Both the position numbers and the translations under genes were made by a program. From IMG/VR virus record IMGVR_UViG_3300042544_001887: a stretch of 64,000 nt of DNA, one strand, 5' to 3'. Positions within the stretch are counted from its first letter, which is position 1; every line of letters starts with the position of its first letter. This document shows, piece by piece, positions 1 to 64,000 of this stretch. The stretch comes from a virus (lineage: Duplodnaviria; Heunggongvirae; Uroviricota; Caudoviricetes). The notes below the pieces were generated by a model, which saw only the letters and a list, made by a program, of their open reading frames with translations, was not told the DNA's origin and made no database searches.

Positions 1-9
1 CTGTGAGTG

Positions 10-300
10 TCAACCGGTAATTGACAGTTCTTTTACCGGTTGCAACAGGCTTGCGTGGACCTTCCACACCGTAGCAGCGTTGCTCTGGCGCACTTGAATG
101 GTCTTGATGTTGACTTTGGTCACAGTGCCAACGACCTGCATCCCGCGAGCAGCAAAGCTAACACGGTCGCCTACTTGGAACGTAGCAGTCTTTTGACGTG
201 CAAGGTAAGTGCGACGCAGCTTGATCGCTTCAACAACACGGTTGAGTTCGTCGTTGTCCATCTTGTGAATCGCAGTGACGGCAGTTGCAAAGTTGTTCAT
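10..300 (-). CDS. Early hypothetical protein with KOW/SH3-like beta module
   Basis: Own promoter and SD (AGAGG); FQVGDRVSF..VGTVTKVNIKT pattern. Confidence 0.75.
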   Translation of the reverse strand: MNNFATAVTAIHKMDNDELNRVVEAIKLRRTYLARQKTATFQVGDRVSFAARGMQVVGTVTKVNIKTIQVRQSNAATVWKVHASLLQPVKELSITG

Positions 301-439
301 CTTGTGGTCCTCTTGTTGCCCTATGTGTTACTTGTAGCACCAATAGACAGGCTCGTCAACAGGAATCTCTTCATCTTCTTCTGCTTGCTTGAGCAGATGC
401 TGTTCAAACTCCAGATATTCTTCCAGTGTCAAATCCATA

Positions 440-628
440 TTATTTCTTCACCCGCACATAAGCTTTGCCAAAGAACGCAGTGAGCACAACCACAGCCAAC
501 CAGTTCCAGAAGGTGTAAGCGATAGCAAAGCCGAACAGCGTGTTCACAGCCCAGATCGCAGCCAAGGGCCACAGTATGATCCAGGTAATCAGGAACACGA
601 CAATTCCGGCCTTGGTTAGATTTTTCAT
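440..628 (-). CDS. Small two-helix membrane protein
   Basis: ATG at 628 after AGGAG; hydrophobic MKNLTKAGIVVFLITWIILWPLAA. Confidence 0.7.
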   Translation of the reverse strand: MKNLTKAGIVVFLITWIILWPLAAIWAVNTLFGFAIAYTFWNWLAVVVLTAFFGKAYVRVKK

Positions 629-638
629 TTCACTTCTC

Positions 639-845
639 CTATTTGACAAAGTATTCACGACGGCTACCTGCGCCATCTGTTTGATTTGTAGGCAGATAAC
701 TGAAGCCTGCATAGCGTCCAGCTTCAAACAATACTGCTTCGATCATGCCGCAAACCGATTCGCGACCATCCGCAGTGCTGCTATCACTGGCAAGATAACT
801 ATTTGCACACTTCAGCACAAATTCGACATCAACAGTTTTACGCAT
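639..845 (-). CDS. Early hypothetical protein
   Basis: Own promoter, SD AGGAGG. Confidence 0.75.
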   Translation of the reverse strand: MRKTVDVEFVLKCANSYLASDSSTADGRESVCGMIEAVLFEAGRYAGFSYLPTNQTDGAGSRREYFVK

Positions 846-912
846 CTTTGCAGCCCTCCTATTGCCCTATGCCGTGTTATAGCATAGGGCATGATTCGGT
901 GTCAACCAGTTA

Positions 913-1326
913 TTAGTCTTCTTCTGTTTCAGTTTCCAGTGCAGTAGAAAGTTCGTAGATGCCGTTGTAGGTGTGAACTTGCCAGACAGCACCAGGAGTG
1001 AACAGGTAGTCGTATTCTTGCCCGTGTTCTGCACGGAACTGACGCCAGTTGTGCTCAGTGCAAGCATCAACATTATGCTCGCCGCGATCACGCCCGTATG
1101 CATTGCACTCGCCATCGGGAGCCGCATCAAAGTCGTGGGCAGTGCCAATCTCAGCACCAAGCGACGAAATGTTGCCAAGAGCAATCAGTTCACGCACCTT
1201 GGCTTCGTCAGCGTAGTGGTCTTGCAGGATTTGACCGTTGTGGCTGAGGTAGCCGTCCCAGTGGCAGTAGATGCCAGAGACAGTGCCGTCAGCGTTCTGG
1301 ATTGCAATAGTCGAACGAGTTCCCAT
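913..1326 (-). CDS. Conserved phage early protein (YCHWDGY family)
   Basis: MGTRSTIAI..IYCHWDGYLSHNG signature; own promoter and SD. Confidence 0.8.
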   Translation of the reverse strand: MGTRSTIAIQNADGTVSGIYCHWDGYLSHNGQILQDHYADEAKVRELIALGNISSLGAEIGTAHDFDAAPDGECNAYGRDRGEHNVDACTEHNWRQFRAEHGQEYDYLFTPGAVWQVHTYNGIYELSTALETETEED

Positions 1327-1379
1327 TGTGTGTATCCCTCTACACAGTGTTGCGTTGTGTGTTAGTTATATGACAAGCC

Positions 1380-1661
1380 TTACGGCTTGTCAACCTTTTC
1401 CGGAAACATTGCTGCGACTTTTTCAACGCCAGCAGCAGTCAGATACAGCACACGATTGCGGGTAGCAGTCTCAACATACACGCAGCCAGCATCGTCGCCG
1501 CGGCCCTGGTTCCAAGTCTGCAGACGCATATCCGGGTTCTTCAGCAGTTGCGTTATAGCCCGTTTGCGAGCCAGCTCACCTTCGTTATAGTTGCCATTGC
1601 AGCCACACATGCAGCCAGGACGACCCGAGTAAGCACGAACAGTATCCATAACAGTCAGCAT
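1380..1661 (-). CDS. Early hypothetical protein (Cys-rich GCMCGCNG)
   Basis: Own promoter, SD GAGGG. Confidence 0.75.
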   Translation of the reverse strand: MLTVMDTVRAYSGRPGCMCGCNGNYNEGELARKRAITQLLKNPDMRLQTWNQGRGDDAGCVYVETATRNRVLYLTAAGVEKVAAMFPEKVDKP

Positions 1662-1712
1662 CTTGTTTCCCTCTTCGTTGCTGTCTATGTGTTAGTTATA
1701 GCAATCATTGAC

Positions 1713-2111
1713 TCAAGCGTCAACCACTTTCTCCATCTCAGCGAGCAGATTTTTCAGAGCAGCGATACGCTCTTGCGTAGGGAAGAAGCGACCCGAGTAG
1801 CTGTAGCCATCATTGAGTTCTTTCTCCATAGCACGAGCAATCCGCACCTGCTCCTTGCGACGAGCTTCACTGTCCTGGATGCTACGCAGTTTGGCGGCAT
1901 GCATCAAGCTAGGACCATAATCGTCCTTGTATGCTGCGCCACGCTTGTTGAACACGAACTCACGATCATCGCTCTGGACAAAGATGTGCCCATGTCCGTT
2001 GATCTTAGTCACAGTGCCAAAGCGGGCAGTCAACAGCGTTCCGCTGTTGCGATGCTGCCGAGCAATACCAACTGTTTCACCAACTGCGGTAACGAAATCA
2101 CCGTATGCCAT
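1713..2111 (-). CDS. Early hypothetical protein
   Basis: Own promoter, SD GAGGG. Confidence 0.75.
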   Translation of the reverse strand: MAYGDFVTAVGETVGIARQHRNSGTLLTARFGTVTKINGHGHIFVQSDDREFVFNKRGAAYKDDYGPSLMHAAKLRSIQDSEARRKEQVRIARAMEKELNDGYSYSGRFFPTQERIAALKNLLAEMEKVVDA

Positions 2112-2176
2112 AGCGTGTATCCCTCTCTGCTATGTTTCTGTCTATGTGTTAGTTATAGCACCAGTACCAAGTGCTG

Positions 2177-2371
2177 TCAAGCAATCTTTTCGCCAGTGCG
2201 TAGATTGTATACAAAGCAGATACCGCCCAGGGCATCACGAACTTTGATAACGTCGTAGAAGCCCTGCTCCTTCATCAATTGGTGAGCAATTTTGCCTTCA
2301 GCGGCGTTGTAAACTGTGGTTACAAAAGTCTCAACTTGATTGCGGATGCCATAAACAGAATAGGAACGCAT
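2177..2371 (-). CDS. Early hypothetical protein
   Basis: Start MRSYSVYG at 2371, downstream of promoter and GGAG. Confidence 0.7.
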   Translation of the reverse strand: MRSYSVYGIRNQVETFVTTVYNAAEGKIAHQLMKEQGFYDVIKVRDALGGICFVYNLRTGEKIA

Positions 2372-2436
2372 AGCCTGTCTCCGTTGTGTTGCTCTACTCC
2401 AATACACTAGCATCAGAGTAGAGCCGTGTCAACCAG

Positions 2437-2904
2437 TTAGGCAAAAGTATAATTTTCTTCTGCTACACCGTTCACAGTGCCGTCCAACGAGCGACCAGTG
2501 CAGACATAAGGCCGGTTCCATTTGCCCACATTGATGTGCAGGTAGTAGGCTGTGTCGAAGTAGTCCGTCATGATGTCCGAACGATCATACCACAGGTTGC
2601 CACACATAGCAGCAGTCAGTTCGCGGAAGAACTGACCAACAGTATTGTCTGCATATTGATCCGGACGATAGGCGTTGGCCTGGTAGTAGTCCTTAACTTC
2701 GTGGAAACGCTGTCCGGTGCGTTCTGCATATTCACGATTGAAACGGTTTGCTTCGCCAATCAGATCCAGCTTGCCAGACTTGATTGTAACAACCAGACTG
2801 GAATAGTTATCTACTGAAATGGACCCTTTCATGCCATACCGCTTGAACACGGCTTTGATAGCCGGTGCCAACTGTGCCTTCTGCTCTTGATTCATGTAAG
2901 CCAT
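2437..2904 (-). CDS. LPD29-like (large polyvalent protein-associated domain) protein
   Basis: C-terminal SDIMTDYFDTAYYLHINVG motif. Confidence 0.6.
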   Translation of the reverse strand: MAYMNQEQKAQLAPAIKAVFKRYGMKGSISVDNYSSLVVTIKSGKLDLIGEANRFNREYAERTGQRFHEVKDYYQANAYRPDQYADNTVGQFFRELTAAMCGNLWYDRSDIMTDYFDTAYYLHINVGKWNRPYVCTGRSLDGTVNGVAEENYTFA

Positions 2905-2968
2905 AACCGTTATCCCTCTTTGCTCGGTTGCGTCTATGTTCTAATTATAGCACCAGCTGACAGTGCTG

Positions 2969-3148
2969 TCAACAGATTTCAACACCTTCTGAGTTGGCAA
3001 AGTCAGTAAACTCGTCTGCTATGTTGTTCAGCTGGTTGTGGAACTCGTAGCAGGCAGCAGGATGCCGCTCGCCCAGCAACGATTGCTGAATTGCATCTGC
3101 TTCATCCAGCAGGTCGATCAACCGCTGCCATTTTTCTTGTTGGGTCAT
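2969..3148 (-). CDS. Early hypothetical protein
   Basis: GGAGG before MTQQEKW; own promoter. Confidence 0.7.
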   Translation of the reverse strand: MTQQEKWQRLIDLLDEADAIQQSLLGERHPAACYEFHNQLNNIADEFTDFANSEGVEIC

Positions 3149-3212
3149 TGTTTCCTCCATTGTGTTGCCCTACTCCACATACATAGCATGTAGAGCAGGG
3201 CAGGTCAACCAG

Positions 3213-3452
3213 TTAGTAGATGAAATCCAACTCGCCGCGGATCACAGAGATCAGGTCGTAACCGTCACGGCTAGGCATATACTCTGCAATCTCTTCCGCA
3301 CTCCAGTCGCTGTGATCGCACTCAGCAGCATAGGCAAGGTCTGCCCACTCGTTGGTATCCATTTGACGTGCATCAACTGCATCGCCCAACTCAACCAACG
3401 TGACCATATAGTCGTCGTCTTGGCCACGCCAGATAACAGTATACAGAGCCAT
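3213..3452 (-). CDS. Acidic early hypothetical protein
   Basis: TAATG coupling with upstream ORF; AGGAG. Confidence 0.7.
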   Translation of the reverse strand: MALYTVIWRGQDDDYMVTLVELGDAVDARQMDTNEWADLAYAAECDHSDWSAEEIAEYMPSRDGYDLISVIRGELDFIY

Positions 3453-3595
3453 TATTCTGTCTCCTCATATGCACCAGCTTCGATGTCAGCTTCGATTTCG
3501 TCTGCAATACCACGCAGGATCATTACAATTTCCTGAGGATCCAGATTGCCTTCATTCAGCAAGTGCTCCACAGTCGCTTGCAGCATCGTGTCCAT
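3452..3595 (-). CDS. Small acidic protein (47 aa, absent from ORF track)
   Basis: MDTMLQATVEHLLNEGNLDPQEIV..; own promoter and AAGGAG. Confidence 0.65.
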   Translation of the reverse strand: MDTMLQATVEHLLNEGNLDPQEIVMILRGIADEIEADIEAGAYEETE

Positions 3596-3656
3596 TGTTT
3601 GCTCCTTGTTGCCCTACTCCACATACATAGCACATGGAGCAGGGCAGGTCAACAGT

Positions 3657-4025
3657 TTATTCAGGAAATTCCAAACGCAGTCGATCCTGCAAACGACGAA
3701 CTTCTTGACGAGCTTGATCCACGGCTTCTGCAAGCATGTCTTCAAGATAACCACCAATGCCCGACTCAATGTCATCAGCAGGATCACAGTTCACAGCATA
3801 GCAAGATCCCAACGACTCAGATCCTACAAGATGCCCTGCATAGAACACTCGAACTCGTGCGATGTAATGAGTGTCAATGCCACGATTGCAACGATCAATC
3901 ATGCTGTCGAGATCTGATACAGTCTCATCAAAGCAATCGCCTAATGCAGCCTGTTCGTAGGTCCAGTCTACAGTTACATCAAACTGATCCTTGCGGAAAC
4001 GCTTGGCTTCGTAGTAATGGTTCAC
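3657..4025 (-). CDS. Early hypothetical protein
   Basis: GTG start after GGAGGG; own promoter. Confidence 0.75.
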   Translation of the reverse strand: MNHYYEAKRFRKDQFDVTVDWTYEQAALGDCFDETVSDLDSMIDRCNRGIDTHYIARVRVFYAGHLVGSESLGSCYAVNCDPADDIESGIGGYLEDMLAEAVDQARQEVRRLQDRLRLEFPE

Positions 4026-4109
4026 AGTGTCCCTCCAGTGTTGCCCTATATCCAGACAATATAATACTGCCTACAGTGTGTCAACTGGAAAAAACTTTCA
4101 AAATCAGTA

Positions 4110-4138
4110 TTGACCACAAGAACAGAATTTGCTATACA
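4110..4138 (+). promoter_or_regulatory. Sigma70 promoter pointing into a non-coding region
   Basis: TTGACC-17-TATACA with extended TG; no credible ORF downstream. Confidence 0.7.
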
Positions 4139-4395
4139 ACAAGTGAGGCCAGGAAAGGTTCACGGACATGAACTGAGTAGGGAACGCGAGGGTCGCCGAA
4201 ATCTGAACCTACGGTTTAATGATTAAACCATACAACCACCAAGTGTATAGTTGAACAGTAAACCACCCAGACTGAGATGGTTTAACGTTAAACTATCAAA
4301 GTGAATCCACCGAGATAACACCACCACCACGGCCACCACCACAGTGGCCAAATCATACAAAATGAAATTCCGGTTTTCGAAATGAGATTAACCTT

Positions 4396-4494
4396 CCGTA
4401 CGGTGGTTATCGGGACGCCGTACGGGGCCGTATGACGTGTCGTTTGAGGCCGTTTGACGTGTCGTTTGAGGCCATATGACGTGGTTTTGAAAGG
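4396..4494. repeat. 22-bp-period repeats (iteron-like)
   Basis: CCGTACGG palindromes at 4396 and 4418; TGACGTGTCGTTTGAGGCC at 4433 and 4455; degenerate copy at 4477. Confidence 0.85.
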
Positions 4495-4703
4495 AAAAAT
4501 TTTAAAGGTCCAAAATCTTATATAAGAATTTTTTCGGTTGAGGCAGGTGATGAGAGGCATAGTGTAAATACTCTCGCCTCATCTTTTGTTTTTTCTCACC
4601 TTTCGGTTTTCTCACCCCATGTTCACGGTTCTATTCTCACAAACAGTTCTTCTATTCTATACAAGTGTTTGATATTGTTAAGTTTTCTTTACAGTATAAA
4701 AGA

Positions 4704-4732
4704 TTGACATTTATCTTTAAATCGTTTATATT
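4704..4732 (+). promoter_or_regulatory. Sigma70 promoter
   Basis: TTGACA-17-TATATT. Confidence 0.7.
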
Positions 4733-4812
4733 AGCGTTATTGATACAGTCTGTTCTAGCAGGATTCGTACCGTAACGCAGTTGCAGTCTGTATTATCTTT
4801 TATGATTGTTCT

Positions 4813-5004
4813 ATGATAGTATGCCAATGTAATAAGCTCACAACAGATCAGATAGTCACAGCTATTCGATCAATATCATCAGCTGGATCACAGCCTACTC
4901 CACAGTCTGTGGTTTCTCATTTGGGTTGCAGTTTCGATTGTGCCAACGATGTGCCATTGATATTGGGTATAACCAAAACGATACAGCGGGGCCGCACTGT
5001 ATAG
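4813..5004 (+). CDS. Bfd-like (bacterioferritin-associated ferredoxin) protein
   Basis: MIVCQCN..I..AI..LGCSFDCAND matches the alphaproteobacterial Bfd pattern; fourth Cys replaced by Asp. Confidence 0.6.
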   Translation: MIVCQCNKLTTDQIVTAIRSISSAGSQPTPQSVVSHLGCSFDCANDVPLILGITKTIQRGRTV

Positions 5005-5132
5005 CGTAGTAGCTATAAAATAATTTTAACCTTGAACAGTAACAGCGGGGCCACACTGCGGCTATATACTATTATGTATAGCGTAGATCAAATAGTCGCT
5101 GTTGCTATCTTTGTTATGATTCTTTTAACTGT

Positions 5133-5444
5133 GTGTATAGGGATCTCTGTATAGTGTATCTCTATATCATCTGTGACAGTTCAGAGTCGGTAGTAAAGAT
5201 CGGATACAGTCGTGATCCGGATTCTCGTTTACGATCATTACAAACAGGTCATCCTCTACCATTGCGTGTATATCATAGTGTATTGGTTTCAGAGGATCGT
5301 GTGCGTTTATTAGAGCGTCAGTTACATGCGGAGATGAATCACTATAGAACTCGCGGGGAGTGGTTTCGTATACCAGCAGGTCAGGCTCGTTTGTTATTAG
5401 ATCACTGTGTAATACGTTGGTCGGATGATCCTCTGCTGGAGTAA
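5133..5444 (+). CDS. GIY-YIG nuclease, T5orf172/MUG113 family
   Basis: YLYII..VKIGYS.DP..RL..LQTG..LE..LH..R.RGEWF. Confidence 0.85.
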   Translation: MYRDLCIVYLYIICDSSESVVKIGYSRDPDSRLRSLQTGHPLPLRVYHSVLVSEDRVRLLERQLHAEMNHYRTRGEWFRIPAGQARLLLDHCVIRWSDDPLLE

Positions 5445-5502
5445 CAGCGGGGCCTTTAGATCCGTTTGTTTTAATAAATATCTAAAACAATTGAGACAGT
5501 GA

Positions 5503-5811
5503 ATGGCATTTACACAGACCACATTAGACATCACTTCGGTGGAGATATTTACTGCTGACCGTACAGTAGCGATCACAGCATTATATTTGGTCAACACCAG
5601 CAGCAGTGCAGTCACGGTCACAGTGTATCTGGTTCCACCTGCTGGGTCGGCCAGTTCCAATCGAATAGTTTATTCAAACCTAAACTGTAATTCTGATGAA
5701 ACAGTTGCAGTGCTCACAGAGCGTATAGTATTAACTGCTGGGGATAGTATCTGGGCTGAGTGTAGCAGTCAGTTTGCTGTGGTAGCCACTGTAGCAAGTG
5801 TAGCAGTATAA
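5503..5811 (+). CDS. Beta-rich phage hypothetical protein
   Basis: AITALYLVNT..ERIVLTAGDSI, a recurrent phage family pattern. Confidence 0.7.
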   Translation: MAFTQTTLDITSVEIFTADRTVAITALYLVNTSSSAVTVTVYLVPPAGSASSNRIVYSNLNCNSDETVAVLTERIVLTAGDSIWAECSSQFAVVATVASVAV

Positions 5812-5814
5812 TTT

Positions 5815-6096
5815 TTAAAATAGCAGGTGTATCACTGTCCAGTCCGATTCAGTGAGTTCATGTTCATCTACGTATACTTCAACAGTAGGGCTATGTCTCG
5901 GATGTGGTCTGAATACAGTAATTCTTTTTTCAATAAAACCAAACTGAGGTGGTGTTAGAGCAGCTCGTAACCACGCATCGTGCTGGTGAGCATTACGTGT
6001 GTTGGGTCGGCGTGTGTATGCTCTTGGTCCTAGGTGACTGAATACGCCACTGCGGCTGTATACCGCTACACTATTGATTTCTGATATCTTACGCAT
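5815..6096 (-). CDS. Hypothetical protein
   Basis: Member of the minus-strand operon 7080-5815. Confidence 0.6.
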   Translation of the reverse strand: MRKISEINSVAVYSRSGVFSHLGPRAYTRRPNTRNAHQHDAWLRAALTPPQFGFIEKRITVFRPHPRHSPTVEVYVDEHELTESDWTVIHLLF

Positions 6097-6134
6097 TGCC
6101 GTTCTCTTAATCTCACAGGGTTAACAGCGGGGCC

Positions 6135-6452
6135 TTACACAGCTAACTGTAGCAGTGTTAGGTGTCGTTCTGAACGTAAGAACAAGCGTTCTTCTACCGT
6201 TTCTTGTATGCTGTTTTTAGATGTATAGCGGCGGTACTGTGAACTCCACGTGCCCTCGGGGTTGCCGTACCGATAATAACGGTCCCCCAGTACTGAACCG
6301 GCTGCACGTTCGTATCGGGTTTTTTCTTGCCAAGGGTGACCCGGTTCAAATGCATTGCTGCTGGCTGGCCAACTCCACATCAGCATCAATTCAAAGCCTG
6401 CTCTGTGCATTCGATATCTACGATCCAGTCGGACTGTTCTATATTGGCTCAT
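6135..6452 (-). CDS. Hypothetical protein
   Basis: ATGA overlap with upstream ORF. Confidence 0.65.
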   Translation of the reverse strand: MSQYRTVRLDRRYRMHRAGFELMLMWSWPASSNAFEPGHPWQEKTRYERAAGSVLGDRYYRYGNPEGTWSSQYRRYTSKNSIQETVEERLFLRSERHLTLLQLAV

Positions 6453-6685
6453 TCCAGTAACTCTCCTGAACTCACTATCAACTGCATAGCAAAACGTTGT
6501 CGCTCTGTCAACTCCGGTAGGTGTATCCAGTATTCACCGTCTGACACGCAGTAGAGGTGGTCGTCTCTCACAAAGTCGGGGTCGATGCCGGAACTGCGTA
6601 ACCATGCAGCTAACTGATCCAACTCACGATCAATCTGTGTGCCTTCGAACTGTGCTATCTCGCCGTAGTATATTCTATAACGCAT
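6449..6685 (-). CDS. Hypothetical protein
   Basis: Likely start MRYRIYYG, coupled by TGATG to upstream ORF. Confidence 0.6.
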   Translation of the reverse strand: MRYRIYYGEIAQFEGTQIDRELDQLAAWLRSSGIDPDFVRDDHLYCVSDGEYWIHLPELTERQRFAMQLIVSSGELLE

Positions 6686-7080
6686 CAGCGGCTCACAAGG
6701 TATAACAAAGCCAAAGCTGCCAGTATCCAAAAGCCCGGGGTCACAGTGCTGCTGGTGTTGCGAGGTCCTCTGCGTCGTTGGCGTTTTTTTGTACCAAATA
6801 GCAGGTTTCTCCAAAACTGTTGTGCTCGTCGGGCTTCTCTACGCCGCTGTGCTTCGGTAGGTGTACTGTTTCTAGAAATGGTCTTAGTGTGAACGAATCC
6901 AGCACCATCACGCCAGGTTTGTGTAATTTTACTACCGGTCTTGGAGTTACTGGTATAGGTAGTGCGAAAGTTTTTACTTCCGTTAGAAACAGAATTGGTA
7001 ATGCTGCTGTTGCTGTTATTAACAGTAGTGGTTCTTCTTGAACCCACGCCGGTTTTTTTAGAAGTTCTCTTGTATGCCAT
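6685..7080 (-). CDS. Basic protein with C-terminal transmembrane anchor
   Basis: K/R/S/T-rich; ends FWILAALALLYLVSR; promoter and GAGG upstream. Confidence 0.7.
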   Translation of the reverse strand: MAYKRTSKKTGVGSRRTTTVNNSNSSITNSVSNGSKNFRTTYTSNSKTGSKITQTWRDGAGFVHTKTISRNSTPTEAQRRREARRAQQFWRNLLFGTKKRQRRRGPRNTSSTVTPGFWILAALALLYLVSR

Positions 7081-7099
7081 TGATGCCTCGTTTGATTGC

Positions 7100-7129
7100 A
7101 GTCTAGCATAAACTGGTCTGGGTTGTCAA
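7100..7129 (-). promoter_or_regulatory. Sigma70 promoter
   Basis: TTGACA-18-TAGACT. Confidence 0.6.
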
Positions 7130-7136
7130 CAGTAGA

Positions 7137-7142
7137 TAAATA
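7137..7142 (+). promoter_or_regulatory. T4-like late promoter box TAAATA (representative copy)
   Basis: Same box just before many genes, e.g. 11034, 16629, 25235, 36896, 41940, 47550, 53063, 57581; resembles the T4 gp55 TATAAATA promoter. Confidence 0.8.
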
Positions 7143-7147
7143 TTCAC

Positions 7148-8308
7148 ATGCGATTTAATGAAATTTCAGTGACCGAAGCCACAGTAGACAACATTAGAGT
7201 GATAAGACAGCTGACCAATGCTATTTGGAGCAGTATACCTGAAGTGCCTGAAGGTACAGTTCGTGATGTGTATCTAAGTCAACTCAGTGGCTTTGATAGA
7301 ATATACAACATGTATAAGGATCACAGTAAGTTCAGTAAGCCGTTTGCTGTTATGGAAACTACAAAGCTTCGCATTGTTAATGATCCTGAATACCAAGATC
7401 GTTACTACAAAAAGGAGCAAGGTGTTTGGGGATATCACAGTTCAAACGATAACCTATTGTTGGTGTGGTTAGACAATATAAGAGACAGTCTGGGCTACTC
7501 ACCGGACAGTCATGCTCGCAGTACACTGGCACACGAAATACGACATCTGTTCCAGTACGCACTGTATCCCAAGTACTTTAACGATCGTCAAGCGTTTTCT
7601 AAACCCTATGAAAGTCAGCAGATTGAAATTGATGCTGTGTGGAGTCAGCTGTTAGGATCCGAACTTGACGTAGAAGATTATAGAGGTTATCCTCAAGACT
7701 TTGTTGAAGAAGTAATCAATCAGCTAACAGCTAGAAAAAAATTGAGTAATCGAGAAATCGAACACTACCGACGCAAAACTATAAAATACTATCGTCAGTT
7801 CTTTGACGAGAATACCGAAGCAGAATGGCGTAGGCTAATTGCTAACTGGGGCCGAGAAGTACAAAAGCACAGCCACTATTCAGTTGAAAACTTTGTTGGC
7901 GATGTAATGCAAGAGCTAGATGACTACATTGAATACAAAATCAACAATCCAAAAATCAAACAACAGGTATTAGATTACTACGCTGGCGAAACACGCAAAG
8001 AATATAAAAAGCTATCGTCAGGTCACAGACAGAATCGCAAGAGAATGGCTGCAATTGAACGTTTAGTTCCTGTATGGCAAAAAATTGTTGATCAGTATCA
8101 TGATCAATGGTTTGACCCTAAGGTCAGCAGTGTTAAACTAACGATGCAGATACTCGGTGACATGAGAGACAGCATGGACCAGATTGCCGGCTCGGATTAT
8201 GATTTGAGAGGTAAACTTTCAGCATGGTTTGGCAACATGACTAGAGAAAGAATTGCTAACTCACGTGAATGGTCTAAGGCACCACCGACTCCGGGAAACA
8301 GTCAATGA
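7148..8308 (+). CDS. Putative virion-internal protein with HExxH zinc-binding motif
   Basis: LAHEIRHLF; N-terminus MRFNEISVTE. Confidence 0.6.
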   Translation: MRFNEISVTEATVDNIRVIRQLTNAIWSSIPEVPEGTVRDVYLSQLSGFDRIYNMYKDHSKFSKPFAVMETTKLRIVNDPEYQDRYYKKEQGVWGYHSSNDNLLLVWLDNIRDSLGYSPDSHARSTLAHEIRHLFQYALYPKYFNDRQAFSKPYESQQIEIDAVWSQLLGSELDVEDYRGYPQDFVEEVINQLTARKKLSNREIEHYRRKTIKYYRQFFDENTEAEWRRLIANWGREVQKHSHYSVENFVGDVMQELDDYIEYKINNPKIKQQVLDYYAGETRKEYKKLSSGHRQNRKRMAAIERLVPVWQKIVDQYHDQWFDPKVSSVKLTMQILGDMRDSMDQIAGSDYDLRGKLSAWFGNMTRERIANSREWSKAPPTPGNSQ

Positions 8309-9162
8309 GATACAGTGAAATTGCAGAACGCAAACAGCAACGCACAGAAATTATGTATCACGGTACCAGCAGTAATCTTGTGCCCAGCATACTAAAGAAT
8401 GGGCTGTTGGCTGCTCCACCAAAGAAAACATATGATATTGATACCTACGGTGCTTCGACTGCTAGTATGGGCGGAGTATATGTTACGCCCTCGAGAGAAT
8501 ACGCAGAGGAAATATCAAGAGAGTCTGCAGAAACACACGGCGGCAAACCTGCAATGGTAACCATACAGTATGTTAGAGGCAGTGCTGATCTTGACGAGGA
8601 TGATATTGTTGCTGCAATAAGTCAAGCTGCTAGTGATGTAATGCGTCGTCTTTCTCAGAAAGCACCTGCCCAAGCTGCAACTAGAGATTTTGATACACAA
8701 CAGACTGCACAGCCCGATCCGCTGTCACAGTACAGTTCGTTGAGTTATCCACAAGAAGGTTGGGCGACTGACCGAATGATACGTAACAAGAAAGCGTATG
8801 CTGTGGAGATAGCAAAACAATCAATACAGCAATTAAGCAAGAAGTCAAAGCCAAGACGCACTGCATATGATTTAATTGTACAGATTGCCGCAGGATTGCT
8901 TGACCAAGCTGCACAGGAATCGGATGTGAGAGAACGTTGGAATATGATACGTTTTGGTGCGTATGACGTAGTAAGACAAAACATGGAAGAGCCATTAGGA
9001 CAACTAATGCGACAGATATCTCCAGATGTGGCAGGACAGGATAGTGAAGCACCTAGAAGAATCAACAGAGACGTTAAGTTCAGCGGCAAGACCAAGATAG
9101 TTAAAATAGAAGTAGGTGATCAAGTGATTTACCCAAGAGGACAACGTAATGAGATACAATGA
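8305..9162 (+). CDS. ADP-ribosyltransferase-fold protein (putatively head-packaged)
   Basis: MYHGTS..SILKNGL..GGVYVTPS motifs of the HYE/KptA-like ART superfamily; N-terminus MRYSEIAE. Confidence 0.7.
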   Translation: MRYSEIAERKQQRTEIMYHGTSSNLVPSILKNGLLAAPPKKTYDIDTYGASTASMGGVYVTPSREYAEEISRESAETHGGKPAMVTIQYVRGSADLDEDDIVAAISQAASDVMRRLSQKAPAQAATRDFDTQQTAQPDPLSQYSSLSYPQEGWATDRMIRNKKAYAVEIAKQSIQQLSKKSKPRRTAYDLIVQIAAGLLDQAAQESDVRERWNMIRFGAYDVVRQNMEEPLGQLMRQISPDVAGQDSEAPRRINRDVKFSGKTKIVKIEVGDQVIYPRGQRNEIQ

Positions 9163-10414
9163 TATTAAAATCATATTAGAATACGATAGATCTCGAACTG
9201 TGCAACGCTTTGGTGATAAAATCTCTGCAAGGGCAAAGTCAGAACCTACACTGCGTGGAATAAACCCTGATTCAGTAATAGATACTGTTATGCAGGAAAT
9301 AGAACAAAGTGATCCTACAGCCAATAAACAATACGTTGTGTGGATGGCCACACAGTATATAAAAGGACAACTAAAGTTTGAAGACATCTACAAACTCAAA
9401 GCGGACCTAACACAGTTTTCTGATCCTAAGTTTAGATCAGAAATGAAACGTAGAAACATCACAGCCGACATCAATCAGTATACTCCTAGAGGATTAGCGG
9501 ATCTTGTTACAAAACTATCCTCTACAGATATTGCACAACCAGATGACACTGACACCGCAGTCGAAGGTGCAAAAGTATTGTATGATGGACCGTTGGGCAA
9601 GCTGGTCATTCCGGAAACTGAAGCGGCCAGTTGTGCTTTGGGTAGCGGAACTCGTTGGTGCACCGCAGCAGACAAAAACAACATGTTCAATACCTACAGC
9701 AGTCAAGGTCCGTTGTACATTTGGTTTGAACGTAAGAATAAAAGCATTGGCAAGAAGTTTCAGTTTCATTTTGAAAGTGGCCAGTTTATGGACGCACAGG
9801 ATTCACCTATCAGTGGGGAAATATTAGATTACTTTGCTAATCAGAATCCGGTAACTGCTAAACTGTTCAAGCAAAAGAATCCGCAGATGTATGAGTTGGT
9901 GCAGGATTGGGCTGACTATCAAGAGCGTGAACCAGATGATGATGGCGATCGTCCGTACGACGACGCACTGGAAGATCTAGAAGTAGAAAATTTCATTCCA
10001 ATGCTAACAGACGAACAGTTGTTGGCACTGTTGAAAAAATATCGTTACGTTACTGATCTAAGAAAAATGGTATTGCGTGTAATTGACAGCAGCAGGCCTG
10101 CATTATCAATGGAATTGAGTACAAAATCTCCTGCCTCGGCATATGACTACGCAAAACGCAATCCTGGAAAGGTTTCGGATGAACACATTAAGCTGATAGC
10201 CAGCGATCCGAAAACTGCTTATTTCTATGCACAGTACGAACTCAAAGGGCCTTTTCCTGAGGGCGAAGCTGCTATTGCAACAGAACCTTCTTACTCATTC
10301 TATTATGCAGATAAGGTATTGAATGGCAGATTCCCTGCAGGAGAACCAGCAATGAAGACTAGACCCGAGACTTGGAATCAATATCAAAAGTATATTGCTA
10401 AGTCTGGTTCTTAG
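9149..10414 (+). CDS. PcfJ-like domain protein with C-terminal helical repeats
   Basis: GTRWCTAA..MFNTY..GPLYI..KFQFHF; repeats AY.YA..LKG.FP.GE.A. Confidence 0.6.
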   Translation: MRYNDIKIILEYDRSRTVQRFGDKISARAKSEPTLRGINPDSVIDTVMQEIEQSDPTANKQYVVWMATQYIKGQLKFEDIYKLKADLTQFSDPKFRSEMKRRNITADINQYTPRGLADLVTKLSSTDIAQPDDTDTAVEGAKVLYDGPLGKLVIPETEAASCALGSGTRWCTAADKNNMFNTYSSQGPLYIWFERKNKSIGKKFQFHFESGQFMDAQDSPISGEILDYFANQNPVTAKLFKQKNPQMYELVQDWADYQEREPDDDGDRPYDDALEDLEVENFIPMLTDEQLLALLKKYRYVTDLRKMVLRVIDSSRPALSMELSTKSPASAYDYAKRNPGKVSDEHIKLIASDPKTAYFYAQYELKGPFPEGEAAIATEPSYSFYYADKVLNGRFPAGEPAMKTRPETWNQYQKYIAKSGS

Positions 10415-10745
10415 GACTTAATGGAAGTATTCCTGAGCTAGCTCTGTTAATAAGATCATAGTAGGATTGTTTTAGAGGAATACCGGCTGCATCTAAGTGA
10501 TAGGCAGCTTCTTTAAGTGCAGCTAGCAGTTCTGGAGCACAAGCTATTAATTTTATATTGGCTTCTTGGTATTCGTTGGACAGCACGGGTTTGATATTGC
10601 TGTCACGCAATATTCCGGGCATAACAGAAGTTGAATCCACAGTTAGTCGAGGATATGCCAATGGTATTACTGCAACCAAGTATCCTTCTCTGTCTACTAT
10701 TACTCCGTTTTCTTGATCAATAATAGTCCATGGCAACGGACTCAT
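10398..10745 (-). CDS. Hypothetical protein (LIACAPELLAAL family)
   Basis: Start MSPLPWTI; N..LIA.APELL.AL phage motif. Confidence 0.7.
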   Translation of the reverse strand: MSPLPWTIIDQENGVIVDREGYLVAVIPLAYPRLTVDSTSVMPGILRDSNIKPVLSNEYQEANIKLIACAPELLAALKEAAYHLDAAGIPLKQSYYDLINRASSGILPLSPKNQT

Positions 10746-10818
10746 AGTATTGTTCTGAATAAAAAACATACAATATTTATAGCGATAAATATGTGTACTC
10801 AACAAAGGAGATCTTATC

Positions 10819-11031
10819 ATGAGCACACTTAATCGCATCACAGTAGACCTTGAACTTGGACAAACAATTCTAGTAGGACCAAACAACAAGCCTGCACAGA
10901 TTACTAAGATTGAATATCATCCAAAGTCTGGCGAGATCTCCCTTAACACAACTCGCGGACCCCGCAATGCTTTAACTTTTAAATTGCCCCTGGCTGAAGA
11001 GCTCGAAGACCCTGCGGATCGATTTAGATAA
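10819..11031 (+). CDS. Hypothetical protein
   Basis: Late box plus AAGGAG. Confidence 0.75.
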   Translation: MSTLNRITVDLELGQTILVGPNNKPAQITKIEYHPKSGEISLNTTRGPRNALTFKLPLAEELEDPADRFR

Positions 11032-11043
11032 GGTAAATACACT

Positions 11044-11289
11044 ATGAGAGTAGATGAAGTATTAACCCGTGAAGATGACGTAGAAGAATGGAAAGCCAGT
11101 AAAGAGCTTTGCAAATCTAGTCGTGGAAACAACTCTTTGGGTGCTTCAGCTTTGGCCAGCTGTAAGTCGCAAGGATATCGAAGACGAGATAGCAAAGTTA
11201 AACATACCATTGGTAAAAAGCGTCAGAATATATCCGGGCGAAAAATAAAAGGCAAAGCCTATGGCGGTCCGCTGCCTGACTGGAGTTAA
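11044..11289 (+). CDS. Small basic late protein
   Basis: MRVDEV N-terminus; TAAATA 4 nt upstream. Confidence 0.7.
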   Translation: MRVDEVLTREDDVEEWKASKELCKSSRGNNSLGASALASCKSQGYRRRDSKVKHTIGKKRQNISGRKIKGKAYGGPLPDWS

Positions 11290-11291
11290 CT

Positions 11292-11819
11292 GTGAGCCGG
11301 GTCGGAAAATTCTTAATAACACGGCCCACAGTTGATTTAGGATTTTTTAAACAGCAGGTTATATTGCTGTATGAAGAAACTCAAGCTGGTACTGCTGGTG
11401 TTTGCCTAACTTACCCTACTCATCTTTGTTTAAAAGATATAGCATTGCAAATGGGAGTTGACTATCCTACAAAGCTTCATCCGATTTACAAAGGTGGTCC
11501 GATTGCTCAGTCATCGATAGTAATGATTCACACAGATGAATTTATTACTGCTAACACTTTGCATACAGGTAAGGGTATAGACATATCATCAGACGACCTA
11601 ATGATTCTAAAACTTTTGGAAGGCAACGAGCCAAAAAAGTTTAGATTGATTGCAGGAGGATGTCGATGGTTACCAGGACAGCTTGATCGAGAAATTGAAA
11701 GAGGATTTTGGTTAGTATCTAATTTAAAAAAAGAAATAGCATTTGACTTAGATAAAGAACAACAGTGGAAGGCCGCAATCGAACATGCAAGTAGTGAGTT
11801 GGTTGCACAGTATTTTTAG
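11292..11819 (+). CDS. YqgE/AlgH (UPF0301) family protein
   Basis: VILL..G.GV.L..P..Y.GGP..W..GQL..EI..G.W. Confidence 0.85.
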   Translation: MSRVGKFLITRPTVDLGFFKQQVILLYEETQAGTAGVCLTYPTHLCLKDIALQMGVDYPTKLHPIYKGGPIAQSSIVMIHTDEFITANTLHTGKGIDISSDDLMILKLLEGNEPKKFRLIAGGCRWLPGQLDREIERGFWLVSNLKKEIAFDLDKEQQWKAAIEHASSELVAQYF

Positions 11820-11827
11820 AGGTAATT

Positions 11828-12178
11828 ATGAAAAAAACAATAGCAGCACTACTAATAGCAACATCACCTGCACTAGCCCAAGAAGAAGAAAATCCATTTG
11901 GCACTGTACTGGAAGTACATGTTAAAGGATATTGTGCAACCAAGGGCGTGGGATATCTAAATGAAAGAAAGATATCTTACGGGGAAACACCTTTATTTTA
12001 TGCAAATGGTGCATCAATTTTAGTCAACGAAGACAATTCAACGGTTGACTCACCCGGTACTCTCATAGTATTATCTAACCAAAGCACAGGAACAATGAGT
12101 GTTGCTATGCTTTACCCAGATGGAGTAGCTTGTGAGATATTAACTGGAATAGATTTCACACCGTACATAGAAAAATGA
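11828..12178 (+). CDS. Secreted hypothetical protein
   Basis: Signal peptide MKKTIAALLIATSPALA. Confidence 0.75.
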   Translation: MKKTIAALLIATSPALAQEEENPFGTVLEVHVKGYCATKGVGYLNERKISYGETPLFYANGASILVNEDNSTVDSPGTLIVLSNQSTGTMSVAMLYPDGVACEILTGIDFTPYIEK

Positions 12179-12197
12179 AATAGAAAGAACTTAAAAA

Positions 12198-12728
12198 ATG
12201 TCAGACACATTGCTTATTAACGCAGACGGCCAGCCAGTTAGTCTAGTGCCTCTAAGTGCGGTAAGCTGGAAAGAAGCAATCCTATATATGTACCACGACA
12301 AGTGCGATGTATTGGAATGGTACGACGATTGGGTTGTGCATTCGGCTAATTGGGAAACAAAAGTCCCGGCGGTAATCATGCTACGTGATTACCTACGCAG
12401 AAACACATCACCACGCTTCTCGAAGAGCAATGTGTATCTGCGTGACCTTTATACTTGCCAATACTGCAATACTAAAGTGACCAACAAGACTGCAACCATG
12501 GACCACGTAATTCCTTTGAGTCGTGGCGGAAAAACCAGTTGGGAAAATATTATCACAGCTTGTGCTCCGTGCAACAGTCGCAAAGCTAACTTTAGTCGCA
12601 TGAAGCCTAACTACAAGCCGTATCAACCGGGCTACTACGAATTAGTTCGCAAGCGTAAGCAAATGCCATTTGATGTCAAGCACGAAAGCTGGTATCAATG
12701 GTTAGGGCTTGATGACGTAATAGCGTAG
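12198..12728 (+). CDS. HNH endonuclease
   Basis: RD.YTCQYC..TMDHVIP.SRGG..SWEN..TAC.PCN.RK. Confidence 0.9.
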   Translation: MSDTLLINADGQPVSLVPLSAVSWKEAILYMYHDKCDVLEWYDDWVVHSANWETKVPAVIMLRDYLRRNTSPRFSKSNVYLRDLYTCQYCNTKVTNKTATMDHVIPLSRGGKTSWENIITACAPCNSRKANFSRMKPNYKPYQPGYYELVRKRKQMPFDVKHESWYQWLGLDDVIA

Positions 12729-12730
12729 AA

Positions 12731-13141
12731 TCAACGCATCCAGGCAACACGCTTGCCGGATGCAACTCTACGATCATATTCTTCAGCTGACGACGGAAAT
12801 CTCCAAGCCCAAATAGCTACCAACGCTAAGAATATACCTGAATAAATTACAGCCTTGATGTTCCCTGTTGATAGCCAAGTTATCAACAGGGTGCTTCCCA
12901 TTGTGACCAACATAAAGTATTTTAATTTCTGCGGGAATATTCTTTTTTCTTCCCATCCTCGCAGGAATGGTCCAAACAGTTTATGACTGTATATCCAACG
13001 ATGCATACGATCACTGCTACGAGCAAAACAATATGCAGCACCAACAGCAGGTGTACTCCAAGGAATGCCGGGTGTAACCACACCAATATATGCAATTCCT
13101 AGTAATAATATCCCTAGACTAAACCACAGTGTTTTTTTCAT
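12731..13141 (-). CDS. YbaN/DUF454 family inner-membrane protein
   Basis: LGILLLGIAYIGVVTPGIPWSTP..A.CFARSS.R.H.W..H..FGP. Confidence 0.85.
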   Translation of the reverse strand: MKKTLWFSLGILLLGIAYIGVVTPGIPWSTPAVGAAYCFARSSDRMHRWIYSHKLFGPFLRGWEEKRIFPQKLKYFMLVTMGSTLLITWLSTGNIKAVIYSGIFLALVAIWAWRFPSSAEEYDRRVASGKRVAWMR

Positions 13142-13323
13142 TGTTATTTTTTTCTTTTCGATGAACTGTGGTATCGTAATAATCAAATACACCGTAAACT
13201 GTGTATATTCTAATAATGCCCATCTCAGCAAAAGATTCTTCTGCTAAAATCCAATCATTCCAACATTCTTTAATAAATTTCCACATACTGTATTTAACAT
13301 AAATAATTCATAGGAGAGTTGTT

Positions 13324-13554
13324 ATGGAAGATGATGTAATCAAGGTTAATGTTGCACTTTTTATGCGTTTGTTAGAGCTTGCTAGAGAAGATGTCAAAGA
13401 TGATATGAGTTTGCATTTTGTTACTGAAATAGTCACACGACTCAGTCAAGACCGTGTTGTAACCATGGATGATTATGATAACATTCTTGCTTACATGAAC
13501 AAGAATAAAAAGAGTGATGAATTAGAGACTATCAAGCGACTAGGCGGAATATAA
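13324..13554 (+). CDS. Late hypothetical protein
   Basis: Late box and AGGAG; ends TIKRLGGI. Confidence 0.75.
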   Translation: MEDDVIKVNVALFMRLLELAREDVKDDMSLHFVTEIVTRLSQDRVVTMDDYDNILAYMNKNKKSDELETIKRLGGI

Positions 13555-13859
13555 TGAGAGCAACTGATGTAATTAGAAGTGTATTAGATTTAATTGATCA
13601 AATGGATACAGGTAGTGGTCATCGTCAGAACCCTCCCGAACTGTTACCCACATACAACGATGATGGAGAATTGGTATCTCGATTCCGTCAAATATATCAA
13701 ATACTGGACAATCGAGATTCACCAACACAGTACAGCAATACACCTAATGAGGTTGTAACTGATGTTGCTAGTGTAACAACTGATGTAGGCGGCGGTCCTA
13801 ACGGTATCAAACATCCAGATGATATACGTGTTAAAGATCCACAAGGATACAGACAATGA
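13554..13859 (+). CDS. Late hypothetical protein
   Basis: TAATG coupling; MRATDV N-terminus. Confidence 0.7.
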   Translation: MRATDVIRSVLDLIDQMDTGSGHRQNPPELLPTYNDDGELVSRFRQIYQILDNRDSPTQYSNTPNEVVTDVASVTTDVGGGPNGIKHPDDIRVKDPQGYRQ

Positions 13860-14776
13860 GTGCAAACGGAATTAGCAATCTTGCAACAAAAGAACTAAGA
13901 CAAAAAGCCAAACTTGAATTAGCTGCCGTTGAACGTGCTGCTGACGGTCGTAGATCAGTCTATGATTTATCCGAATTGCCTACAAAATATGTTGGAAACA
14001 CTGTGGTAAACAATCTCAACAGTGGCGGACTAGTACTAGGACGTCCTTGGAGTTCTACTGAAACTCCTAACTTGTTCTCAGGGTTGGCCATATGGTATGA
14101 CACAGCTACAGCATCAACTATCAACGGTGGTACATTCTCAGATGGCACTACTGTTACCGCATTAACCAACAGAGCAACTGGTACAAATGGTGCTGGAGGT
14201 GGTACTGGACGAGAGCCAACAGTGCAGAATGGTGTGGGTGATACACTCAACGGTTATCCTGTGATTAGATTTGCCACAGCCACTACATACGATAATATTA
14301 GATTTACCACCAATGCCTTTGACAATGCCACAGGATGGACTGTGGTTATGTTAGCAAAAACAGTTATCACAGGGGGATTCAACCCTGCCTTGTTTATGAT
14401 AACTGATTCTTCACAAGTCAGTATAACTGGAGTTAGATATTTTGGCGGCAGTCAATTTATATTCTATACCCCTGCGGGATCAGCCAATGTAGCCAGCAGT
14501 ATAGATCCAGACGGCACTTGGAAGATTATCACAATGCGTTACGATAGCACAGCAGCCGTGGCCAGTAGATGTACGTTTAGATGGGCTAAGGTAGCAAGAA
14601 CTGTGACCAACGGTGGCACACCACCAAGTGGAACTGTTCCGGCCACAGCGACCTATGTTGAAACTATGAGTGCATTTGACGGCGACCTTGCAGAACAAGT
14701 AGCTTACAACCGTGCGTTGTCAGACGCAGAAATCACAGCCCTAGAAGACTACCTCAGCAGCAAATGGGGAGTATAA
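13856..14776 (+). CDS. Virion protein with LamG/concanavalin-like domain
   Basis: GLAIWYD..; FDGDLAE..AYNRALSDAEI..LEDYLSSKWG. Confidence 0.7.
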   Translation: MSANGISNLATKELRQKAKLELAAVERAADGRRSVYDLSELPTKYVGNTVVNNLNSGGLVLGRPWSSTETPNLFSGLAIWYDTATASTINGGTFSDGTTVTALTNRATGTNGAGGGTGREPTVQNGVGDTLNGYPVIRFATATTYDNIRFTTNAFDNATGWTVVMLAKTVITGGFNPALFMITDSSQVSITGVRYFGGSQFIFYTPAGSANVASSIDPDGTWKIITMRYDSTAAVASRCTFRWAKVARTVTNGGTPPSGTVPATATYVETMSAFDGDLAEQVAYNRALSDAEITALEDYLSSKWGV

Positions 14777-14779
14777 CCT

Positions 14780-16624
14780 GTGCCTAATTTAAATCCCAAC
14801 AGCACCAACTACGTTCACAGTTACGAGCCAAACACCAATGACCTTACCATGGCCATGGACTACAACACCAACGGCGAACCAGTCATACGCACCATTGTCG
14901 AAGGTGTTACCATTGAAGGTGATGTTACTGTAGACAAAGTTAGACTGTGGGACGGCACCAACGATCTGTTCTTTGATTCAACAGTCAACGACGGAGAATC
15001 ATCTCCTACCGCGGTATTGCCCACAGAAAGTCACAGCATGGTTTACAACGGTTCGACTTGGGACCGCTTGCGTGGCAATATCACAGATGGTGTACTTACA
15101 CAGATCAGCAACGATTACCTAGCCATCAGCAAAGACACCAATGCCAACAGCGACAGCAATCGCATCTTTGTTAATGCTACGGGCACTGTAGAACTAGGTA
15201 CCACAACACTGGCAGCATTGGAAACAATCACAGTTAACCAAGGTACCAATCCATGGACTGTAAACGGCAATATCAATGCTACCATCGACGGCGAAGTATC
15301 AGTAGCAGGATCCAATCCAGACGCATTTGGTCGTGCTAGAATCAGCGAACTGTTTACTCTAGGCGACTACAAACATATCTATGCTGTAGATCCAAACTTC
15401 CTTGACGGGTTAGCCAATGGCGGTTCTGTGACATTTCTTCCTGATCAAGCCGCTTGTGTGTTAGCCACCAGCAGCAACTCTGCTAGTTCTGCCATACACC
15501 AAACCAAATTCTATCATCACTACCAACCAGGCAAGAGTCAGTTAATCTACAGCAGTTTCAACTTCCGTGCTCCTAATCGCAATGTGACCAAACGCACAGG
15601 ATACTTTGATGCCAACGACGGTATCTATTTTGAACAGGTGGGCAGTGACACAGCAGATGGAAGTACTGTAAGTCCTACTACGCAAACATTGAACTGGGTT
15701 ATAAGATCTTATGTGGGCGGAAGTCCTAGCGAAGCAACTTTTAATACAACTGTTAATGGATTGGCCTATGTATATAAACGCCGTGTACCGCAAAGTGAAT
15801 GGAACGTAGACAAATGTGATGGCACAGGACCTAGTGGATTTAAATTAGATATTACCAAAACACAGTTAGCCTGGATAGATTTCCAATGGTTGGGTGTAGG
15901 CCGTGTTCGTTGCGGATTCGCCCACCAAGGAGAACTGATCACCGCACACGAATACTATCACGACAATGTTTTGCCCACAGTCTATTTGAGCAATCCTAAC
16001 CTTCCTGTTCGCTGTGAAATACGCAATACTGGAACAACCCCAGGAGGTGCCTTTGATCAGATCTGTGCCACTGTGATGAGTGAAGGCGGCTATGTGGAAT
16101 CGGGCATTGACTGGAGCGTGTATACCGCACCTCGTACTACACCTACTCCAGGACAGACACGTTTTCCTTTGATTGCTATTAGATTGAAAAACACATTTAA
16201 TGGTTATCCTAATAGATTGAGTGTGCGTCCTAACAGCCTAGGATTGTATGCTGAAACCAACAGTATCTTATTTGAAGTAGTTAAGTTCCCTAATGCTGCT
16301 AGTCTTAGCACCACCGATCCTGGGGGGCTGGTGTGGACATCGGCAGATGCTGACAGTGGCGTAGAATACTGTGTAAATGCCACAAGTTTCACAGCCGCAA
16401 ATGGTGATCGATTTGCTTCTGGATATGTGCCTAGCGGATCAAGTCAAAACAGTCTAAGTCCGGTGGCTACCGGTACTCTGACTGCGGCAAAGAAAAATAT
16501 CATCAGTCAAAACATTGACAGCACCAATTCTGAAGTATATTGTGTATTAGTCAGCACAGTTAATGCTGGCAATCAAACTACAGCCACAGTGGCCGCAACT
16601 ATACAGTGGCGAGAGATTTATTAA
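14780..16624 (+). CDS. Large beta-rich virion protein
   Basis: DAFGR.R.S..YQPGKSQL..QWLGVGRVR.GF phage family pattern. Confidence 0.7.
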   Translation: MPNLNPNSTNYVHSYEPNTNDLTMAMDYNTNGEPVIRTIVEGVTIEGDVTVDKVRLWDGTNDLFFDSTVNDGESSPTAVLPTESHSMVYNGSTWDRLRGNITDGVLTQISNDYLAISKDTNANSDSNRIFVNATGTVELGTTTLAALETITVNQGTNPWTVNGNINATIDGEVSVAGSNPDAFGRARISELFTLGDYKHIYAVDPNFLDGLANGGSVTFLPDQAACVLATSSNSASSAIHQTKFYHHYQPGKSQLIYSSFNFRAPNRNVTKRTGYFDANDGIYFEQVGSDTADGSTVSPTTQTLNWVIRSYVGGSPSEATFNTTVNGLAYVYKRRVPQSEWNVDKCDGTGPSGFKLDITKTQLAWIDFQWLGVGRVRCGFAHQGELITAHEYYHDNVLPTVYLSNPNLPVRCEIRNTGTTPGGAFDQICATVMSEGGYVESGIDWSVYTAPRTTPTPGQTRFPLIAIRLKNTFNGYPNRLSVRPNSLGLYAETNSILFEVVKFPNAASLSTTDPGGLVWTSADADSGVEYCVNATSFTAANGDRFASGYVPSGSSQNSLSPVATGTLTAAKKNIISQNIDSTNSEVYCVLVSTVNAGNQTTATVAATIQWREIY

Positions 16625-16639
16625 GAGATAAATAACATT

Positions 16640-16930
16640 ATGCGTATGGACGAGATCACAATAAACATTCCGATTACCATTGATCTAGATGGGGTTAAAC
16701 CACGTGTGAATGTTGCAGGCAAGGATGCCAAGGACGATGAAGAACTTGATCAAAATCCTGTGATGATGAATCCACTACAACAAGAACTAGAACTCAAGAA
16801 AGCAGAGTTGGGCAAAAAGTCACCGGTTATCAATAAAATGATCGATGACGAAACTATAGGCGAAGAACCAGCAGATGATCAAGAAGATAGCATTGCTAAT
16901 CTAAAAACACTAGCAGGTTTGCAACGATAA
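16640..16930 (+). CDS. Acidic late protein
   Basis: MRMDEI N-terminus; late box 5 nt upstream. Confidence 0.7.
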   Translation: MRMDEITINIPITIDLDGVKPRVNVAGKDAKDDEELDQNPVMMNPLQQELELKKAELGKKSPVINKMIDDETIGEEPADDQEDSIANLKTLAGLQR

Positions 16931-16952
16931 ATACTCTAACTAGGGTATTTAG

Positions 16953-19589
16953 ATGGCATTCACACAAGATTTTCGCACTCAAAGACGCAATTACAATGAC
17001 GGCGATACTCGCTTAGGCGAAAAGGATCGTCTGTGGTATGATAGTATTACCAACAGCATACGCATCGGCGACGGCGAAACTCCTGGCGGTGTAGCAGTCG
17101 GAGGAGCAGGTGGTAGCAGCTACACATTGCCTACTGCAACTACCACAGTCAAAGGTGGTGTTAAAATCGATGGCACCACTATCACAATCAACAACCAAGT
17201 TATAAGTGGATTCAGTGGCAGTTACAACGACCTAACCAACAAGCCCACAATACCCACAAACACCAATCAGTTGACCAACGGTGCTGGATTTATTACCGGT
17301 TATACAGAAACTGATCCGGTGTTTGTAGGACATGCGTCCTACAATATAACCAGCACACAGATAACAAACTGGGATACAGCATATGGGTGGGGTGATCATG
17401 CCGGCGCAGGATACTTAACATCAGTTGGTACAATCAGTTACAACGATTTATCAAACAAACCCACACTATTCTCAGGTAGTTATACTGATTTGTCTAATAA
17501 GCCTACACTGTTCTCGGGTAGTTATAATGACCTAACAGATAAACCTAATCTCAGTAGCACATATCAATTTTCAGTTGCAGGCGACGATTCGACTCAACGA
17601 CTAATAAGCACAGGCGAAACAGTTAAATTTATAGGCGCAGGCGGAATCACCACCAGTAGCGATGCAGAAGGTGCTGTTACAATTACCCAGGGTAGCACAG
17701 ATAACATAATTAAGGTTGCTGGATCATTCGGGACTGAAAGCCCATTCAAGTCTGAAGTTGTTGCTGATCTTGCCACTGGTGTTAGAATTAGCACTTGGTG
17801 GGGTCTTCCAGCATTTGCTACTGAAGAACGCTGGCAGTTTGACTATGACGGGATACTAACATTCCCGGACGGTACAGAACAAGCAACCGCCTGGACTGGT
17901 ACAAGCACCACCCTACAATGGACTGCCGCTGAATTTTTCCCAAGTGCCCCTGCACAAACAACTATAACGGCCGGCGATGGTGCTGTTGATATCAATTTAG
18001 TAACAGGTATACCTGGTTCATCAACTTCGGTAAACTGGTCTTTCACTAATCAAGGTACTATTGAGTTCCCAGACAGCACTACACAATACTCTGCCTACAC
18101 TGGCGATAGTTCTACCACTGAAGCACTGACTATTGGCACAGGACTGAGTGGAACAAGTTTCAACGGCAGCACCGCAGTTACTATTGCACTGGATGATAAC
18201 TATGGCGACACAAAGAATCCTTATGCCAGCAAGACGGCAAAATATTTCCTAGCTGCACCAAATGCAGACAACGGTGCTCCAACATTCCGTGCTATTGTTG
18301 CTTCAGATATACCTACACTAAATCAAAACACCACAGGATCTGCCGCAACATTGACTACAGCCCGTGCTATCAATGGCGTAGACTTTGATGGTAGTGCGGC
18401 TATTACTATAACAGCCGCCGCAGGAACACTAACTGGCACAACATTAAACTCAACAGTAGTATCTAGTAGTTTAACCAGTGTAGGTACACTTACATCGTTG
18501 ACTTCTAGTGGATTAGTAAGATTCAACAATGCTGGAGTAGGCGCATCATATAATGCCGCTGGTAACTCTGTTAACATTGGCGGAGTATTAGGTGTCGCTT
18601 CAAACATCTATGCTAATGGTAACATAGACATTGTTGCCGGTAGTGCTTACTACATAGGTGGTAATACTGTATTGAACGGCAACACATTAGGCAGTAACAT
18701 TGTTAATAGTAGTTTAACATCAGTTGGAACACTAACAAGTTTAAGCAGTGGTGCTATCACAACAACAGGTACACTAGCACTAAATGCCAGTGGCGGTATT
18801 ACTACCAATCAAACTACATTCCCGTTAGTTAACACAACGGCAACTACAGTAAACTTTGCCGGTGCAGCCACAGCATTGAATATGGGCGCAAGCACTGGTA
18901 CTACCACAATCAACAATAACTTGTCAATGGCCAGTGGCAAAACTATAGGTACAACTGCTAGTATCACAAGTAATGCCGCAACAGCGTTCATTGCTGGTAC
19001 TGCCGCTGAAAGTGGTGTAGCATTACAAATGCCGCTTGAAGGTGCTCTACGTAATCTTACTAACGGACTTACTAATATGTATTTCGATGTTAGCACTGGC
19101 GGAACAACTCAGGGACAGTTCCAGTTCCGTAGTAGCAACGCATTCACCAATGTGTTGACTATGAGTCCTACTGCGTTTAATGTTAACACTGGCGCAACTG
19201 TAACAGCAAGAACACCTAGTCTTGGTAGACTGCCATTCAATTCTGCAATCGACACTGAACTAACCATTGATGATATGCGTTTCCGCATCAGCAACCAAGG
19301 CGGTATATTTCCGCAGGTTATTGGCAACGGTTCATCAAGGAATCTTGCCTGGACAGTAGTAGCCGCAAGAAACGGTAGTGCAATTCAACAAACAGGTAGC
19401 ACCGGTACTATTGTATCAAGCAGTGCTTGGACTAGTTTATATACTGCTGCCGGCATGGACGCCTCTGGCGATACTTATACAGCTACACTACAGGATAAAG
19501 CAGCAGGTCGTATCTATCGTGTGACATTTATGCGTAGCGACAACGGTACTACAACAGGTTACAATATTATAGCCGAACGTATATTATAA
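16953..19589 (+). CDS. Tail fibre / adhesin
   Basis: N-terminal LWYD..IRIGDG.TPGG; internal SGSY.DL..KPT, F.FPD.T.Q..A.TG and SSLTSVGTLTSL repeats; T/G/S-rich. Confidence 0.8.
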   Translation: MAFTQDFRTQRRNYNDGDTRLGEKDRLWYDSITNSIRIGDGETPGGVAVGGAGGSSYTLPTATTTVKGGVKIDGTTITINNQVISGFSGSYNDLTNKPTIPTNTNQLTNGAGFITGYTETDPVFVGHASYNITSTQITNWDTAYGWGDHAGAGYLTSVGTISYNDLSNKPTLFSGSYTDLSNKPTLFSGSYNDLTDKPNLSSTYQFSVAGDDSTQRLISTGETVKFIGAGGITTSSDAEGAVTITQGSTDNIIKVAGSFGTESPFKSEVVADLATGVRISTWWGLPAFATEERWQFDYDGILTFPDGTEQATAWTGTSTTLQWTAAEFFPSAPAQTTITAGDGAVDINLVTGIPGSSTSVNWSFTNQGTIEFPDSTTQYSAYTGDSSTTEALTIGTGLSGTSFNGSTAVTIALDDNYGDTKNPYASKTAKYFLAAPNADNGAPTFRAIVASDIPTLNQNTTGSAATLTTARAINGVDFDGSAAITITAAAGTLTGTTLNSTVVSSSLTSVGTLTSLTSSGLVRFNNAGVGASYNAAGNSVNIGGVLGVASNIYANGNIDIVAGSAYYIGGNTVLNGNTLGSNIVNSSLTSVGTLTSLSSGAITTTGTLALNASGGITTNQTTFPLVNTTATTVNFAGAATALNMGASTGTTTINNNLSMASGKTIGTTASITSNAATAFIAGTAAESGVALQMPLEGALRNLTNGLTNMYFDVSTGGTTQGQFQFRSSNAFTNVLTMSPTAFNVNTGATVTARTPSLGRLPFNSAIDTELTIDDMRFRISNQGGIFPQVIGNGSSRNLAWTVVAARNGSAIQQTGSTGTIVSSSAWTSLYTAAGMDASGDTYTATLQDKAAGRIYRVTFMRSDNGTTTGYNIIAERIL

Positions 19590-19713
19590 GCGGATGCATG
19601 ATTAGAGGTGCGTAAAACGTTTAACCCCTGCTAGCATTACACTAACAGGGGCTTTCTATAATATATAATAAACAGGCTATGCCCGGATCTTTAATAATAA
19701 GTTTACAGTTTAT

Positions 19714-20025
19714 TTAATCTTTTTTACCAACATTACCGTTTACAAAGTTGTAGAACTTTTCAGCAGCTTCCAGCACTTGGTCAGCACCAGGTACTTGCGG
19801 CATTTCTACTTTGGTTACAACTTCCTTGCCATCTTTTGAAACACTGGTTTCATACTGGCCCCACTTGGTGTGGTAGTCTTGCCAGACTTGGCTTTGAGCC
19901 ATTTCAAGGACCTGGGCTCTAATTTCATATCCATTTTTATTAAAAGTTACTCGAGGCATTGCTGCCTTTAGTTGTTCGCCGAATGCCTGTGCGGCTTCTT
20001 GCATTTGTTTCGCGTAATCGTTCAT
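19714..20025 (-). CDS. Conserved phage hypothetical protein
   Basis: NKNGYEIR..VL.MA..V.EAAEKFY.FV; late box and AGGAG. Confidence 0.75.
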   Translation of the reverse strand: MNDYAKQMQEAAQAFGEQLKAAMPRVTFNKNGYEIRAQVLEMAQSQVWQDYHTKWGQYETSVSKDGKEVVTKVEMPQVPGADQVLEAAEKFYNFVNGNVGKKD

Positions 20026-20082
20026 TTTGTGTTCTCCTGTATCTGTGTGTTTGTGTTACGTGTTGTTAATGTAACAGAGTAT

Positions 20083-20157
20083 TTACTGTTTGTCAACTGG
20101 TTTAGATTCCTTTGTAGGAATCTTTTCTTCTTCGTTGTAGTATGGTATGTGAGCCAT
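20083..20157 (-). CDS. 24-aa peptide MAHIPYYNEEEKIPTKESKPVDKQ
   Basis: TAATG coupling and GGAG upstream; too short to be sure. Confidence 0.4.
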   Translation of the reverse strand: MAHIPYYNEEEKIPTKESKPVDKQ

Positions 20158-20276
20158 TATTCAATCTCCAAAATTAGTTTTCTAGCAAGATCATGATATC
20201 CTTGTCTTGCAAGTTCAGCAGATGCTCTAGTACGGCCAACACGTTCAAAGAAGTTGGCAATACGATGCCACATCAT
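20157..20276 (-). CDS. 39-aa basic small protein
   Basis: MMWHRIANFFERVGRTRASAELARQGYHDLARKLILEIE; ATGA overlap. Confidence 0.65.
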   Translation of the reverse strand: MMWHRIANFFERVGRTRASAELARQGYHDLARKLILEIE

Positions 20277-20338
20277 TTGCCGCCTTTTTTCTTTTCGCTG
20301 TAATCGCGATAGTAACTGTGATCTGGATCTATCATCAT
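20273..20338 (-). CDS. 21-aa peptide MMIDPDHSYYRDYSEKKKGGK
   Basis: ATGA overlaps at both ends within the small-ORF operon. Confidence 0.4.
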   Translation of the reverse strand: MMIDPDHSYYRDYSEKKKGGK

Positions 20339-20499
20339 GTCCACCCTGCTAGATTTTGATTTGCTCGGATCTGCCACGGTGCTTCGTGACGATCGATTCT
20401 TCTAATACGATTCTCTAAATCAACAAGATCAACTGCCTCAGCTAGGTATTCTTCGATCTGATCTTTTTCAGTTCTTGCTTTGAATAGATTTTTAAACAT
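20335..20499 (-). CDS. DUF3563-like small protein
   Basis: EEYLAEAVDLVDLENRIRRIDR; AGGAGG SD. Confidence 0.65.
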   Translation of the reverse strand: MFKNLFKARTEKDQIEEYLAEAVDLVDLENRIRRIDRHEAPWQIRANQNLAGWT

Positions 20500-20662
20500 A
20501 GCGAGCCTCCTTGCCATAAGCAGCCTCTAATGCAATTTGCTCAATCGAACTATGACTTAATCCCAAGTCCTTGAGTTGATGCACAGTCAACGAACTGAGT
20601 TCTTTGTAGGTTTTTCTGTAGGTTCGGTTTCTAGCATACCATTCTGTCAACAGTGATATCAT
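20492..20662 (-). CDS. DUF1127 (YjiS-like) small protein
   Basis: RTYRKTYKELSSLTVHQLKDLGLSHSSI matches RRT..EL..L.D..L.DLGL.R.DI; 56 aa, absent from ORF track. Confidence 0.85.
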   Translation of the reverse strand: MISLLTEWYARNRTYRKTYKELSSLTVHQLKDLGLSHSSIEQIALEAAYGKEARYV

Positions 20663-20829
20663 CGTGTTACTCCAAATTTAGGAGCAACCCCGTACTGCTT
20701 CATATGAAAGTATGCGTATTCAGCATCCTTCTTGTATTCGGTGCGAGCCCATATGGCCAGATCACGATCTGACATAGTGGGTTTAGTGATTTTGGTTATA
20801 CTATCAAAAAGTTTTAGTGTTAACATCAT
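20659..20829 (-). CDS. 56-aa small protein
   Basis: ..SDRDLAIWARTEYKKDAEYAYFHM..; first ORF after late box; ATGA overlap. Confidence 0.65.
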   Translation of the reverse strand: MMLTLKLFDSITKITKPTMSDRDLAIWARTEYKKDAEYAYFHMKQYGVAPKFGVTR

Positions 20830-21021
20830 TTCTCTCTTTTGTTCTGTGTGTTTGTATATCTGTGTTCAAATGCAGAATTATGCTGCACTTGCACACTATA
20901 TTTACTATAAAATGTTGACAAAAACGAGCGTGATTATTGCAAAGACGATATGCGTGTAGTGCATAGCACAAAAACTTCTTGACAAATGCTACTACATAAT
21001 AAATACTATAAGGACAAGGCA

Positions 21022-21276
21022 ATGAAGAAAAAAACACGTGGTATCTTAGAAGAACTTTCCAGTGTAGGTCGAAAAACTTACACTGATGAATTCATACAAA
21101 CTACTGGAAGCAACCTTATTGAAAGTGCTGTTAATCTTTTGACAAAGATACATGAGACATATCCTGAAGAAGTTGCTATAGATTTGGAAAGACGTTTTCT
21201 AAATGCAATACGGGGGTCCAATCCTCGTAAGTTTAGATACGGTGTTGAAAAAATAATAGAATCAAAAAAGAAGTAA
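21022..21276 (+). CDS. Conserved late hypothetical protein
   Basis: MKKKTRGILEEL..LERRFLNAIR; late box and AAGGA. Confidence 0.75.
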   Translation: MKKKTRGILEELSSVGRKTYTDEFIQTTGSNLIESAVNLLTKIHETYPEEVAIDLERRFLNAIRGSNPRKFRYGVEKIIESKKK

Positions 21277-21278
21277 AA

Positions 21279-21959
21279 ATGGGCGGAAATGTATTCATAG
21301 ATGTTGTGCCATTTGACCATTCTCAAATAGGTGCAATTGCAGAACATTTAGATTCTGTACTGTCTCAGATTGGAGTTTCTGTTATTCCAATTGGTAGTAC
21401 AGCCAATCCGGTTGTAGGTAAAAAAAGCGGAGACTTCGACGTTCTTGTTGAAGAAAGAATCCTAGCACAGGTTTTCAATGAAGACAATCCTAGAAACATT
21501 AGAAAAAAATTAAAAGACTTATTTGATAAGTCTGGCGATACAACTACATTAAATGGAATTGCCGTTCATGTACGAGTTCCAATTAACAACGAAGCTTATC
21601 AAGCAGATATATTAGTCACACCTCAGGCAAAAGAAGTAAGCAAGTTTCACATACACAAAATACCTGCCAATTCTAAGTACAAAGGTGTACATAAGCATCT
21701 TGCTATGATGTACCTTGCAAAATCAAAAGGTTTGCTTTGGAGTGCGTTTCAAGGTTTGTTTAATAGAAACAAAGAAGGAAAACGTGGAGACTTTATAACT
21801 AACAAATTAGATACAATTGCTTACTTGTTGATCGGAGTAAACGGTAAAGAACAAGACTTTGATTGTTTTGAAAGTATTGTAGCAGCACTTCCTGTTGATG
21901 TTGCAAATAAAATGATTGCAGACTTGAAAGAAGATCCTAGCTGGAAAGAAATTGCATGA
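21279..21959 (+). CDS. Pol-beta-type nucleotidyltransferase-like protein
   Basis: IGST..KSGDFDVLV (G-S..D-x-D) plus third Asp in YQADI. Confidence 0.65.
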   Translation: MGGNVFIDVVPFDHSQIGAIAEHLDSVLSQIGVSVIPIGSTANPVVGKKSGDFDVLVEERILAQVFNEDNPRNIRKKLKDLFDKSGDTTTLNGIAVHVRVPINNEAYQADILVTPQAKEVSKFHIHKIPANSKYKGVHKHLAMMYLAKSKGLLWSAFQGLFNRNKEGKRGDFITNKLDTIAYLLIGVNGKEQDFDCFESIVAALPVDVANKMIADLKEDPSWKEIA

Positions 21960-22891
21960 AAATTTTTGAAGTAATTAGAAGTAATGAAATAAATCCTAAC
22001 ATGGCCAGAACAGCAGAGTTGACAGCTGACTATGCTGACCGAGTAACACCAACCAATCACAAAATTGGCAACTGGAATATATTTGAAATTAAGCCTGGAG
22101 TACGTAGCCGTGCTGAATTAATGCTATTTGTTGGGGTCGAAGACGGACCTAATGAATTACCTGAATTGTACGGACAGCTTGCATTACTAAAGCAACCGCA
22201 CCAAGGCAAAGACTTTGTGTTTTCCGAAATATACTTTGATCCTGTTTTACAAGGAAAAGGAATTGCATTACAGTTGTACAAACTGGCTATAGAAAAATAT
22301 GGATACACAATTGTAAGCGACACCAGTCAAACAAAGGGCAGTGAAAAACTTTGGAATTCTCTTGCAAGAGATCCACGCATTAATGTTTATGCATGGGAAA
22401 CCGATAGCGATTCTTTTAGAGAATTTGACCCAGATGATCCAGACGATGTGTATTATGATCCTAGCGAAATAAACATACTTAAAAAAGAACTATCAGACAT
22501 ACAAGATCGTCTACATCAGCAATACATGTCTGGCAATATCGACGACGATGAATACGGAAATTTATTAAAACAGTATGCTGATCCGATATATGACGACCTA
22601 GAAGCAATGGAAAGAGCACAAGACACTCGTTTGGTTGCAACAGCAAAAAATATAAAGACAACAGTATCTGAGGCTGTACTCAACGAACAGCCAGTTCTTT
22701 CTAGTTGGATAACTGACATTACCTTACAAAAAAATGAACGTGATGTCACAATGACATTGGGCAACGGACGTAGATATAAGGTTGCAAGTGTTGGCAGACC
22801 TGTGTATACTGCTTGGGTAAACAGCAACTCTAAGGGAAAATTTTGGCACACAAATATCAAACGTCGTCATCGAGTATTGAGACTTTTGTAA
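21956..22891 (+). CDS. GNAT acetyltransferase + KTSC domain fusion (putative virion-internal)
   Basis: DPVLQGKGIALQLY..SDTSQT.GS.KLW; C-terminal SSWI..G..Y..V..Y..W..S.SKGKFW..NI; N-terminus MKIFEV. Confidence 0.65.
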   Translation: MKIFEVIRSNEINPNMARTAELTADYADRVTPTNHKIGNWNIFEIKPGVRSRAELMLFVGVEDGPNELPELYGQLALLKQPHQGKDFVFSEIYFDPVLQGKGIALQLYKLAIEKYGYTIVSDTSQTKGSEKLWNSLARDPRINVYAWETDSDSFREFDPDDPDDVYYDPSEINILKKELSDIQDRLHQQYMSGNIDDDEYGNLLKQYADPIYDDLEAMERAQDTRLVATAKNIKTTVSEAVLNEQPVLSSWITDITLQKNERDVTMTLGNGRRYKVASVGRPVYTAWVNSNSKGKFWHTNIKRRHRVLRLL

Positions 22892-23925
22892 AACCAAGAG
22901 TAGGCAGAGAATTTCAGCACCTTGAAGACCTGGTCTTTATTGAAGGGAGTGCGGGTGCAGAACGTGCATTGCATGTAATTAAAAATCTAAGAGAAGCTTC
23001 GGTTAAGTGGGACGGAAATCCTACGATATATTGGGGACGCAATGCACTTGGACAGTTTGTACTTGTAAATAAAAATGCATGGGGCAAAGCTGAATGCACT
23101 AGCCCGGATATGCTAGAAGAATTTATTCTAACTAGTGGCCGAGGAGAACCCTGGCGTCCTGCATTTGCAGAAAGTCTTGTGCGTATTTGGCCACTTTTAG
23201 AAGCAGCTACTCCAAAATGGACACAAGGATATGTGTACGGGGATTTGCTTTTCTATCCTAATCGCCCTGCACAAATTGCAAACGAGTCTGTAGAGTTTAC
23301 TCCAAACAAAGTAACTTACAAAGTTAATACAAACACAGCATTGGGTGCAAAACTAGATGAAGCAAAAGTATGCATTGCTGCCCACAAGTTTTATCGCAAA
23401 TTTGGAGATGCAGATGGTGTATTCTTTCAGCATGAAAATGTGTATGAAAGCACAAGTGTATCTGTAATTACACAAACTAGAATTAAATCTAACATTGTAG
23501 TTGAGCAAAACAAAATTGCAAAATTGCAAAACATAATTTCAGAGTCGGATATAGACAGTTTTCTTGCACCTATAGCAGGATTAGGCGATCTTAAAAATAT
23601 TATCTATACATATGTAAATCAAACAAGTAAAGCAGGAAAGTTAGATACACTAGGAGAAACTTTTTTTGATTGGCTAGCAACTTCAAAGGTGAGTCATCCA
23701 AAACAATCTAAGATCGCTAAATTAGCTGAAGAGCATCCTTATGCATTGCCCACTATCTTTAATTTAGTAAAAGGTATCATGGAATTAAAAAATAATATAA
23801 TCGAGCAGTTTGACTCTGTGTCAGAAATACAGTCGTACACACTAAACGAAAGCGGCGGCGAAGGATATATGATTCTTGATGAACAAATTAAGCTAGTGCC
23901 CAGACATCGATGGGTTCCTGATTAA
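22843..23925 (+). CDS. Conserved phage protein with ligase-type nucleotidyltransferase motifs
   Basis: SVKWDG (KxDG), GDLLF, GEGYM, IKLV; start codon uncertain. Confidence 0.55.
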   Translation: MAHKYQTSSSSIETFVKPRVGREFQHLEDLVFIEGSAGAERALHVIKNLREASVKWDGNPTIYWGRNALGQFVLVNKNAWGKAECTSPDMLEEFILTSGRGEPWRPAFAESLVRIWPLLEAATPKWTQGYVYGDLLFYPNRPAQIANESVEFTPNKVTYKVNTNTALGAKLDEAKVCIAAHKFYRKFGDADGVFFQHENVYESTSVSVITQTRIKSNIVVEQNKIAKLQNIISESDIDSFLAPIAGLGDLKNIIYTYVNQTSKAGKLDTLGETFFDWLATSKVSHPKQSKIAKLAEEHPYALPTIFNLVKGIMELKNNIIEQFDSVSEIQSYTLNESGGEGYMILDEQIKLVPRHRWVPD

Positions 23926-24033
23926 TTCGTGTTTTAACCCCATTATCATAAGTATTTTTGCTTCTATGGTAAATAATAATAACAATACTTACGGAGCGTA
24001 AGTTTGTTGCCATAGAGTACAAGGAGATTTAAA

Positions 24034-24444
24034 ATGGCAGACGTATATTCAGTATCAGTTGGCGCAACTACAGTTGGCGCAAACGCTCGTGTAGCAAAAG
24101 CAAATTATGCATTTGGTACACCAAACCTAAAGTTCGTTAAAGTTGCAGCAGTTAACAGTGCCGCAGCAGTTAACTTTTCAGCAGAAACTGCAAACAGCAA
24201 CTTCTACAAAGCACTAAATGCTCTACAAGGTTTTGCTGAAATTTATTGGGCAGATGGCGGCACTGAAGGTTTCATCGTAGCATACAATGAAAACACTGCA
24301 AACAGTGGTTCAGCAGCAACACCATCAGTAAGCAACGGCTCATGGGGTGCAGCAGAAGCAGCAATTCTAGCAGCAATTGGTGCAGACACTTCATGCACAA
24401 TCACAGCAGTTGATTTGGCAACTAACGGTCTATCGATCGACTAA
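24034..24444 (+). CDS. Ala-rich, probably abundant virion protein
   Basis: Late box, hairpin leader, strong AAGGAG, followed by terminator. Confidence 0.75.
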   Translation: MADVYSVSVGATTVGANARVAKANYAFGTPNLKFVKVAAVNSAAAVNFSAETANSNFYKALNALQGFAEIYWADGGTEGFIVAYNENTANSGSAATPSVSNGSWGAAEAAILAAIGADTSCTITAVDLATNGLSID

Positions 24445-24463
24445 TAGTTGTAAAACTAAAATC

Positions 24464-24494
24464 AAAGGGTTCGCGTTTTGCGGACCCTTTTTTT
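24464..24494 (+). terminator. Rho-independent terminator
   Basis: AAAGGGTTCGC-loop-GCGGACCC + T7. Confidence 0.85.
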
Positions 24495-24513
24495 ATGACC
24501 GATAAGTAATGTT

Positions 24514-24915
24514 ATGAGATTTCAGTTATTAACACTTATAGATATTACACAGACTCGTGCTCGAAAAGGTGACGACAGTTTTTTACAAAAGCAACAGCAA
24601 AACTATCTTACTGCCATACAAACTATAAGTATGCGAGCAAATCCAGAAATACGCACAACAACTAGTTGTGATGACAGAGATATAACAGGATTAGGTTTTG
24701 GCACATTGTATAAAGGCAACCATCGAGTATGGAAACTAAATTTTAATTTTGAGTTTGACAACAGTCATTCAATTGACACATTAAAGTTTGATTTTAATTT
24801 AGTCCCTGTTATTAAAAACTTAAACGAAACAGTTGACTTAGAAGATGCTGCGTTTATAACAAGCTCAGAAGAACTCAACAACATAGTGTTTCTCAACTTA
24901 GACGATTTTACATAA
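24514..24915 (+). CDS. Conserved late hypothetical protein
   Basis: TLIDIT.T..R..QQ.N..T..Q.I.MRANP family. Confidence 0.75.
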   Translation: MRFQLLTLIDITQTRARKGDDSFLQKQQQNYLTAIQTISMRANPEIRTTTSCDDRDITGLGFGTLYKGNHRVWKLNFNFEFDNSHSIDTLKFDFNLVPVIKNLNETVDLEDAAFITSSEELNNIVFLNLDDFT

Positions 24916-24988
24916 TATGATAAATATACAAAAGGCAAGAACAAAGGCATTTAAAAATATTCATTACTGTCGCAAAATGGAGAAATAA

Positions 24989-25228
24989 ATGTCGACTGCC
25001 TTAACAACTGACTTAGAAAAAGAAAGCCTTGAAGCACACGTTGATTTATGTGCATTAAGATATCAACAACTAGATAATCGTTTGACCAAGGTAGAAGGAA
25101 AACTTGATAGTATTTCTGCAGAAATGAAATCAGCCAACCAATCATTAGTCAAGGTTATAATCGGTGCCGCTGCTACTATTAGTTCTGGCTTGCTCGGAAC
25201 AATCGTAGTAATGTTAATGAAATTCTAA
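24989..25228 (+). CDS. Coiled-coil protein with C-terminal TM helix
   Basis: SLEAHVDLCALRY..L..RL; hydrophobic tail. Confidence 0.75.
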   Translation: MSTALTTDLEKESLEAHVDLCALRYQQLDNRLTKVEGKLDSISAEMKSANQSLVKVIIGAAATISSGLLGTIVVMLMKF

Positions 25229-25245
25229 ACACGATAAATAACTTT

Positions 25246-25521
25246 ATGTTATTGCGTGAATTATTTGATCAACCTGTAAATGAAAAAGTAGTGTGGGGGA
25301 GAACTGGTAAATCAGTTGTTCGCAAATATCGTTGCTCCGGCGGGAAACGACACGGTCGTGTTGTTAGCAAAATGGCACAATGTTTTGCTCCACTTGACTT
25401 TAAACAGAGTGCAAGTTTTAAGCGAACCAAATCGAGATTTGGCAGACGCATGGCTAGAAAAGCTGGAAGAACAAAGCGTGTAAATCCTGCTAGTCGTAGA
25501 ATACAAGCGTTGAACAGATAA
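25246..25521 (+). CDS. Basic late protein
   Basis: MLLREL N-terminus; K/R-rich. Confidence 0.75.
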   Translation: MLLRELFDQPVNEKVVWGRTGKSVVRKYRCSGGKRHGRVVSKMAQCFAPLDFKQSASFKRTKSRFGRRMARKAGRTKRVNPASRRIQALNR

Positions 25522-25550
25522 CAAACAGCGGACAGAAAGAAAATAAGATA

Positions 25551-25982
25551 ATGCGAGCAGATGAATTTATTAACAGCGACGAAAAGCTAGACGAAATATT
25601 ACCTCTTATTGGAATGGCTGCCGGGGCGGCTGCTAGATCAGTAGCAGGCATGGCTGCTAAACAGGTTGGAAAAGCTGTAGCAGGCGCCGCTGCACAGAAA
25701 ATAGGACAAAAAGTTGCCGGAATGGCAGGCTCGCAAAAACAACCAACATTGCCCGGCGATAACACAGCCTATGCAGACGTTGATAGAGCAAAAGATGCTT
25801 TATTGCAACCGGGAAAAAAGTTAGTGCTTCCAACTCAAGCCGGAACCCCTCAAGCATTCAAGATTACAAAAGTAGCAGGCGATGAAGTAGAAATAGAAAA
25901 CCCGGATGCAATTAAAGATCCTAGCCAGCCAGATAAAATTACTTATAACAAGCAAGATATTAAGAAATCGATATCAATATGA
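25551..25982 (+). CDS. Late hypothetical protein
   Basis: MRADEF N-terminus. Confidence 0.75.
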   Translation: MRADEFINSDEKLDEILPLIGMAAGAAARSVAGMAAKQVGKAVAGAAAQKIGQKVAGMAGSQKQPTLPGDNTAYADVDRAKDALLQPGKKLVLPTQAGTPQAFKITKVAGDEVEIENPDAIKDPSQPDKITYNKQDIKKSISI

Positions 25983-26185
25983 AATTTAATGAGTTAATTA
26001 AAGAATTTTCAATACAGATGAGCAATGAAGAAAAAACATTGCTTGACAAGATATCAAAACCGTGTTATGTTGAGTCATTCTCACAGAGAGAACAATATGT
26101 GATTGAAAACTTAATTAAAAAAAGTTTGCTTTCAAAGGTATATTATAAAGGTAGCACGGTAGTAATTCCAAATGAAAGACCTTGA
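25979..26185 (+). CDS. Late hypothetical protein
   Basis: MKFNEL N-terminus; ATGA overlap. Confidence 0.7.
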   Translation: MKFNELIKEFSIQMSNEEKTLLDKISKPCYVESFSQREQYVIENLIKKSLLSKVYYKGSTVVIPNERP

Positions 26186-26600
26186 CATAGCTATTCAGGA
26201 ACTTGAAGACATAATCGACTCTAAAATGAACAATTTTTCGTTGCCTTATAAAAAGGGCAACAGTGTCAGACTCGGACATATTGTCATAAGAAAAAGCAAA
26301 AATCTCGGATATATAGTATTCGATACTAAACTAAACAAACCCATAACAACTACTTTTAGTATAACAGGGGCTCTTGCCGTAGCAAAAGCTTCTATTAAAA
26401 AGTCTCCAATTTATACTATTATGAAATACGATAACATAATAGAAAAAAATTATAATGACAGTCAATTTTATTCTCACATCATACATGGAAACGCCAGCGA
26501 GTCTCGCAAAAAAGCAGTAGCTTCTCGTCTTGAAATATCGAAGACAAAAATCGATGCTGCAAAAAATGCTCTTGATGAGTTCATTATGAAAGATATGTGA
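26172..26600 (+). CDS. Hypothetical protein
   Basis: Operon continuity. Confidence 0.7.
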   Translation: MKDLDIAIQELEDIIDSKMNNFSLPYKKGNSVRLGHIVIRKSKNLGYIVFDTKLNKPITTTFSITGALAVAKASIKKSPIYTIMKYDNIIEKNYNDSQFYSHIIHGNASESRKKAVASRLEISKTKIDAAKNALDEFIMKDM

Positions 26601-26632
26601 TAAATAAATTAAACAATTCCAGGAACCCAACC

Positions 26633-27568
26633 ATGAACATAAGAGAATTTGCTAAACCAGTTACTGCTAAGTCGTTAAACGAAAGCCTTGCTGCTCGATT
26701 CGGACAAAAGATTAATTTAGAGCGTTTTACAATAGAACAGCTTCAAGATGCACGTAATAGATTGCGTACAAAACTAAGTCAAGTAGAAACAAACGAATCG
26801 TTTGACGCTGTTCATAATGAAACTTATCAAAAATCAAAAATGATGCTTGATGTATTAAATGCTGCTCTTTCCGAAAGAGGACATGTTGAAGAAGACACTT
26901 CAACTAAGCGTTTAAGAGAAGGCGAAGAAGACAAAGCTGAATTGGTAATGTCAGCTAAAGACATGGTTGATCGTCTAACTGGTTGGATGGAAGATGTAGC
27001 AGAAATGCAAACAGAATCTATGCTTGAACTTGCTGACGCAATTCGCGACGAGCTAGGACAAGAATCTTCAGAAGCATTTGTTGGATTGGTAAAGCCTGCA
27101 CTTGACAGCCTCTACCAAGCTATGGAATCAACTCGTACTTCGTTAACTGGCGGTGTAAGTCAGTTGACCGGCGAAGGAACAGCACCAACACCTATGCCAG
27201 GTGAAGAACCAGGAATGGATGCAGATTTAGGTGCAGAAGACGAACTAGATGCAGACCTCGGCGGCGACATTACTCCGGTCAGTTCGGTAGACGACGACTT
27301 TGGAGCAGCAGAACCAGCAGCCGGCGGCGAAGAACCAGCAGATAGAGCAAAGCGTGAGTCAAAAGACTACTCAGCTAAAAAAGCAGCCGCAGGTAAAGAC
27401 ATTGGCAAGCCAGGCAAGCAATTTGCAAAGATTGCAAAGAGTGCAGGCGAAAAGTATGGTAGCAAAGAGCGTGGCGAAAAGGTAGCCGGTGCTGTTCTTA
27501 AAAAGCTACGCACAAAAGAATCAGTAAATCCAACTACACTTGCAAACATACTTTCAAAAAAAAAGTAA
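26633..27568 (+). CDS. Acidic coiled-coil late protein (scaffold/core-like)
   Basis: MNIREF N-terminus, repeated (L/T)xE sites; ends in A9G run (LSKKK*). Confidence 0.7.
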   Translation: MNIREFAKPVTAKSLNESLAARFGQKINLERFTIEQLQDARNRLRTKLSQVETNESFDAVHNETYQKSKMMLDVLNAALSERGHVEEDTSTKRLREGEEDKAELVMSAKDMVDRLTGWMEDVAEMQTESMLELADAIRDELGQESSEAFVGLVKPALDSLYQAMESTRTSLTGGVSQLTGEGTAPTPMPGEEPGMDADLGAEDELDADLGGDITPVSSVDDDFGAAEPAAGGEEPADRAKRESKDYSAKKAAAGKDIGKPGKQFAKIAKSAGEKYGSKERGEKVAGAVLKKLRTKESVNPTTLANILSKKK

Positions 27569-27876
27569 CTGAAGAAGTTAACGCTAATAAACTGTACCAA
27601 CTTCTAGTTTTATTAAAAAATAAAGGAAACTTCAACGTTTCCTTTAATCAATTAAATCAATATATGAGTAACATGGGTGACGAAGGTTTCACTTATGATA
27701 TCTTTCAACAAGCATACAACAGTGACCCTAAAATTCAAAATATAGTGGCTGACTTTAATAAAAACTCTGTTAAAATAAAAACAGGCGATGAAAATAATTT
27801 ATCGAGAAAACCTACATCAGGAAAAAATACTGTTTCGGCAATGGCAAAAAGAGCAACTGACTTAGGTGATTTGTAA
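27565..27876 (+). CDS. -1 frame extension of the upstream protein (probable frameshift product)
   Basis: Frame open from 27502; no ATG/GTG/TTG or SD before 27664; protein-like sequence KVTEEVNANKLYQLLVLLKNKG precedes that ATG. Confidence 0.6.
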   Translation, partial: VTEEVNANKLYQLLVLLKNKGNFNVSFNQLNQYMSNMGDEGFTYDIFQQAYNSDPKIQNIVADFNKNSVKIKTGDENNLSRKPTSGKNTVSAMAKRATDLGDL

Positions 27877-27891
27877 AAATTGTAATTAGGC

Positions 27892-28572
27892 ATGACATTA
27901 ATAAAAAAGAAATATGAATATAAAAAACTTTTAAGAGTTGAAGTAAATGGCAAAAGAAGATATGACTGGGGTGGCAGCATCCCAGTTCCTAGTGTTACAA
28001 CAATTCTGTCAGAGACAAAAGATCAAACACACTTGATAGAATGGCGAAAGCGTGTTGGCGAAGAAAAAGCAAAAGAAATAACAGTTGAAGCTGCTGGTGT
28101 AGGTACTCGTATGCACAAGTATCTAGAAGATTATATCGACACCGGCAGTTGGCCAGTGCCTGGCAGCAATCCTTACGCTCAAAAAGCACATGCAATGGCA
28201 ACTCGGATCAAAGTACATGCACTCGACGATGTAAACGAAATTTGGGGATCAGAAGTTTCTTTGTACATGCCAGATCTTTATGCAGGAACAACAGATTTAG
28301 TTGGACTGTACAAAGGCAATCCGTCAATCATGGATTTTAAACAGAGCAACAAAGTTAAAAAGAAAGAGTGGATTGAAGATTATTATCTTCAAATGACTGC
28401 GTATGCACTTGCTCATAATGAAATACACGGTACTAACATTCGTGAAGGACACATTTTTATGTGTACTAGAGACGAACAGTATTTGCAATTTGATCTGTGG
28501 CCCGATGAATTTGACGAATGGTCTCACAAATGGTGGGACCGAGTACACGACTACTATTCCAAGTACGCATAA
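27892..28572 (+). CDS. PD-(D/E)XK exonuclease
   Basis: PSVTTIL..GTRMH..LE..SE..Y.GT.DL..DFKQS..YLQ..AY. Confidence 0.85.
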   Translation: MTLIKKKYEYKKLLRVEVNGKRRYDWGGSIPVPSVTTILSETKDQTHLIEWRKRVGEEKAKEITVEAAGVGTRMHKYLEDYIDTGSWPVPGSNPYAQKAHAMATRIKVHALDDVNEIWGSEVSLYMPDLYAGTTDLVGLYKGNPSIMDFKQSNKVKKKEWIEDYYLQMTAYALAHNEIHGTNIREGHIFMCTRDEQYLQFDLWPDEFDEWSHKWWDRVHDYYSKYA

Positions 28573-28598
28573 ATATATAAAAGCGTAGGAGTAGTTAA

Positions 28599-30215
28599 AT
28601 GGCTGTAGTTCAAATCTCGAGAATTCAACATCGTAGAGGTAGAAAACTTACCAACACCGGAATGCCTCAATTAGCGTCGGGCGAAATTGGATGGGCAATT
28701 GATACACAAGAATTGTTTATTGGAAACGGGTCAGTAAGCGAAGGTGCTCCGTATGTTGGTAATACAAAAGTTCTTACCGAACACGACAACATTTTTACTC
28801 TTGCTGATCAGTATACTTATAAACCAGACGACAATCTTTGGGGATCTCAAATACCTGTAAGTAGACCCTTACAAGAAAGATTAGACGAGTTTGTATCTGT
28901 ATTTTCTTTTGGAGCAACAGCTGACGGAACTGACCAAACAACAGCTATAGAAAATGCAGTAAACAATCTTTATAAAAACAGCGATAACGCTAGTAGAGTA
29001 ATACTTTGGTTTCCTGCCGGTACCTATTTAATTTCCAGCACAATACAATTGCCTCCTTATGTAACACTTAGAGGTGCAGGAAAAGGTAAAACAAAAATCA
29101 TTACATCAAACTGTGATGCGTTTACAACAATACACTATAATCCTAACAATGTGTTAGAAACAATCACAAACTTAAATCAAGCAAGATACATTGAAATGTC
29201 GGATATGACTATATCAATACCGTCAACATCTTACAAAGGTATAACAGTTGCATCCGGTGTTAACAGTGTGTTTAAAAATTTACGTTTTGAAGGTGCATGG
29301 GACTTTGGTGCTACAAATACTTCACACAGTGCAATAGTATTAACAGCAACAGCAACTGATATTACATCATCATTCAATCTTTTTGAAAATATTGAGATTG
29401 ACAGTTTTAATTATGCAGTATATAGTGATGATGATGTTAAACATAACGTCTTCTCTAATTGCATTTTTTATAAGATTAAACAAGCAATTGCATTTGGACT
29501 AAACAGCGTCATTGGTAGTAATAACCAAATGACCGGTCCATTGTTTAACACTTTTGAAAAATGTATATTTGATCGCGTAGATCAAGAAGGCATCTATGTA
29601 AAAAATGGTGAATACAATGTAAGCAGAGAAAACAAATATCTAAACGTAGGTAATAACAGTGCAGGTACTCCAATACCGTTTTACTCTAATGTACGTTTTG
29701 AAACAAACACAAACATTTCTGATAACGACTATTTTGAAAGAACTGCATCACTTACACCAAACGAAGATGGCAACCCTTCTGTACTAAACTTTGATACACG
29801 TTATGTTCCTGAAATACACGGAAGAACTAACGTTAGACTACCTTATGCTAATGAAATTACAATAGGATATATGCCTGGTAAAGTACCAAGCGGTGATCCA
29901 CAGGAAATTCTAAAGTTTCCTGTTATCAATAGCGGAACTATATTTGTTGATTATGTTTACACAGAAACTAACAATAATATAGTAAGAGAAGGTGTGCTTG
30001 AAATAGTATGTAACTTGGACACAGAAGAAGTTACAGTAAATGACGATTACACCTACTTAGGATCATCAACTGATTACAGCACTGCATTAACTTTTTATGC
30101 AGAGTTTGCTGACTTAGGTGGCGATCTAAACAAAGATACTATTAGAATTAATTGTATTAACACAATTGCTTCAGCAGACGACAAGTTTTATTATACAATA
30201 AGAGTAAAATCGTAA
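28599..30215 (+). CDS. Virion protein with pectate-lyase-like beta-helix (baseplate/tailspike-type)
   Basis: LASGEIGWAIDTQELFIGNG N-terminus; SVFSFGATADGTDQT.AI..A..L.FPAGTY.IS. Confidence 0.8.
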   Translation: MAVVQISRIQHRRGRKLTNTGMPQLASGEIGWAIDTQELFIGNGSVSEGAPYVGNTKVLTEHDNIFTLADQYTYKPDDNLWGSQIPVSRPLQERLDEFVSVFSFGATADGTDQTTAIENAVNNLYKNSDNASRVILWFPAGTYLISSTIQLPPYVTLRGAGKGKTKIITSNCDAFTTIHYNPNNVLETITNLNQARYIEMSDMTISIPSTSYKGITVASGVNSVFKNLRFEGAWDFGATNTSHSAIVLTATATDITSSFNLFENIEIDSFNYAVYSDDDVKHNVFSNCIFYKIKQAIAFGLNSVIGSNNQMTGPLFNTFEKCIFDRVDQEGIYVKNGEYNVSRENKYLNVGNNSAGTPIPFYSNVRFETNTNISDNDYFERTASLTPNEDGNPSVLNFDTRYVPEIHGRTNVRLPYANEITIGYMPGKVPSGDPQEILKFPVINSGTIFVDYVYTETNNNIVREGVLEIVCNLDTEEVTVNDDYTYLGSSTDYSTALTFYAEFADLGGDLNKDTIRINCINTIASADDKFYYTIRVKS

Positions 30216-30218
30216 CAC

Positions 30219-30644
30219 ATGTTTGATAAAAGATTTGAGGACAGGCTGCGAGCCTGGGCTGATTTTAGAAATCAGCTAGAGTTTTCTCACAACCCAATAC
30301 AAGAGGTCATAGATTTTTATAATCGTGCTCCTTTAGTTAACATACAGGTTGATCCATATGACCAGACCAGTTGGCTAGATCCTTGGTCACTTTTAAGAGA
30401 AAATAATTATTGTAATTTTGCATTAATTTTAGGAATTGCCTATACTTTGCAATTAACCACTCGCTTTTCTGAGGCTCAATTTGAGATACATATCTGTACC
30501 GATAAGGAAAAGTCAGAGATAAAATATCTACTTTTTGTTGACAATTGTGTTATTGGATACAATAGAAATTGTGCAATAAAAGTTGTAGATTTACCACCAT
30601 CTCTGCAATTCGAAAAATCTTATCGGCTACCTGCCCTACAATAA
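30219..30644 (+). CDS. Conserved hypothetical protein
   Basis: RL.AW.DFR..W..PW.LL..YC..LGIAYTL. Confidence 0.75.
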   Translation: MFDKRFEDRLRAWADFRNQLEFSHNPIQEVIDFYNRAPLVNIQVDPYDQTSWLDPWSLLRENNYCNFALILGIAYTLQLTTRFSEAQFEIHICTDKEKSEIKYLLFVDNCVIGYNRNCAIKVVDLPPSLQFEKSYRLPALQ

Positions 30645-30681
30645 ATATCTAACAAATTATAGAGTCTTAAAGAGGAATTTA

Positions 30682-32991
30682 ATGATGATTCAAGTCACCA
30701 AACGTAATGGTAAAAAAGAACCCCTTGATATCGAAAAGTTACACAAAGTAGTTTTTCATGCATGTGAGGGTATTACAGGAGTAAGTCCTAGCGAAGTTGA
30801 AATTAAAAGTCAAATACAATTTTACAATGGTATTAAAACAAACGACATTCAAGAAACACTTATCAAGGCAGCAGCAGATCTTATTTCGGAAGAAAATCCA
30901 AATTACCAATACGTAGGTGGCAGACTAATCAATTATGGACTACGAAAAGAAGTATACGGGCAGTATAAACCATGCACAGTAAAAGAACTTGTAGTTCGCA
31001 ATATTGAAAACGGTTTTTACGATACAGAACTAATCAACTATTATACTGACGAAGAATGGGAAAAAATTAATAGTTTTGTTAAGCACGAACGTGACGAAAA
31101 CTTAACTTATGTTGCAATGGAGCAACTAAGAGGCAAGTATCTAGCACAGAATCGTGTAACAGGTGAAATCTTTGAAACTCCGCAGATGTGCTATATTTTA
31201 ATCGCTGCAACACTGTTTCAAAGTTATCCAAAAGAAACAAGACTACAATGGGTCAAAGATTACTATGATGCTATATCTCTTCATGATATCAGTTTGCCTA
31301 CTCCTGTTATGGCTGGTGTTCGCACACCTCAAAGACAGTTCAGTAGTTGCGTCCTTATTGAATCTGATGATAGCCTTGACAGTATCAATGCTACAACCAG
31401 TGCTATTGTTAAGTATGTGAGTCAAAAAGCTGGCATTGGTGTCGGCGGCGGGAAAATACGTGCAGTTGGATCGCCTGTTCGCAAAGGTGATGCATATCAT
31501 ACTGGTATTATTCCTTTCTACAAAATGTTCCAAGCAGCCGTTAAAAGCTGTAGTCAAGGCGGTGTTCGTGGAGGAGCAGCAACTATATACTATCCTGCCT
31601 GGCACTTAGAAGTTGAAGATCTTCTTGTGTTGAAGAATAACAAAGGCACAGAAGAAACTCGTGTACGTCATATGGACTACGGTGTACAGTTTAACAAACT
31701 AATGTACGAGCGTCTAATTACCGGAGGAAATATCACACTATTTTCGCCTAGCGATGTTCCTGGACTGTATGATGCGTTTTTTGCAGATCAAGAAAAGTTT
31801 AAAGAGCTTTATGAAACAGCAGAACGCAATACAAGAATTCGTAAAAAGACTGTTAGAGCAGCAGACTTGTTTGGTTCATTTATGGAAGAACGCAAAGCAA
31901 CCGGCCGCATCTATTTGCAGAATGTAGACAATGCAAACGACCACGGATCGTTCTTGCCCGAAGTTGCACCTATTCGTCAAAGCAATCTTTGTGCAGAAAT
32001 TGATCTTCCGACCAAGCCATTAAATGATTTAAATGATCCGGAGGGAGAAATCAGCCTTTGCACCCTTTCCGCCATTAACTGGGGTAATATTAAAACACCA
32101 GCAGACTTTGAGCGTGTATGTACTCTTGCAGTTCGCGGACTTGATGCACTGTTAAGCTATCAAGATTATCCTGTTCTAGCAGCACGTCTTTCAACTGAAA
32201 AGCGTCGTCCATTAGGAATTGGTATCATCAATTTTGCATACTGGATGGCCAAGCACGGCCTTTCCTATCAGCACATCGATACAGCAGGTCTTGCTGTGAT
32301 TGATGAATGGGCAGAAGCTTGGAGTTACTATCTAATCAAAGCTAGTGCAGACATTGCTAAGGAGCAAGGTGCACCAAGTGGTAATTTAGAAACCAAGTAT
32401 GGTCACGGTATTACTCCTAATCAAACTTACAAGAAAGATGTAGATACTCTTGTTCCGCATGTCGAACGCATGGATTGGGACAGTCTTCGTGCTCAACTAC
32501 GGGAGACAGGTATTCGCAACAGCACACTAATGGCACTGATGCCCAGCGAAACATCTGCACAAATAGCAAATGCTACAAACGGTATTGAACCACCACGTGC
32601 CTACATTTCAGTTAAGCAAAGCAAGCACGGTGTTCTCAAGCAAGTTGTTCCAGAATACAAGCGTTTAAAGAACAAATACGATCTGCTTTGGGATCAGAAG
32701 TCGCCCGAAGGCTATCTAAAGATCATGGCTGTCTTACAGAAATATATTGACCAAGGTATTTCAGTAAACACCAGTTACAATCCTATTTTCTTTAACGACG
32801 AAAAAATTCCAATGAGTGTTATGCTACAGCACATGATTATGTTCTACAAGTACGGTGGAAAGCAGTTGTATTACTTTAATACAAACGACGGCGCAGGCGA
32901 AGTAGATTTATCTAAATTTGCCAAAGAAGATGTATTCGAAGCAGAATTACAAATTAGTGACGACGTTGCCTGCGAAAGCTGCACAATATGA
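30682..32991 (+). CDS. nrdA: Ribonucleotide reductase class Ia alpha subunit
   Basis: ATP-cone VTKRNG; FSSCVL, QSNLCAEI, LMPSETS, QLYY, C-terminal CESC. Confidence 0.98.
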   Translation: MMIQVTKRNGKKEPLDIEKLHKVVFHACEGITGVSPSEVEIKSQIQFYNGIKTNDIQETLIKAAADLISEENPNYQYVGGRLINYGLRKEVYGQYKPCTVKELVVRNIENGFYDTELINYYTDEEWEKINSFVKHERDENLTYVAMEQLRGKYLAQNRVTGEIFETPQMCYILIAATLFQSYPKETRLQWVKDYYDAISLHDISLPTPVMAGVRTPQRQFSSCVLIESDDSLDSINATTSAIVKYVSQKAGIGVGGGKIRAVGSPVRKGDAYHTGIIPFYKMFQAAVKSCSQGGVRGGAATIYYPAWHLEVEDLLVLKNNKGTEETRVRHMDYGVQFNKLMYERLITGGNITLFSPSDVPGLYDAFFADQEKFKELYETAERNTRIRKKTVRAADLFGSFMEERKATGRIYLQNVDNANDHGSFLPEVAPIRQSNLCAEIDLPTKPLNDLNDPEGEISLCTLSAINWGNIKTPADFERVCTLAVRGLDALLSYQDYPVLAARLSTEKRRPLGIGIINFAYWMAKHGLSYQHIDTAGLAVIDEWAEAWSYYLIKASADIAKEQGAPSGNLETKYGHGITPNQTYKKDVDTLVPHVERMDWDSLRAQLRETGIRNSTLMALMPSETSAQIANATNGIEPPRAYISVKQSKHGVLKQVVPEYKRLKNKYDLLWDQKSPEGYLKIMAVLQKYIDQGISVNTSYNPIFFNDEKIPMSVMLQHMIMFYKYGGKQLYYFNTNDGAGEVDLSKFAKEDVFEAELQISDDVACESCTI

Positions 32992-33020
32992 TTGACAGAG
33001 CCTACGGGCTCTGTTATATT
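32992..33020 (+). promoter_or_regulatory. Fused hairpin and sigma70 promoter
   Basis: TTGACA-17-TATATT whose spacer forms ACAGAGCC-TACG-GGCTCTGT. Confidence 0.75.
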
Positions 33021-33050
33021 CTTATATATAAATCTACTTAAGGACAGATT

Positions 33051-34178
33051 ATGAGCGTTTTCGATCTTAATAATAAAGCTGATCACACAAAAGTTTTAGC
33101 ATTTCTCGACCCCACAGGCGGCCCAACAGTTCAACGTTACGATACTATGAAGTATCCGTCGCTTGATAAATTTACAGACAAGCAACACGGATTCTTTTGG
33201 AGACCCAGCGAACTTGATCTTTACAAAGATGCAACAGAGTTTAAAGCTCTTACCGAACACGAACAACATATTTTTACCAGCAATCTAAAGCGTCAGATTT
33301 TGCTAGATTCTGTGCAGGGTCGTGCCCCAGTTGAAGCTTTTAGTCCTATTGTTAGTTTGCCCGAACTTGAAAATTGGATTCTAACTTGGACGTTTAGCGA
33401 AAGCATCCATAGCCGTAGTTACACTCACATTATCAGAAACGTGTATAACAATCCTAGCAAGATCTTCGACGAAATGATGGACATCGAAGAGATTGTGGAT
33501 TGTGCAGAAGATATCAGTAAAAATTACGACGATCTGATTGAACTAGCATCGTGGTATAATCTGCTAGGTGAAGGAACTCACACAGTTAACGGCAAGACTA
33601 TCACAGTAGATCTTTACGATCTTAAAAAGAAGTTGTGGCTTGCACTGATGAGTGTGAACATTCTCGAAGGTGTTCGTTTCTATGTTAGCTTTGCATGTAG
33701 TTGGGCATTTGCTGAACTTAAGAAGATGGAAGGCAATGCTAAGATTATCAAACTGATTGCACGTGATGAAAATCTGCATCTTGGTAGCACACAACTGTTG
33801 CTCGGGCTGCTTGCCAAAGACGATCCTGACTTTGCTAAGATTGCAGAAGAATGTCAAGAAGAAGCAGTTAAGATGTTTGTTGATGCAGTTAATCAAGAAA
33901 AAGTGTGGGCTGACTACTTGTTTAAAGACGGCAGCATGATCGGCTTGAACAAGCAACTGTTATGCGAATACATTGAATGGATTGCAGCACGTCGAATGAA
34001 AAAGGTTAATCTTCCTTGCCCATACAACGTTAAAAGCAATCCACTTCCTTGGACTGAAAAGTGGATCTCGGGTGCAGAAGTACAGGTTGCACCACAGGAA
34101 ACAGAAATTAGTTCTTATATCATCGGTGATATCAAGCGAGACATCGATGACGATACATTTAAAGGGTTAAGCCTATGA
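33051..34178 (+). CDS. nrdB: Ribonucleotide reductase class Ia beta subunit
   Basis: FFWRPSE, QILLDSVQGR, ESIHSRSY, LEGVRFYVSF, RDENLH, APQETEISSY. Confidence 0.98.
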   Translation: MSVFDLNNKADHTKVLAFLDPTGGPTVQRYDTMKYPSLDKFTDKQHGFFWRPSELDLYKDATEFKALTEHEQHIFTSNLKRQILLDSVQGRAPVEAFSPIVSLPELENWILTWTFSESIHSRSYTHIIRNVYNNPSKIFDEMMDIEEIVDCAEDISKNYDDLIELASWYNLLGEGTHTVNGKTITVDLYDLKKKLWLALMSVNILEGVRFYVSFACSWAFAELKKMEGNAKIIKLIARDENLHLGSTQLLLGLLAKDDPDFAKIAEECQEEAVKMFVDAVNQEKVWADYLFKDGSMIGLNKQLLCEYIEWIAARRMKKVNLPCPYNVKSNPLPWTEKWISGAEVQVAPQETEISSYIIGDIKRDIDDDTFKGLSL

Positions 34179-34261
34179 GAAAACCTCGTAAGCCTCGCGG
34201 TCCTGCAAAAGTTAAAGCAGCGGCAAAAAGAGCAGTAAAGATTGGAAAAAAAAGGAAATGA
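34175..34261 (+). CDS. 28-aa K/R-rich peptide
   Basis: MRKPRKPRGPAKVKAAAKRAVKIGKKRK; ATGA overlaps with nrdB and grx. Confidence 0.55.
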   Translation: MRKPRKPRGPAKVKAAAKRAVKIGKKRK

Positions 34262-34509
34262 GTGGAACTATCGTTTGGAGCAAAGACAATTGTCCGTATT
34301 GCGTAAAAGCAAAACGTATGCTGGATGGTAAAGGTATTCGTTACGAAGAAAGAAACATTAGCACCGGGCCGTGGACTAAAGAGCAATTGTTAGAAGCAGT
34401 TCCCAACGCACGAACTGTTCCGCAGATTTTCTTGCACGGAAATTATATTGGCGGATCAGATGCACTTGAAAAATATTTTGAAGATCATGACATGTGGAGA
34501 AATGATTAA
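34258..34509 (+). CDS. grx: Glutaredoxin
   Basis: CPYC, ARTVPQIF, YIGGSD. Confidence 0.95.
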   Translation: MSGTIVWSKDNCPYCVKAKRMLDGKGIRYEERNISTGPWTKEQLLEAVPNARTVPQIFLHGNYIGGSDALEKYFEDHDMWRND

Positions 34510-34799
34510 TGCTTATTGAAGCACCTATGAAAGACGGTGACACTGTTACTATCAAAACGTTTAACGGCGACGAGCTGGTTGCTAGACTTGTAGAAACTAA
34601 ACCAAACACTTATGTGGTTTCCAAGCCAATGGCAATTATGGCAACACCGCAAGGACTAGGATTGGGTCCTTATACGTTTACAGTTAATCCGGATACAAAA
34701 ATTGAGATTAACAAAAATGCAGTAATCTTTATTGCTAAAACTGATAGCGAAATGGCTAAACAATATATTAGCAGCACTAGCGGAATCAAACTTGTATGA
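34509..34799 (+). CDS. Sm-like domain protein
   Basis: VTIK..NGDELVARL..V.KP family pattern. Confidence 0.55.
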   Translation: MLIEAPMKDGDTVTIKTFNGDELVARLVETKPNTYVVSKPMAIMATPQGLGLGPYTFTVNPDTKIEINKNAVIFIAKTDSEMAKQYISSTSGIKLV

Positions 34800-35113
34800 C
34801 AAACTTTGCTAGACTAGACGACGAAACTACAGGTGTTTGTAGCATACACGGTCCTCAAAGCGGAAAAATTACCGGAAGTGCAACAATAACATTTATCGAA
34901 GGTAAGTTAGCAGCAAGAGTCGGTGACGAAGTAACAGCTGATTGCGGACACAAAGGTAAAATAAGTGTAGCTTCGGGTAACATAATTGCCGAAGGCCAAC
35001 GTGTTGCTAGGAAAGACGACCCATTCACCGGAACCTACACTGGAACAATCGTCGGCAGTGCTTCTAGAACAGGAACTGATAACAGCGTTTCCGGCGATGG
35101 CGGACCGCAATAA
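34796..35113 (+). CDS. PAAR-like spike tip protein
   Basis: ARLDD..G.C..H; AARVGD..CGH; VARKDD. Confidence 0.8.
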   Translation: MTNFARLDDETTGVCSIHGPQSGKITGSATITFIEGKLAARVGDEVTADCGHKGKISVASGNIIAEGQRVARKDDPFTGTYTGTIVGSASRTGTDNSVSGDGGPQ

Positions 35114-35127
35114 CATATAGGTAAAAA

Positions 35128-35700
35128 ATGAAGAAAATCTTAACAGACTGCGATGGTTGCACGTTTGATTGGGAAACTCCCTTCCACGAATGGATGGTTG
35201 AAAAAGGCTATAGCAAGGTTGTGCATGATACATATAACCTCGACATAGCCTATGCTATTCCGAAAAGTGAAAAGCGTGATCTTGTTCGTGATTTTAACGA
35301 AAGTGCTTGGATCAGTAACTTGCCAGCTTTTCGTGATGCTCGCAGTGGAATAGCACGTTTAGTTGAAGCCGGTTATACGTTTGATGCTATTACTAGCCTA
35401 AGCAAAGATCCGTTTGCACATTCTCTGCGATGGACTAATCTTCGTTCTCGTTTTGGAACTGATGCATTTGAACACTTAATCTGTCTCGATACTGGTGCAG
35501 ACAAAGACGAAGCATTGGAAAAGTACGCCGACACTGGGTTATGGTGGATCGAGGATAAGCCAGAAAACTGCGACACTGGTTTAAAATTTGGTCTACGGCC
35601 GATCTTGATTGACCATTCACACAATCAGTGGTATACTAATCCAGCAGTGATTCGTGTCAAAACATGGAAAGAAATCTGTGAGGTAGTTCTCGGTGAGTGA
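35128..35700 (+). CDS. HAD-superfamily 5'(3')-deoxyribonucleotidase
   Basis: LTDCDG; WIEDKPEN. Confidence 0.85.
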   Translation: MKKILTDCDGCTFDWETPFHEWMVEKGYSKVVHDTYNLDIAYAIPKSEKRDLVRDFNESAWISNLPAFRDARSGIARLVEAGYTFDAITSLSKDPFAHSLRWTNLRSRFGTDAFEHLICLDTGADKDEALEKYADTGLWWIEDKPENCDTGLKFGLRPILIDHSHNQWYTNPAVIRVKTWKEICEVVLGE

Positions 35701-35872
35701 TACGCACGAACAGCTAAAACTAGCTTGGGCTATTTATTTGCAAGAAAACGATAAGTTTGAAGCAAAAGGCATCAAGACTAGTGCTGTTCGTGCGAGACAA
35801 GCACTCAACAACATGAAAGATCTTATCACAGAACGAAGAAAAGAAATACAAGAAAAGAAAAGTGACCTATAA
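35693..35872 (+). CDS. Histone H1 (Hc1)-like small DNA-binding protein
   Basis: ENDKFEAKGIKTSAVRARQAL..RRKEIQE; 59 aa, absent from ORF track. Confidence 0.65.
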   Translation: MSDTHEQLKLAWAIYLQENDKFEAKGIKTSAVRARQALNNMKDLITERRKEIQEKKSDL

Positions 35873-35895
35873 TAAATACAGTATAGGAGAACAGC

Positions 35896-36168
35896 ATGAA
35901 CACACTAAAAGATCTTAGAAATTACATTAAGTTAGAGTATGGTATTGATCCTGTGATGTTTGATGGAAAAACACTAGAATACAGAGCTGTTTCATTTGAA
36001 CGTAACGAATCACCGTACATTTACGTAAACAGAGAAACAATGTCTGACATGTGGACTGTAAGACGTAAAAACCATAGTATTGATTTTTTTAGAACACGTG
36101 AGTTAGAAAAAGCTATTTCTCCTTCTGGAAGCTTATTGTACTACTTTATACCGGAGTCTAGATTTTAA
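35896..36168 (+). CDS. Hypothetical protein
   Basis: Late box plus AGGAG. Confidence 0.75.
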   Translation: MNTLKDLRNYIKLEYGIDPVMFDGKTLEYRAVSFERNESPYIYVNRETMSDMWTVRRKNHSIDFFRTRELEKAISPSGSLLYYFIPESRF

Positions 36169-36491
36169 TGAATCAAGAAAACATCGATTATCTATATAAT
36201 ATTGGTAAACGTGTAGAATATTATTTCAATATAAGAAAAAAAGCAGTTAATTTTATTTTATCAAACAAAATAACAAATAACGATTTGTCTGTTCATTTAG
36301 TATTAATGTCGGCTATTTGGGCAGCAACACAGATTGGTGATGAATTAACCCAAGAAGATTTACTAGTATTGTTTGGACTTACTAGTAATTTTAATGACGA
36401 ATTTAATCAGCAAGTTATGAAAATGCACCCAGACCAAGCACACTTAAGTTTAGAAGAAATCTTTAAGGCTGTAGTAGAAAATTTTAAATAA
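36168..36491 (+). CDS. Hypothetical protein
   Basis: TAATG coupling. Confidence 0.7.
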   Translation: MNQENIDYLYNIGKRVEYYFNIRKKAVNFILSNKITNNDLSVHLVLMSAIWAATQIGDELTQEDLLVLFGLTSNFNDEFNQQVMKMHPDQAHLSLEEIFKAVVENFK

Positions 36492-36501
36492 TGGAAAAAA
36501 A

Positions 36502-36696
36502 ATGTACTCAATAAGCAGAAATCACCACAATACTCCTCAAAATCTTATAGAAGAATTTATATCCAAAGGCGGACAAGTAAAAGTCTGTCCAGTAGGTGAA
36601 CGCACAGAAGACATAGAATACACTGGCGGATTCTATGGAAAAAGAAAAAAGAAAACAGAAACAGTAGACGTTGAAATCAACGAAGATGAAAGTTAA
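36502..36696 (+). CDS. Small hypothetical protein
   Basis: IEEF..KGG.V..CP motif. Confidence 0.65.
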   Translation: MYSISRNHHNTPQNLIEEFISKGGQVKVCPVGERTEDIEYTGGFYGKRKKKTETVDVEINEDES

Positions 36697-36898
36697 AGCA
36701 CATCTTGTAGATATAGACTGGCCTGTTAAGCTCGGCAATCCTTGCGGAGAAATCAGTCTTCCAGTGTTGATAAGACCGATGGATATTACCTATCTACGGT
36801 TAAAAGGCATTACTGTATTTGATTACACAGAAAGCTTAGGAATGGAAGATGAATGGGTTGATCCCGAATCATGCTATTCGCTAGGTATCGAAAAATAA
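36686..36898 (+). CDS. Hypothetical protein
   Basis: Overlap with upstream stop. Confidence 0.55.
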   Translation: MKVKAHLVDIDWPVKLGNPCGEISLPVLIRPMDITYLRLKGITVFDYTESLGMEDEWVDPESCYSLGIEK

Positions 36899-36905
36899 AT
36901 AACTT

Positions 36906-37103
36906 GTGACACAAGATCAATATAAAGAAGCCAATAGATATTATTGGATTGTTAAAGGCCAGCTAATTCCGGACGCTTGGAGCGAAAAAGACATATTGAG
37001 TGTATACAACGGCTACTTTGAACGTATCTGGGGTAATCACGAAAATGTTGTTCACGAAGAAGGCTTTGAAGAAGCATGGTCAAAAAAAATGTCACTAAAA
37101 TAA
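36906..37103 (+). CDS. Hypothetical protein
   Basis: GTG 4 nt after late box. Confidence 0.65.
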   Translation: MTQDQYKEANRYYWIVKGQLIPDAWSEKDILSVYNGYFERIWGNHENVVHEEGFEEAWSKKMSLK

Positions 37104-37106
37104 AGA

Positions 37107-37161
37107 TTTTACAAAAATTTCACAAAATTGTCATAAAACTGTTACAATGATGTTGTAAACT
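37107..37161 (+). promoter_or_regulatory. Pho box (four PhoB half-sites) and -10
   Basis: TTTTAC 37107, TTTCAC 37118, TGTCAT 37129, TGTTAC 37140 (11-bp period); TAAACT 37156. Confidence 0.8.
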
Positions 37162-37208
37162 AATAATATCTTCAGAAATTGAAGATTTCATTAACAAAAG
37201 GATTAAAA

Positions 37209-38171
37209 ATGAAAACATTTATAGCAGCGGCCGCAGTAGTCGCATTAACAGCTACGACAGCACTTGCAAGAGACAACGTACAGGTTACTGGCTCGTCAAC
37301 TGTTCTACCATATGCAACTATTGTTGCTGAAGCATTTGGCGAAAACTTCGAATTCCCGTCACCGGTTGTTGAAGGCGGCGGTTCAGGTGCAGGCCGTAAG
37401 AAACTATGCGAAGGTACAGGTGAAAATACTGTAGACATTGCTAACAGCAGTTCTAAGATGAAAGAAGAAGAATATGCAGCTTGCGAAGCTGTAGTTGGCG
37501 AAGTAACTGAAGTTAGAATCGGCTATGACGGCATTGTATTTGCTTCAAATATTGACCAACTTAATATTGATAACTTAACGGTCAAGCAACTGTATAACGC
37601 ACTACACGAGTCAAGCACTGCAAAACTATGGAGTGAAGTAGATTCGACACTTCCGGAAGTAGAAATCCTTGTATATATTCCAGGAACCAAGCACGGAACT
37701 CGTGAAGTGTTTGATGTAAAGGTTATGGAAGATGGTTGTAAAGCAGCTCTTGGTGTTGAAAAACTAGACGACGATCAAAAGAAGGCTTGTGTAAAAGTAA
37801 GAACTGACGGTGTAGCAATTGACATCGACGGCGACTATACAGAAACACTTGCACGCCTTGATGCTAATAAAACTTCACTAGGTGTATTTGGTCTTAGTTT
37901 CTATCAGAACAACACAAGCAAACTAGAAGTTGCAACAGTTGATGGAGTATTCCCAAGCGTCGAAACTATCTCAAGCGGTGATTACCCAATCAGCCGTCCA
38001 TTGTTCTTCTATGTTAAGAACGCACACCTTGGAGTTATTCCAGGTCTTAAAGAATACGTCCAATTCTTTGTAAGTGATGAAATGGCAGGACCGGATGGTG
38101 CTCTAGCACAATACGGACTTGTTCCAGACCCAGAACTAGCAGCTACACAAGAGATGATTGCTAACTGGTAA
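37209..38171 (+). CDS. pstS: Phosphate ABC transporter substrate-binding protein
   Basis: Signal peptide; GSSTVLP, EGGGSGAG, DIANSS, IGYDGIV, YPISRPLFFY. Confidence 0.95.
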   Translation: MKTFIAAAAVVALTATTALARDNVQVTGSSTVLPYATIVAEAFGENFEFPSPVVEGGGSGAGRKKLCEGTGENTVDIANSSSKMKEEEYAACEAVVGEVTEVRIGYDGIVFASNIDQLNIDNLTVKQLYNALHESSTAKLWSEVDSTLPEVEILVYIPGTKHGTREVFDVKVMEDGCKAALGVEKLDDDQKKACVKVRTDGVAIDIDGDYTETLARLDANKTSLGVFGLSFYQNNTSKLEVATVDGVFPSVETISSGDYPISRPLFFYVKNAHLGVIPGLKEYVQFFVSDEMAGPDGALAQYGLVPDPELAATQEMIANW

Positions 38172-38180
38172 TTAAAAATA

Positions 38181-38210
38181 AAAATAGAGTGGCGAAAGTC
38201 ACTCTATTTT
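38181..38210 (+). terminator. Rho-independent terminator
   Basis: AAAATAGAGTGGC-GAAA-GTCACTCTATTTT. Confidence 0.85.
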
Positions 38211-38246
38211 CTTGACTGATACTAAGAAATAGCATATAAATAACTT

Positions 38247-38545
38247 GTGATGTTGAAGTTCACTGAACACGGGACAGACCCGGGGGCGGTACCCGGCGAC
38301 TCCACCAAGTACACACTACCTAATAACAGCGGCGTACCCGTGGAGTTATTAGGAGTCTTGCAAGCTAGTGTGTATTTGCTGGGGTCGAAATAGGATCGAT
38401 GTACGAACTAGGCAGGATGGAGTCACCCGGCGAAAGCTCGGTTAACGCAATAAAATTATAGTCGCAAACAGCAACTATGCTCCTCAGGAGCTCATGGTAG
38501 CCTAAGGGTTACGGGGGTTAGTCGCCTAGCAACAGAAAGACTGGA
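38247..38545 (+). ncRNA. ssrA: Circularly permuted two-piece tmRNA
   Basis: Acceptor piece: T-arm CCGGG-GGCGGTA-CCCGG, ends CGACTCCACCA (38297-38307). Coding piece starts GGGGTCG at 38381 (G3:U70 pair). Tag ORF 38464-38505 ANSNYAPQELMVA*. Outer ends approximate. Confidence 0.95.
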
Positions 38546-38570
38546 AAGGGTGTCTACGGGCACCCTTTTT
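38545..38570 (+). terminator. Rho-independent terminator
   Basis: AAAGGGTGTC-TACG-GGCACCCTTTTT. Confidence 0.85.
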
Positions 38571-38646
38571 TAATATGCCTTTTTAGAGTGTAACGTTTAT
38601 ATTAAAAATATAAATACTATTATTACAAACAAAAGGATATGTATCA

Positions 38647-39273
38647 ATGTTTACTACAATGATTAAAAAATCAATACATAAAAGTCAGCACTGTCAGAGA
38701 AATTGGGACTTAGATAAACAAATCTCAGAAGAAGATTTACAAGTACTAGAAACTGCGGTAACTGCCTGTCCAAGTAAACAAAATATCGTTTTTTATAAAC
38801 CATATTTTATCCAAGATAGAAAAGTTATTGAAGAAATACACAACACAACTAATGGCTTTACTGTAAACTACGATACAAAAGTATCGGTAACTAATAGTCA
38901 AACACTGGCAAATCTTTTAGTAGTATTAGTTGAAGATCAATCGTGGTTTGATGAGAAATACAGAAATCTCGAAATGTTAGCATCCCAAGAAATGCAAAAA
39001 GAACATGAAATCATGCAAAGAGACAAGCTTCTTTCTGTAGGAGTAGCAGCTGGATATCTTAATTTATCGGCTACTATGTTGGGACTATCAACTGGATGTT
39101 GCAGTTGCTTCGATGATGATAAGATAAGAAAAATTCTTAATATAAACGATTCTGTTTTGTTGTTAATGGGTATCGGATATCCAAACGATAACAAAAATCG
39201 AAGAGAGCATCACAAAGATCAAAATTTTATGTTCCCAACTTTCTCTAAAAAAATGGAAGTTATTAAAATTTAA
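38647..39273 (+). CDS. Nitroreductase-family protein
   Basis: QRNWD..CPSKQN..GVAAGYLNLSA..LGLSTGCC..GIGYP. Confidence 0.7.
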   Translation: MFTTMIKKSIHKSQHCQRNWDLDKQISEEDLQVLETAVTACPSKQNIVFYKPYFIQDRKVIEEIHNTTNGFTVNYDTKVSVTNSQTLANLLVVLVEDQSWFDEKYRNLEMLASQEMQKEHEIMQRDKLLSVGVAAGYLNLSATMLGLSTGCCSCFDDDKIRKILNINDSVLLLMGIGYPNDNKNRREHHKDQNFMFPTFSKKMEVIKI

Positions 39274-39321
39274 AAACTGTGTCAAAGTTTTAACTAATAA
39301 GGCTAGGTTACATAATACCAT

Positions 39322-39525
39322 ATGAATTGGATAGAGATCGATAAAGTGCTTTATAGAATTATAGGGCGTCACGACAATGTAGACGCAATTTATTCCGAAG
39401 CACAAAAAACATTTAAATGGGATTTATCGCAAGTTAAAGCGGCGGTGGATCCGATATTAAAAAGACACAGCACAATTAAAATTACAGAAACTCCTAAAAA
39501 ACTCACAAGGAGAAAATTAAAATGA
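39322..39525 (+). CDS. Hypothetical protein
   Basis: Operon continuity. Confidence 0.65.
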   Translation: MNWIEIDKVLYRIIGRHDNVDAIYSEAQKTFKWDLSQVKAAVDPILKRHSTIKITETPKKLTRRKLK

Positions 39526-39764
39526 AAATATACACAATATCTCCTAAGCCTGCAGAATTTGTTGTAACATTTTTAACAACAGATTATCCTAGTATACTTG
39601 AACCAGGGCCCCAAGAGGGCCAATTTTTTTTAACACAAACTGTTAAAAAATGGCAAGCCATAAATGACATAAAGCTTTTCTTAACCATAGAAAATAACAT
39701 AGCTACTATGAAATTTTTAACAGACGAGGATGCAGAATTCTTTTACGAAGAGTGGGCTAAATAA
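39522..39764 (+). CDS. Hypothetical protein
   Basis: AGGAG; ATGA overlap. Confidence 0.7.
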   Translation: MKIYTISPKPAEFVVTFLTTDYPSILEPGPQEGQFFLTQTVKKWQAINDIKLFLTIENNIATMKFLTDEDAEFFYEEWAK

Positions 39765-39767
39765 TGT

Positions 39768-39977
39768 ATGCAAGACGAAAGCCCTAACACTCCTACTGAA
39801 GAAGAAAAGTTCGAAGTTAGCTTTAGAATTTTAGGTAACGAATTACTAGCTATGCAACTTATTAGTGCAAGCAAAAAAAAGAACTGGATAGTGTTTGGGC
39901 TAATTGCATTAATACTAATGTCTGTATTAGTAGAACGCTTATTGCCTGTTATAGACAAAATGACAACAGCATTATAG
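39768..39977 (+). CDS. Small membrane protein
   Basis: One TM helix WIVFGLIALILMSVLV. Confidence 0.7.
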   Translation: MQDESPNTPTEEEKFEVSFRILGNELLAMQLISASKKKNWIVFGLIALILMSVLVERLLPVIDKMTTAL

Positions 39978-40123
39978 CTGTTGCAAAAATAGCACACATA
40001 TCAAAATTAGAGTAGCAAAACACGTCAAACCTGTTCAAACTGGTTGCACGTTACAATAAAAACTGTATAACTACATTACAGATTCACAGAATTAACTGTG
40101 ATCAGGTTTTAAAAGGATAGATA

Positions 40124-40915
40124 ATGAAACTACTACTTTCTTCTATTGCAGCTATTGCGTTTGCTGGTGCTGCATTTGCTGCCGATGTTTCGACTGAAAT
40201 TGGTGCAGACGTTACTAAAAACATTGCCGGAGACTACATTGTAACTCCGTCAGTCGATCTTTCTTTCGGCTCGAAAACCGAAGGTGCTACTGCATTTGGT
40301 AGCTTGGGCGTTGTTTCTGATAACGGCGACTTGGCTGTTGATACTTGGGCGTTGGGTCTTGCATTTGGTGCTACCAGTGTTAGCTTTGGCGATCAAGAGG
40401 ACTTGTTCAGCTTTGGCGGACTTGAAGTCGTTGGCGGTGATACACTTGCAACTGTTGCAGACGATCACGAGTCGATCATTGTTAAGCACGGCAGCATTGC
40501 TGGCTTGATTGGTTTCACTGATATCGGTGCTGATGTTTCAGAAATTGAAAACGTTCAGCTTTCGTATGCTAAAGACTACGGCAAAATTGACGTAACTTCG
40601 GCACTTGACTACAACTTGGACACCGAAGACACTACTGTTGCTGTTTCAACTGGTGTTGAAGTTACTGAAGCAGTTTATGCTAACATGACTGTTACTTATG
40701 CAGATGCATTTGCATACGAAGCACTTGGTGCTTATACTCTTAACGAAGCTGTAAAAGTAAGTGCTTTTGTTAACGGCGACGAAGATGAATTTGCTCAAAA
40801 CGTCGGTGCCGGTGTAGTTTACACCAAAGACAGCTTGAGTGCATACGCAGAAGTTGGCTACAACATTGACGCAGAAGAAGTAACTCCTGCTGTTGGTATT
40901 AGCTTCTCGTTCTAA
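40124..40915 (+). CDS. Outer-membrane porin-like beta-barrel
   Basis: Signal peptide, amphipathic strands, C-terminal GISFSF. Confidence 0.8.
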   Translation: MKLLLSSIAAIAFAGAAFAADVSTEIGADVTKNIAGDYIVTPSVDLSFGSKTEGATAFGSLGVVSDNGDLAVDTWALGLAFGATSVSFGDQEDLFSFGGLEVVGGDTLATVADDHESIIVKHGSIAGLIGFTDIGADVSEIENVQLSYAKDYGKIDVTSALDYNLDTEDTTVAVSTGVEVTEAVYANMTVTYADAFAYEALGAYTLNEAVKVSAFVNGDEDEFAQNVGAGVVYTKDSLSAYAEVGYNIDAEEVTPAVGISFSF

Positions 40916-40947
40916 GCAATAGGGATAGGCTATACGCCGTCCGAACT

Positions 40948-40974
40948 AAAGGTCGCCTAGTGCGGCCTTTTTTT
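40948..40974 (+). terminator. Rho-independent terminator
   Basis: AAAGGTCGC-CTAGT-GCGGCCTTT + T-run. Confidence 0.8.
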
Positions 40975-41027
40975 ATATTCTTTTTTAGGTAAATATTTTT
41001 ATATTTTTAAATAACCTAAGGAAAAAC

Positions 41028-41465
41028 ATGAAAAAATTACTATTAGTATTACTTTTGCTTCCAGCTATGGCGTTTGCTGAAGTAAAAACACCAACTGGTG
41101 TAGCACACGAATTAAAAATTCTTCGCGTAGTAGACGGCGACACAGTGGAATTCGAAGCAGCATTCTTGCTAGATCCACTACCTAAGAAGTTGTCATTGCG
41201 TGTATGGGGTGTAGATACCCCAGAAAAAGGTGGCAGAGCAGAATGCAAAAAAGAAGCAGACATGGGCGATGCTGCTAGTAAGTTTACAAAAGATCTTCTA
41301 GCAAAATCTAAATCAACTAAAATTGTAATCTACGAATGGGACAAGTTTGGCGGCAGAGTTTTAGGCGATGTGTTAATTGATGGCAACAGCTTAACCAAGA
41401 TGCTAATTGAAAAAGGATTTGCTAGAGAATACTACGGCGATAAAAAAACATCGTGGTGTAATTAA
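41028..41465 (+). CDS. Secreted thermonuclease (SNase-like)
   Basis: Signal peptide; RVVDGDTV, RVWGVDTPE, DKFGGRVLG, GFAREY. Confidence 0.9.
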   Translation: MKKLLLVLLLLPAMAFAEVKTPTGVAHELKILRVVDGDTVEFEAAFLLDPLPKKLSLRVWGVDTPEKGGRAECKKEADMGDAASKFTKDLLAKSKSTKIVIYEWDKFGGRVLGDVLIDGNSLTKMLIEKGFAREYYGDKKTSWCN

Positions 41466-41522
41466 GTTGACAACTAGAGTTACTCCTGCTATATTAAGAT
41501 ATAATTTGCTAGGAGTAACTCT

Positions 41523-41909
41523 ATGTCAATGCATCTTGTTGGACCTTATTTAACTACTACTAAGTACAACTCAAAACGTAAGATTGCTAATACAAAAAAA
41601 CTGCGTGATGCAAAAGCAGAGCACGAAGCATGGCTTAAAAAGCACGGAATTGACGATGCTAGTCTTGCTAAAAAATTACCCAAGGATCGTCGAGGTAACC
41701 GTGTAAGTATACACGAAATTCCTAATTACCAAGAACACGCACCAAAAGTTAAACTCAGCAATCAAGTTGCAGGGTCTGGTGCTAAAACAGAAGAAAAACG
41801 CTACACAGGTACGCTTATTAAAGGTATTGCTACTATGCACAAAAGCAATGCTGTTCCTATTATGAACAAACAACAGGCTATCGAAGTTAGCAACATGCGT
41901 AGAGGTTAA
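41523..41909 (+). CDS. Conserved phage hypothetical protein
   Basis: YTGTLIKGIATMHKSNAVPI; TTGACA-17-TATATT promoter and AGGAG. Confidence 0.8.
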   Translation: MSMHLVGPYLTTTKYNSKRKIANTKKLRDAKAEHEAWLKKHGIDDASLAKKLPKDRRGNRVSIHEIPNYQEHAPKVKLSNQVAGSGAKTEEKRYTGTLIKGIATMHKSNAVPIMNKQQAIEVSNMRRG

Positions 41910-41949
41910 TCTACTGTTATATTGCTAAAAAAGGTAGGATAAATATTAC

Positions 41950-43698
41950 ATGTTCTTAGGTTTTCTTACAATGCTAACAGCATTGAGTATCAGTGCTGTT
42001 GCAATATACTATTCGGTAGCAGGTCTTGTAGCAATATTTGCTGCGGCCGCAGTGCCTATTATTATCATGGGCAGTGTGTTAGAAATAGCAAAGTTGGTTA
42101 CTGCCGTATGGTTACACTACTACTGGGATCGTGCAGTATGGTGGTTAAAAACTTATCTACTAGTTTCTGTTGCTGTTTTGATGTTGATCACCAGCATGGG
42201 TATCTTTGGTTTCTTATCTAAAGCACACATTGATCAAACTGCCAGTGCTAAGGATGGCTTAGCAAGATTAGAACAAATTGACAACCAAATTGTTAAACAA
42301 CAAAGCATCATCACCAAAGCAGAACAAGAAATTGAAAAACTTGAAATTGCTGGTACTAACCGCGATGAAGAAATACAAACACAAATTGACAAAGAGCAGT
42401 TGCGTATAGATTCTGCTTATGCTCGTATTCAGCCTGCAATTGACGAACAAAATAGTATTATTGAAAAAGAAGAACAAAGACTTGGCGGCGGTCTATCGTT
42501 GTATGAAGATCAACTAGCTACAGTTAACAGCAATTTACAAAATATCGAACAATATATTTCGTCTGACAACATCAAAGCATTGCAAGCATTGGTAGGTGTT
42601 CGTGCAGATGGCAGACTAGGACCTGCTACCACACAAGCAATCGAAGCGTATAGAATTGCACAGACTGCTGAAAAACAAAGATTGGCAGAACTAATTGCAC
42701 AAGAAAGCAGCAAACTATCCTCGCCAGTAATTGATGCAGCTCGTAGCGAAATACAACGTTTACGAAGTTTAGCTGAAACAGAAATTAAAAATTCAAATGA
42801 ATTGATCAACAGACTTAGACAACAGCTAGGTACAACTAACGAAGAAAAAGTTGCAACGGAAATAGCACAACAAAACACAGTTATTGTTGAGGCTGAAAAG
42901 GTTATATCAACTTTAGCAGAACAAAAATACGGATTAGAAGCAGAATATAGAAAACTAGAAGCAGAAGTAGGCCCTATCAAATATCTTGCAGAATTTGTAT
43001 ATGGCGAGTCTGGTAACAAAGATCTTTTAGAAGAAGCAGTGCGTTGGGTAATTATTTTAATAATTTTTGTGTTTGATCCATTGGCTGTGTTGCTGCTGAT
43101 TGCAAGTCAACACACATTTAATTTTCACAAAGAACTTCGCACAAAAGAGGATTTAAAAAATGATGTATCTGATAGACCTGATTATGAACAATCAGATAAC
43201 AAAGATCTCAAAGCCACAACCACAACCCCAACCAGTGTTGCAGCCACAGCCACAACCACAGAGAAAACCGGGCCCAACAATGGCGGAACTGAAATTGATG
43301 ATACCTTGTCTAGAACAAGATCTCAAAACGGAGGACTAGACAATGATAGAATTATTCCGAAAACTAACACTGATGCAGATGCAATCGTGGGAGAACTTCG
43401 TACAGAAGACCTTGCTTCCGCCGCAGTTGAAGATGATGCAGGAGTGGAACCGCGTGAAGTATCAGATGATGAAACTCGACAAAGAAGAATAAACGAGCTA
43501 GATGCAATAGAAAGTCACGCCGAAAACAAGCTTGCAAAAATACAGTGGAAACAAGATCATCCAGATTTAACTATCAAAGAGTTTAAAGAAGCATATATAA
43601 ATGGAGAGATTGATCGCCTTCCTTGGGAAGCGTATGTTCAAAACTCCGAACAAAACCCTAACAGTATCTGGAATAAAATAAGATCTGACAATGAATAA
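41950..43698 (+). CDS. Membrane-anchored coiled-coil protein with peptidoglycan-binding-like segment
   Basis: N-terminal TMs, ADGRLGPATTQAI, EAEVGPIKYLA, IFVFDPLAVLLL. Confidence 0.75.
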   Translation: MFLGFLTMLTALSISAVAIYYSVAGLVAIFAAAAVPIIIMGSVLEIAKLVTAVWLHYYWDRAVWWLKTYLLVSVAVLMLITSMGIFGFLSKAHIDQTASAKDGLARLEQIDNQIVKQQSIITKAEQEIEKLEIAGTNRDEEIQTQIDKEQLRIDSAYARIQPAIDEQNSIIEKEEQRLGGGLSLYEDQLATVNSNLQNIEQYISSDNIKALQALVGVRADGRLGPATTQAIEAYRIAQTAEKQRLAELIAQESSKLSSPVIDAARSEIQRLRSLAETEIKNSNELINRLRQQLGTTNEEKVATEIAQQNTVIVEAEKVISTLAEQKYGLEAEYRKLEAEVGPIKYLAEFVYGESGNKDLLEEAVRWVIILIIFVFDPLAVLLLIASQHTFNFHKELRTKEDLKNDVSDRPDYEQSDNKDLKATTTTPTSVAATATTTEKTGPNNGGTEIDDTLSRTRSQNGGLDNDRIIPKTNTDADAIVGELRTEDLASAAVEDDAGVEPREVSDDETRQRRINELDAIESHAENKLAKIQWKQDHPDLTIKEFKEAYINGEIDRLPWEAYVQNSEQNPNSIWNKIRSDNE

Positions 43699-44080
43699 TA
43701 TTGTTATAATTACTCCGCCGGATATATTAAACAATGATGCATTTAGTATTTGTTTAATACATCCTAGAAAAGAGTTAAAAGAAACTTTGCACGATATTTT
43801 AACTCGCGTTGAAATAAATGTAAATGTTTTTTTATACGAATTATTAGCAGACTATGATATTGAATGGCTGTTAAATGTGGTAAAGTCATCCGATGTAGTT
43901 TTAATTGATGTTGATAATTGTGACGTACTTACAAAAGTTTTTTCTAGTCATATTATTGCACAACCGAAAACATTTTACTTGACAAATGATAACTATACCC
44001 CTTATAATGTAATAAGCAAGAACAGAGTTTATGATCTGTCTTGGTTAGAAAATATTCTTAATAGAGGAACAAATGAATAA
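43691..44080 (+). CDS. Hypothetical protein
   Basis: ITPPD motif; overlaps upstream stop. Confidence 0.75.
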   Translation: MNNIVIITPPDILNNDAFSICLIHPRKELKETLHDILTRVEINVNVFLYELLADYDIEWLLNVVKSSDVVLIDVDNCDVLTKVFSSHIIAQPKTFYLTNDNYTPYNVISKNRVYDLSWLENILNRGTNE

Positions 44081-44303
44081 ATTTCACCAAACCGATAGCT
44101 ATCCTAAAGGTTTAAGAGTTGAGGTCCATAATAACGATCTCACAAAGGCACTACGCAAACTTAAAAAGAAAATTGCAGACGACGGTATTATGCAAGATAT
44201 TAAAAATAAAGAATTTTTTGAAAGCAAAAGTCTCAAGCGTCGTAAAGCAAAAGAAGCTGCAATTAGACGTTACAAGAAAACACAAAAAATGCAAGACCTC
44301 TAA
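44073..44303 (+). CDS. rpsU: 30S ribosomal protein bS21
   Basis: [27 protein letters not shown]. Confidence 0.9.
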
Positions 44304-44311
44304 GGTTTAAA

Positions 44312-45445
44312 ATGCGTTTAGATTTAGATATAAAATTAGATTATAAAGACGTTCTTATACGTCCCAAAAGAAGTACATTAGGAAGTCGTGCAGAAGTAGA
44401 TCTAATACGTAACTTTACGTTTAGAAACTATGTTCCTGGATTTCCTGAAAACACAGAAGATTATCATTATCGTGGTATTCCTATTATGGCAGCCAACATG
44501 GACGGTGTTGGCACATTTGAAGTAGCAGATGCTCTTGCGAAGCAAGGACTGTTTACATGCCTTGTAAAAACTTACACAGAAAAAGAATTAGTCGATTATT
44601 TTAATCAAGAACCGGGCGGCATTTATAGAACAGATCATGTTGCTATGAGTATCGGAGTAAGCAATGCAGATTACGAAAAGTTCTGTAAAGTTTATTTAAG
44701 TCTCGGTGCTAGATTAAAATACCTCTGTATCGATGTTGCTAATGGATATACAGAAACTTTTGTTAATCATGTAAGAAACATTCGCGAACGCTATCCGGAA
44801 ATAGTTATTATTGCCGGTAACGTAGTAACAGGCGAAATGACGGAGGAACTTATTCTTGCTGGAGCAGATATCGTTAAAGTTGGCATTGGTCCTGGTAGTG
44901 TTTGTACTACTCGTATACAGACTGGTGTGGGTTATCCGCAATTATCAGCAGTTATCGAATGTGCAGATGCTGCTCATGGACTCGGTGGTCATATTATTGC
45001 TGACGGGGGTTGCACTTGTCCTGGCGACGTAGCCAAAGCATTTGCAGCCGGTGCTGACTTTGTAATGCTAGGTGGAATGTTAGCCGGGCATGATCAAGGC
45101 GGCGGCAACGTTATACACAAGGCTTTCAAGACTGGCGAAATACACTATGATAACGGCGACGAAATACTTGATATAAAAAAGTTTGTGCAGTTTTATGGTA
45201 TGAGTTCAAAAGCTGCTAACGATAAACACTTCGGTGGCTTAAAAGATTACAGAGCATCCGAAGGTAGAGAAGTTCTTGTACCTTACAGAGGTGATGTACA
45301 AGTAACTGTGCAAGAAATACTAGGCGGGCTGCGTAGTACTTGCACGTATGCAGGTGCTAAGACATTAAAACAACTTAGCAAATGCACAACCTTTGTACGT
45401 GTAACACAGCAATTTAATGCTGTTTATGCGAACAATGGTAAATAA
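44312..45445 (+). CDS. guaC: GMP reductase
   Basis: [52 protein letters not shown]. Confidence 0.97.
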
Positions 45446-45448
45446 AAG

Positions 45449-45500
45449 TGGAACGCCAAAACGGGTTCCGAAAGATCTTGCTTAAATAAGGAGATATAAA
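45449..45500 (+). promoter_or_regulatory. ROSE-like RNA thermometer leader
   Basis: TCTTGCTT (45476-45483) pairs with SD AAGGAGA (45488-45494) with a bulged G; upstream hairpin GGAAC..GTTCC. Confidence 0.65.
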
Positions 45501-45935
45501 ATGACAAGACTTACAACATTAGACCTACCCTCATTTCATCGTGCCACAGTTGGCTTTGACAGAATTTTTAATGAAATTGAACGTCAATTTGCCAATTCTC
45601 CAAATACCAACAACTATCCTCCATACAACGTTGCTGAAATCAACGAAAACGAATGGATGATCAGTATTGCAGTTGCTGGCTTTGGAATGGACAATCTCGA
45701 TATTGTACACGATAAAAATATCTTGACTGTTGAGGGCACATCTCCAAAAGGAGACGAGGAAGTAAAGTATCTACACAAGGGACTCGGAAGACGCAGTTTC
45801 CGTAGAAGCTTTACACTAGCCGACTTTGTTGAAGTTGCAAACGCAACCCTTGAGCTCGGTATGCTAAATATTCATCTAAAGCGTAATGTTCCAGAAGAAC
45901 TACAGCCGAAGAGAATTGAAATTATTGCTAACTAA
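45501..45935 (+). CDS. Small heat-shock protein Hsp20 (IbpA-like)
   Basis: NYPPYN, IAVAGF, YLHKG..RSF.RSFTLA, GML.I.L..PE..P..I.I. Confidence 0.95.
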   Translation: MTRLTTLDLPSFHRATVGFDRIFNEIERQFANSPNTNNYPPYNVAEINENEWMISIAVAGFGMDNLDIVHDKNILTVEGTSPKGDEEVKYLHKGLGRRSFRRSFTLADFVEVANATLELGMLNIHLKRNVPEELQPKRIEIIAN

Positions 45936-45942
45936 TGTCTAA

Positions 45943-45971
45943 TTGTTAGAGGGTGCAACACCCTCTAACAA
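45943..45971. terminator. Hairpin terminator
   Basis: TTGTTAGAGGGTG-CAA-CACCCTCTAACAA, perfect 13-bp stem. Confidence 0.8.
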
Positions 45972-45988
45972 ACCTTGGAGAAAAATAA

Positions 45989-46321
45989 ATGACAAATGAT
46001 GTATATAAACAAAAAGAACAACTCGACATTGCTAAAGTTAATGAAAAAATAAAAGTTGATTATAAAGAACCGTCGAGATTTAAGGTTGTGTTTTTAAATG
46101 ACGACCATACTCCAATGGAATTTGTAGTTATGTTATTAGTCAAACTTTTTAAACACTCTGAAGAAACTGCACACGCTCTTACTATGAAAATTCACGAAGA
46201 AGGTTCGGGAGTTGTTGGAGTTTACAGTTATGAAATTGCCGAAGAAAAGGCCATAGAAACAATTTCTGTTTGCAGAGATAACGGGTTTCCTTTAAGAATT
46301 AAGTTAGAGGAAGAAGCTTGA
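45989..46321 (+). CDS. clpS: ATP-dependent Clp protease adaptor
   Basis: V..LNDDHTPMEFVV..L..F..A..IH..G..G.Y..EIAE.K..GFPL. Confidence 0.95.
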   Translation: MTNDVYKQKEQLDIAKVNEKIKVDYKEPSRFKVVFLNDDHTPMEFVVMLLVKLFKHSEETAHALTMKIHEEGSGVVGVYSYEIAEEKAIETISVCRDNGFPLRIKLEEEA

Positions 46322-46845
46322 AGTTAAAAGAACTAACATACGAAGTTCATCAACGTGCTGAACGTACCGAATTTGCACGAAATCTTCTTAAAGGGCTTTC
46401 TCCAGAAGAATACCATCGTTATCTGTATAATCAGTATATGATATATTCTATACTTGAAGATGCTGCCAAGCATGTATTACCTGAACTAAAAGAAATCTAT
46501 AGAGCAGAACGCATTTATGCAGATATCAGAGAACTCGAACGAGAATACGCTATAGGCACCACACCCAGTCTCTTAATGCCAGTTGTGCGTGAATATGAAA
46601 AGCATATTATAAATCTAAATCGAGAAGGTATACTTGCTCACATTTACGTTCGTCATTTTGGCGATATGTATGGCGGCCAGATGATTAAGAAACGTAATCC
46701 AGGATCAGGAACTATGTATGATTTTGATAACGTTGAAGAACTTAAAACTAAGGTTAGATCAATGCTGTCAGATGACATGGCAGAAGAAGCAAATCGTTGT
46801 TTTGAGTTTGCTATTCAATTGTTTACGGAATTAACCAATGAGTGA
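46318..46845 (+). CDS. hemO: Heme oxygenase
   Basis: LKELT..H..AE; AHIYVRHFGDMYGGQMI; EA..CFEF. Confidence 0.93.
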   Translation: MKLKELTYEVHQRAERTEFARNLLKGLSPEEYHRYLYNQYMIYSILEDAAKHVLPELKEIYRAERIYADIRELEREYAIGTTPSLLMPVVREYEKHIINLNREGILAHIYVRHFGDMYGGQMIKKRNPGSGTMYDFDNVEELKTKVRSMLSDDMAEEANRCFEFAIQLFTELTNE

Positions 46846-47518
46846 AGTTTGGAATCAGTTAGTCAATCTTCAAGATAAAATTATATCTAAACTCAACTCG
46901 TGTGCCACAGAAGTATACGAGCCTGGCATGGATAGATTTAATCAGCCGGGCTGGGTGAATAGAGTTTGGCAAAACGACACAATTCGTCGTGCCCATGTTG
47001 ATGTGGTTGATGCAAGATCAACTAAAGGACTGTGGATGATGCATGTTTGTTTATTTCCACATTGCACAGATACTGCACCAATTTACGGGCTAGACATAAT
47101 AGCAGGTAAAAATAAAGTTACAGGATTTTTTCACGATTTTAGTCCAACTGTAGCACCTAATCATACAATGATTATAAACTTTGGAAAAGTTGTATCTGAG
47201 TATGACTGGAAAAAAGAAAGAGAGCTTCCTGACTGGGCTAAAGCTATTTTTAGTCAGTATATGGTTGCTGTTGGTAATGTAAATACCAACGAAGAATTAG
47301 AATCGTTAATAGACTTAAGTCTTAACAATCTTGATGACTGGCTTGGATATTACAGATACACAAAATGCACTTACGAAGAAGGCGCGGCAGCACAAAATCG
47401 TTATGCATATTATCAAAAACAAAATCCGCATACACCAAGAACAATGACAGCTCTTGGACTAAACGAAGAAGATGTACAAGTTTTTGTACAGGAATGCTTG
47501 TTTCCTGATATAAAATAA
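46838..47518 (+). CDS. pcyX: Ferredoxin-dependent bilin reductase, PcyX type
   Basis: RRAHVD (D55), MMHVC (H69), YGLDII (D86), QKQNPHTPR; Asp rather than PcyA Glu76. Confidence 0.85.
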   Translation: MSEVWNQLVNLQDKIISKLNSCATEVYEPGMDRFNQPGWVNRVWQNDTIRRAHVDVVDARSTKGLWMMHVCLFPHCTDTAPIYGLDIIAGKNKVTGFFHDFSPTVAPNHTMIINFGKVVSEYDWKKERELPDWAKAIFSQYMVAVGNVNTNEELESLIDLSLNNLDDWLGYYRYTKCTYEEGAAAQNRYAYYQKQNPHTPRTMTALGLNEEDVQVFVQECLFPDIK

Positions 47519-47573
47519 TATTAGCATACATAGAAATGACTCCGTTAGTTAAATAATAATGGAGGGCATTCCA

Positions 47574-48029
47574 ATGAAAAAAATAATAATAATCGCATGT
47601 TTGATTGCGAATCCGGCCCTAGCGGATATCGTGTTTGAATTTAATTCCCCTGCTTTTAGCGGCAATGGATATAGTACACACGTTCTTACTATTGAACAGT
47701 TAGAGCAACAACGCAGAGATAAAATTAAAGCAGACGAGCAAGCAGAACTTGATCGCATTGAGCGTGAATATCGTAACAGTAACGCTTATAAATTTCAAAA
47801 CAACTTAGAAAGTCGTATCTACGCACAACTGTCAAAACAAATAGCAGATGCACTATTTGGCGAAGGCGGCACCATTACAATAGGAGAATGGGCAGAAGCA
47901 GAAACTCCATTCGGCGATAATATTCGTTGGATGAGAGATGTTGATGACAGAATTTATATAGAGGTATACGACTCAAATGGAGAGTTAGTATCTAGCTTTG
48001 ATGTACCAGTAGGGGAGTTTGCGTTCTAA
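47574..48029 (+). CDS. csgF: Curli assembly protein CsgF-like
   Basis: Signal peptide; FEFNSPAFSGNG..IEQ..F..NLESRIYAQLS.QI..LFG. Confidence 0.85.
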   Translation: MKKIIIIACLIANPALADIVFEFNSPAFSGNGYSTHVLTIEQLEQQRRDKIKADEQAELDRIEREYRNSNAYKFQNNLESRIYAQLSKQIADALFGEGGTITIGEWAEAETPFGDNIRWMRDVDDRIYIEVYDSNGELVSSFDVPVGEFAF

Positions 48030-48802
48030 TGAAAATACTATTATCTATATTGCTGGCCACATCTATATTAGCAAGTTGTTCATCTACAGTGAATAGAATT
48101 GAAAGTGAACCGCCGCAGGTTGTGATCACAGACGAAGAATACCTAAATGCACTTCCTCCTCTAGCAGGACCTATGGTAGCAGCAGTGTATCAATTTGAAG
48201 ATAAAACAGGGCAGCGTAAACCTAGTGAACGCCTTGCAAATATCAGCACAGCCGTTACACAAGGTGCAAGTGAATACGTAATTAAAGCACTACGCGAAGT
48301 AGGCAACGGTACATGGTTTAAAGTTGTTGAACGTGTGGGATTAGAAAACTTGTCTAAAGAGCGTCAGATTATTAGACAGACCAGAGAAAGTGTAGGAGAC
48401 GAAACTCCTCTAGCACCAATGATGTTTGCAGGACTAATTGTAGAAGGTGCTATAGTTGGTTATGATTCAAATACTCTAACAGGCGGAGCGGGGGCACGCT
48501 ATTTAGGTATAGGACCGAGCACTCAATACACAGAAGATGTTATAACTGTAACAATGCGTTGTGTAAGTGTGCAGACCGGTGAAATATTAACCAGCACGGC
48601 GGTAACAAAAACAGTTGTAAGCACTAGCACAGATATGGGGGTATTTCGCTTTATTGAGTTAGGCACACAAGCAGTTGAATTAGAAGTGGGCAACAGTCAA
48701 AACGAAAGCGTAAATCATGCTGTAAGATTGGCAATTCAAGCAGCAATAGTAGAAATGATAAAGGAAGGTGCGGATAACGGTATCTGGACCATCCAACAAT
48801 AA
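48029..48802 (+). CDS. csgG: Curli secretion channel lipoprotein CsgG
   Basis: Lipobox LASC; AVYQFEDKTGQRKP, STAVTQG, WF.VVER.GL.NL.KERQIIR, EG.I.GYD. Confidence 0.95.
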   Translation: MKILLSILLATSILASCSSTVNRIESEPPQVVITDEEYLNALPPLAGPMVAAVYQFEDKTGQRKPSERLANISTAVTQGASEYVIKALREVGNGTWFKVVERVGLENLSKERQIIRQTRESVGDETPLAPMMFAGLIVEGAIVGYDSNTLTGGAGARYLGIGPSTQYTEDVITVTMRCVSVQTGEILTSTAVTKTVVSTSTDMGVFRFIELGTQAVELEVGNSQNESVNHAVRLAIQAAIVEMIKEGADNGIWTIQQ

Positions 48803-48841
48803 ACAGAGTAAGATAAAACTTACCAATACGAGGGCAAAAAA

Positions 48842-49675
48842 ATGAAAAAGATTCTAACCACAGTGGCTTTCTCTATGTTGGCAACAACAGCGATAGCAAG
48901 TGAAGTATATATTGATCAAGCAGGTGGTGCATTGAATGTAGATGTGCTACAAGAAAATGGACTTAACCGTGTTAATAGAGAAGACAACCCTTTTGATATT
49001 GAAGGAAATGACATTGATATTAACATAACTCAAAACGGCGACGGCAACGAAGCAGATTTTGAATTAGAATCAGGGGCAAATAATACTACACTGGTCTACA
49101 GTGCCGCTGGAGATTATAACACTATAATTGGACAAATATTTGGCGGAATTTCAAATACATTTGATACTACTATTACTGGTAGTTCGAACGCTATTACATA
49201 CTGTAGAGATTATACAAACAGTAATTGTAATGGTGTAATTGTTAACAATACCACAACTACAGTAGAACTAATAGGTAGTAATAACCAGTTGAACTTTGCA
49301 TTAGACAGTGCAGATAGCACTAATAATATAAAAATAGGACAAACTACTCCTAGCGATCAAAACGTGTTCAATCTTACACAAATTTCAACAGCAGGCTATG
49401 ACTCTGTAACTGCTAACATTGATGGAGATTCAAACACTACCGATATTACTCAAAATACCACAGGTGGAAACAATGTAGTAATTATGGACATCATTGGTGG
49501 AAACAACGTATTAGCATTTACTCAAACTGGAGCAGCAGGTTATAACAATATCACAATGGACATAACCGGAAACTCCAATGCATTTACGTTTGATCAACAG
49601 ACTGCTATAGGATATACTTATATCACTGGTGTAGTTGCTGGTAATTCAAATACTGTGAATATATTACAGAACTAA
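48842..49675 (+). CDS. Curlin-like repeat protein
   Basis: Signal peptide; repeated Q/I-x-G-x-x-N beta-arc units (ITQNGDGNEA, ITGSSNAI, LIGSNNQL, ITGNSNAF). Confidence 0.75.
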   Translation: MKKILTTVAFSMLATTAIASEVYIDQAGGALNVDVLQENGLNRVNREDNPFDIEGNDIDINITQNGDGNEADFELESGANNTTLVYSAAGDYNTIIGQIFGGISNTFDTTITGSSNAITYCRDYTNSNCNGVIVNNTTTTVELIGSNNQLNFALDSADSTNNIKIGQTTPSDQNVFNLTQISTAGYDSVTANIDGDSNTTDITQNTTGGNNVVIMDIIGGNNVLAFTQTGAAGYNNITMDITGNSNAFTFDQQTAIGYTYITGVVAGNSNTVNILQN

Positions 49676-49676
49676 T

Positions 49677-50771
49677 ATGTGGCGTTGGTTTGGAATAATG
49701 GTTATTATACCTAGCATAGCATTTGCTGAAGTGGGCAGTATCACAGAGTTTGATGGCAATCCTGCAGGTGCTGTTCGTAGCAAAGAAGAACTTGTTTTTG
49801 AACAAGCAGGGTTCGGTGTGGAAATGCTAGACAAGTTGATTACTGCTCAAACTAATTTAGAAATTACATTTGAAGACGATTCAAAAGTAAGAATTACTGA
49901 ACAAAGTGAATTAGTGATAGACGATTTTGTATATGACCCAAACACCAGCACAGGAAGTATGAGTATGAAAGTTGCCCTCGGCACTGTACAAATGACCAGC
50001 GGTAAACTAGCTAAAACTAGCCGAGATCGTGTAAGTATAAACACGCCTACTGCTAGCATAACAGTTAGAGGTACTGATTTTTCAATGACTGTGGACGAGT
50101 TAGGTCGTAGTCTGATAATTCTGCTTCCAAGTTGCCCTGACGAAACACTCAACGAAGACGAATGTCCAGTGGGTGCTATTACAGTTAGTAACGCAGCAGG
50201 TAGTGTATCTCTTAACGAAGCATACCAAGGAACTATGGTAAGCAGTATGGCAATGTTACCAAGCGATCCTCGTAGATTATTGTTACAAAGATCAAATATT
50301 AACAATGAATTAATCATTGTTCCTCCTAGTGAATTTCCAAACGGATTTGCTACTGAAGACGAAGAAGAAGAAATTAGAACAGGCCTTGATGTAGACTTTT
50401 TAGAATATCAAGAACTTAGCGTAAATTTATTAAACGACGATCTTCTTAACTTTTCACAATTAGACGTAAACAGGCTTAATAACAAATACTTGGATAACTT
50501 TTTAGATTTCACACCAGGCTTAGACGACAACGAACTAGATGAAGAAGAAAATACAATTTTACCAAACATACACAAATATCCATGGATGACATGGATTGCA
50601 AACGAAGAAAGCATATTTATAGACAGTGATCGCCCTCCTCACATTGCTGTTCTAAATACCAGGGCAGACACACACGGAACTTACAGTCTTACACAAGACG
50701 ACTACGTTGCAAACGTTCAAATACAAGACGGTGGCGACAACATCAATATTAAGGTGGTACAAAAACAATGA
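49677..50771 (+). CDS. FecR-domain periplasmic protein
   Basis: ITFEDDSKV.ITEQSEL.IDDFVYDP; INTPTASITVRGTDF. Confidence 0.9.
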   Translation: MWRWFGIMVIIPSIAFAEVGSITEFDGNPAGAVRSKEELVFEQAGFGVEMLDKLITAQTNLEITFEDDSKVRITEQSELVIDDFVYDPNTSTGSMSMKVALGTVQMTSGKLAKTSRDRVSINTPTASITVRGTDFSMTVDELGRSLIILLPSCPDETLNEDECPVGAITVSNAAGSVSLNEAYQGTMVSSMAMLPSDPRRLLLQRSNINNELIIVPPSEFPNGFATEDEEEEIRTGLDVDFLEYQELSVNLLNDDLLNFSQLDVNRLNNKYLDNFLDFTPGLDDNELDEEENTILPNIHKYPWMTWIANEESIFIDSDRPPHIAVLNTRADTHGTYSLTQDDYVANVQIQDGGDNINIKVVQKQ

Positions 50772-52417
50772 AAACAATAATAAAAATAATCGCAACATTT
50801 TTTGTACTAACATTTGCCACAGCAGCAAACGCTGCAATTACAGATGGTAAATTTGGTATAGCACAAATATTTGACGTTCAATATTATTGGAATGGAACAA
50901 CGCTTAATGCAAGCAACTTTATTGCTCCATACGATAAGGACTTCAACACAGTAACAGCAACCTCCGGGCAGTATTTTGAATTTTTTGATTCAACAGTGCA
51001 ACCGGGAAAACAAGGTCTAAGATTAATGAATTCCAACGGAACACTGGATCGTATTATTCATGACTACGGAGACATTACAGCACTAGGCTCCGGCGCCATA
51101 TTTTATATCGGCAGCGGATTCTTTGGTAATGTTATCTCGACAGCACAAGGTTATAACTATGGATCTAGTGCTTCGTTTACAAATATGGATACAAGTGTAG
51201 ATTCAAGTGATTTAACAAGTTACACTTTCGCAAGTTCGCAGCCGCTAGCAGCAGGACAAAGTGCTGCTCCAGCAGGTCCAACTTATACTAACCTAAACAG
51301 TACTATAACAACTGTTTATCCAACTAGTACTAATACACCTGCAGGTGAAGAAGCCATTAAAGCAGTCGACGGCAGCGGCAGCACCAAGTATCTTAACTTT
51401 GACAGAGAAACAGCAGGTTTCACTGTAAAATTAAGTGCAGGTCGTGTGGTAAAAGCATTGCAATTCACAACAGCAAACGATTTTGCATTGCGTGATCCAA
51501 CTAAGTTTACACTTTATGGTTCAAACGATGGTGTTACTTGGACAGCAATTGTACAAGATCAACCTATTACACTGCCTAGCGGACGTGGTGTAACAATAGA
51601 TCCTGTAGTTATTACAAACACAACAGCATATGTTTATTACTTTATTACATTCCCTGAATTAAAGTCAACAACAGATCCTAGTTGTGCTAATCCAACTACA
51701 CAACAACAGATACTTGCTTGCGACAGTGTTCAGATTGCAGAAGTAATATTCTTGATGGAAGACGGCGATACCACTACCAGCACTGACCAAGGTTCAGGAA
51801 GTGTAAGCAACCCAGGTCCACAAGTACAAGTACCGTTAACCAGTATCACAAGTGTACAACAAGCACAAGTTGCAACAGCATTTGCTATTACAAGTGGCAA
51901 CAATGTTGACTTTACTATTATAGGTAGTTCAAACACAGTTGACATTGAACAACTAAGCAATGGTAACTATGTATTACTTTACTTAAACGGTAGTTCAAAC
52001 ACACTGGATATTTCACAGAGTGGATCAAATGCTGATAGAAACTTTGCTGACATTAACATTGTAGGCAGCAACAACACTATGACATTTGAACAAAGTGGTA
52101 ACAGCAACAAAACAGCATTTTTAGATATTGACGGTAGTTACGGAACATACAACATTACTCAAACAGGAACTGGACTACATCATTTAGATCTTACCAACGT
52201 CGGCGATGATGCTACAGTTACAGTATTGCAAGAAGGTGCAGGTAATCATCAAGCAATAGTAGAACTAGAAAATGCAGGCGGAAACTGGAACTTCAATCTT
52301 ACACAGAGTGGAGATACAAGTCAGCTGTATAGTCTTCCAAATAACCTCAGTGACAATACTGTAGTAAATGGCGTTTGTACTAGCGGCACTTGCAATATGA
52401 CAGTTAATCAACAATAA
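50768..52417 (+). CDS. Secreted discoidin/F5-8C carbohydrate-binding + curlin-repeat chimera
   Basis: KAVDG..TKY..TTAND..RDP..F.LYGSNDG..W (discoidin-like); C-terminal QSG.N/QTG/QEG curlin repeats. Confidence 0.75.
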   Translation: MKTIIKIIATFFVLTFATAANAAITDGKFGIAQIFDVQYYWNGTTLNASNFIAPYDKDFNTVTATSGQYFEFFDSTVQPGKQGLRLMNSNGTLDRIIHDYGDITALGSGAIFYIGSGFFGNVISTAQGYNYGSSASFTNMDTSVDSSDLTSYTFASSQPLAAGQSAAPAGPTYTNLNSTITTVYPTSTNTPAGEEAIKAVDGSGSTKYLNFDRETAGFTVKLSAGRVVKALQFTTANDFALRDPTKFTLYGSNDGVTWTAIVQDQPITLPSGRGVTIDPVVITNTTAYVYYFITFPELKSTTDPSCANPTTQQQILACDSVQIAEVIFLMEDGDTTTSTDQGSGSVSNPGPQVQVPLTSITSVQQAQVATAFAITSGNNVDFTIIGSSNTVDIEQLSNGNYVLLYLNGSSNTLDISQSGSNADRNFADINIVGSNNTMTFEQSGNSNKTAFLDIDGSYGTYNITQTGTGLHHLDLTNVGDDATVTVLQEGAGNHQAIVELENAGGNWNFNLTQSGDTSQLYSLPNNLSDNTVVNGVCTSGTCNMTVNQQ

Positions 52418-52433
52418 ATTTGTATACCACCTT

Positions 52434-52463
52434 AATGATAGGGCCTACGGGCCCTATCATTTT
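52434..52463 (+). terminator. Rho-independent terminator
   Basis: AATGATAGGGCC-TACG-GGCCCTATCATT. Confidence 0.85.
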
Positions 52464-52490
52464 AAATAAATACGTTAGGGGGCAATAACA

Positions 52491-52829
52491 ATGGATTTAG
52501 TATACGGAATAGCATTGAGTTTTCATCTAGGAATGAACGAGGACTACAATAATTTGCATCCACATATTCGTTTACAAAACGATGACTTTATTGCAGGTGC
52601 TTACTACAATAGCGAAGATGCATTAAGTGCTTATGCTGGGATTGAGCTAGGCAGCGGAAAATGGAATCACGAATTCGGTTTAGTATCTGGATACAATGAA
52701 AGCACTGTAATTCCTTTTGTTAGATCCACTTATGAATTAAATGATAATACAATAGGTTATATATCGCCAGGGTTCGAAGATAACAACATTGGTGTAGTAT
52801 TAGGCATAGAATTTCAAATTAAAAAATGA
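52491..52829 (+). CDS. Small beta-barrel-like protein
   Basis: LHPH..GAYYNSE..S.YAG..GLVSGY; alternating aromatic strands. Confidence 0.6.
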   Translation: MDLVYGIALSFHLGMNEDYNNLHPHIRLQNDDFIAGAYYNSEDALSAYAGIELGSGKWNHEFGLVSGYNESTVIPFVRSTYELNDNTIGYISPGFEDNNIGVVLGIEFQIKK

Positions 52830-53065
52830 AGTGGCTGATCGATCTATTTAAAGGAAAAGAAGATGAAGTACACAGTGGATCATCGGACCTCCATATTAGA
52901 ATTGCTGAAATCCAGACCCGCATCGCCGCTGTTAGAAGCCGCAATGGCTGGGACAAAGAACCCTATAAAAATACTAAAATACAATCCCAACCAGTGGTGG
53001 CCCAGGAAAAACCTAAAGTAGGCAGCGAAGATTTAAAAGCTAAACTACTTGCTATAAAAAAATAA
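52826..53065 (+). CDS. Hypothetical protein
   Basis: ATGA overlap. Confidence 0.65.
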   Translation: MKWLIDLFKGKEDEVHSGSSDLHIRIAEIQTRIAAVRSRNGWDKEPYKNTKIQSQPVVAQEKPKVGSEDLKAKLLAIKK

Positions 53066-53072
53066 ATACAGT

Positions 53073-55112
53073 ATGAAAAAATTACTGTTATCGCCTGTTT
53101 GGAGCATTTTAGTATTAGTATTGTTGGCTTGGCTACAGTTTGCTAATCCTAGTTTTTTAGAAAGTCTACAGCTACGTTACTTTGACCAACTTATAGTAAA
53201 TCAAGAACCTGTAGCTAACAACGTTTACACAGTAAACATAGACGAAGCAAGTTTAAAGGCAAACGGACAATGGCCGTGGCCAAGAGGCGAATACGCCAAA
53301 CTCATCGAAGAACTATATGCACGTGGTGCAGGATTAGTTGTGTTCAACGTTCTAATGAGTGAAACAGATCGTGCAGGACAAGATGGCGTATTATCTACCA
53401 CAATGAGCAACTATCCTGTTATAGTTACAATGTTGGGTACAGAGGAAAACAAAAATGAACCAATCAATCCTGGTGCTAGTATTATTAATAGCGACTACAT
53501 CGATCTTATTCCTTCCGTGCCTGGCATCACAGCAAACGTGTCAGATATTGAACGTGCGGCTGTTGGATCAGGAATTGTTAACACTTTTCCAGAAATAGAC
53601 GGTGTTACAAGACGTGCTCCACTAATACTAGAAAGCGGTGGAATACTGTATCCTAACGTTACTATGGAAGTGCTTCGTGTTCTTGCCGGCGATCCAAGTT
53701 TCCAAATTAAACTGTCACCAATTGGTATAGACAAACTTCGTATTCCACAGTATGGTGTATTACAAACAGATGAAATCGGCAGAGTTTGGTTAGATTGGAG
53801 TCAAAATTTTTCCAGTTACAGTGCTGCTGAGTTGCCCGATGATTTTGCAGGCGGTATAGTTTTTGTAGGACCAACAGCAGCCGGCATTACACAACCAATT
53901 GCAACAGCCGCAGGCGGTATTTGGCCGCATGAACTACAAGCTATAATGCTAGGTACAGTGTTTAATCAAAGCAATATAAAACGTCCAGCATGGGCAACAG
54001 GTGCTGAATTGCTAGGATTTGTAATTTCTGGCATAGCTTTAATAATAGCAGCACGTTGGACCTATGCGGGCATAGGAATATTTTTAATACTAGTTGGAAC
54101 ATCAATCGGTGGCAGCATCTATATGTTCTCTGCTTATAACTTCTTACTAGACGGTTTTGTTCCGGCAGCATTCTTGTTGTTGGTAGGATTAGTAAGATAT
54201 ACTGTTAAGTTTGTAAGTGAGTTCTTACAAAAGCAAAAGATCAAAAAACAATTTGGTGGTTATGTGTCGCCTAAGATTGTTGATTTACTGGCTAAAGATC
54301 CGAGTGTAATAGAACGTGGAGTAAAGAAAAACATCTCTATTACTATGACTGATCTGCGTGGCTTTACTCCTCTTGGAGAAAGTTACGGTGCTGATGTTGA
54401 AGGATTGCGTCAAATCATGAATGACTACATGGAAGCAATTACACAGCCAGTATTACGCAACGAAGGCACTATTATCAAATATATCGGTGATGCAAGTTTA
54501 CATATAAACGGTGCACCATTTGATCAAGATAATCATGAATGTGTTGCGGTAAAAACTGCAATTGAAATGATAGATGCTGTAGAGGTGTTTAATGAAGAAC
54601 TTAAAGCAAAAGGTAAGCCACCCGTTGGCATGGGTGCTGGTATCAATACTGGTCCTACAGTTATTGGTAATATTGGCAGTTATAAGCGTTATGGTTATGA
54701 CGTTTTAGGTGATAGTGTAAGCACAGCCGCACGTCTTGAAGGACAAACCAAGCCCTATGGTGTTTTATTAATACTAGGACCAAAAACTGCCGAAGTAGCA
54801 CGTCATTTCTATCACGTTGTAGAATTAGATCTATTAGCAGTCAAAGGTAAAACCGAAGCACTTCCTATTTACACAGTAATTTGGAGAGAAACACCCAACA
54901 CTGAGTTTTGGCATCATCATGAAACATTCTTATCAGAATACAGATTAGCAAATTGGAAATCAGCTCTGGAACAAATTCAGTGGTTAAAAATTAATGGTCC
55001 TGTCACACTAGTCAAGTACTACGAGATGATGGAAGAACGTATTGCTGATCTATCTAAGAAAAAAATACAGCCCGGAAAATGGGACGGAGTATTCAGAGCT
55101 ACAAGTAAATAA
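53073..55112 (+). CDS. CHASE2-domain class III adenylate cyclase
   Basis: GQWPWPR, EIDGVTRR (CHASE2); three TMs; TDLRGFT, KYIGDA, GINTG, YDVLGDSVSTAARLE. Confidence 0.95.
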   Translation: MKKLLLSPVWSILVLVLLAWLQFANPSFLESLQLRYFDQLIVNQEPVANNVYTVNIDEASLKANGQWPWPRGEYAKLIEELYARGAGLVVFNVLMSETDRAGQDGVLSTTMSNYPVIVTMLGTEENKNEPINPGASIINSDYIDLIPSVPGITANVSDIERAAVGSGIVNTFPEIDGVTRRAPLILESGGILYPNVTMEVLRVLAGDPSFQIKLSPIGIDKLRIPQYGVLQTDEIGRVWLDWSQNFSSYSAAELPDDFAGGIVFVGPTAAGITQPIATAAGGIWPHELQAIMLGTVFNQSNIKRPAWATGAELLGFVISGIALIIAARWTYAGIGIFLILVGTSIGGSIYMFSAYNFLLDGFVPAAFLLLVGLVRYTVKFVSEFLQKQKIKKQFGGYVSPKIVDLLAKDPSVIERGVKKNISITMTDLRGFTPLGESYGADVEGLRQIMNDYMEAITQPVLRNEGTIIKYIGDASLHINGAPFDQDNHECVAVKTAIEMIDAVEVFNEELKAKGKPPVGMGAGINTGPTVIGNIGSYKRYGYDVLGDSVSTAARLEGQTKPYGVLLILGPKTAEVARHFYHVVELDLLAVKGKTEALPIYTVIWRETPNTEFWHHHETFLSEYRLANWKSALEQIQWLKINGPVTLVKYYEMMEERIADLSKKKIQPGKWDGVFRATSK

Positions 55113-55136
55113 GGAGCCAAAAGGCTCCTTATTTTT
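55107..55136. terminator. Bidirectional terminator
   Basis: AAATAAGGAGCC-AAAA-GGCTCCTTATTT between convergent genes. Confidence 0.85.
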
Positions 55137-55153
55137 ATTAATGTAAAGTGTTA

Positions 55154-55489
55154 TTATGAACGACTCATATAAGCACTAGAACCAAAGAATGATGCTACTA
55201 CACCAGCTTGTGCAATGTAGAACATACTTAAAATGTTGTCTAATGCTGCTAGTCTGTCAATACCGATAAAAGGTAAAAATAGTAAAACTGTAAATACAAC
55301 CATACTAAGCATAGCAACCCATGCCATTCTTCTAAGTTGATCTTCTTTTTGATCTTTGTTTTCTAAGTCAACAATGCGTTCTGCTTTAGCAAGTTCTTCG
55401 TCGGAAACTACGCCATCGCCGTCGGTGTCAAACTTGTTAAATTGACTGTCTTCTTGTAGTGTCTTTGGTGTTCTTGGTGTTCTTGCCAT
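55154..55489 (-). CDS. EF-hand membrane protein
   Basis: FDTDGDGVVSDEE loop plus two TMs. Confidence 0.75.
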   Translation of the reverse strand: MARTPRTPKTLQEDSQFNKFDTDGDGVVSDEELAKAERIVDLENKDQKEDQLRRMAWVAMLSMVVFTVLLFLPFIGIDRLAALDNILSMFYIAQAGVVASFFGSSAYMSRS

Positions 55490-55506
55490 TTCTGGATCTC
55501 CCTCTA

Positions 55507-55851
55507 TTATTTTTTTTTATCTTCTCTGCCGGTGCTGTTAAAAACTTGGCTACGGCTTTGATACTTGTTAATCAATTCGTCGAGTTCGTCTTTTTTGTCA
55601 TCTGGAAGCGAATCTATGTGTTGTCGATATTCTAAAACCATTGTTAGCTTACTGTTTAAACGAATCATGTCGTTATCTAACATACGTACACGATCCACTA
55701 GTTTAATCAGCGTCCCCATTGTTTCACCAATCACAGGATCAATTTCTTCAGTTACCCATTTCCATATAAAGAAAACAAAGTAGCCCATTCCCATTGCTGC
55801 AATGATCGGAAATCCAAAGTCTTTAATAGCCTGTGCAATATCAAATTCCAT
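55507..55851 (-). CDS. Single-TM coiled-coil protein (GFPI motif)
   Basis: FGFPI..; RVRMLDNDMIRL. Confidence 0.75.
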   Translation of the reverse strand: MEFDIAQAIKDFGFPIIAAMGMGYFVFFIWKWVTEEIDPVIGETMGTLIKLVDRVRMLDNDMIRLNSKLTMVLEYRQHIDSLPDDKKDELDELINKYQSRSQVFNSTGREDKKK

Positions 55852-56129
55852 TAGTCTCTCCTTGCATCGTTTTTGCCTTCGTTAGCAGCAATACGATCTA
55901 TATTAGGTTTAACATTTAACGCATAACTTAATAGTGCATCTATCTTAACTAAATCATTATTCATAGTTTGAACACGATTATCTAACTGTGCAATAATATT
56001 TTTTAGAGTTGTAACAGATCCTGTTACTCCTGCTAGAATAAACTTCAATGTTAAGAAAACAAAACCGCCGGCTGCTAATGCACCGGCAATTGGAAACCCT
56101 ACTTCGCTTACTAATTGCAAAAAATCCAT
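55851..56129 (-). CDS. Single-TM coiled-coil protein, paralogue of neighbour
   Basis: VGFPI..; RVQTMNNDLVKI. Confidence 0.75.
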   Translation of the reverse strand: MDFLQLVSEVGFPIAGALAAGGFVFLTLKFILAGVTGSVTTLKNIIAQLDNRVQTMNNDLVKIDALLSYALNVKPNIDRIAANEGKNDARRD

Positions 56130-56226
56130 TAAAACGCCCTCACGTTTTGCATAGTATTTAGCATAATGCGATTGTTTTTTATTGACAAAATGCTTAAATA
56201 TACTACTATATTACAAAGGAGACTGC

Positions 56227-57360
56227 ATGAACAATTTTATAGAAGATTTTATTAAAAAAAATACATTTCACAGACCGACTTTAGTGTTAGATATAAATGA
56301 AGTGGAAAAAAACTTCTATAATCTTAAACGTGGGATGCCCGATGCTCACATACACTATGCTGTTAAAAGCAATCCGCATCCTGAAATACTAAAATGCTTA
56401 GTGCAACAAGGTTGCAAGTTTGATGCAGCATCGATGGGAGAAATAGATGCTTGTTTAGAAGCAGGTGCAAAGCCCGAACATATCAGTTTTGGCAATACTG
56501 TAAAGCGTTGGCAAGACATCAAATATGCACACTCTATAGGTATTGACCTTTTTGCAGCAGATGCAAGTGAAGAACTTGAAAAGATTGCAAATTACGCACC
56601 TAACTCTCGCGTGTTTATTCGTGTATTGATTGGGCAAACTGAAGCAGAATGGCCGTTATCACGAAAGTTTGGTTGCGATCCCCAAATGGTTCTTGAGCTA
56701 ATGGGATATGCTACAGACCTAGGTCTTAAGCCAGTTGGTATTAGTTGGCACATTGGTTCACAAACAAAACATCCTGAAATGTGGTTCGACACACTAGAAA
56801 TGATGGCTAACCTTTGGGATGAAGCCTGCGGTTTTGGATACGATTTATCGTTGGTAAACATCGGCGGCGGATTTCCTGCATACTACGGTGTTGATATAAC
56901 TCCGCCAGAAGAATACGGTAGAAAATTAATGGATCGTGTTCGTAAGCAATTTCCAGGTGCAGACTACATTATGGTCGAACCGGGTCGCGGATTAGTAGGC
57001 AGTGCTGGTGCTATTGCTGCTGAAGTGTTATTGGTTAGCAAGAAGTCATCCTACGAAACAGTGCGTTGGGTTTATTTAAACATAGGAAGATTTAGTGGAT
57101 TGGCTGAAACCGAAGGCGAAGCTATTAAATATCAATTTTCTATACCAGGTAAAGAAAACTCTACTACAGGACCATGTATTCTTGCAGGTCCTACTTGCGA
57201 TAGTGCAGATGTACTATATGAAAAGAACAAGGTTCATTTGCCAGTTGACCTTTGCAGTGGCGATCGATTTATTATACGAAACTGCGGGGCTTACACCAGC
57301 ACCTACAGCACTATTGCGTTTAACGGGTTTCCGCCGTTAGCTGTTGTAGTTTGCAAATGA
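56227..57360 (+). CDS. Group IV PLP-dependent ornithine/lysine decarboxylase
   Basis: HYAVKSNP, FDAASMGE, RKFG, WHIGSQ, NIGGGFP, EPGR, GPTCDSAD, GAYT. Confidence 0.93.
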   Translation: MNNFIEDFIKKNTFHRPTLVLDINEVEKNFYNLKRGMPDAHIHYAVKSNPHPEILKCLVQQGCKFDAASMGEIDACLEAGAKPEHISFGNTVKRWQDIKYAHSIGIDLFAADASEELEKIANYAPNSRVFIRVLIGQTEAEWPLSRKFGCDPQMVLELMGYATDLGLKPVGISWHIGSQTKHPEMWFDTLEMMANLWDEACGFGYDLSLVNIGGGFPAYYGVDITPPEEYGRKLMDRVRKQFPGADYIMVEPGRGLVGSAGAIAAEVLLVSKKSSYETVRWVYLNIGRFSGLAETEGEAIKYQFSIPGKENSTTGPCILAGPTCDSADVLYEKNKVHLPVDLCSGDRFIIRNCGAYTSTYSTIAFNGFPPLAVVVCK

Positions 57361-57362
57361 GG

Positions 57363-57390
57363 TTGACAATTTTTACAATTTATGTATAGT
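57363..57390 (+). promoter_or_regulatory. Sigma70 promoter feeding a non-coding region
   Basis: TTGACA-16-TATAGT. Confidence 0.6.
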
Positions 57391-57396
57391 AAAGAG

Positions 57397-57565
57397 AATA
57401 GCAATGATTGTCGCTGTTGGCCCGTGGCGATACATTGCTATAAATCTATAAGTCTTGACAATGAACCGAGTAAGATGATATTATCTGCGAAAGTCCGGCG
57501 AGAGCTTAAATTTGTCAAGGGTCACAAGCACTAGTCCAACAGTGTGTGGCTAACGGGCCGCCAAT
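57397..57565 (+). ncRNA. Candidate structured ncRNA of unknown family
   Basis: GC-rich non-coding island with several mutually complementary segments, including a possible pseudoknot. Confidence 0.45.
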
Positions 57566-57591
57566 AGGAGGAAAGTTTGGTAAATAATAAC

Positions 57592-57768
57592 ATGAAAACG
57601 TATCCAGCTAATGAAATATTTCAAGACATTGAAAATGACAAAAACAACGTCTTGATGAATATTCCTCCTGAAATTGCAGAAGAATTAGGATGGGTACCGG
57701 GAGACGTCTTGAAGATCGAAATATTAGAAAGTGGCGGCGTTTCTATTTCCAAGGTAAAAAATGGCTAA
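57592..57768 (+). CDS. AbrB/SpoVT-like DNA-binding protein
   Basis: [19 protein letters not shown]. Confidence 0.65.
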
Positions 57769-57976
57769 AGAAGATGTTATTGAAGTAGAAGGCGAAATTG
57801 TAGATGTTTTGCCTAACCAAACTTTTCGTGTAGAACTCGAAAACGGTCACAGGGTAACTTGTTACACTGGCGGAAAGATGAGACAATTTAAAATTAGACT
57901 CGTACAGGGCGACAAAGTTAAAGTAGAAATGACACCATACGATCTACAAAAAGGTCGAATTATGTTTAGGATCTAA
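57761..57976 (+). CDS. infA: Translation initiation factor IF-1
   Basis: [44 protein letters not shown]. Confidence 0.97.
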
Positions 57977-57977
57977 A

Positions 57978-58367
57978 ATGATACAAGAGCTTTTGAGTTT
58001 AGAAAAAGCGTTTAATTGCAAACTTTCTCCAATTACTTTAGATTCGTGGAACAATTATAAAAGCATACCCAAAGGTCTGCGTGGTGTTTATATAATTTAC
58101 GACGACGATAAATTCTACTATGTTGGAAAAGGATTTGTCAAAGATCGTCAACCGCATCACGAAGAAAAGTTTTCCGGTATTTTTAAAAAAGCTAGAGATA
58201 CTGCTGGGTTTAGATGGCTTAGAGAAAGCGGAGTAGAATTCGACGTAACAAAAATGCGTATGACATACATTCCGTTAGAGCAAGAAACACTTATTTCTGC
58301 AATTGAAGGCAGTTTGATACACATGCTACAACCTATTGCAAACGACGAAGTAGTAAAAAGTCTTTAA
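57978..58367 (+). CDS. GIY-YIG-like nuclease
   Basis: GVYII..YYVGKG..R..H..E. Confidence 0.65.
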   Translation: MIQELLSLEKAFNCKLSPITLDSWNNYKSIPKGLRGVYIIYDDDKFYYVGKGFVKDRQPHHEEKFSGIFKKARDTAGFRWLRESGVEFDVTKMRMTYIPLEQETLISAIEGSLIHMLQPIANDEVVKSL

Positions 58368-58433
58368 CAGGGCTTGACACGCCTTCTGCGATTTGCTATA
58401 TTGCTACAAATGCAACAGCTAAAGGCTAGAAAA

Positions 58434-59129
58434 ATGTTTCCTACAGAACAACTGCTTGAATTTGCATATGCTGCATACCGTATCAATAACGGATATGTAA
58501 AATCAACAGTATATCATTCTGCAAATGATACTACAACTTATCCAAACAAGGATATTGTTCTTTTTTCTGCATTGAAAAAATTTCGCCCCGATGATTATAT
58601 TCCGTCATGGTTTGTTATGCCAGAAATTACAGACCGAGACCGTGAAAATGTAAAACTTGCCCTAGAGCATTATAAACGTTATACGTTGCTGCTTTTGGGG
58701 ACAGACCTGTCAACGTTTCAAAAAGATGTCTTTGCTGTAATCAGTCAAGATACTGTTCCCGTTCACAAAATCGGTCTAGTTGCTGTTGTTCCAACTGTGG
58801 TAAAAAGCGAAAAAGCAGAAAGTGTATATCTACGCAAACTAAAGAAAGATTTTTCTGATAGCAAACATTATGTTTTAAAGACATCTGTGAGTGGAACAAT
58901 CGAAATTCTTAAACGTATCCACCTCAGAGATTATTCCACTTATCTGTATTTTGCAGGATTAGGAGAAAACTTGATTTCTTTTACTAAACCGACTGAGTAC
59001 AGTGTTGGTGCAGTATACGAATTAAATGGTAAGGTAAAATCTCTCGAAAAAGAAAGAGAGACTGGATTCAATATGACAAAACTAAACTATGTCAAGTTAA
59101 ATGCTGTTGAGGTAACAAACAATGATTGA
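58434..59129 (+). CDS. Conserved hypothetical protein (C-terminal OB-like)
   Basis: Promoter TTGACA-17-TATATT at about 58375-58403; ends TKLNYVK. Confidence 0.7.
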   Translation: MFPTEQLLEFAYAAYRINNGYVKSTVYHSANDTTTYPNKDIVLFSALKKFRPDDYIPSWFVMPEITDRDRENVKLALEHYKRYTLLLLGTDLSTFQKDVFAVISQDTVPVHKIGLVAVVPTVVKSEKAESVYLRKLKKDFSDSKHYVLKTSVSGTIEILKRIHLRDYSTYLYFAGLGENLISFTKPTEYSVGAVYELNGKVKSLEKERETGFNMTKLNYVKLNAVEVTNND

Positions 59130-59334
59130 ACTGTGGTTTTTGGCTGTTGCTGTAATTTTTACAGTATTTGGATATATCATTGGCGTAAAAAAACAAGTAA
59201 AAGTATCTGCAGAGATGATTATTTCAACTACTATCGATACTCTTATTGAAGATGGATATCTTAAAACTAGAGGCACTGGAAACAACTTAGAGATTTTAAA
59301 AGTAGATGACAAAGCCGATAGAACTCAGCCATAG
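59122..59334 (+). CDS. Small membrane protein
   Basis: N-terminal TM; TIDTLIEDGYL. Confidence 0.7.
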   Translation: MIELWFLAVAVIFTVFGYIIGVKKQVKVSAEMIISTTIDTLIEDGYLKTRGTGNNLEILKVDDKADRTQP

Positions 59335-59587
59335 TCAGTGGAAAAAACTTTTAGAACGTCTTAAGGAGGATTACCCTCCTAGTGTTATTCTTGTTCGCAG
59401 CAAGATGAAAACAAAGTTAGGATTCACATCTCGAGAATACAAAGACTGGGATGACAGCATAGGTAAGTATGGCGGCTGGCGTAAAAACTGTATCATGCTT
59501 GATTTTTATTCGGAAAAGAAAAGAACCTTCTTTATCGTGAAATACAGCGAATTTGTAAAAAAGGAAGATCTTAATGACAACTTCTAA
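59306..59587 (+). CDS. Hypothetical protein
   Basis: LDFYSE..RTFF.VKY family. Confidence 0.7.
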   Translation: MTKPIELSHSQWKKLLERLKEDYPPSVILVRSKMKTKLGFTSREYKDWDDSIGKYGGWRKNCIMLDFYSEKKRTFFIVKYSEFVKKEDLNDNF

Positions 59588-59906
59588 TAATGATCACATC
59601 TTTATTGCGTATTGGGATTGTTACGGATTTGAATGCGTTGTAGACTTAACTTCATATGAACGACATAAATTGTTGTCTGATATTAAAGGAGACCCTCTTA
59701 AATCTCCTGTTAATCTACATTATTTAACTATGCGAGCTCGGTTTAATCCACAACGTGACCCTGAAATTTGGCTCTTTACTTCTGAAGTAGACGAAGCTAC
59801 ACTGCAAGAGTTAGCAGAAGAACAGCCGCAGATGTTGGCAGATCTTATTCGCAGTCATGGAAAAAATCTATACAAAAGTAAAACACTGGAACCAAAAATA
59901 AAATGA
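59574..59906 (+). CDS. Hypothetical protein
   Basis: WDCYG.E..RAR.N.QR.PEI. Confidence 0.75.
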   Translation: MTTSNNDHIFIAYWDCYGFECVVDLTSYERHKLLSDIKGDPLKSPVNLHYLTMRARFNPQRDPEIWLFTSEVDEATLQELAEEQPQMLADLIRSHGKNLYKSKTLEPKIK

Positions 59907-60259
59907 TACGTTATACTGACATCAACACCGGCAACAATCTACTAGACGAAGCACTAGAAAACTATCTCATGCATGGGTTTCAGCCCGGCGGATTTCTAAC
60001 CAGTGTTCTTGCTAACGACTTGCAGCTAGCTGTTGGAAGGGCAGATCATTGGAATAAAACTCGTCTGCCTGAAATTGTAGATGCAGTAGTGTACAATGTC
60101 CCAGATCGTGCTTGGGGCAGTTATCAGCGTGTCAGAGATTGGTGTGTAGACAAAGACGGGCATCGTACCGCATATGCTCAACGTAAAGAAAAAGAATATA
60201 CGTTTAACGTATTGAAAGGCAATGTACGTGCAAAAGAACCGCAAGACCCCCCGTTTTGA
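59903..60259 (+). CDS. Hypothetical protein
   Basis: G..PGGFL..VLANDL..A..RAD..WGS family. Confidence 0.75.
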   Translation: MIRYTDINTGNNLLDEALENYLMHGFQPGGFLTSVLANDLQLAVGRADHWNKTRLPEIVDAVVYNVPDRAWGSYQRVRDWCVDKDGHRTAYAQRKEKEYTFNVLKGNVRAKEPQDPPF

Positions 60260-60527
60260 AGTAGACTATAAAGAACGTCTTGAACAAAAACGAACAGCAA
60301 TCAATGCTGTTCGCTTGCCTCGTCTTGGCTATTCTCAATATCGTGTATATGATATTCGAGAGCGGTCCACTCGTCAATACAACAACGGCAACTGGCAGAA
60401 CTGGATCTTGTGGGCAGTTGTTGATGAACTAGAATCTCGTACAGAACCACCTCATCAAGTAAAATGGCTCAAACCTAAACAGGTGACATTGCTTAGACTA
60501 CAAGGACATAGGGTAGAAGAAGTATGA
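60222..60527 (+). CDS. Hypothetical protein
   Basis: Operon continuity; start uncertain. Confidence 0.5.
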   Translation: MYVQKNRKTPRFEVDYKERLEQKRTAINAVRLPRLGYSQYRVYDIRERSTRQYNNGNWQNWILWAVVDELESRTEPPHQVKWLKPKQVTLLRLQGHRVEEV

Positions 60528-60790
60528 ATTACGTTGATGTTTTAACAGTTCGAGAGTATGTTGACTATTATAAGGCAAACGATCCTTATGTACACGCTGC
60601 TGTATTAGAACAAGCAGGATACACTCCAGTAAGTATTAACCCAAAAGTTTTTTGGGAATCTGCACACGAGTATATGACCAAACGTTATGGCGAGGACAAT
60701 TACGTTTGGACTGGTGAAAAATTTTGGTTTGATAATATGGAAGAAGCAAGTCATTTTTATGCATACTACAGCAGTTGGTTAGAGGATTAA
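60524..60790 (+). CDS. Hypothetical protein
   Basis: ATGA overlap. Confidence 0.7.
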   Translation: MNYVDVLTVREYVDYYKANDPYVHAAVLEQAGYTPVSINPKVFWESAHEYMTKRYGEDNYVWTGEKFWFDNMEEASHFYAYYSSWLED

Positions 60791-61060
60791 ATGATTACTT
60801 TTGTTTGCGAAATTAATCCAACATATGCCAAGCAGAATGGACTTAATAGATACTATCTTGCAAAGGCTAAAAATGCAAATTGGCAAAAAGAAACAAATCT
60901 TCCTCGTTCACTACTGTATGGCTCTGACCGTGTGTGGAGAATTTACGAAAACGGAACAGTTGATTTTGTAAAAAATAGATTTACAGGTATTATGACTCCT
61001 GTCGATCAAAGAGAACTTACTGTTGCTCTCTTGAGTGCAGTATGCTATAACAGTGTATGA
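60791..61060 (+). CDS. Hypothetical protein
   Basis: GAGGA; SDRVW motif. Confidence 0.7.
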   Translation: MITFVCEINPTYAKQNGLNRYYLAKAKNANWQKETNLPRSLLYGSDRVWRIYENGTVDFVKNRFTGIMTPVDQRELTVALLSAVCYNSV

Positions 61061-61665
61061 TCAAAGTACAAGGCAAACTCCCTCGCAGTGTTTACGTCGG
61101 ATGTTCCGGCGGCTCGGATTCTATGGCTGTGGTCGATTTCTTGTCTCGTAGACATGATGTTGAAGTTATTTTCTTCCATCATGGCTCCGAACACGACACT
61201 GTTGCACAAGATCTTGTTTATAATTACTGTCATAAAAAGAACATCGAATGTATTCTCGGCGGCATGAACAAAGACGATACAATCAAGCCAGGAATGAGCA
61301 AAGAAGACTTTTGGAGATGGCGTCGCTATCGATTCTTTGAGCAATTCGCTAGGCCTGAAACTCCTGTTATTACTTGCCATCATCTAGATGACTGTGCTGA
61401 AACTTGGATTTGGAGTAGCTTGAACGGAAGTCCTTGTATTATTCCTTATCGTAGAAACAATGTGATTAGACCGTTTAGACTTAACAGAAAAAAAGACTTG
61501 GAGCTCTGGGCACAACTTAATGGCGTGCCCTACATCGACGATCCTACTAACACCGATACTACTTTTACTCGAAATTATATTAGACACGAGCTAATGCCAC
61601 ATGCATTACGAGTTAATCCTGGACTGCACAAGGTTATTAAAAAGAAAGTTTTAGATGATGTTTAG
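61057..61665 (+). CDS. tilS: tRNA(Ile)-lysidine synthase, catalytic domain only
   Basis: SGGSDS PP-loop, R.RRY.F, HHLDD.AET, IRP, D.TN..RN.IRH.L.P. Confidence 0.85.
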   Translation: MIKVQGKLPRSVYVGCSGGSDSMAVVDFLSRRHDVEVIFFHHGSEHDTVAQDLVYNYCHKKNIECILGGMNKDDTIKPGMSKEDFWRWRRYRFFEQFARPETPVITCHHLDDCAETWIWSSLNGSPCIIPYRRNNVIRPFRLNRKKDLELWAQLNGVPYIDDPTNTDTTFTRNYIRHELMPHALRVNPGLHKVIKKKVLDDV

Positions 61666-62137
61666 TATTTTTAAAACACGCCATACTCACAGATGGGAAT
61701 TGGTTGCGTGTAACGACAACTATCATACTGAATACACAGATACTGGTAAAAAAATATATTGGAAACAGCGTTTTTACAAATGCAGTTGCGGTGCTCGCAA
61801 ACACGAAGACAATCGTAATCAGTATCAAACTCACGAAGGAATTGATGCTGCTAAGAAAAACTGGATTGATGCTGGTGTTGTTCCGAACGGCAGTTATTAC
61901 CCCGGAACACAAAATGGCTATGTCAAGATTGATGATGTTCCCCAGGATACGTTAGATCCAATTGAAAAATTAAATAAAAATCTCGAAGAGTTGTTCAACA
62001 TGATGAGTGTAATTAAAAGAGACTATGATCTTGAAAAAAAGTATCCTAAGTTAAAAACTCTTGCAGACAAATACAATCAAGAGCTAAGTAAGTATAGAAC
62101 GTTTGAATCATTGAAAGGTAAAGACAATGTCACATGA
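61655..62137 (+). CDS. Hypothetical protein (CSCG motif)
   Basis: Overlapping operon. Confidence 0.7.
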   Translation: MMFSIFKTRHTHRWELVACNDNYHTEYTDTGKKIYWKQRFYKCSCGARKHEDNRNQYQTHEGIDAAKKNWIDAGVVPNGSYYPGTQNGYVKIDDVPQDTLDPIEKLNKNLEELFNMMSVIKRDYDLEKKYPKLKTLADKYNQELSKYRTFESLKGKDNVT

Positions 62138-62333
62138 TTTTATATATTTTGAAAACAGCCTTGAAGACGACGACTACGGACTTGTTGTAGGAAAAGATGG
62201 AATGCTAAAAGGAATTTGGGTTCCGAAAGGTCTGGAAAACGAAGAAGACGTGCCATCTACTGTAGCTAGAGTATGTATAGAATATTTTGGACTAGATCCT
62301 AACGACGAAAGCAACTACGGAGTCATTCATTAA
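62127..62333 (+). CDS. Acidic hypothetical protein
   Basis: Overlapping operon. Confidence 0.7.
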   Translation: MSHDFIYFENSLEDDDYGLVVGKDGMLKGIWVPKGLENEEDVPSTVARVCIEYFGLDPNDESNYGVIH

Positions 62334-62569
62334 TGACACCGTTAGAAATTGCTGAGTACAAAATGCGGTGGATGCGTGATGGCGGATACAGTATTCGCCT
62401 TCACAGTGACCTTGACGTAGCAGGTAAGGACTGGTGTCGTAAAAATATTGAACGCCATCAATGGAGTTTTGAAGCGTATACTGCTATCTATCAGCATACC
62501 TTTTATTTCGAAGATCAAGCGGTAAGCCAACAATTTGCACAAGAATTTCACAATTGGGTGCAGCGTTGA
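62333..62569 (+). CDS. Hypothetical protein
   Basis: TAATG coupling. Confidence 0.7.
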   Translation: MTPLEIAEYKMRWMRDGGYSIRLHSDLDVAGKDWCRKNIERHQWSFEAYTAIYQHTFYFEDQAVSQQFAQEFHNWVQR

Positions 62570-62757
62570 AAGTGTTAATGATTGACCCACCAGAAGGATG
62601 GAAATACGGGTTTCCTAAACCAGTACATGAAGAATATTATACACTAGGCGAAGATTTTGATCTTGGGCGGTGGCTGGTTTCTGAAGGATATCCTGCCAAA
62701 GACGTCGAATTGGCACTAAAGTACAGTAGATATTTGGAGATAGACAATGAAGGCTGA
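62566..62757 (+). CDS. Conserved phage protein (IDPPEGWKYGFPK)
   Basis: Recurrent phage motif; TTGA overlap. Confidence 0.7.
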   Translation: MKVLMIDPPEGWKYGFPKPVHEEYYTLGEDFDLGRWLVSEGYPAKDVELALKYSRYLEIDNEG

Positions 62758-63103
62758 AACACCAGCAGAAGGCATTCTAAAAACTACCGAATGGGGAGAC
62801 AGCAAGTGGTATCACATTCGTTGTGAATGTGGCAGTGACGATTGCAGCCACGAACTAAATGTGGAAGCAGACGATGTTGAAGTTCAAGTTCACATCTATG
62901 TAAAGAATCGTACCAAGTGGTGGGAGCGGAATCGTTGGAAGCAAATTTGGCAAATCCTTACTCGAGGATATGCAGAAATGCAAACAACAATTGTTTTGAA
63001 AGAACAAGTTGCCATCAATTATGCCGAGACTCTTAAGAGTGCAGTTGCAGATGTAAAACAATTCAAAGCCGATTACTGGGCAAAAAAGGAAGCGACAAAA
63101 TGA
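62747..63103 (+). CDS. Hypothetical protein (CECG..H motif)
   Basis: GGAG; overlapping operon. Confidence 0.75.
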   Translation: MKAETPAEGILKTTEWGDSKWYHIRCECGSDDCSHELNVEADDVEVQVHIYVKNRTKWWERNRWKQIWQILTRGYAEMQTTIVLKEQVAINYAETLKSAVADVKQFKADYWAKKEATK

Positions 63104-63309
63104 CCGAAGACGAAATACTTAAAAAAGCTGAAGAAATTAAAGCAGCTAGAGAAAAAGATAATAGAACTAAAAGTTTTAAAAATGGAACAAAGTTTTATGT
63201 TAGATGGGAGTGCAGATTTCAAGAATACGGTTGCTCTTCTGATCAAGTTGTAGTAAATTATAGTGATATTGAAGAACTTGTTCTTAGAAAATTAAAAGAA
63301 CAAAATTAA
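63100..63309 (+). CDS. Hypothetical protein
   Basis: ATGA overlap. Confidence 0.7.
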   Translation: MTEDEILKKAEEIKAAREKDNRTKSFKNGTKFYVRWECRFQEYGCSSDQVVVNYSDIEELVLRKLKEQN

Positions 63310-63329
63310 ATTTCACATAGAGAAGAAAA

Positions 63330-64000
63330 ATGAAAATCAAGATCGGCCCGTATAAGAATTGGTTTGGCCCTTATCAGTTGGCTAAAATGATCATGTTTTG
63401 GGTTCCTGACGAAAAAGACGAGTACGGGTTTTCCCATACCGCTGATCGTGTTCATAAGTTTGGTGAATGGCTTGCTCATGGTAGTATCCGCCCTGAGCCT
63501 GCTGTAGACGAAGTATATGACTTTGGCGACGAACGTCCTGACACTTGGATCTACCGACTGCTACTGTGGATTGATCGTAAGAAAAAGCGTAAGATCAAAG
63601 TTCATATCGATCGCTGGGATACCTGGGGCATGAGTGAGACTTTAGGCTACATTGTTCGTCCTATGCTTAAACAACTGAATGAAAATAAGCACGGTGCACC
63701 TTATGTTGACGACGAAGACGTTCCTGAGCATCTGCGTAGTACTGCGGCCCCTGAACTTTCGCAAGATAAAAAAGATACTGGTCACACCGATGACAATCAT
63801 TTCAAGCGGTGGGATTGGGTCATGGACGAAATGATCTTTGCGTTTGAAAGTCTTGATGGCGGTGCTAATGCGGATTGGGAAGATCAGTTTACCACTGGAA
63901 AATATGATTATCGTCTTAAAAAACAAGACAACGGTACTAGTCTAATGGTCCACGGTCCTAATCACACTGCTGAAACAGATTGGGAAGGTCGCAAAGCATA
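63330..64000 (+). CDS. Conserved phage protein, truncated by window end
   Basis: MKIKIGPYKNWFGPYQLA..IDRWDTW..HGAP.VDDEDVP; no stop before 64000. Confidence 0.8.
   Translation, partial: MKIKIGPYKNWFGPYQLAKMIMFWVPDEKDEYGFSHTADRVHKFGEWLAHGSIRPEPAVDEVYDFGDERPDTWIYRLLLWIDRKKKRKIKVHIDRWDTWGMSETLGYIVRPMLKQLNENKHGAPYVDDEDVPEHLRSTAAPELSQDKKDTGHTDDNHFKRWDWVMDEMIFAFESLDGGANADWEDQFTTGKYDYRLKKQDNGTSLMVHGPNHTAETDWEGRKA

Follow-up and report, generated by a model that had tools for sequence, protein, structure and literature searches.

A freshwater T4-like phage carries a new copy of the phage curli–cyclase module, with a FecR-domain protein and a CHASE2 receptor cyclase

The window analyzed here is a stretch of 64,000 nucleotides belonging to an IMG/VR virus record of 330,024 bp (93% complete). 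A T4 Gp23 capsid gene (E 5e-102) identified the carrier as a T4-like tailed phage; its genome contains 33 tRNAs and no concatemer, and it was found in lake and river metagenomes, i.e. in freshwater. Eight ORFs are packed tightly on the + strand between positions 47574 and 55112, with overlapping starts and stops between neighbours (Table 1), in an accessory-gene island flanked by metabolic accessory genes. An earlier note on this DNA had described eight contiguous co-oriented genes, and all of them were recovered. Its domain calls (CsgF, CsgG, Curlin_rpt in two proteins, FecR, and CHASE2 plus Guanylate_cyc) were upheld by Pfam.

Table 1. Genes and other features of the curli–cyclase locus (positions in the window)
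Feature	Coordinates	Strand	Properties
CsgF homologue	47574..48029	+	151 aa from probable start; signal peptide; Pfam CsgF 5.5e-12
CsgG outer-membrane channel lipoprotein	48029..48802	+	257 aa; Pfam 1.1e-51
Curlin-repeat protein 1 (ORF3)	48842..49675	+	277 aa; signal peptide; Asn/Gly/Gln-rich strand-turn repeats
Secreted FecR-domain protein	49677..50771	+	364 aa; Pfam FecR 3.9e-10
Lectin-curlin fusion (ORF5)	50768..52417	+	549 aa; signal peptide; Pfam Curlin_rpt and F5_F8_type_C
Intergenic hairpin and box	52437..52472	+	9-bp stem 52437-52445/52450-52458, loop TACG, then ATTTT
o112, eight-stranded beta-barrel of outer-membrane type	52491..52829	+	112 aa; AF2 pLDDT 90.3, pTM 0.78
o79, hydrophilic protein	52826..53065	+	79 aa; 4-nt overlap with the end of o112
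CHASE2 receptor class III nucleotidyl cyclase	53073..55112	+	679 aa; Pfam CHASE2 1.1e-37, Guanylate_cyc 2.5e-16
Intrinsic terminator	55107..55134	+	12-bp stem, T-run; overlaps cyclase stop codon (terminator scan)

The first gene matched phrog_35372 (3e-40). Its longest ORF begins at 47559, but the start at 47574, already chosen in the earlier note, is preferred because a GGAGGG ribosome-binding site lies just before it. Of the 132 positions of the Pfam profile, 8-129 are matched, which suggests that the N-terminal part, by which CsgF inserts into CsgG, is kept; the mature N-terminus is FEFNSPAFSGNG. csgG begins on the last nucleotide of the csgF stop codon. The CsgG protein carries the lipobox LASC and aligns end-to-end with E. 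coli CsgG (3X2R/6L7A, E 3e-49). The locus thus shares with E. coli curli (csgBAC/csgDEFG; 6L7A, 6SI7) a full-length CsgG with lipobox, CsgF and secreted curlin-repeat proteins. In contrast to E. coli, where the constriction-loop triad is Y51/N55/F56, the phage channel has S/N/I, so that both the Tyr and the Phe are replaced, and FecR and a cyclase sit among the fibre genes. When the eight ORFs were compared with Pfam and PHROG, no match was obtained for CsgE (the gate), CsgC/H (the periplasmic inhibitor) or CsgD (the regulator); published phage modules also have neither CsgE nor CsgD. The lost aromatics and these absent equivalents are points against the mechanism proposed below.

ORF3 was recognized by Curlin_rpt at 22.9 bits (gathering cut-off 20.7), with two stretches at a permissive threshold, and almost all related loci have a member of its gene cluster at this position. 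ORF5, which has a 4-nt overlap with the end of fecR, scored 33.1 bits (5.5e-8) over four stretches. It consists of a signal peptide, an uncharacterised N-terminal region, a discoidin/CBM32-type domain (residues ~180-295), a Ser/Thr/Gln linker and curlin repeats (~370-549). The lectin claimed at this place by the earlier note is supported by F5_F8_type_C (5.7e-6) and by resemblance to the N-terminal module of a GH92 mannosidase (7NSN, E 9e-13). The long form of this protein (550-566 aa) is restricted to the closest relatives (loci L003/4/6/7). CsgF, both curlin-repeat proteins and the FecR-domain protein have Sec signal peptides.

From these genes, CsgG and CsgF would form an outer-membrane channel during infection, through which both curlin-repeat proteins would leave to build surface fibres; in the window's clade, one fibre protein would bear a carbohydrate-binding head. 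Counting against fibres, no clumping was seen in Melnitz cultures. Another explanation is lysis timing (Buchholz et al. 2022): CsgG/CsgF would be a pinholin- or secretin-like gated pore in the outer membrane that sets the time of lysis; no fibres would be made, and the cyclase and FecR would regulate its opening. The lack of clumping, a structural argument of the Melnitz authors, the changed constriction residues and the missing CsgE gate are in its favour. However, nearly every copy of the module keeps two curlin-repeat proteins, each bearing a signal peptide, and the statement in the Melnitz paper that fibre genes are missing is contradicted both by the GenBank annotation and by our own search. 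Furthermore, the N-terminal region of CsgF is kept and the neighbours of the module in the window are not lysis genes. We consider a pore without fibres unlikely, and fibre export remains the preferred reading of the first half of the locus.

The FecR-domain protein is composed of a 17-residue signal peptide, a beta-sandwich (residues 18-200), an acidic disordered linker of ~115 aa (209-324) and a tail (~322-364). In the AF2 model, pLDDT was ~80 for residues 18-200 and ~30 for the linker. The top Foldseek matches were the cell-surface signalling domain of PupR (6OVK, chain R) and 4M0N, with TM-scores by target of 0.45-0.50. The beta-sandwich directly follows the signal peptide, and the protein has neither an anti-sigma domain nor a TM segment. 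A role as an iron-starvation anti-sigma factor was rejected, as both the cytoplasmic anti-sigma domain and the N-terminal TM helix are missing.

Comparison of the FecR tail with curlin C-termini by hhalign gave P values of 7-8e-4, versus 0.1-0.5 for controls. The Pfam Curlin_rpt model did not match the tail, and the AF2 fold is of low confidence there. With this modest profile score, we read the C-terminal tail as putatively curlin-like. A profile of the tail matched all curli-linked copies (mostly E 1e-11 to 1e-30, one at 6e-6), whereas no match was obtained with cellular CHASE2 partners (best 0.14); the acidic linker and the tail are both confined to curli-linked FecR proteins. That the curlin-like reading rests on a P of ~7e-4 is a further point against the proposed mechanism.

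The last gene matched phrog_35576 (5.5e-192). Hydrophobic segments at ~8-23, 311-326, 331-351 and 361-377 define one TM, a periplasmic CHASE2 domain (~24-308; 16-320 in Pfam), three TMs and a cytoplasmic cyclase domain. Upon alignment with CyaC (1WC0) and Cya2 (2W01), the metal-binding Asp427/Asp473, the adenine pair Lys469/Asp543 and Arg554 were located, i.e. five of the six catalytic positions are retained. Across the family, D427, K469, D473 and R554 are invariant and D543 nearly so, and the ATP-type specificity claimed in the earlier note is borne out by the Lys469/Asp543 pair. The sixth position, the transition-state Asn of GDxVNxAxR, is a Ser here (GDSVSTAAR). This Ser is fixed in the clade to which the window's cyclase belongs, Melnitz included, while Asn is kept in HTVC008M, in locus L036 and in the bacterial locus L039. 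The substitution is a point against the proposed mechanism; active cyclases devoid of this Asn exist. The transcription unit ends at the terminator that overlaps the stop codon.

Among 70 cellular FecR loci, CHASE2 was encoded within 4 kb of FecR in 34, and the two genes were abutting in 11. The output domain in these cells is a cyclase or a PP2C, the latter in SAR11 itself. Pairs confirmed by Pfam include FecR and a CHASE2 cyclase in Litorimonas cladophorae (L104) and a SAR11 operon with a CHASE2-PP2C and FecR (L087). Similar pairs have been described in the Burkholderia BiofilmReg operon, with a LysM-FecR protein and a CHASE2 kinase (PMC5192318), and in S. meliloti, where cyaD1-smc02177 encodes a FecR-domain protein and a CHASE2 sensor (PMC5498481). 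As in the phage, a secreted FecR-domain protein stands beside a CHASE2 receptor of 1+3-TM topology; the phage cyclase is 31% identical to that of L039 and 25-31% identical across the CHASE2 region in other cellular loci. Unlike the phage protein, the cellular FecR partners have no acidic linker, curlin-like tail or CsgF/CsgG neighbours, and their outputs vary. Judged from gene neighbourhood, FecR and CHASE2 are a cellular sensor pair whatever the output domain, and this pairing supports the proposal, in the earlier note, of a putative periplasm-to-cytoplasm signalling unit made up of FecR and the CHASE2 cyclase.

This pairing in cells also means that FecR is probably not an iron regulator. Published accounts of the phage module, in which CHASE2 is not mentioned, read FecR in that way, and it was suggested that cofactors or siderophores are taken up through an open CsgG pore, with FecR as an iron-responsive regulator (Wittmers et al. 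2022, Zaragoza-Solas et al. 2020). The absence of the CsgE gate and the name of the FecR domain speak for uptake. Nevertheless, the phage protein is a signal peptide followed by a periplasmic domain, Pfam analysis of the eight ORFs detected neither an ECF sigma factor nor a TonB-dependent transducer in the cluster, and the cellular relatives pair with CHASE2 sensors rather than with iron transport genes. In addition, the conserved curlin proteins are left unexplained, and we regard an uptake function as highly improbable.

Between ORF5 and the cyclase, the small barrel of the earlier note is supported by the eight-stranded AF2 fold of o112. The best Foldseek matches were transmembrane eight-stranded barrels (designed TM barrels, OmpA-TM, OprF, Ail, OmpX and PagP). 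Residues alternate along the strands, so that one face is hydrophobic and the other, which holds the invariant residues, is small/polar; PagP-like signals were weak (PHROG 3600 at 3e-9; Atlas at 0.93). No Sec signal peptide was found in o112 or in any of its 21 phage homologues, all of which begin at strand 1; in-frame stops (TAG and TAA) lie 12 and 21 nt upstream of o112, and the cellular AFDB relatives have 26-30 extra N-terminal residues. Of 31 loci, about 20 have the gene. The o79 product, which has no Pfam or PHROG family, occurs in the closest relatives only. Both genes are optional inserts and not part of the module core.

The hairpin that precedes o112 was missed by the terminator scan because its T-run is too short. 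It is followed at 52465-52472 by AATAAATA, 18 nt upstream of the o112 start; hairpin and box may represent a partial terminator and a promoter of late type. The earlier note had placed the genes under late boxes, which was not sustained: the boxes are weak and a single one is credible. The sequence TATAAATA was not found on the + strand near the cluster, and the relaxed form ATAAATA has just two matches there, one ahead of o112 at 52466 and one over the o79 stop codon at 53062; in the whole window it is not enriched (22 observed, 20.3 expected).

In the full model of the earlier note, fibres are made and surface contact is relayed by an NsrA-like small barrel and FecR to the CHASE2 cyclase, the cAMP serving aggregation, exclusion or lysis timing. 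In S. meliloti, the outer-membrane protein NsrA is needed to activate the CHASE2 adenylate cyclases CyaK/CyaD, which gives outer-membrane-to-CHASE2 signalling a functional precedent; the barrel fold of o112 and the FecR–CHASE2 pairing also favour this model. The analogy with NsrA did not hold, however. NsrA is a protein of ~1200 aa with its barrel within residues 600-1200, neither o112 nor CsgG resembles it, and no homology was found. Moreover, o112 and all its homologues are devoid of a signal peptide, the gene is missing from about a third of the loci as well as from Melnitz and HTVC008M, and it sits behind a hairpin with its own promoter-like box. The complete contact model is thus doubtful, a little more so than the lysis pore. 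By pure inference, amyloid fibres might be displayed and cAMP produced in a contact-dependent manner.

The mechanism that we favour for the signalling half involves FecR and the cyclase. By analogy with bacteria, the secreted FecR-domain protein would partner the CHASE2 domain in the periplasm, and through this partnership the state of the envelope or of secretion would be converted into a cytoplasmic cyclic nucleotide, probably cAMP. The curlin-like tail, present in curli-linked FecR only, would be the likely physical link between export and signalling. It counts against this mechanism that no cNMP-binding protein was found in the 330-kb phage genome, so that any receptor would need to be supplied by the host. 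Altogether, we assign a probability of about 0.6 to a viral type VIII (curli-type) secretion module that is coupled in this way to FecR and a receptor cyclase.

Conservation was counted on the viral loci having enough upstream sequence (~30). The order CsgF-CsgG-curlin-FecR-(curlin)-cyclase was kept in ~30/30 of them, a co-conservation of the core genes far beyond chance. The novelty claimed there for the combination was overstated. The six-gene core (CsgF, CsgG, CsgA/B, FecR, a second CsgA/B and adenylate cyclase) had been published in myo- and podo-pelagiphages (Wittmers et al. 2022, PMC9599517; also PMC7029224, PMC9004378), the module hosts being phages of marine SAR11 and OM43. Evidence of its expression at sea was reported, and the hypotheses already offered were the same, among them aggregation ('sibling capture') and superinfection defence.

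Our locus shares all six core genes with the pelagiphage module as annotated in Pelagibacter phage HTVC008M (KC465899, AGE60348-60353) and Methylophilales phage Melnitz (MZ577097, gp99-104). Neither order nor orientation differs, and the surroundings are alike, namely a variable accessory part of a T4-like genome. Protein identity was 29-49% to these isolates and reached 88% (cyclase) with uncultured viral contigs. In contrast to the marine module, carried by pelagiphage-type isolates of ~140-150 kb, the present one comes from lakes and rivers and from a genome of 330 kb with 33 tRNAs. Its second curlin bears the discoidin/CBM32 lectin domain, and between curlin and cyclase lies an insert made up of three parts (the hairpin with its box, o112 and o79). 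The locus is thus a new copy of the known phage curli–cyclase module in a freshwater T4-like phage. What is new here is the conserved core order, the cellular FecR–CHASE2 pairing, the linker and tail of FecR, the cyclase Ser, the barrel fold and the 330-kb freshwater carrier.

Eight open reading frames, lying in one orientation, were found to be tightly packed in the cluster. The csgF and csgG genes overlap by 1 nt, curlin-1 is separated from the FecR gene by 1 nt, and the FecR gene overlaps the gene of the second curlin, called here lectin-curlin, by 4 nt. An overlap of the same length joins o112, encoding a small barrel, to o79, an ORF of 79 residues, from which the cyclase gene is 7 nt away. 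Only two gaps occur, of 39 nt (5' of curlin-1) and 73 nt (5' of o112). The terminator scan revealed a strong terminator overlapping the cyclase stop codon, and this site and the second gap provide the two candidate transcript boundaries listed in the table.

Coordinates of the features in the window, in its virus record and in related loci
Feature	Sequence	Position	Strand	Basis
Eight ORFs, one orientation	window	47559-55112	+	ORF scan, translations
Hairpin (9 bp), then ATTTT and AATAAATA box	window	73-nt gap 5' of o112	+	sequence read
Transcript-boundary candidates	window	52437-52472 and 55107-55134	+	hairpin/box, terminator
o112	window	52491-52829	+	
o79	window	52826-53065	+	
IMPDH/GMP-reductase family enzyme, Hsp20, ClpS adaptor	window	44312-46321		
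Heme oxygenase and bilin reductase	window	46318-47518		Pfam
Two tandem phrog_18771 paralogues	window	55507-56129	-	
Ornithine/arginine/DAP decarboxylase	window	56182-57360	+	
GC 0.48-0.50	window	1-4000		
GC 0.48-0.50	virus record	210-225 kb		
600-670-aa protein of variable insert	L008	7657-9666		
cREC_REC domain protein	L040	2752-3126		
FecR-lectin protein and CHASE2 cyclase	L039	4574-12136		
CHASE2-phosphatase/FecR operon	L087	4839-12103		

Every domain call of the earlier note was backed by Pfam. PHROGs families exist for CsgF, CsgG, FecR and the cyclase, the latter being matched over its full length (5.5e-192). From the translations, Sec-type signal peptides were read on CsgF, curlin-1, FecR and the lectin-curlin protein, and a LASC lipobox on CsgG. 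In the cyclase, a single TM helix precedes the periplasmic CHASE2 domain, and three further TM helices lead from it to the catalytic domain in the cytoplasm. The sole weak part of that first observation is the placing of the genes under late boxes: the exact T4 late promoter TATAAATA is absent from the + strand near the cluster, and ATAAATA, which shows no enrichment across the window, is credible only 5' of o112.

The cyclase protein matched those of Methylophilales phage Melnitz (39% identity) and Pelagibacter phage HTVC008M (35%), the records of which show the same order: CsgF, CsgG, a curlin-associated protein, FecR or a hypothetical protein, a second curlin or a hypothetical protein, and the cyclase. 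Relatives of the cyclase at 49-88% identity were present on 35 IMG/VR contigs. The co-conservation expected by the earlier note was observed, CsgF-CsgG-curlin-FecR-(curlin)-cyclase being kept in one order and on one strand on every contig with enough upstream sequence; in the related loci, a variable insert is confined to the position between the second curlin and the cyclase. No near-identical DNA was found in the phage collection, and a phmmer search of CsgF against PDB sequences gave nothing but one spurious repeat-protein match. The analysis confirms the feature and its strong conservation, and it is near certain that the cluster belongs to the published pelagiphage-type module.

This module has a history in the literature. 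The pelagimyophage 'curli operon' was described by Zaragoza-Solas et al. (2020), who proposed 'sibling capture'. CsgF, CsgG, CsgA/B, FecR, a second CsgA/B and an adenylate cyclase were then reported as one conserved module of myo- and podo-pelagiphages by Wittmers et al. 2022 (PMC9599517), who found it at all 65 GOV2 stations (~0.1% of viral proteins), with metatranscriptome evidence of its expression and a likely alphaproteobacterial origin. The gene combination is thus no novelty, having been published as one module, and the literature also contains most of the functions suggested in the earlier note. Superinfection defence, aggregation, import and recombination were hypothesized by Wittmers et al., and a rival reading, in which the pore would serve lysis timing only, goes back to Buchholz et al. 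(2022), who put such a pore forward for Melnitz and observed no clumping. The statement that the combination had no functional description holds for experiments, of which the literature gives none.

The virus record holding the window is 330,024 bp long (CheckV completeness estimate, 93%) and contains 33 tRNAs, a T4-type Gp23 capsid gene and a single module copy, without large internal repeats; a concatemer as the cause of this length was ruled out by the lack of large self-matches. The 7.5-kb stretch was found in lake-water and riverine metagenomes. Eight runs from seven studies, not counting four possible source samples, contained half or more of the words sampled from it, and there was no RNA run among the runs listed. 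Whereas the published modules are marine, the copy described here is freshwater, and the module is now extended to a freshwater jumbo T4-like phage. This matters because in the 2020 survey the operon was missing from freshwater SAR11 myophages.

Directly upstream of csgF, two overlapping genes encode a heme oxygenase (Pfam, 1e-18) and a ferredoxin-dependent bilin reductase (1.8e-14), which are a hemO/pcyX-type pair; the carrier phage is probably not a cyanophage. Further upstream lie the genes of an IMPDH/GMP-reductase family enzyme, of Hsp20 and of a ClpS adaptor. On the other side, the two phrog_18771 paralogues are followed by a PLP-dependent decarboxylase. The module is located in an accessory-gene island and not beside lysis or structural genes. 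In two regions (see table) the GC content rises above the genome mean of 0.37, and three tRNA genes lie just ahead of the window start. In L040, a 258-kb relative, a protein with a cREC_REC (PF20274) domain is encoded ~4 kb upstream of csgF.

In the window, the second curlin protein reaches 549 residues, against 227-352 in most relatives, and includes a discoidin/CBM32-type carbohydrate-binding domain, which hints at a fibre subunit able to bind glycans through a head domain. CsgG could be aligned end to end with E. coli CsgG (E 3e-49), the constriction triad Y/N/F of the latter being S/N/I in the phage protein. The cyclase retains the two metal-binding Asp, the Lys/Asp pair that specifies adenine, and the Arg. 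Its transition-state Asn is replaced by Ser in the window and in a large clade including Melnitz, whereas it is kept in HTVC008M, in the related locus L036 and in a bacterial relative. Since the Ser is fixed across lineages only 39% identical, the replacement is not a sign of decay, and active cyclases without this Asn are known. Judged from these residues, the phage enzyme is likely an adenylate cyclase; no cNMP-binding domain encoded by the phage genome was found.

According to the earlier note, the small barrel would act in the manner of NsrA, the S. meliloti outer-membrane protein that signals to a CHASE2 cyclase. The model of o112 indeed showed a confident fold of eight strands, matching designed minimal transmembrane barrels as well as OmpA-TM, OprF, Ail, OmpX and PagP. 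One face of the strands is strongly hydrophobic, and the other is small or polar with invariant His, Ser, Glu and Arg. NsrA, however, has ~1200 residues against the 112 of o112, so that the analogy is not supported. A signal peptide was detected in none of the 21 phage homologues, while cellular structural relatives possess 26-30 extra N-terminal residues. Stop codons lie just upstream of the o112 start, and an N-terminal extension by TAG read-through is impossible, an in-frame TAA being present 9 nt further upstream. Neither o112 nor o79 gave a significant Pfam match, permissive thresholds included. In addition, o112 is absent from Melnitz, HTVC008M and about one third of the loci. Its size, missing signal peptide and patchy presence therefore designate it as an optional insert and not as the outer-membrane sensor of the module.

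Another protein of the variable insert, 600-670 residues long, was observed in 12 loci (L008 and its relatives, cluster c19), usually directly after an o112-type barrel. Besides a signal peptide, it has a linker rich in Thr and, at the C-terminus, a beta domain whose last residue is Phe, as in autotransporters. It fell into no Pfam or PHROG family.

In the phage FecR protein, the signal peptide is directly followed by a beta-sandwich (pLDDT ~80), the fold of which matches the PupR periplasmic signalling domain and a Bacteroidales anti-sigma factor. Neither a cytoplasmic anti-sigma domain nor a TM helix was found in this protein, which is therefore not a classical iron-starvation FecR. Its relatives were collected by a profile search covering one genome per prokaryote species (399 stretches); 80 FecR loci were kept, 69 of which were taken as cellular, and the addition of L039, a Hyphomicrobiaceae MAG locus, brought the cellular set to 70. 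In 34 of these 70, a CHASE2 protein was encoded within 4 kb of the FecR gene; many of the loci are from SAR11, so the samples are not independent, and the others span Hyphomicrobiaceae, Caulobacterales, Myxococcota, Spirochaetales, Omnitrophota and further groups. The CHASE2 gene abuts the FecR gene in eleven cellular loci, and all eleven encode CHASE2 cyclases.

Pfam-confirmed pairs were seen in Litorimonas cladophorae (FecR, then a CHASE2 cyclase) and on the Ca. Pelagibacter ubique HIMB4 chromosome (L087), where the order is an IalB-like protein, a CHASE2-SpoIIE/PP2C phosphatase (666 aa), a 465-aa unknown, an 874-aa FecR protein and a 233-aa unknown. In Burkholderia, a LysM-FecR protein is paired with a CHASE2 histidine kinase (PMC5192318), and in S. 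meliloti, where cAMP is made by CHASE2 cyclases, the FecR-domain gene smc02177 is among the cAMP-regulated (Clr) targets (PMC5498481). As such pairs carry varied outputs and occur without curli, the pairing is independent of both. Even SAR11, the clade to which the hosts of the described marine phages belong, has it. The phage FecR and cyclase may thus be considered, as a testable hypothesis, as a bacterial-type CHASE2 sensor pair and not as an iron regulator beside an unrelated enzyme. A complex prediction between the FecR domain (residues 18-205) and the periplasmic CHASE2 domain (24-308) scored 0.00, which speaks neither for nor against this pairing.

The HIMB4 operon is conserved in ~20 other SAR11 loci and constitutes a host-side FecR/CHASE2 system not mentioned in the pelagiphage papers. 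In L039, a 1304-aa protein with FecR, cadherin-like, Big_9 and legume-lectin domains is encoded downstream of an HlyD-family gene and directly upstream of a CHASE2 cyclase; this fusion of FecR to lectin/adhesin domains recalls the phage FecR gene followed by that of lectin-curlin. Complete or near-complete phage-type modules were also encountered in loci L042-L052, binned as Flavobacteriaceae, Legionellales, Pirellulales, Luteolibacter, Polynucleobacter, Rhodobacteraceae and others. They were rejected as cellular copies, the contigs being short and the bins belonging to unrelated phyla, and are most likely phage DNA misbinned into MAGs.

After its FecR domain, the phage protein contains an acidic segment of ~115 residues, predicted to be disordered (pLDDT ~30), and then, in the structure model, a small C-terminal beta module. 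The conserved pattern of this tail, Y..Q..G.G.N.I.I.Q, is curlin-repeat-like. By profile-profile comparison, the tail was aligned end to end with the C-terminal repeat of both curlin families (P 7-8e-4, against 0.1-0.5 for the controls), a somewhat better result than that of a plain search of curlin proteins with the tail HMM, which was marginally above shuffled controls. The tail gave no significant match to Pfam, the curlin-repeat model and permissive thresholds included. A 70-residue tail profile matched the FecR protein in every CsgF/CsgG-bearing locus (most E values 1e-11 to 1e-30, one 6e-6); among the cellular CHASE2 partners it found no match, the best value being 0.14. The linker and the curlin-like tail, both missing from the cellular versions, thus appear to be gains of the phage FecR. 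This distribution is the best evidence for a functional link between the signalling pair and the secretion genes, beyond their mere proximity.

From localisation signals, homology and comparative genomics, we infer a working model in which fibres would be exported through CsgG/CsgF, a FecR-CHASE2 envelope sensor would make cAMP, and the FecR tail would link the two halves. Import, hypothesized for the module in 2022, is a rival to this model, as are the pore devoted to lysis timing alone and the NsrA-like relay. In a more specific form of the model, to which we give about one chance in ten, the curli-linked FecR would be a trans-envelope tether and reporter, its FecR domain sitting on CHASE2, its linker reaching or threading CsgG/CsgF and its tail being templated into the fibre or nucleating it. 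If this were true, cyclic-nucleotide synthesis would directly report on secretion or fibre load, and amyloid export would be coupled to a second messenger in a way undescribed in phages or bacteria.

The FecR proteins form more than 6,500 clusters at 90% identity, and few multi-gene accessory cassettes of aquatic phages are as widespread as this module, for which the analysis yields a sharper, testable wiring diagram. Furthermore, CHASE2 has no known ligand in any system, and with its partner protein linked to a defined secretion pathway, the phage module could offer practical access to this question.
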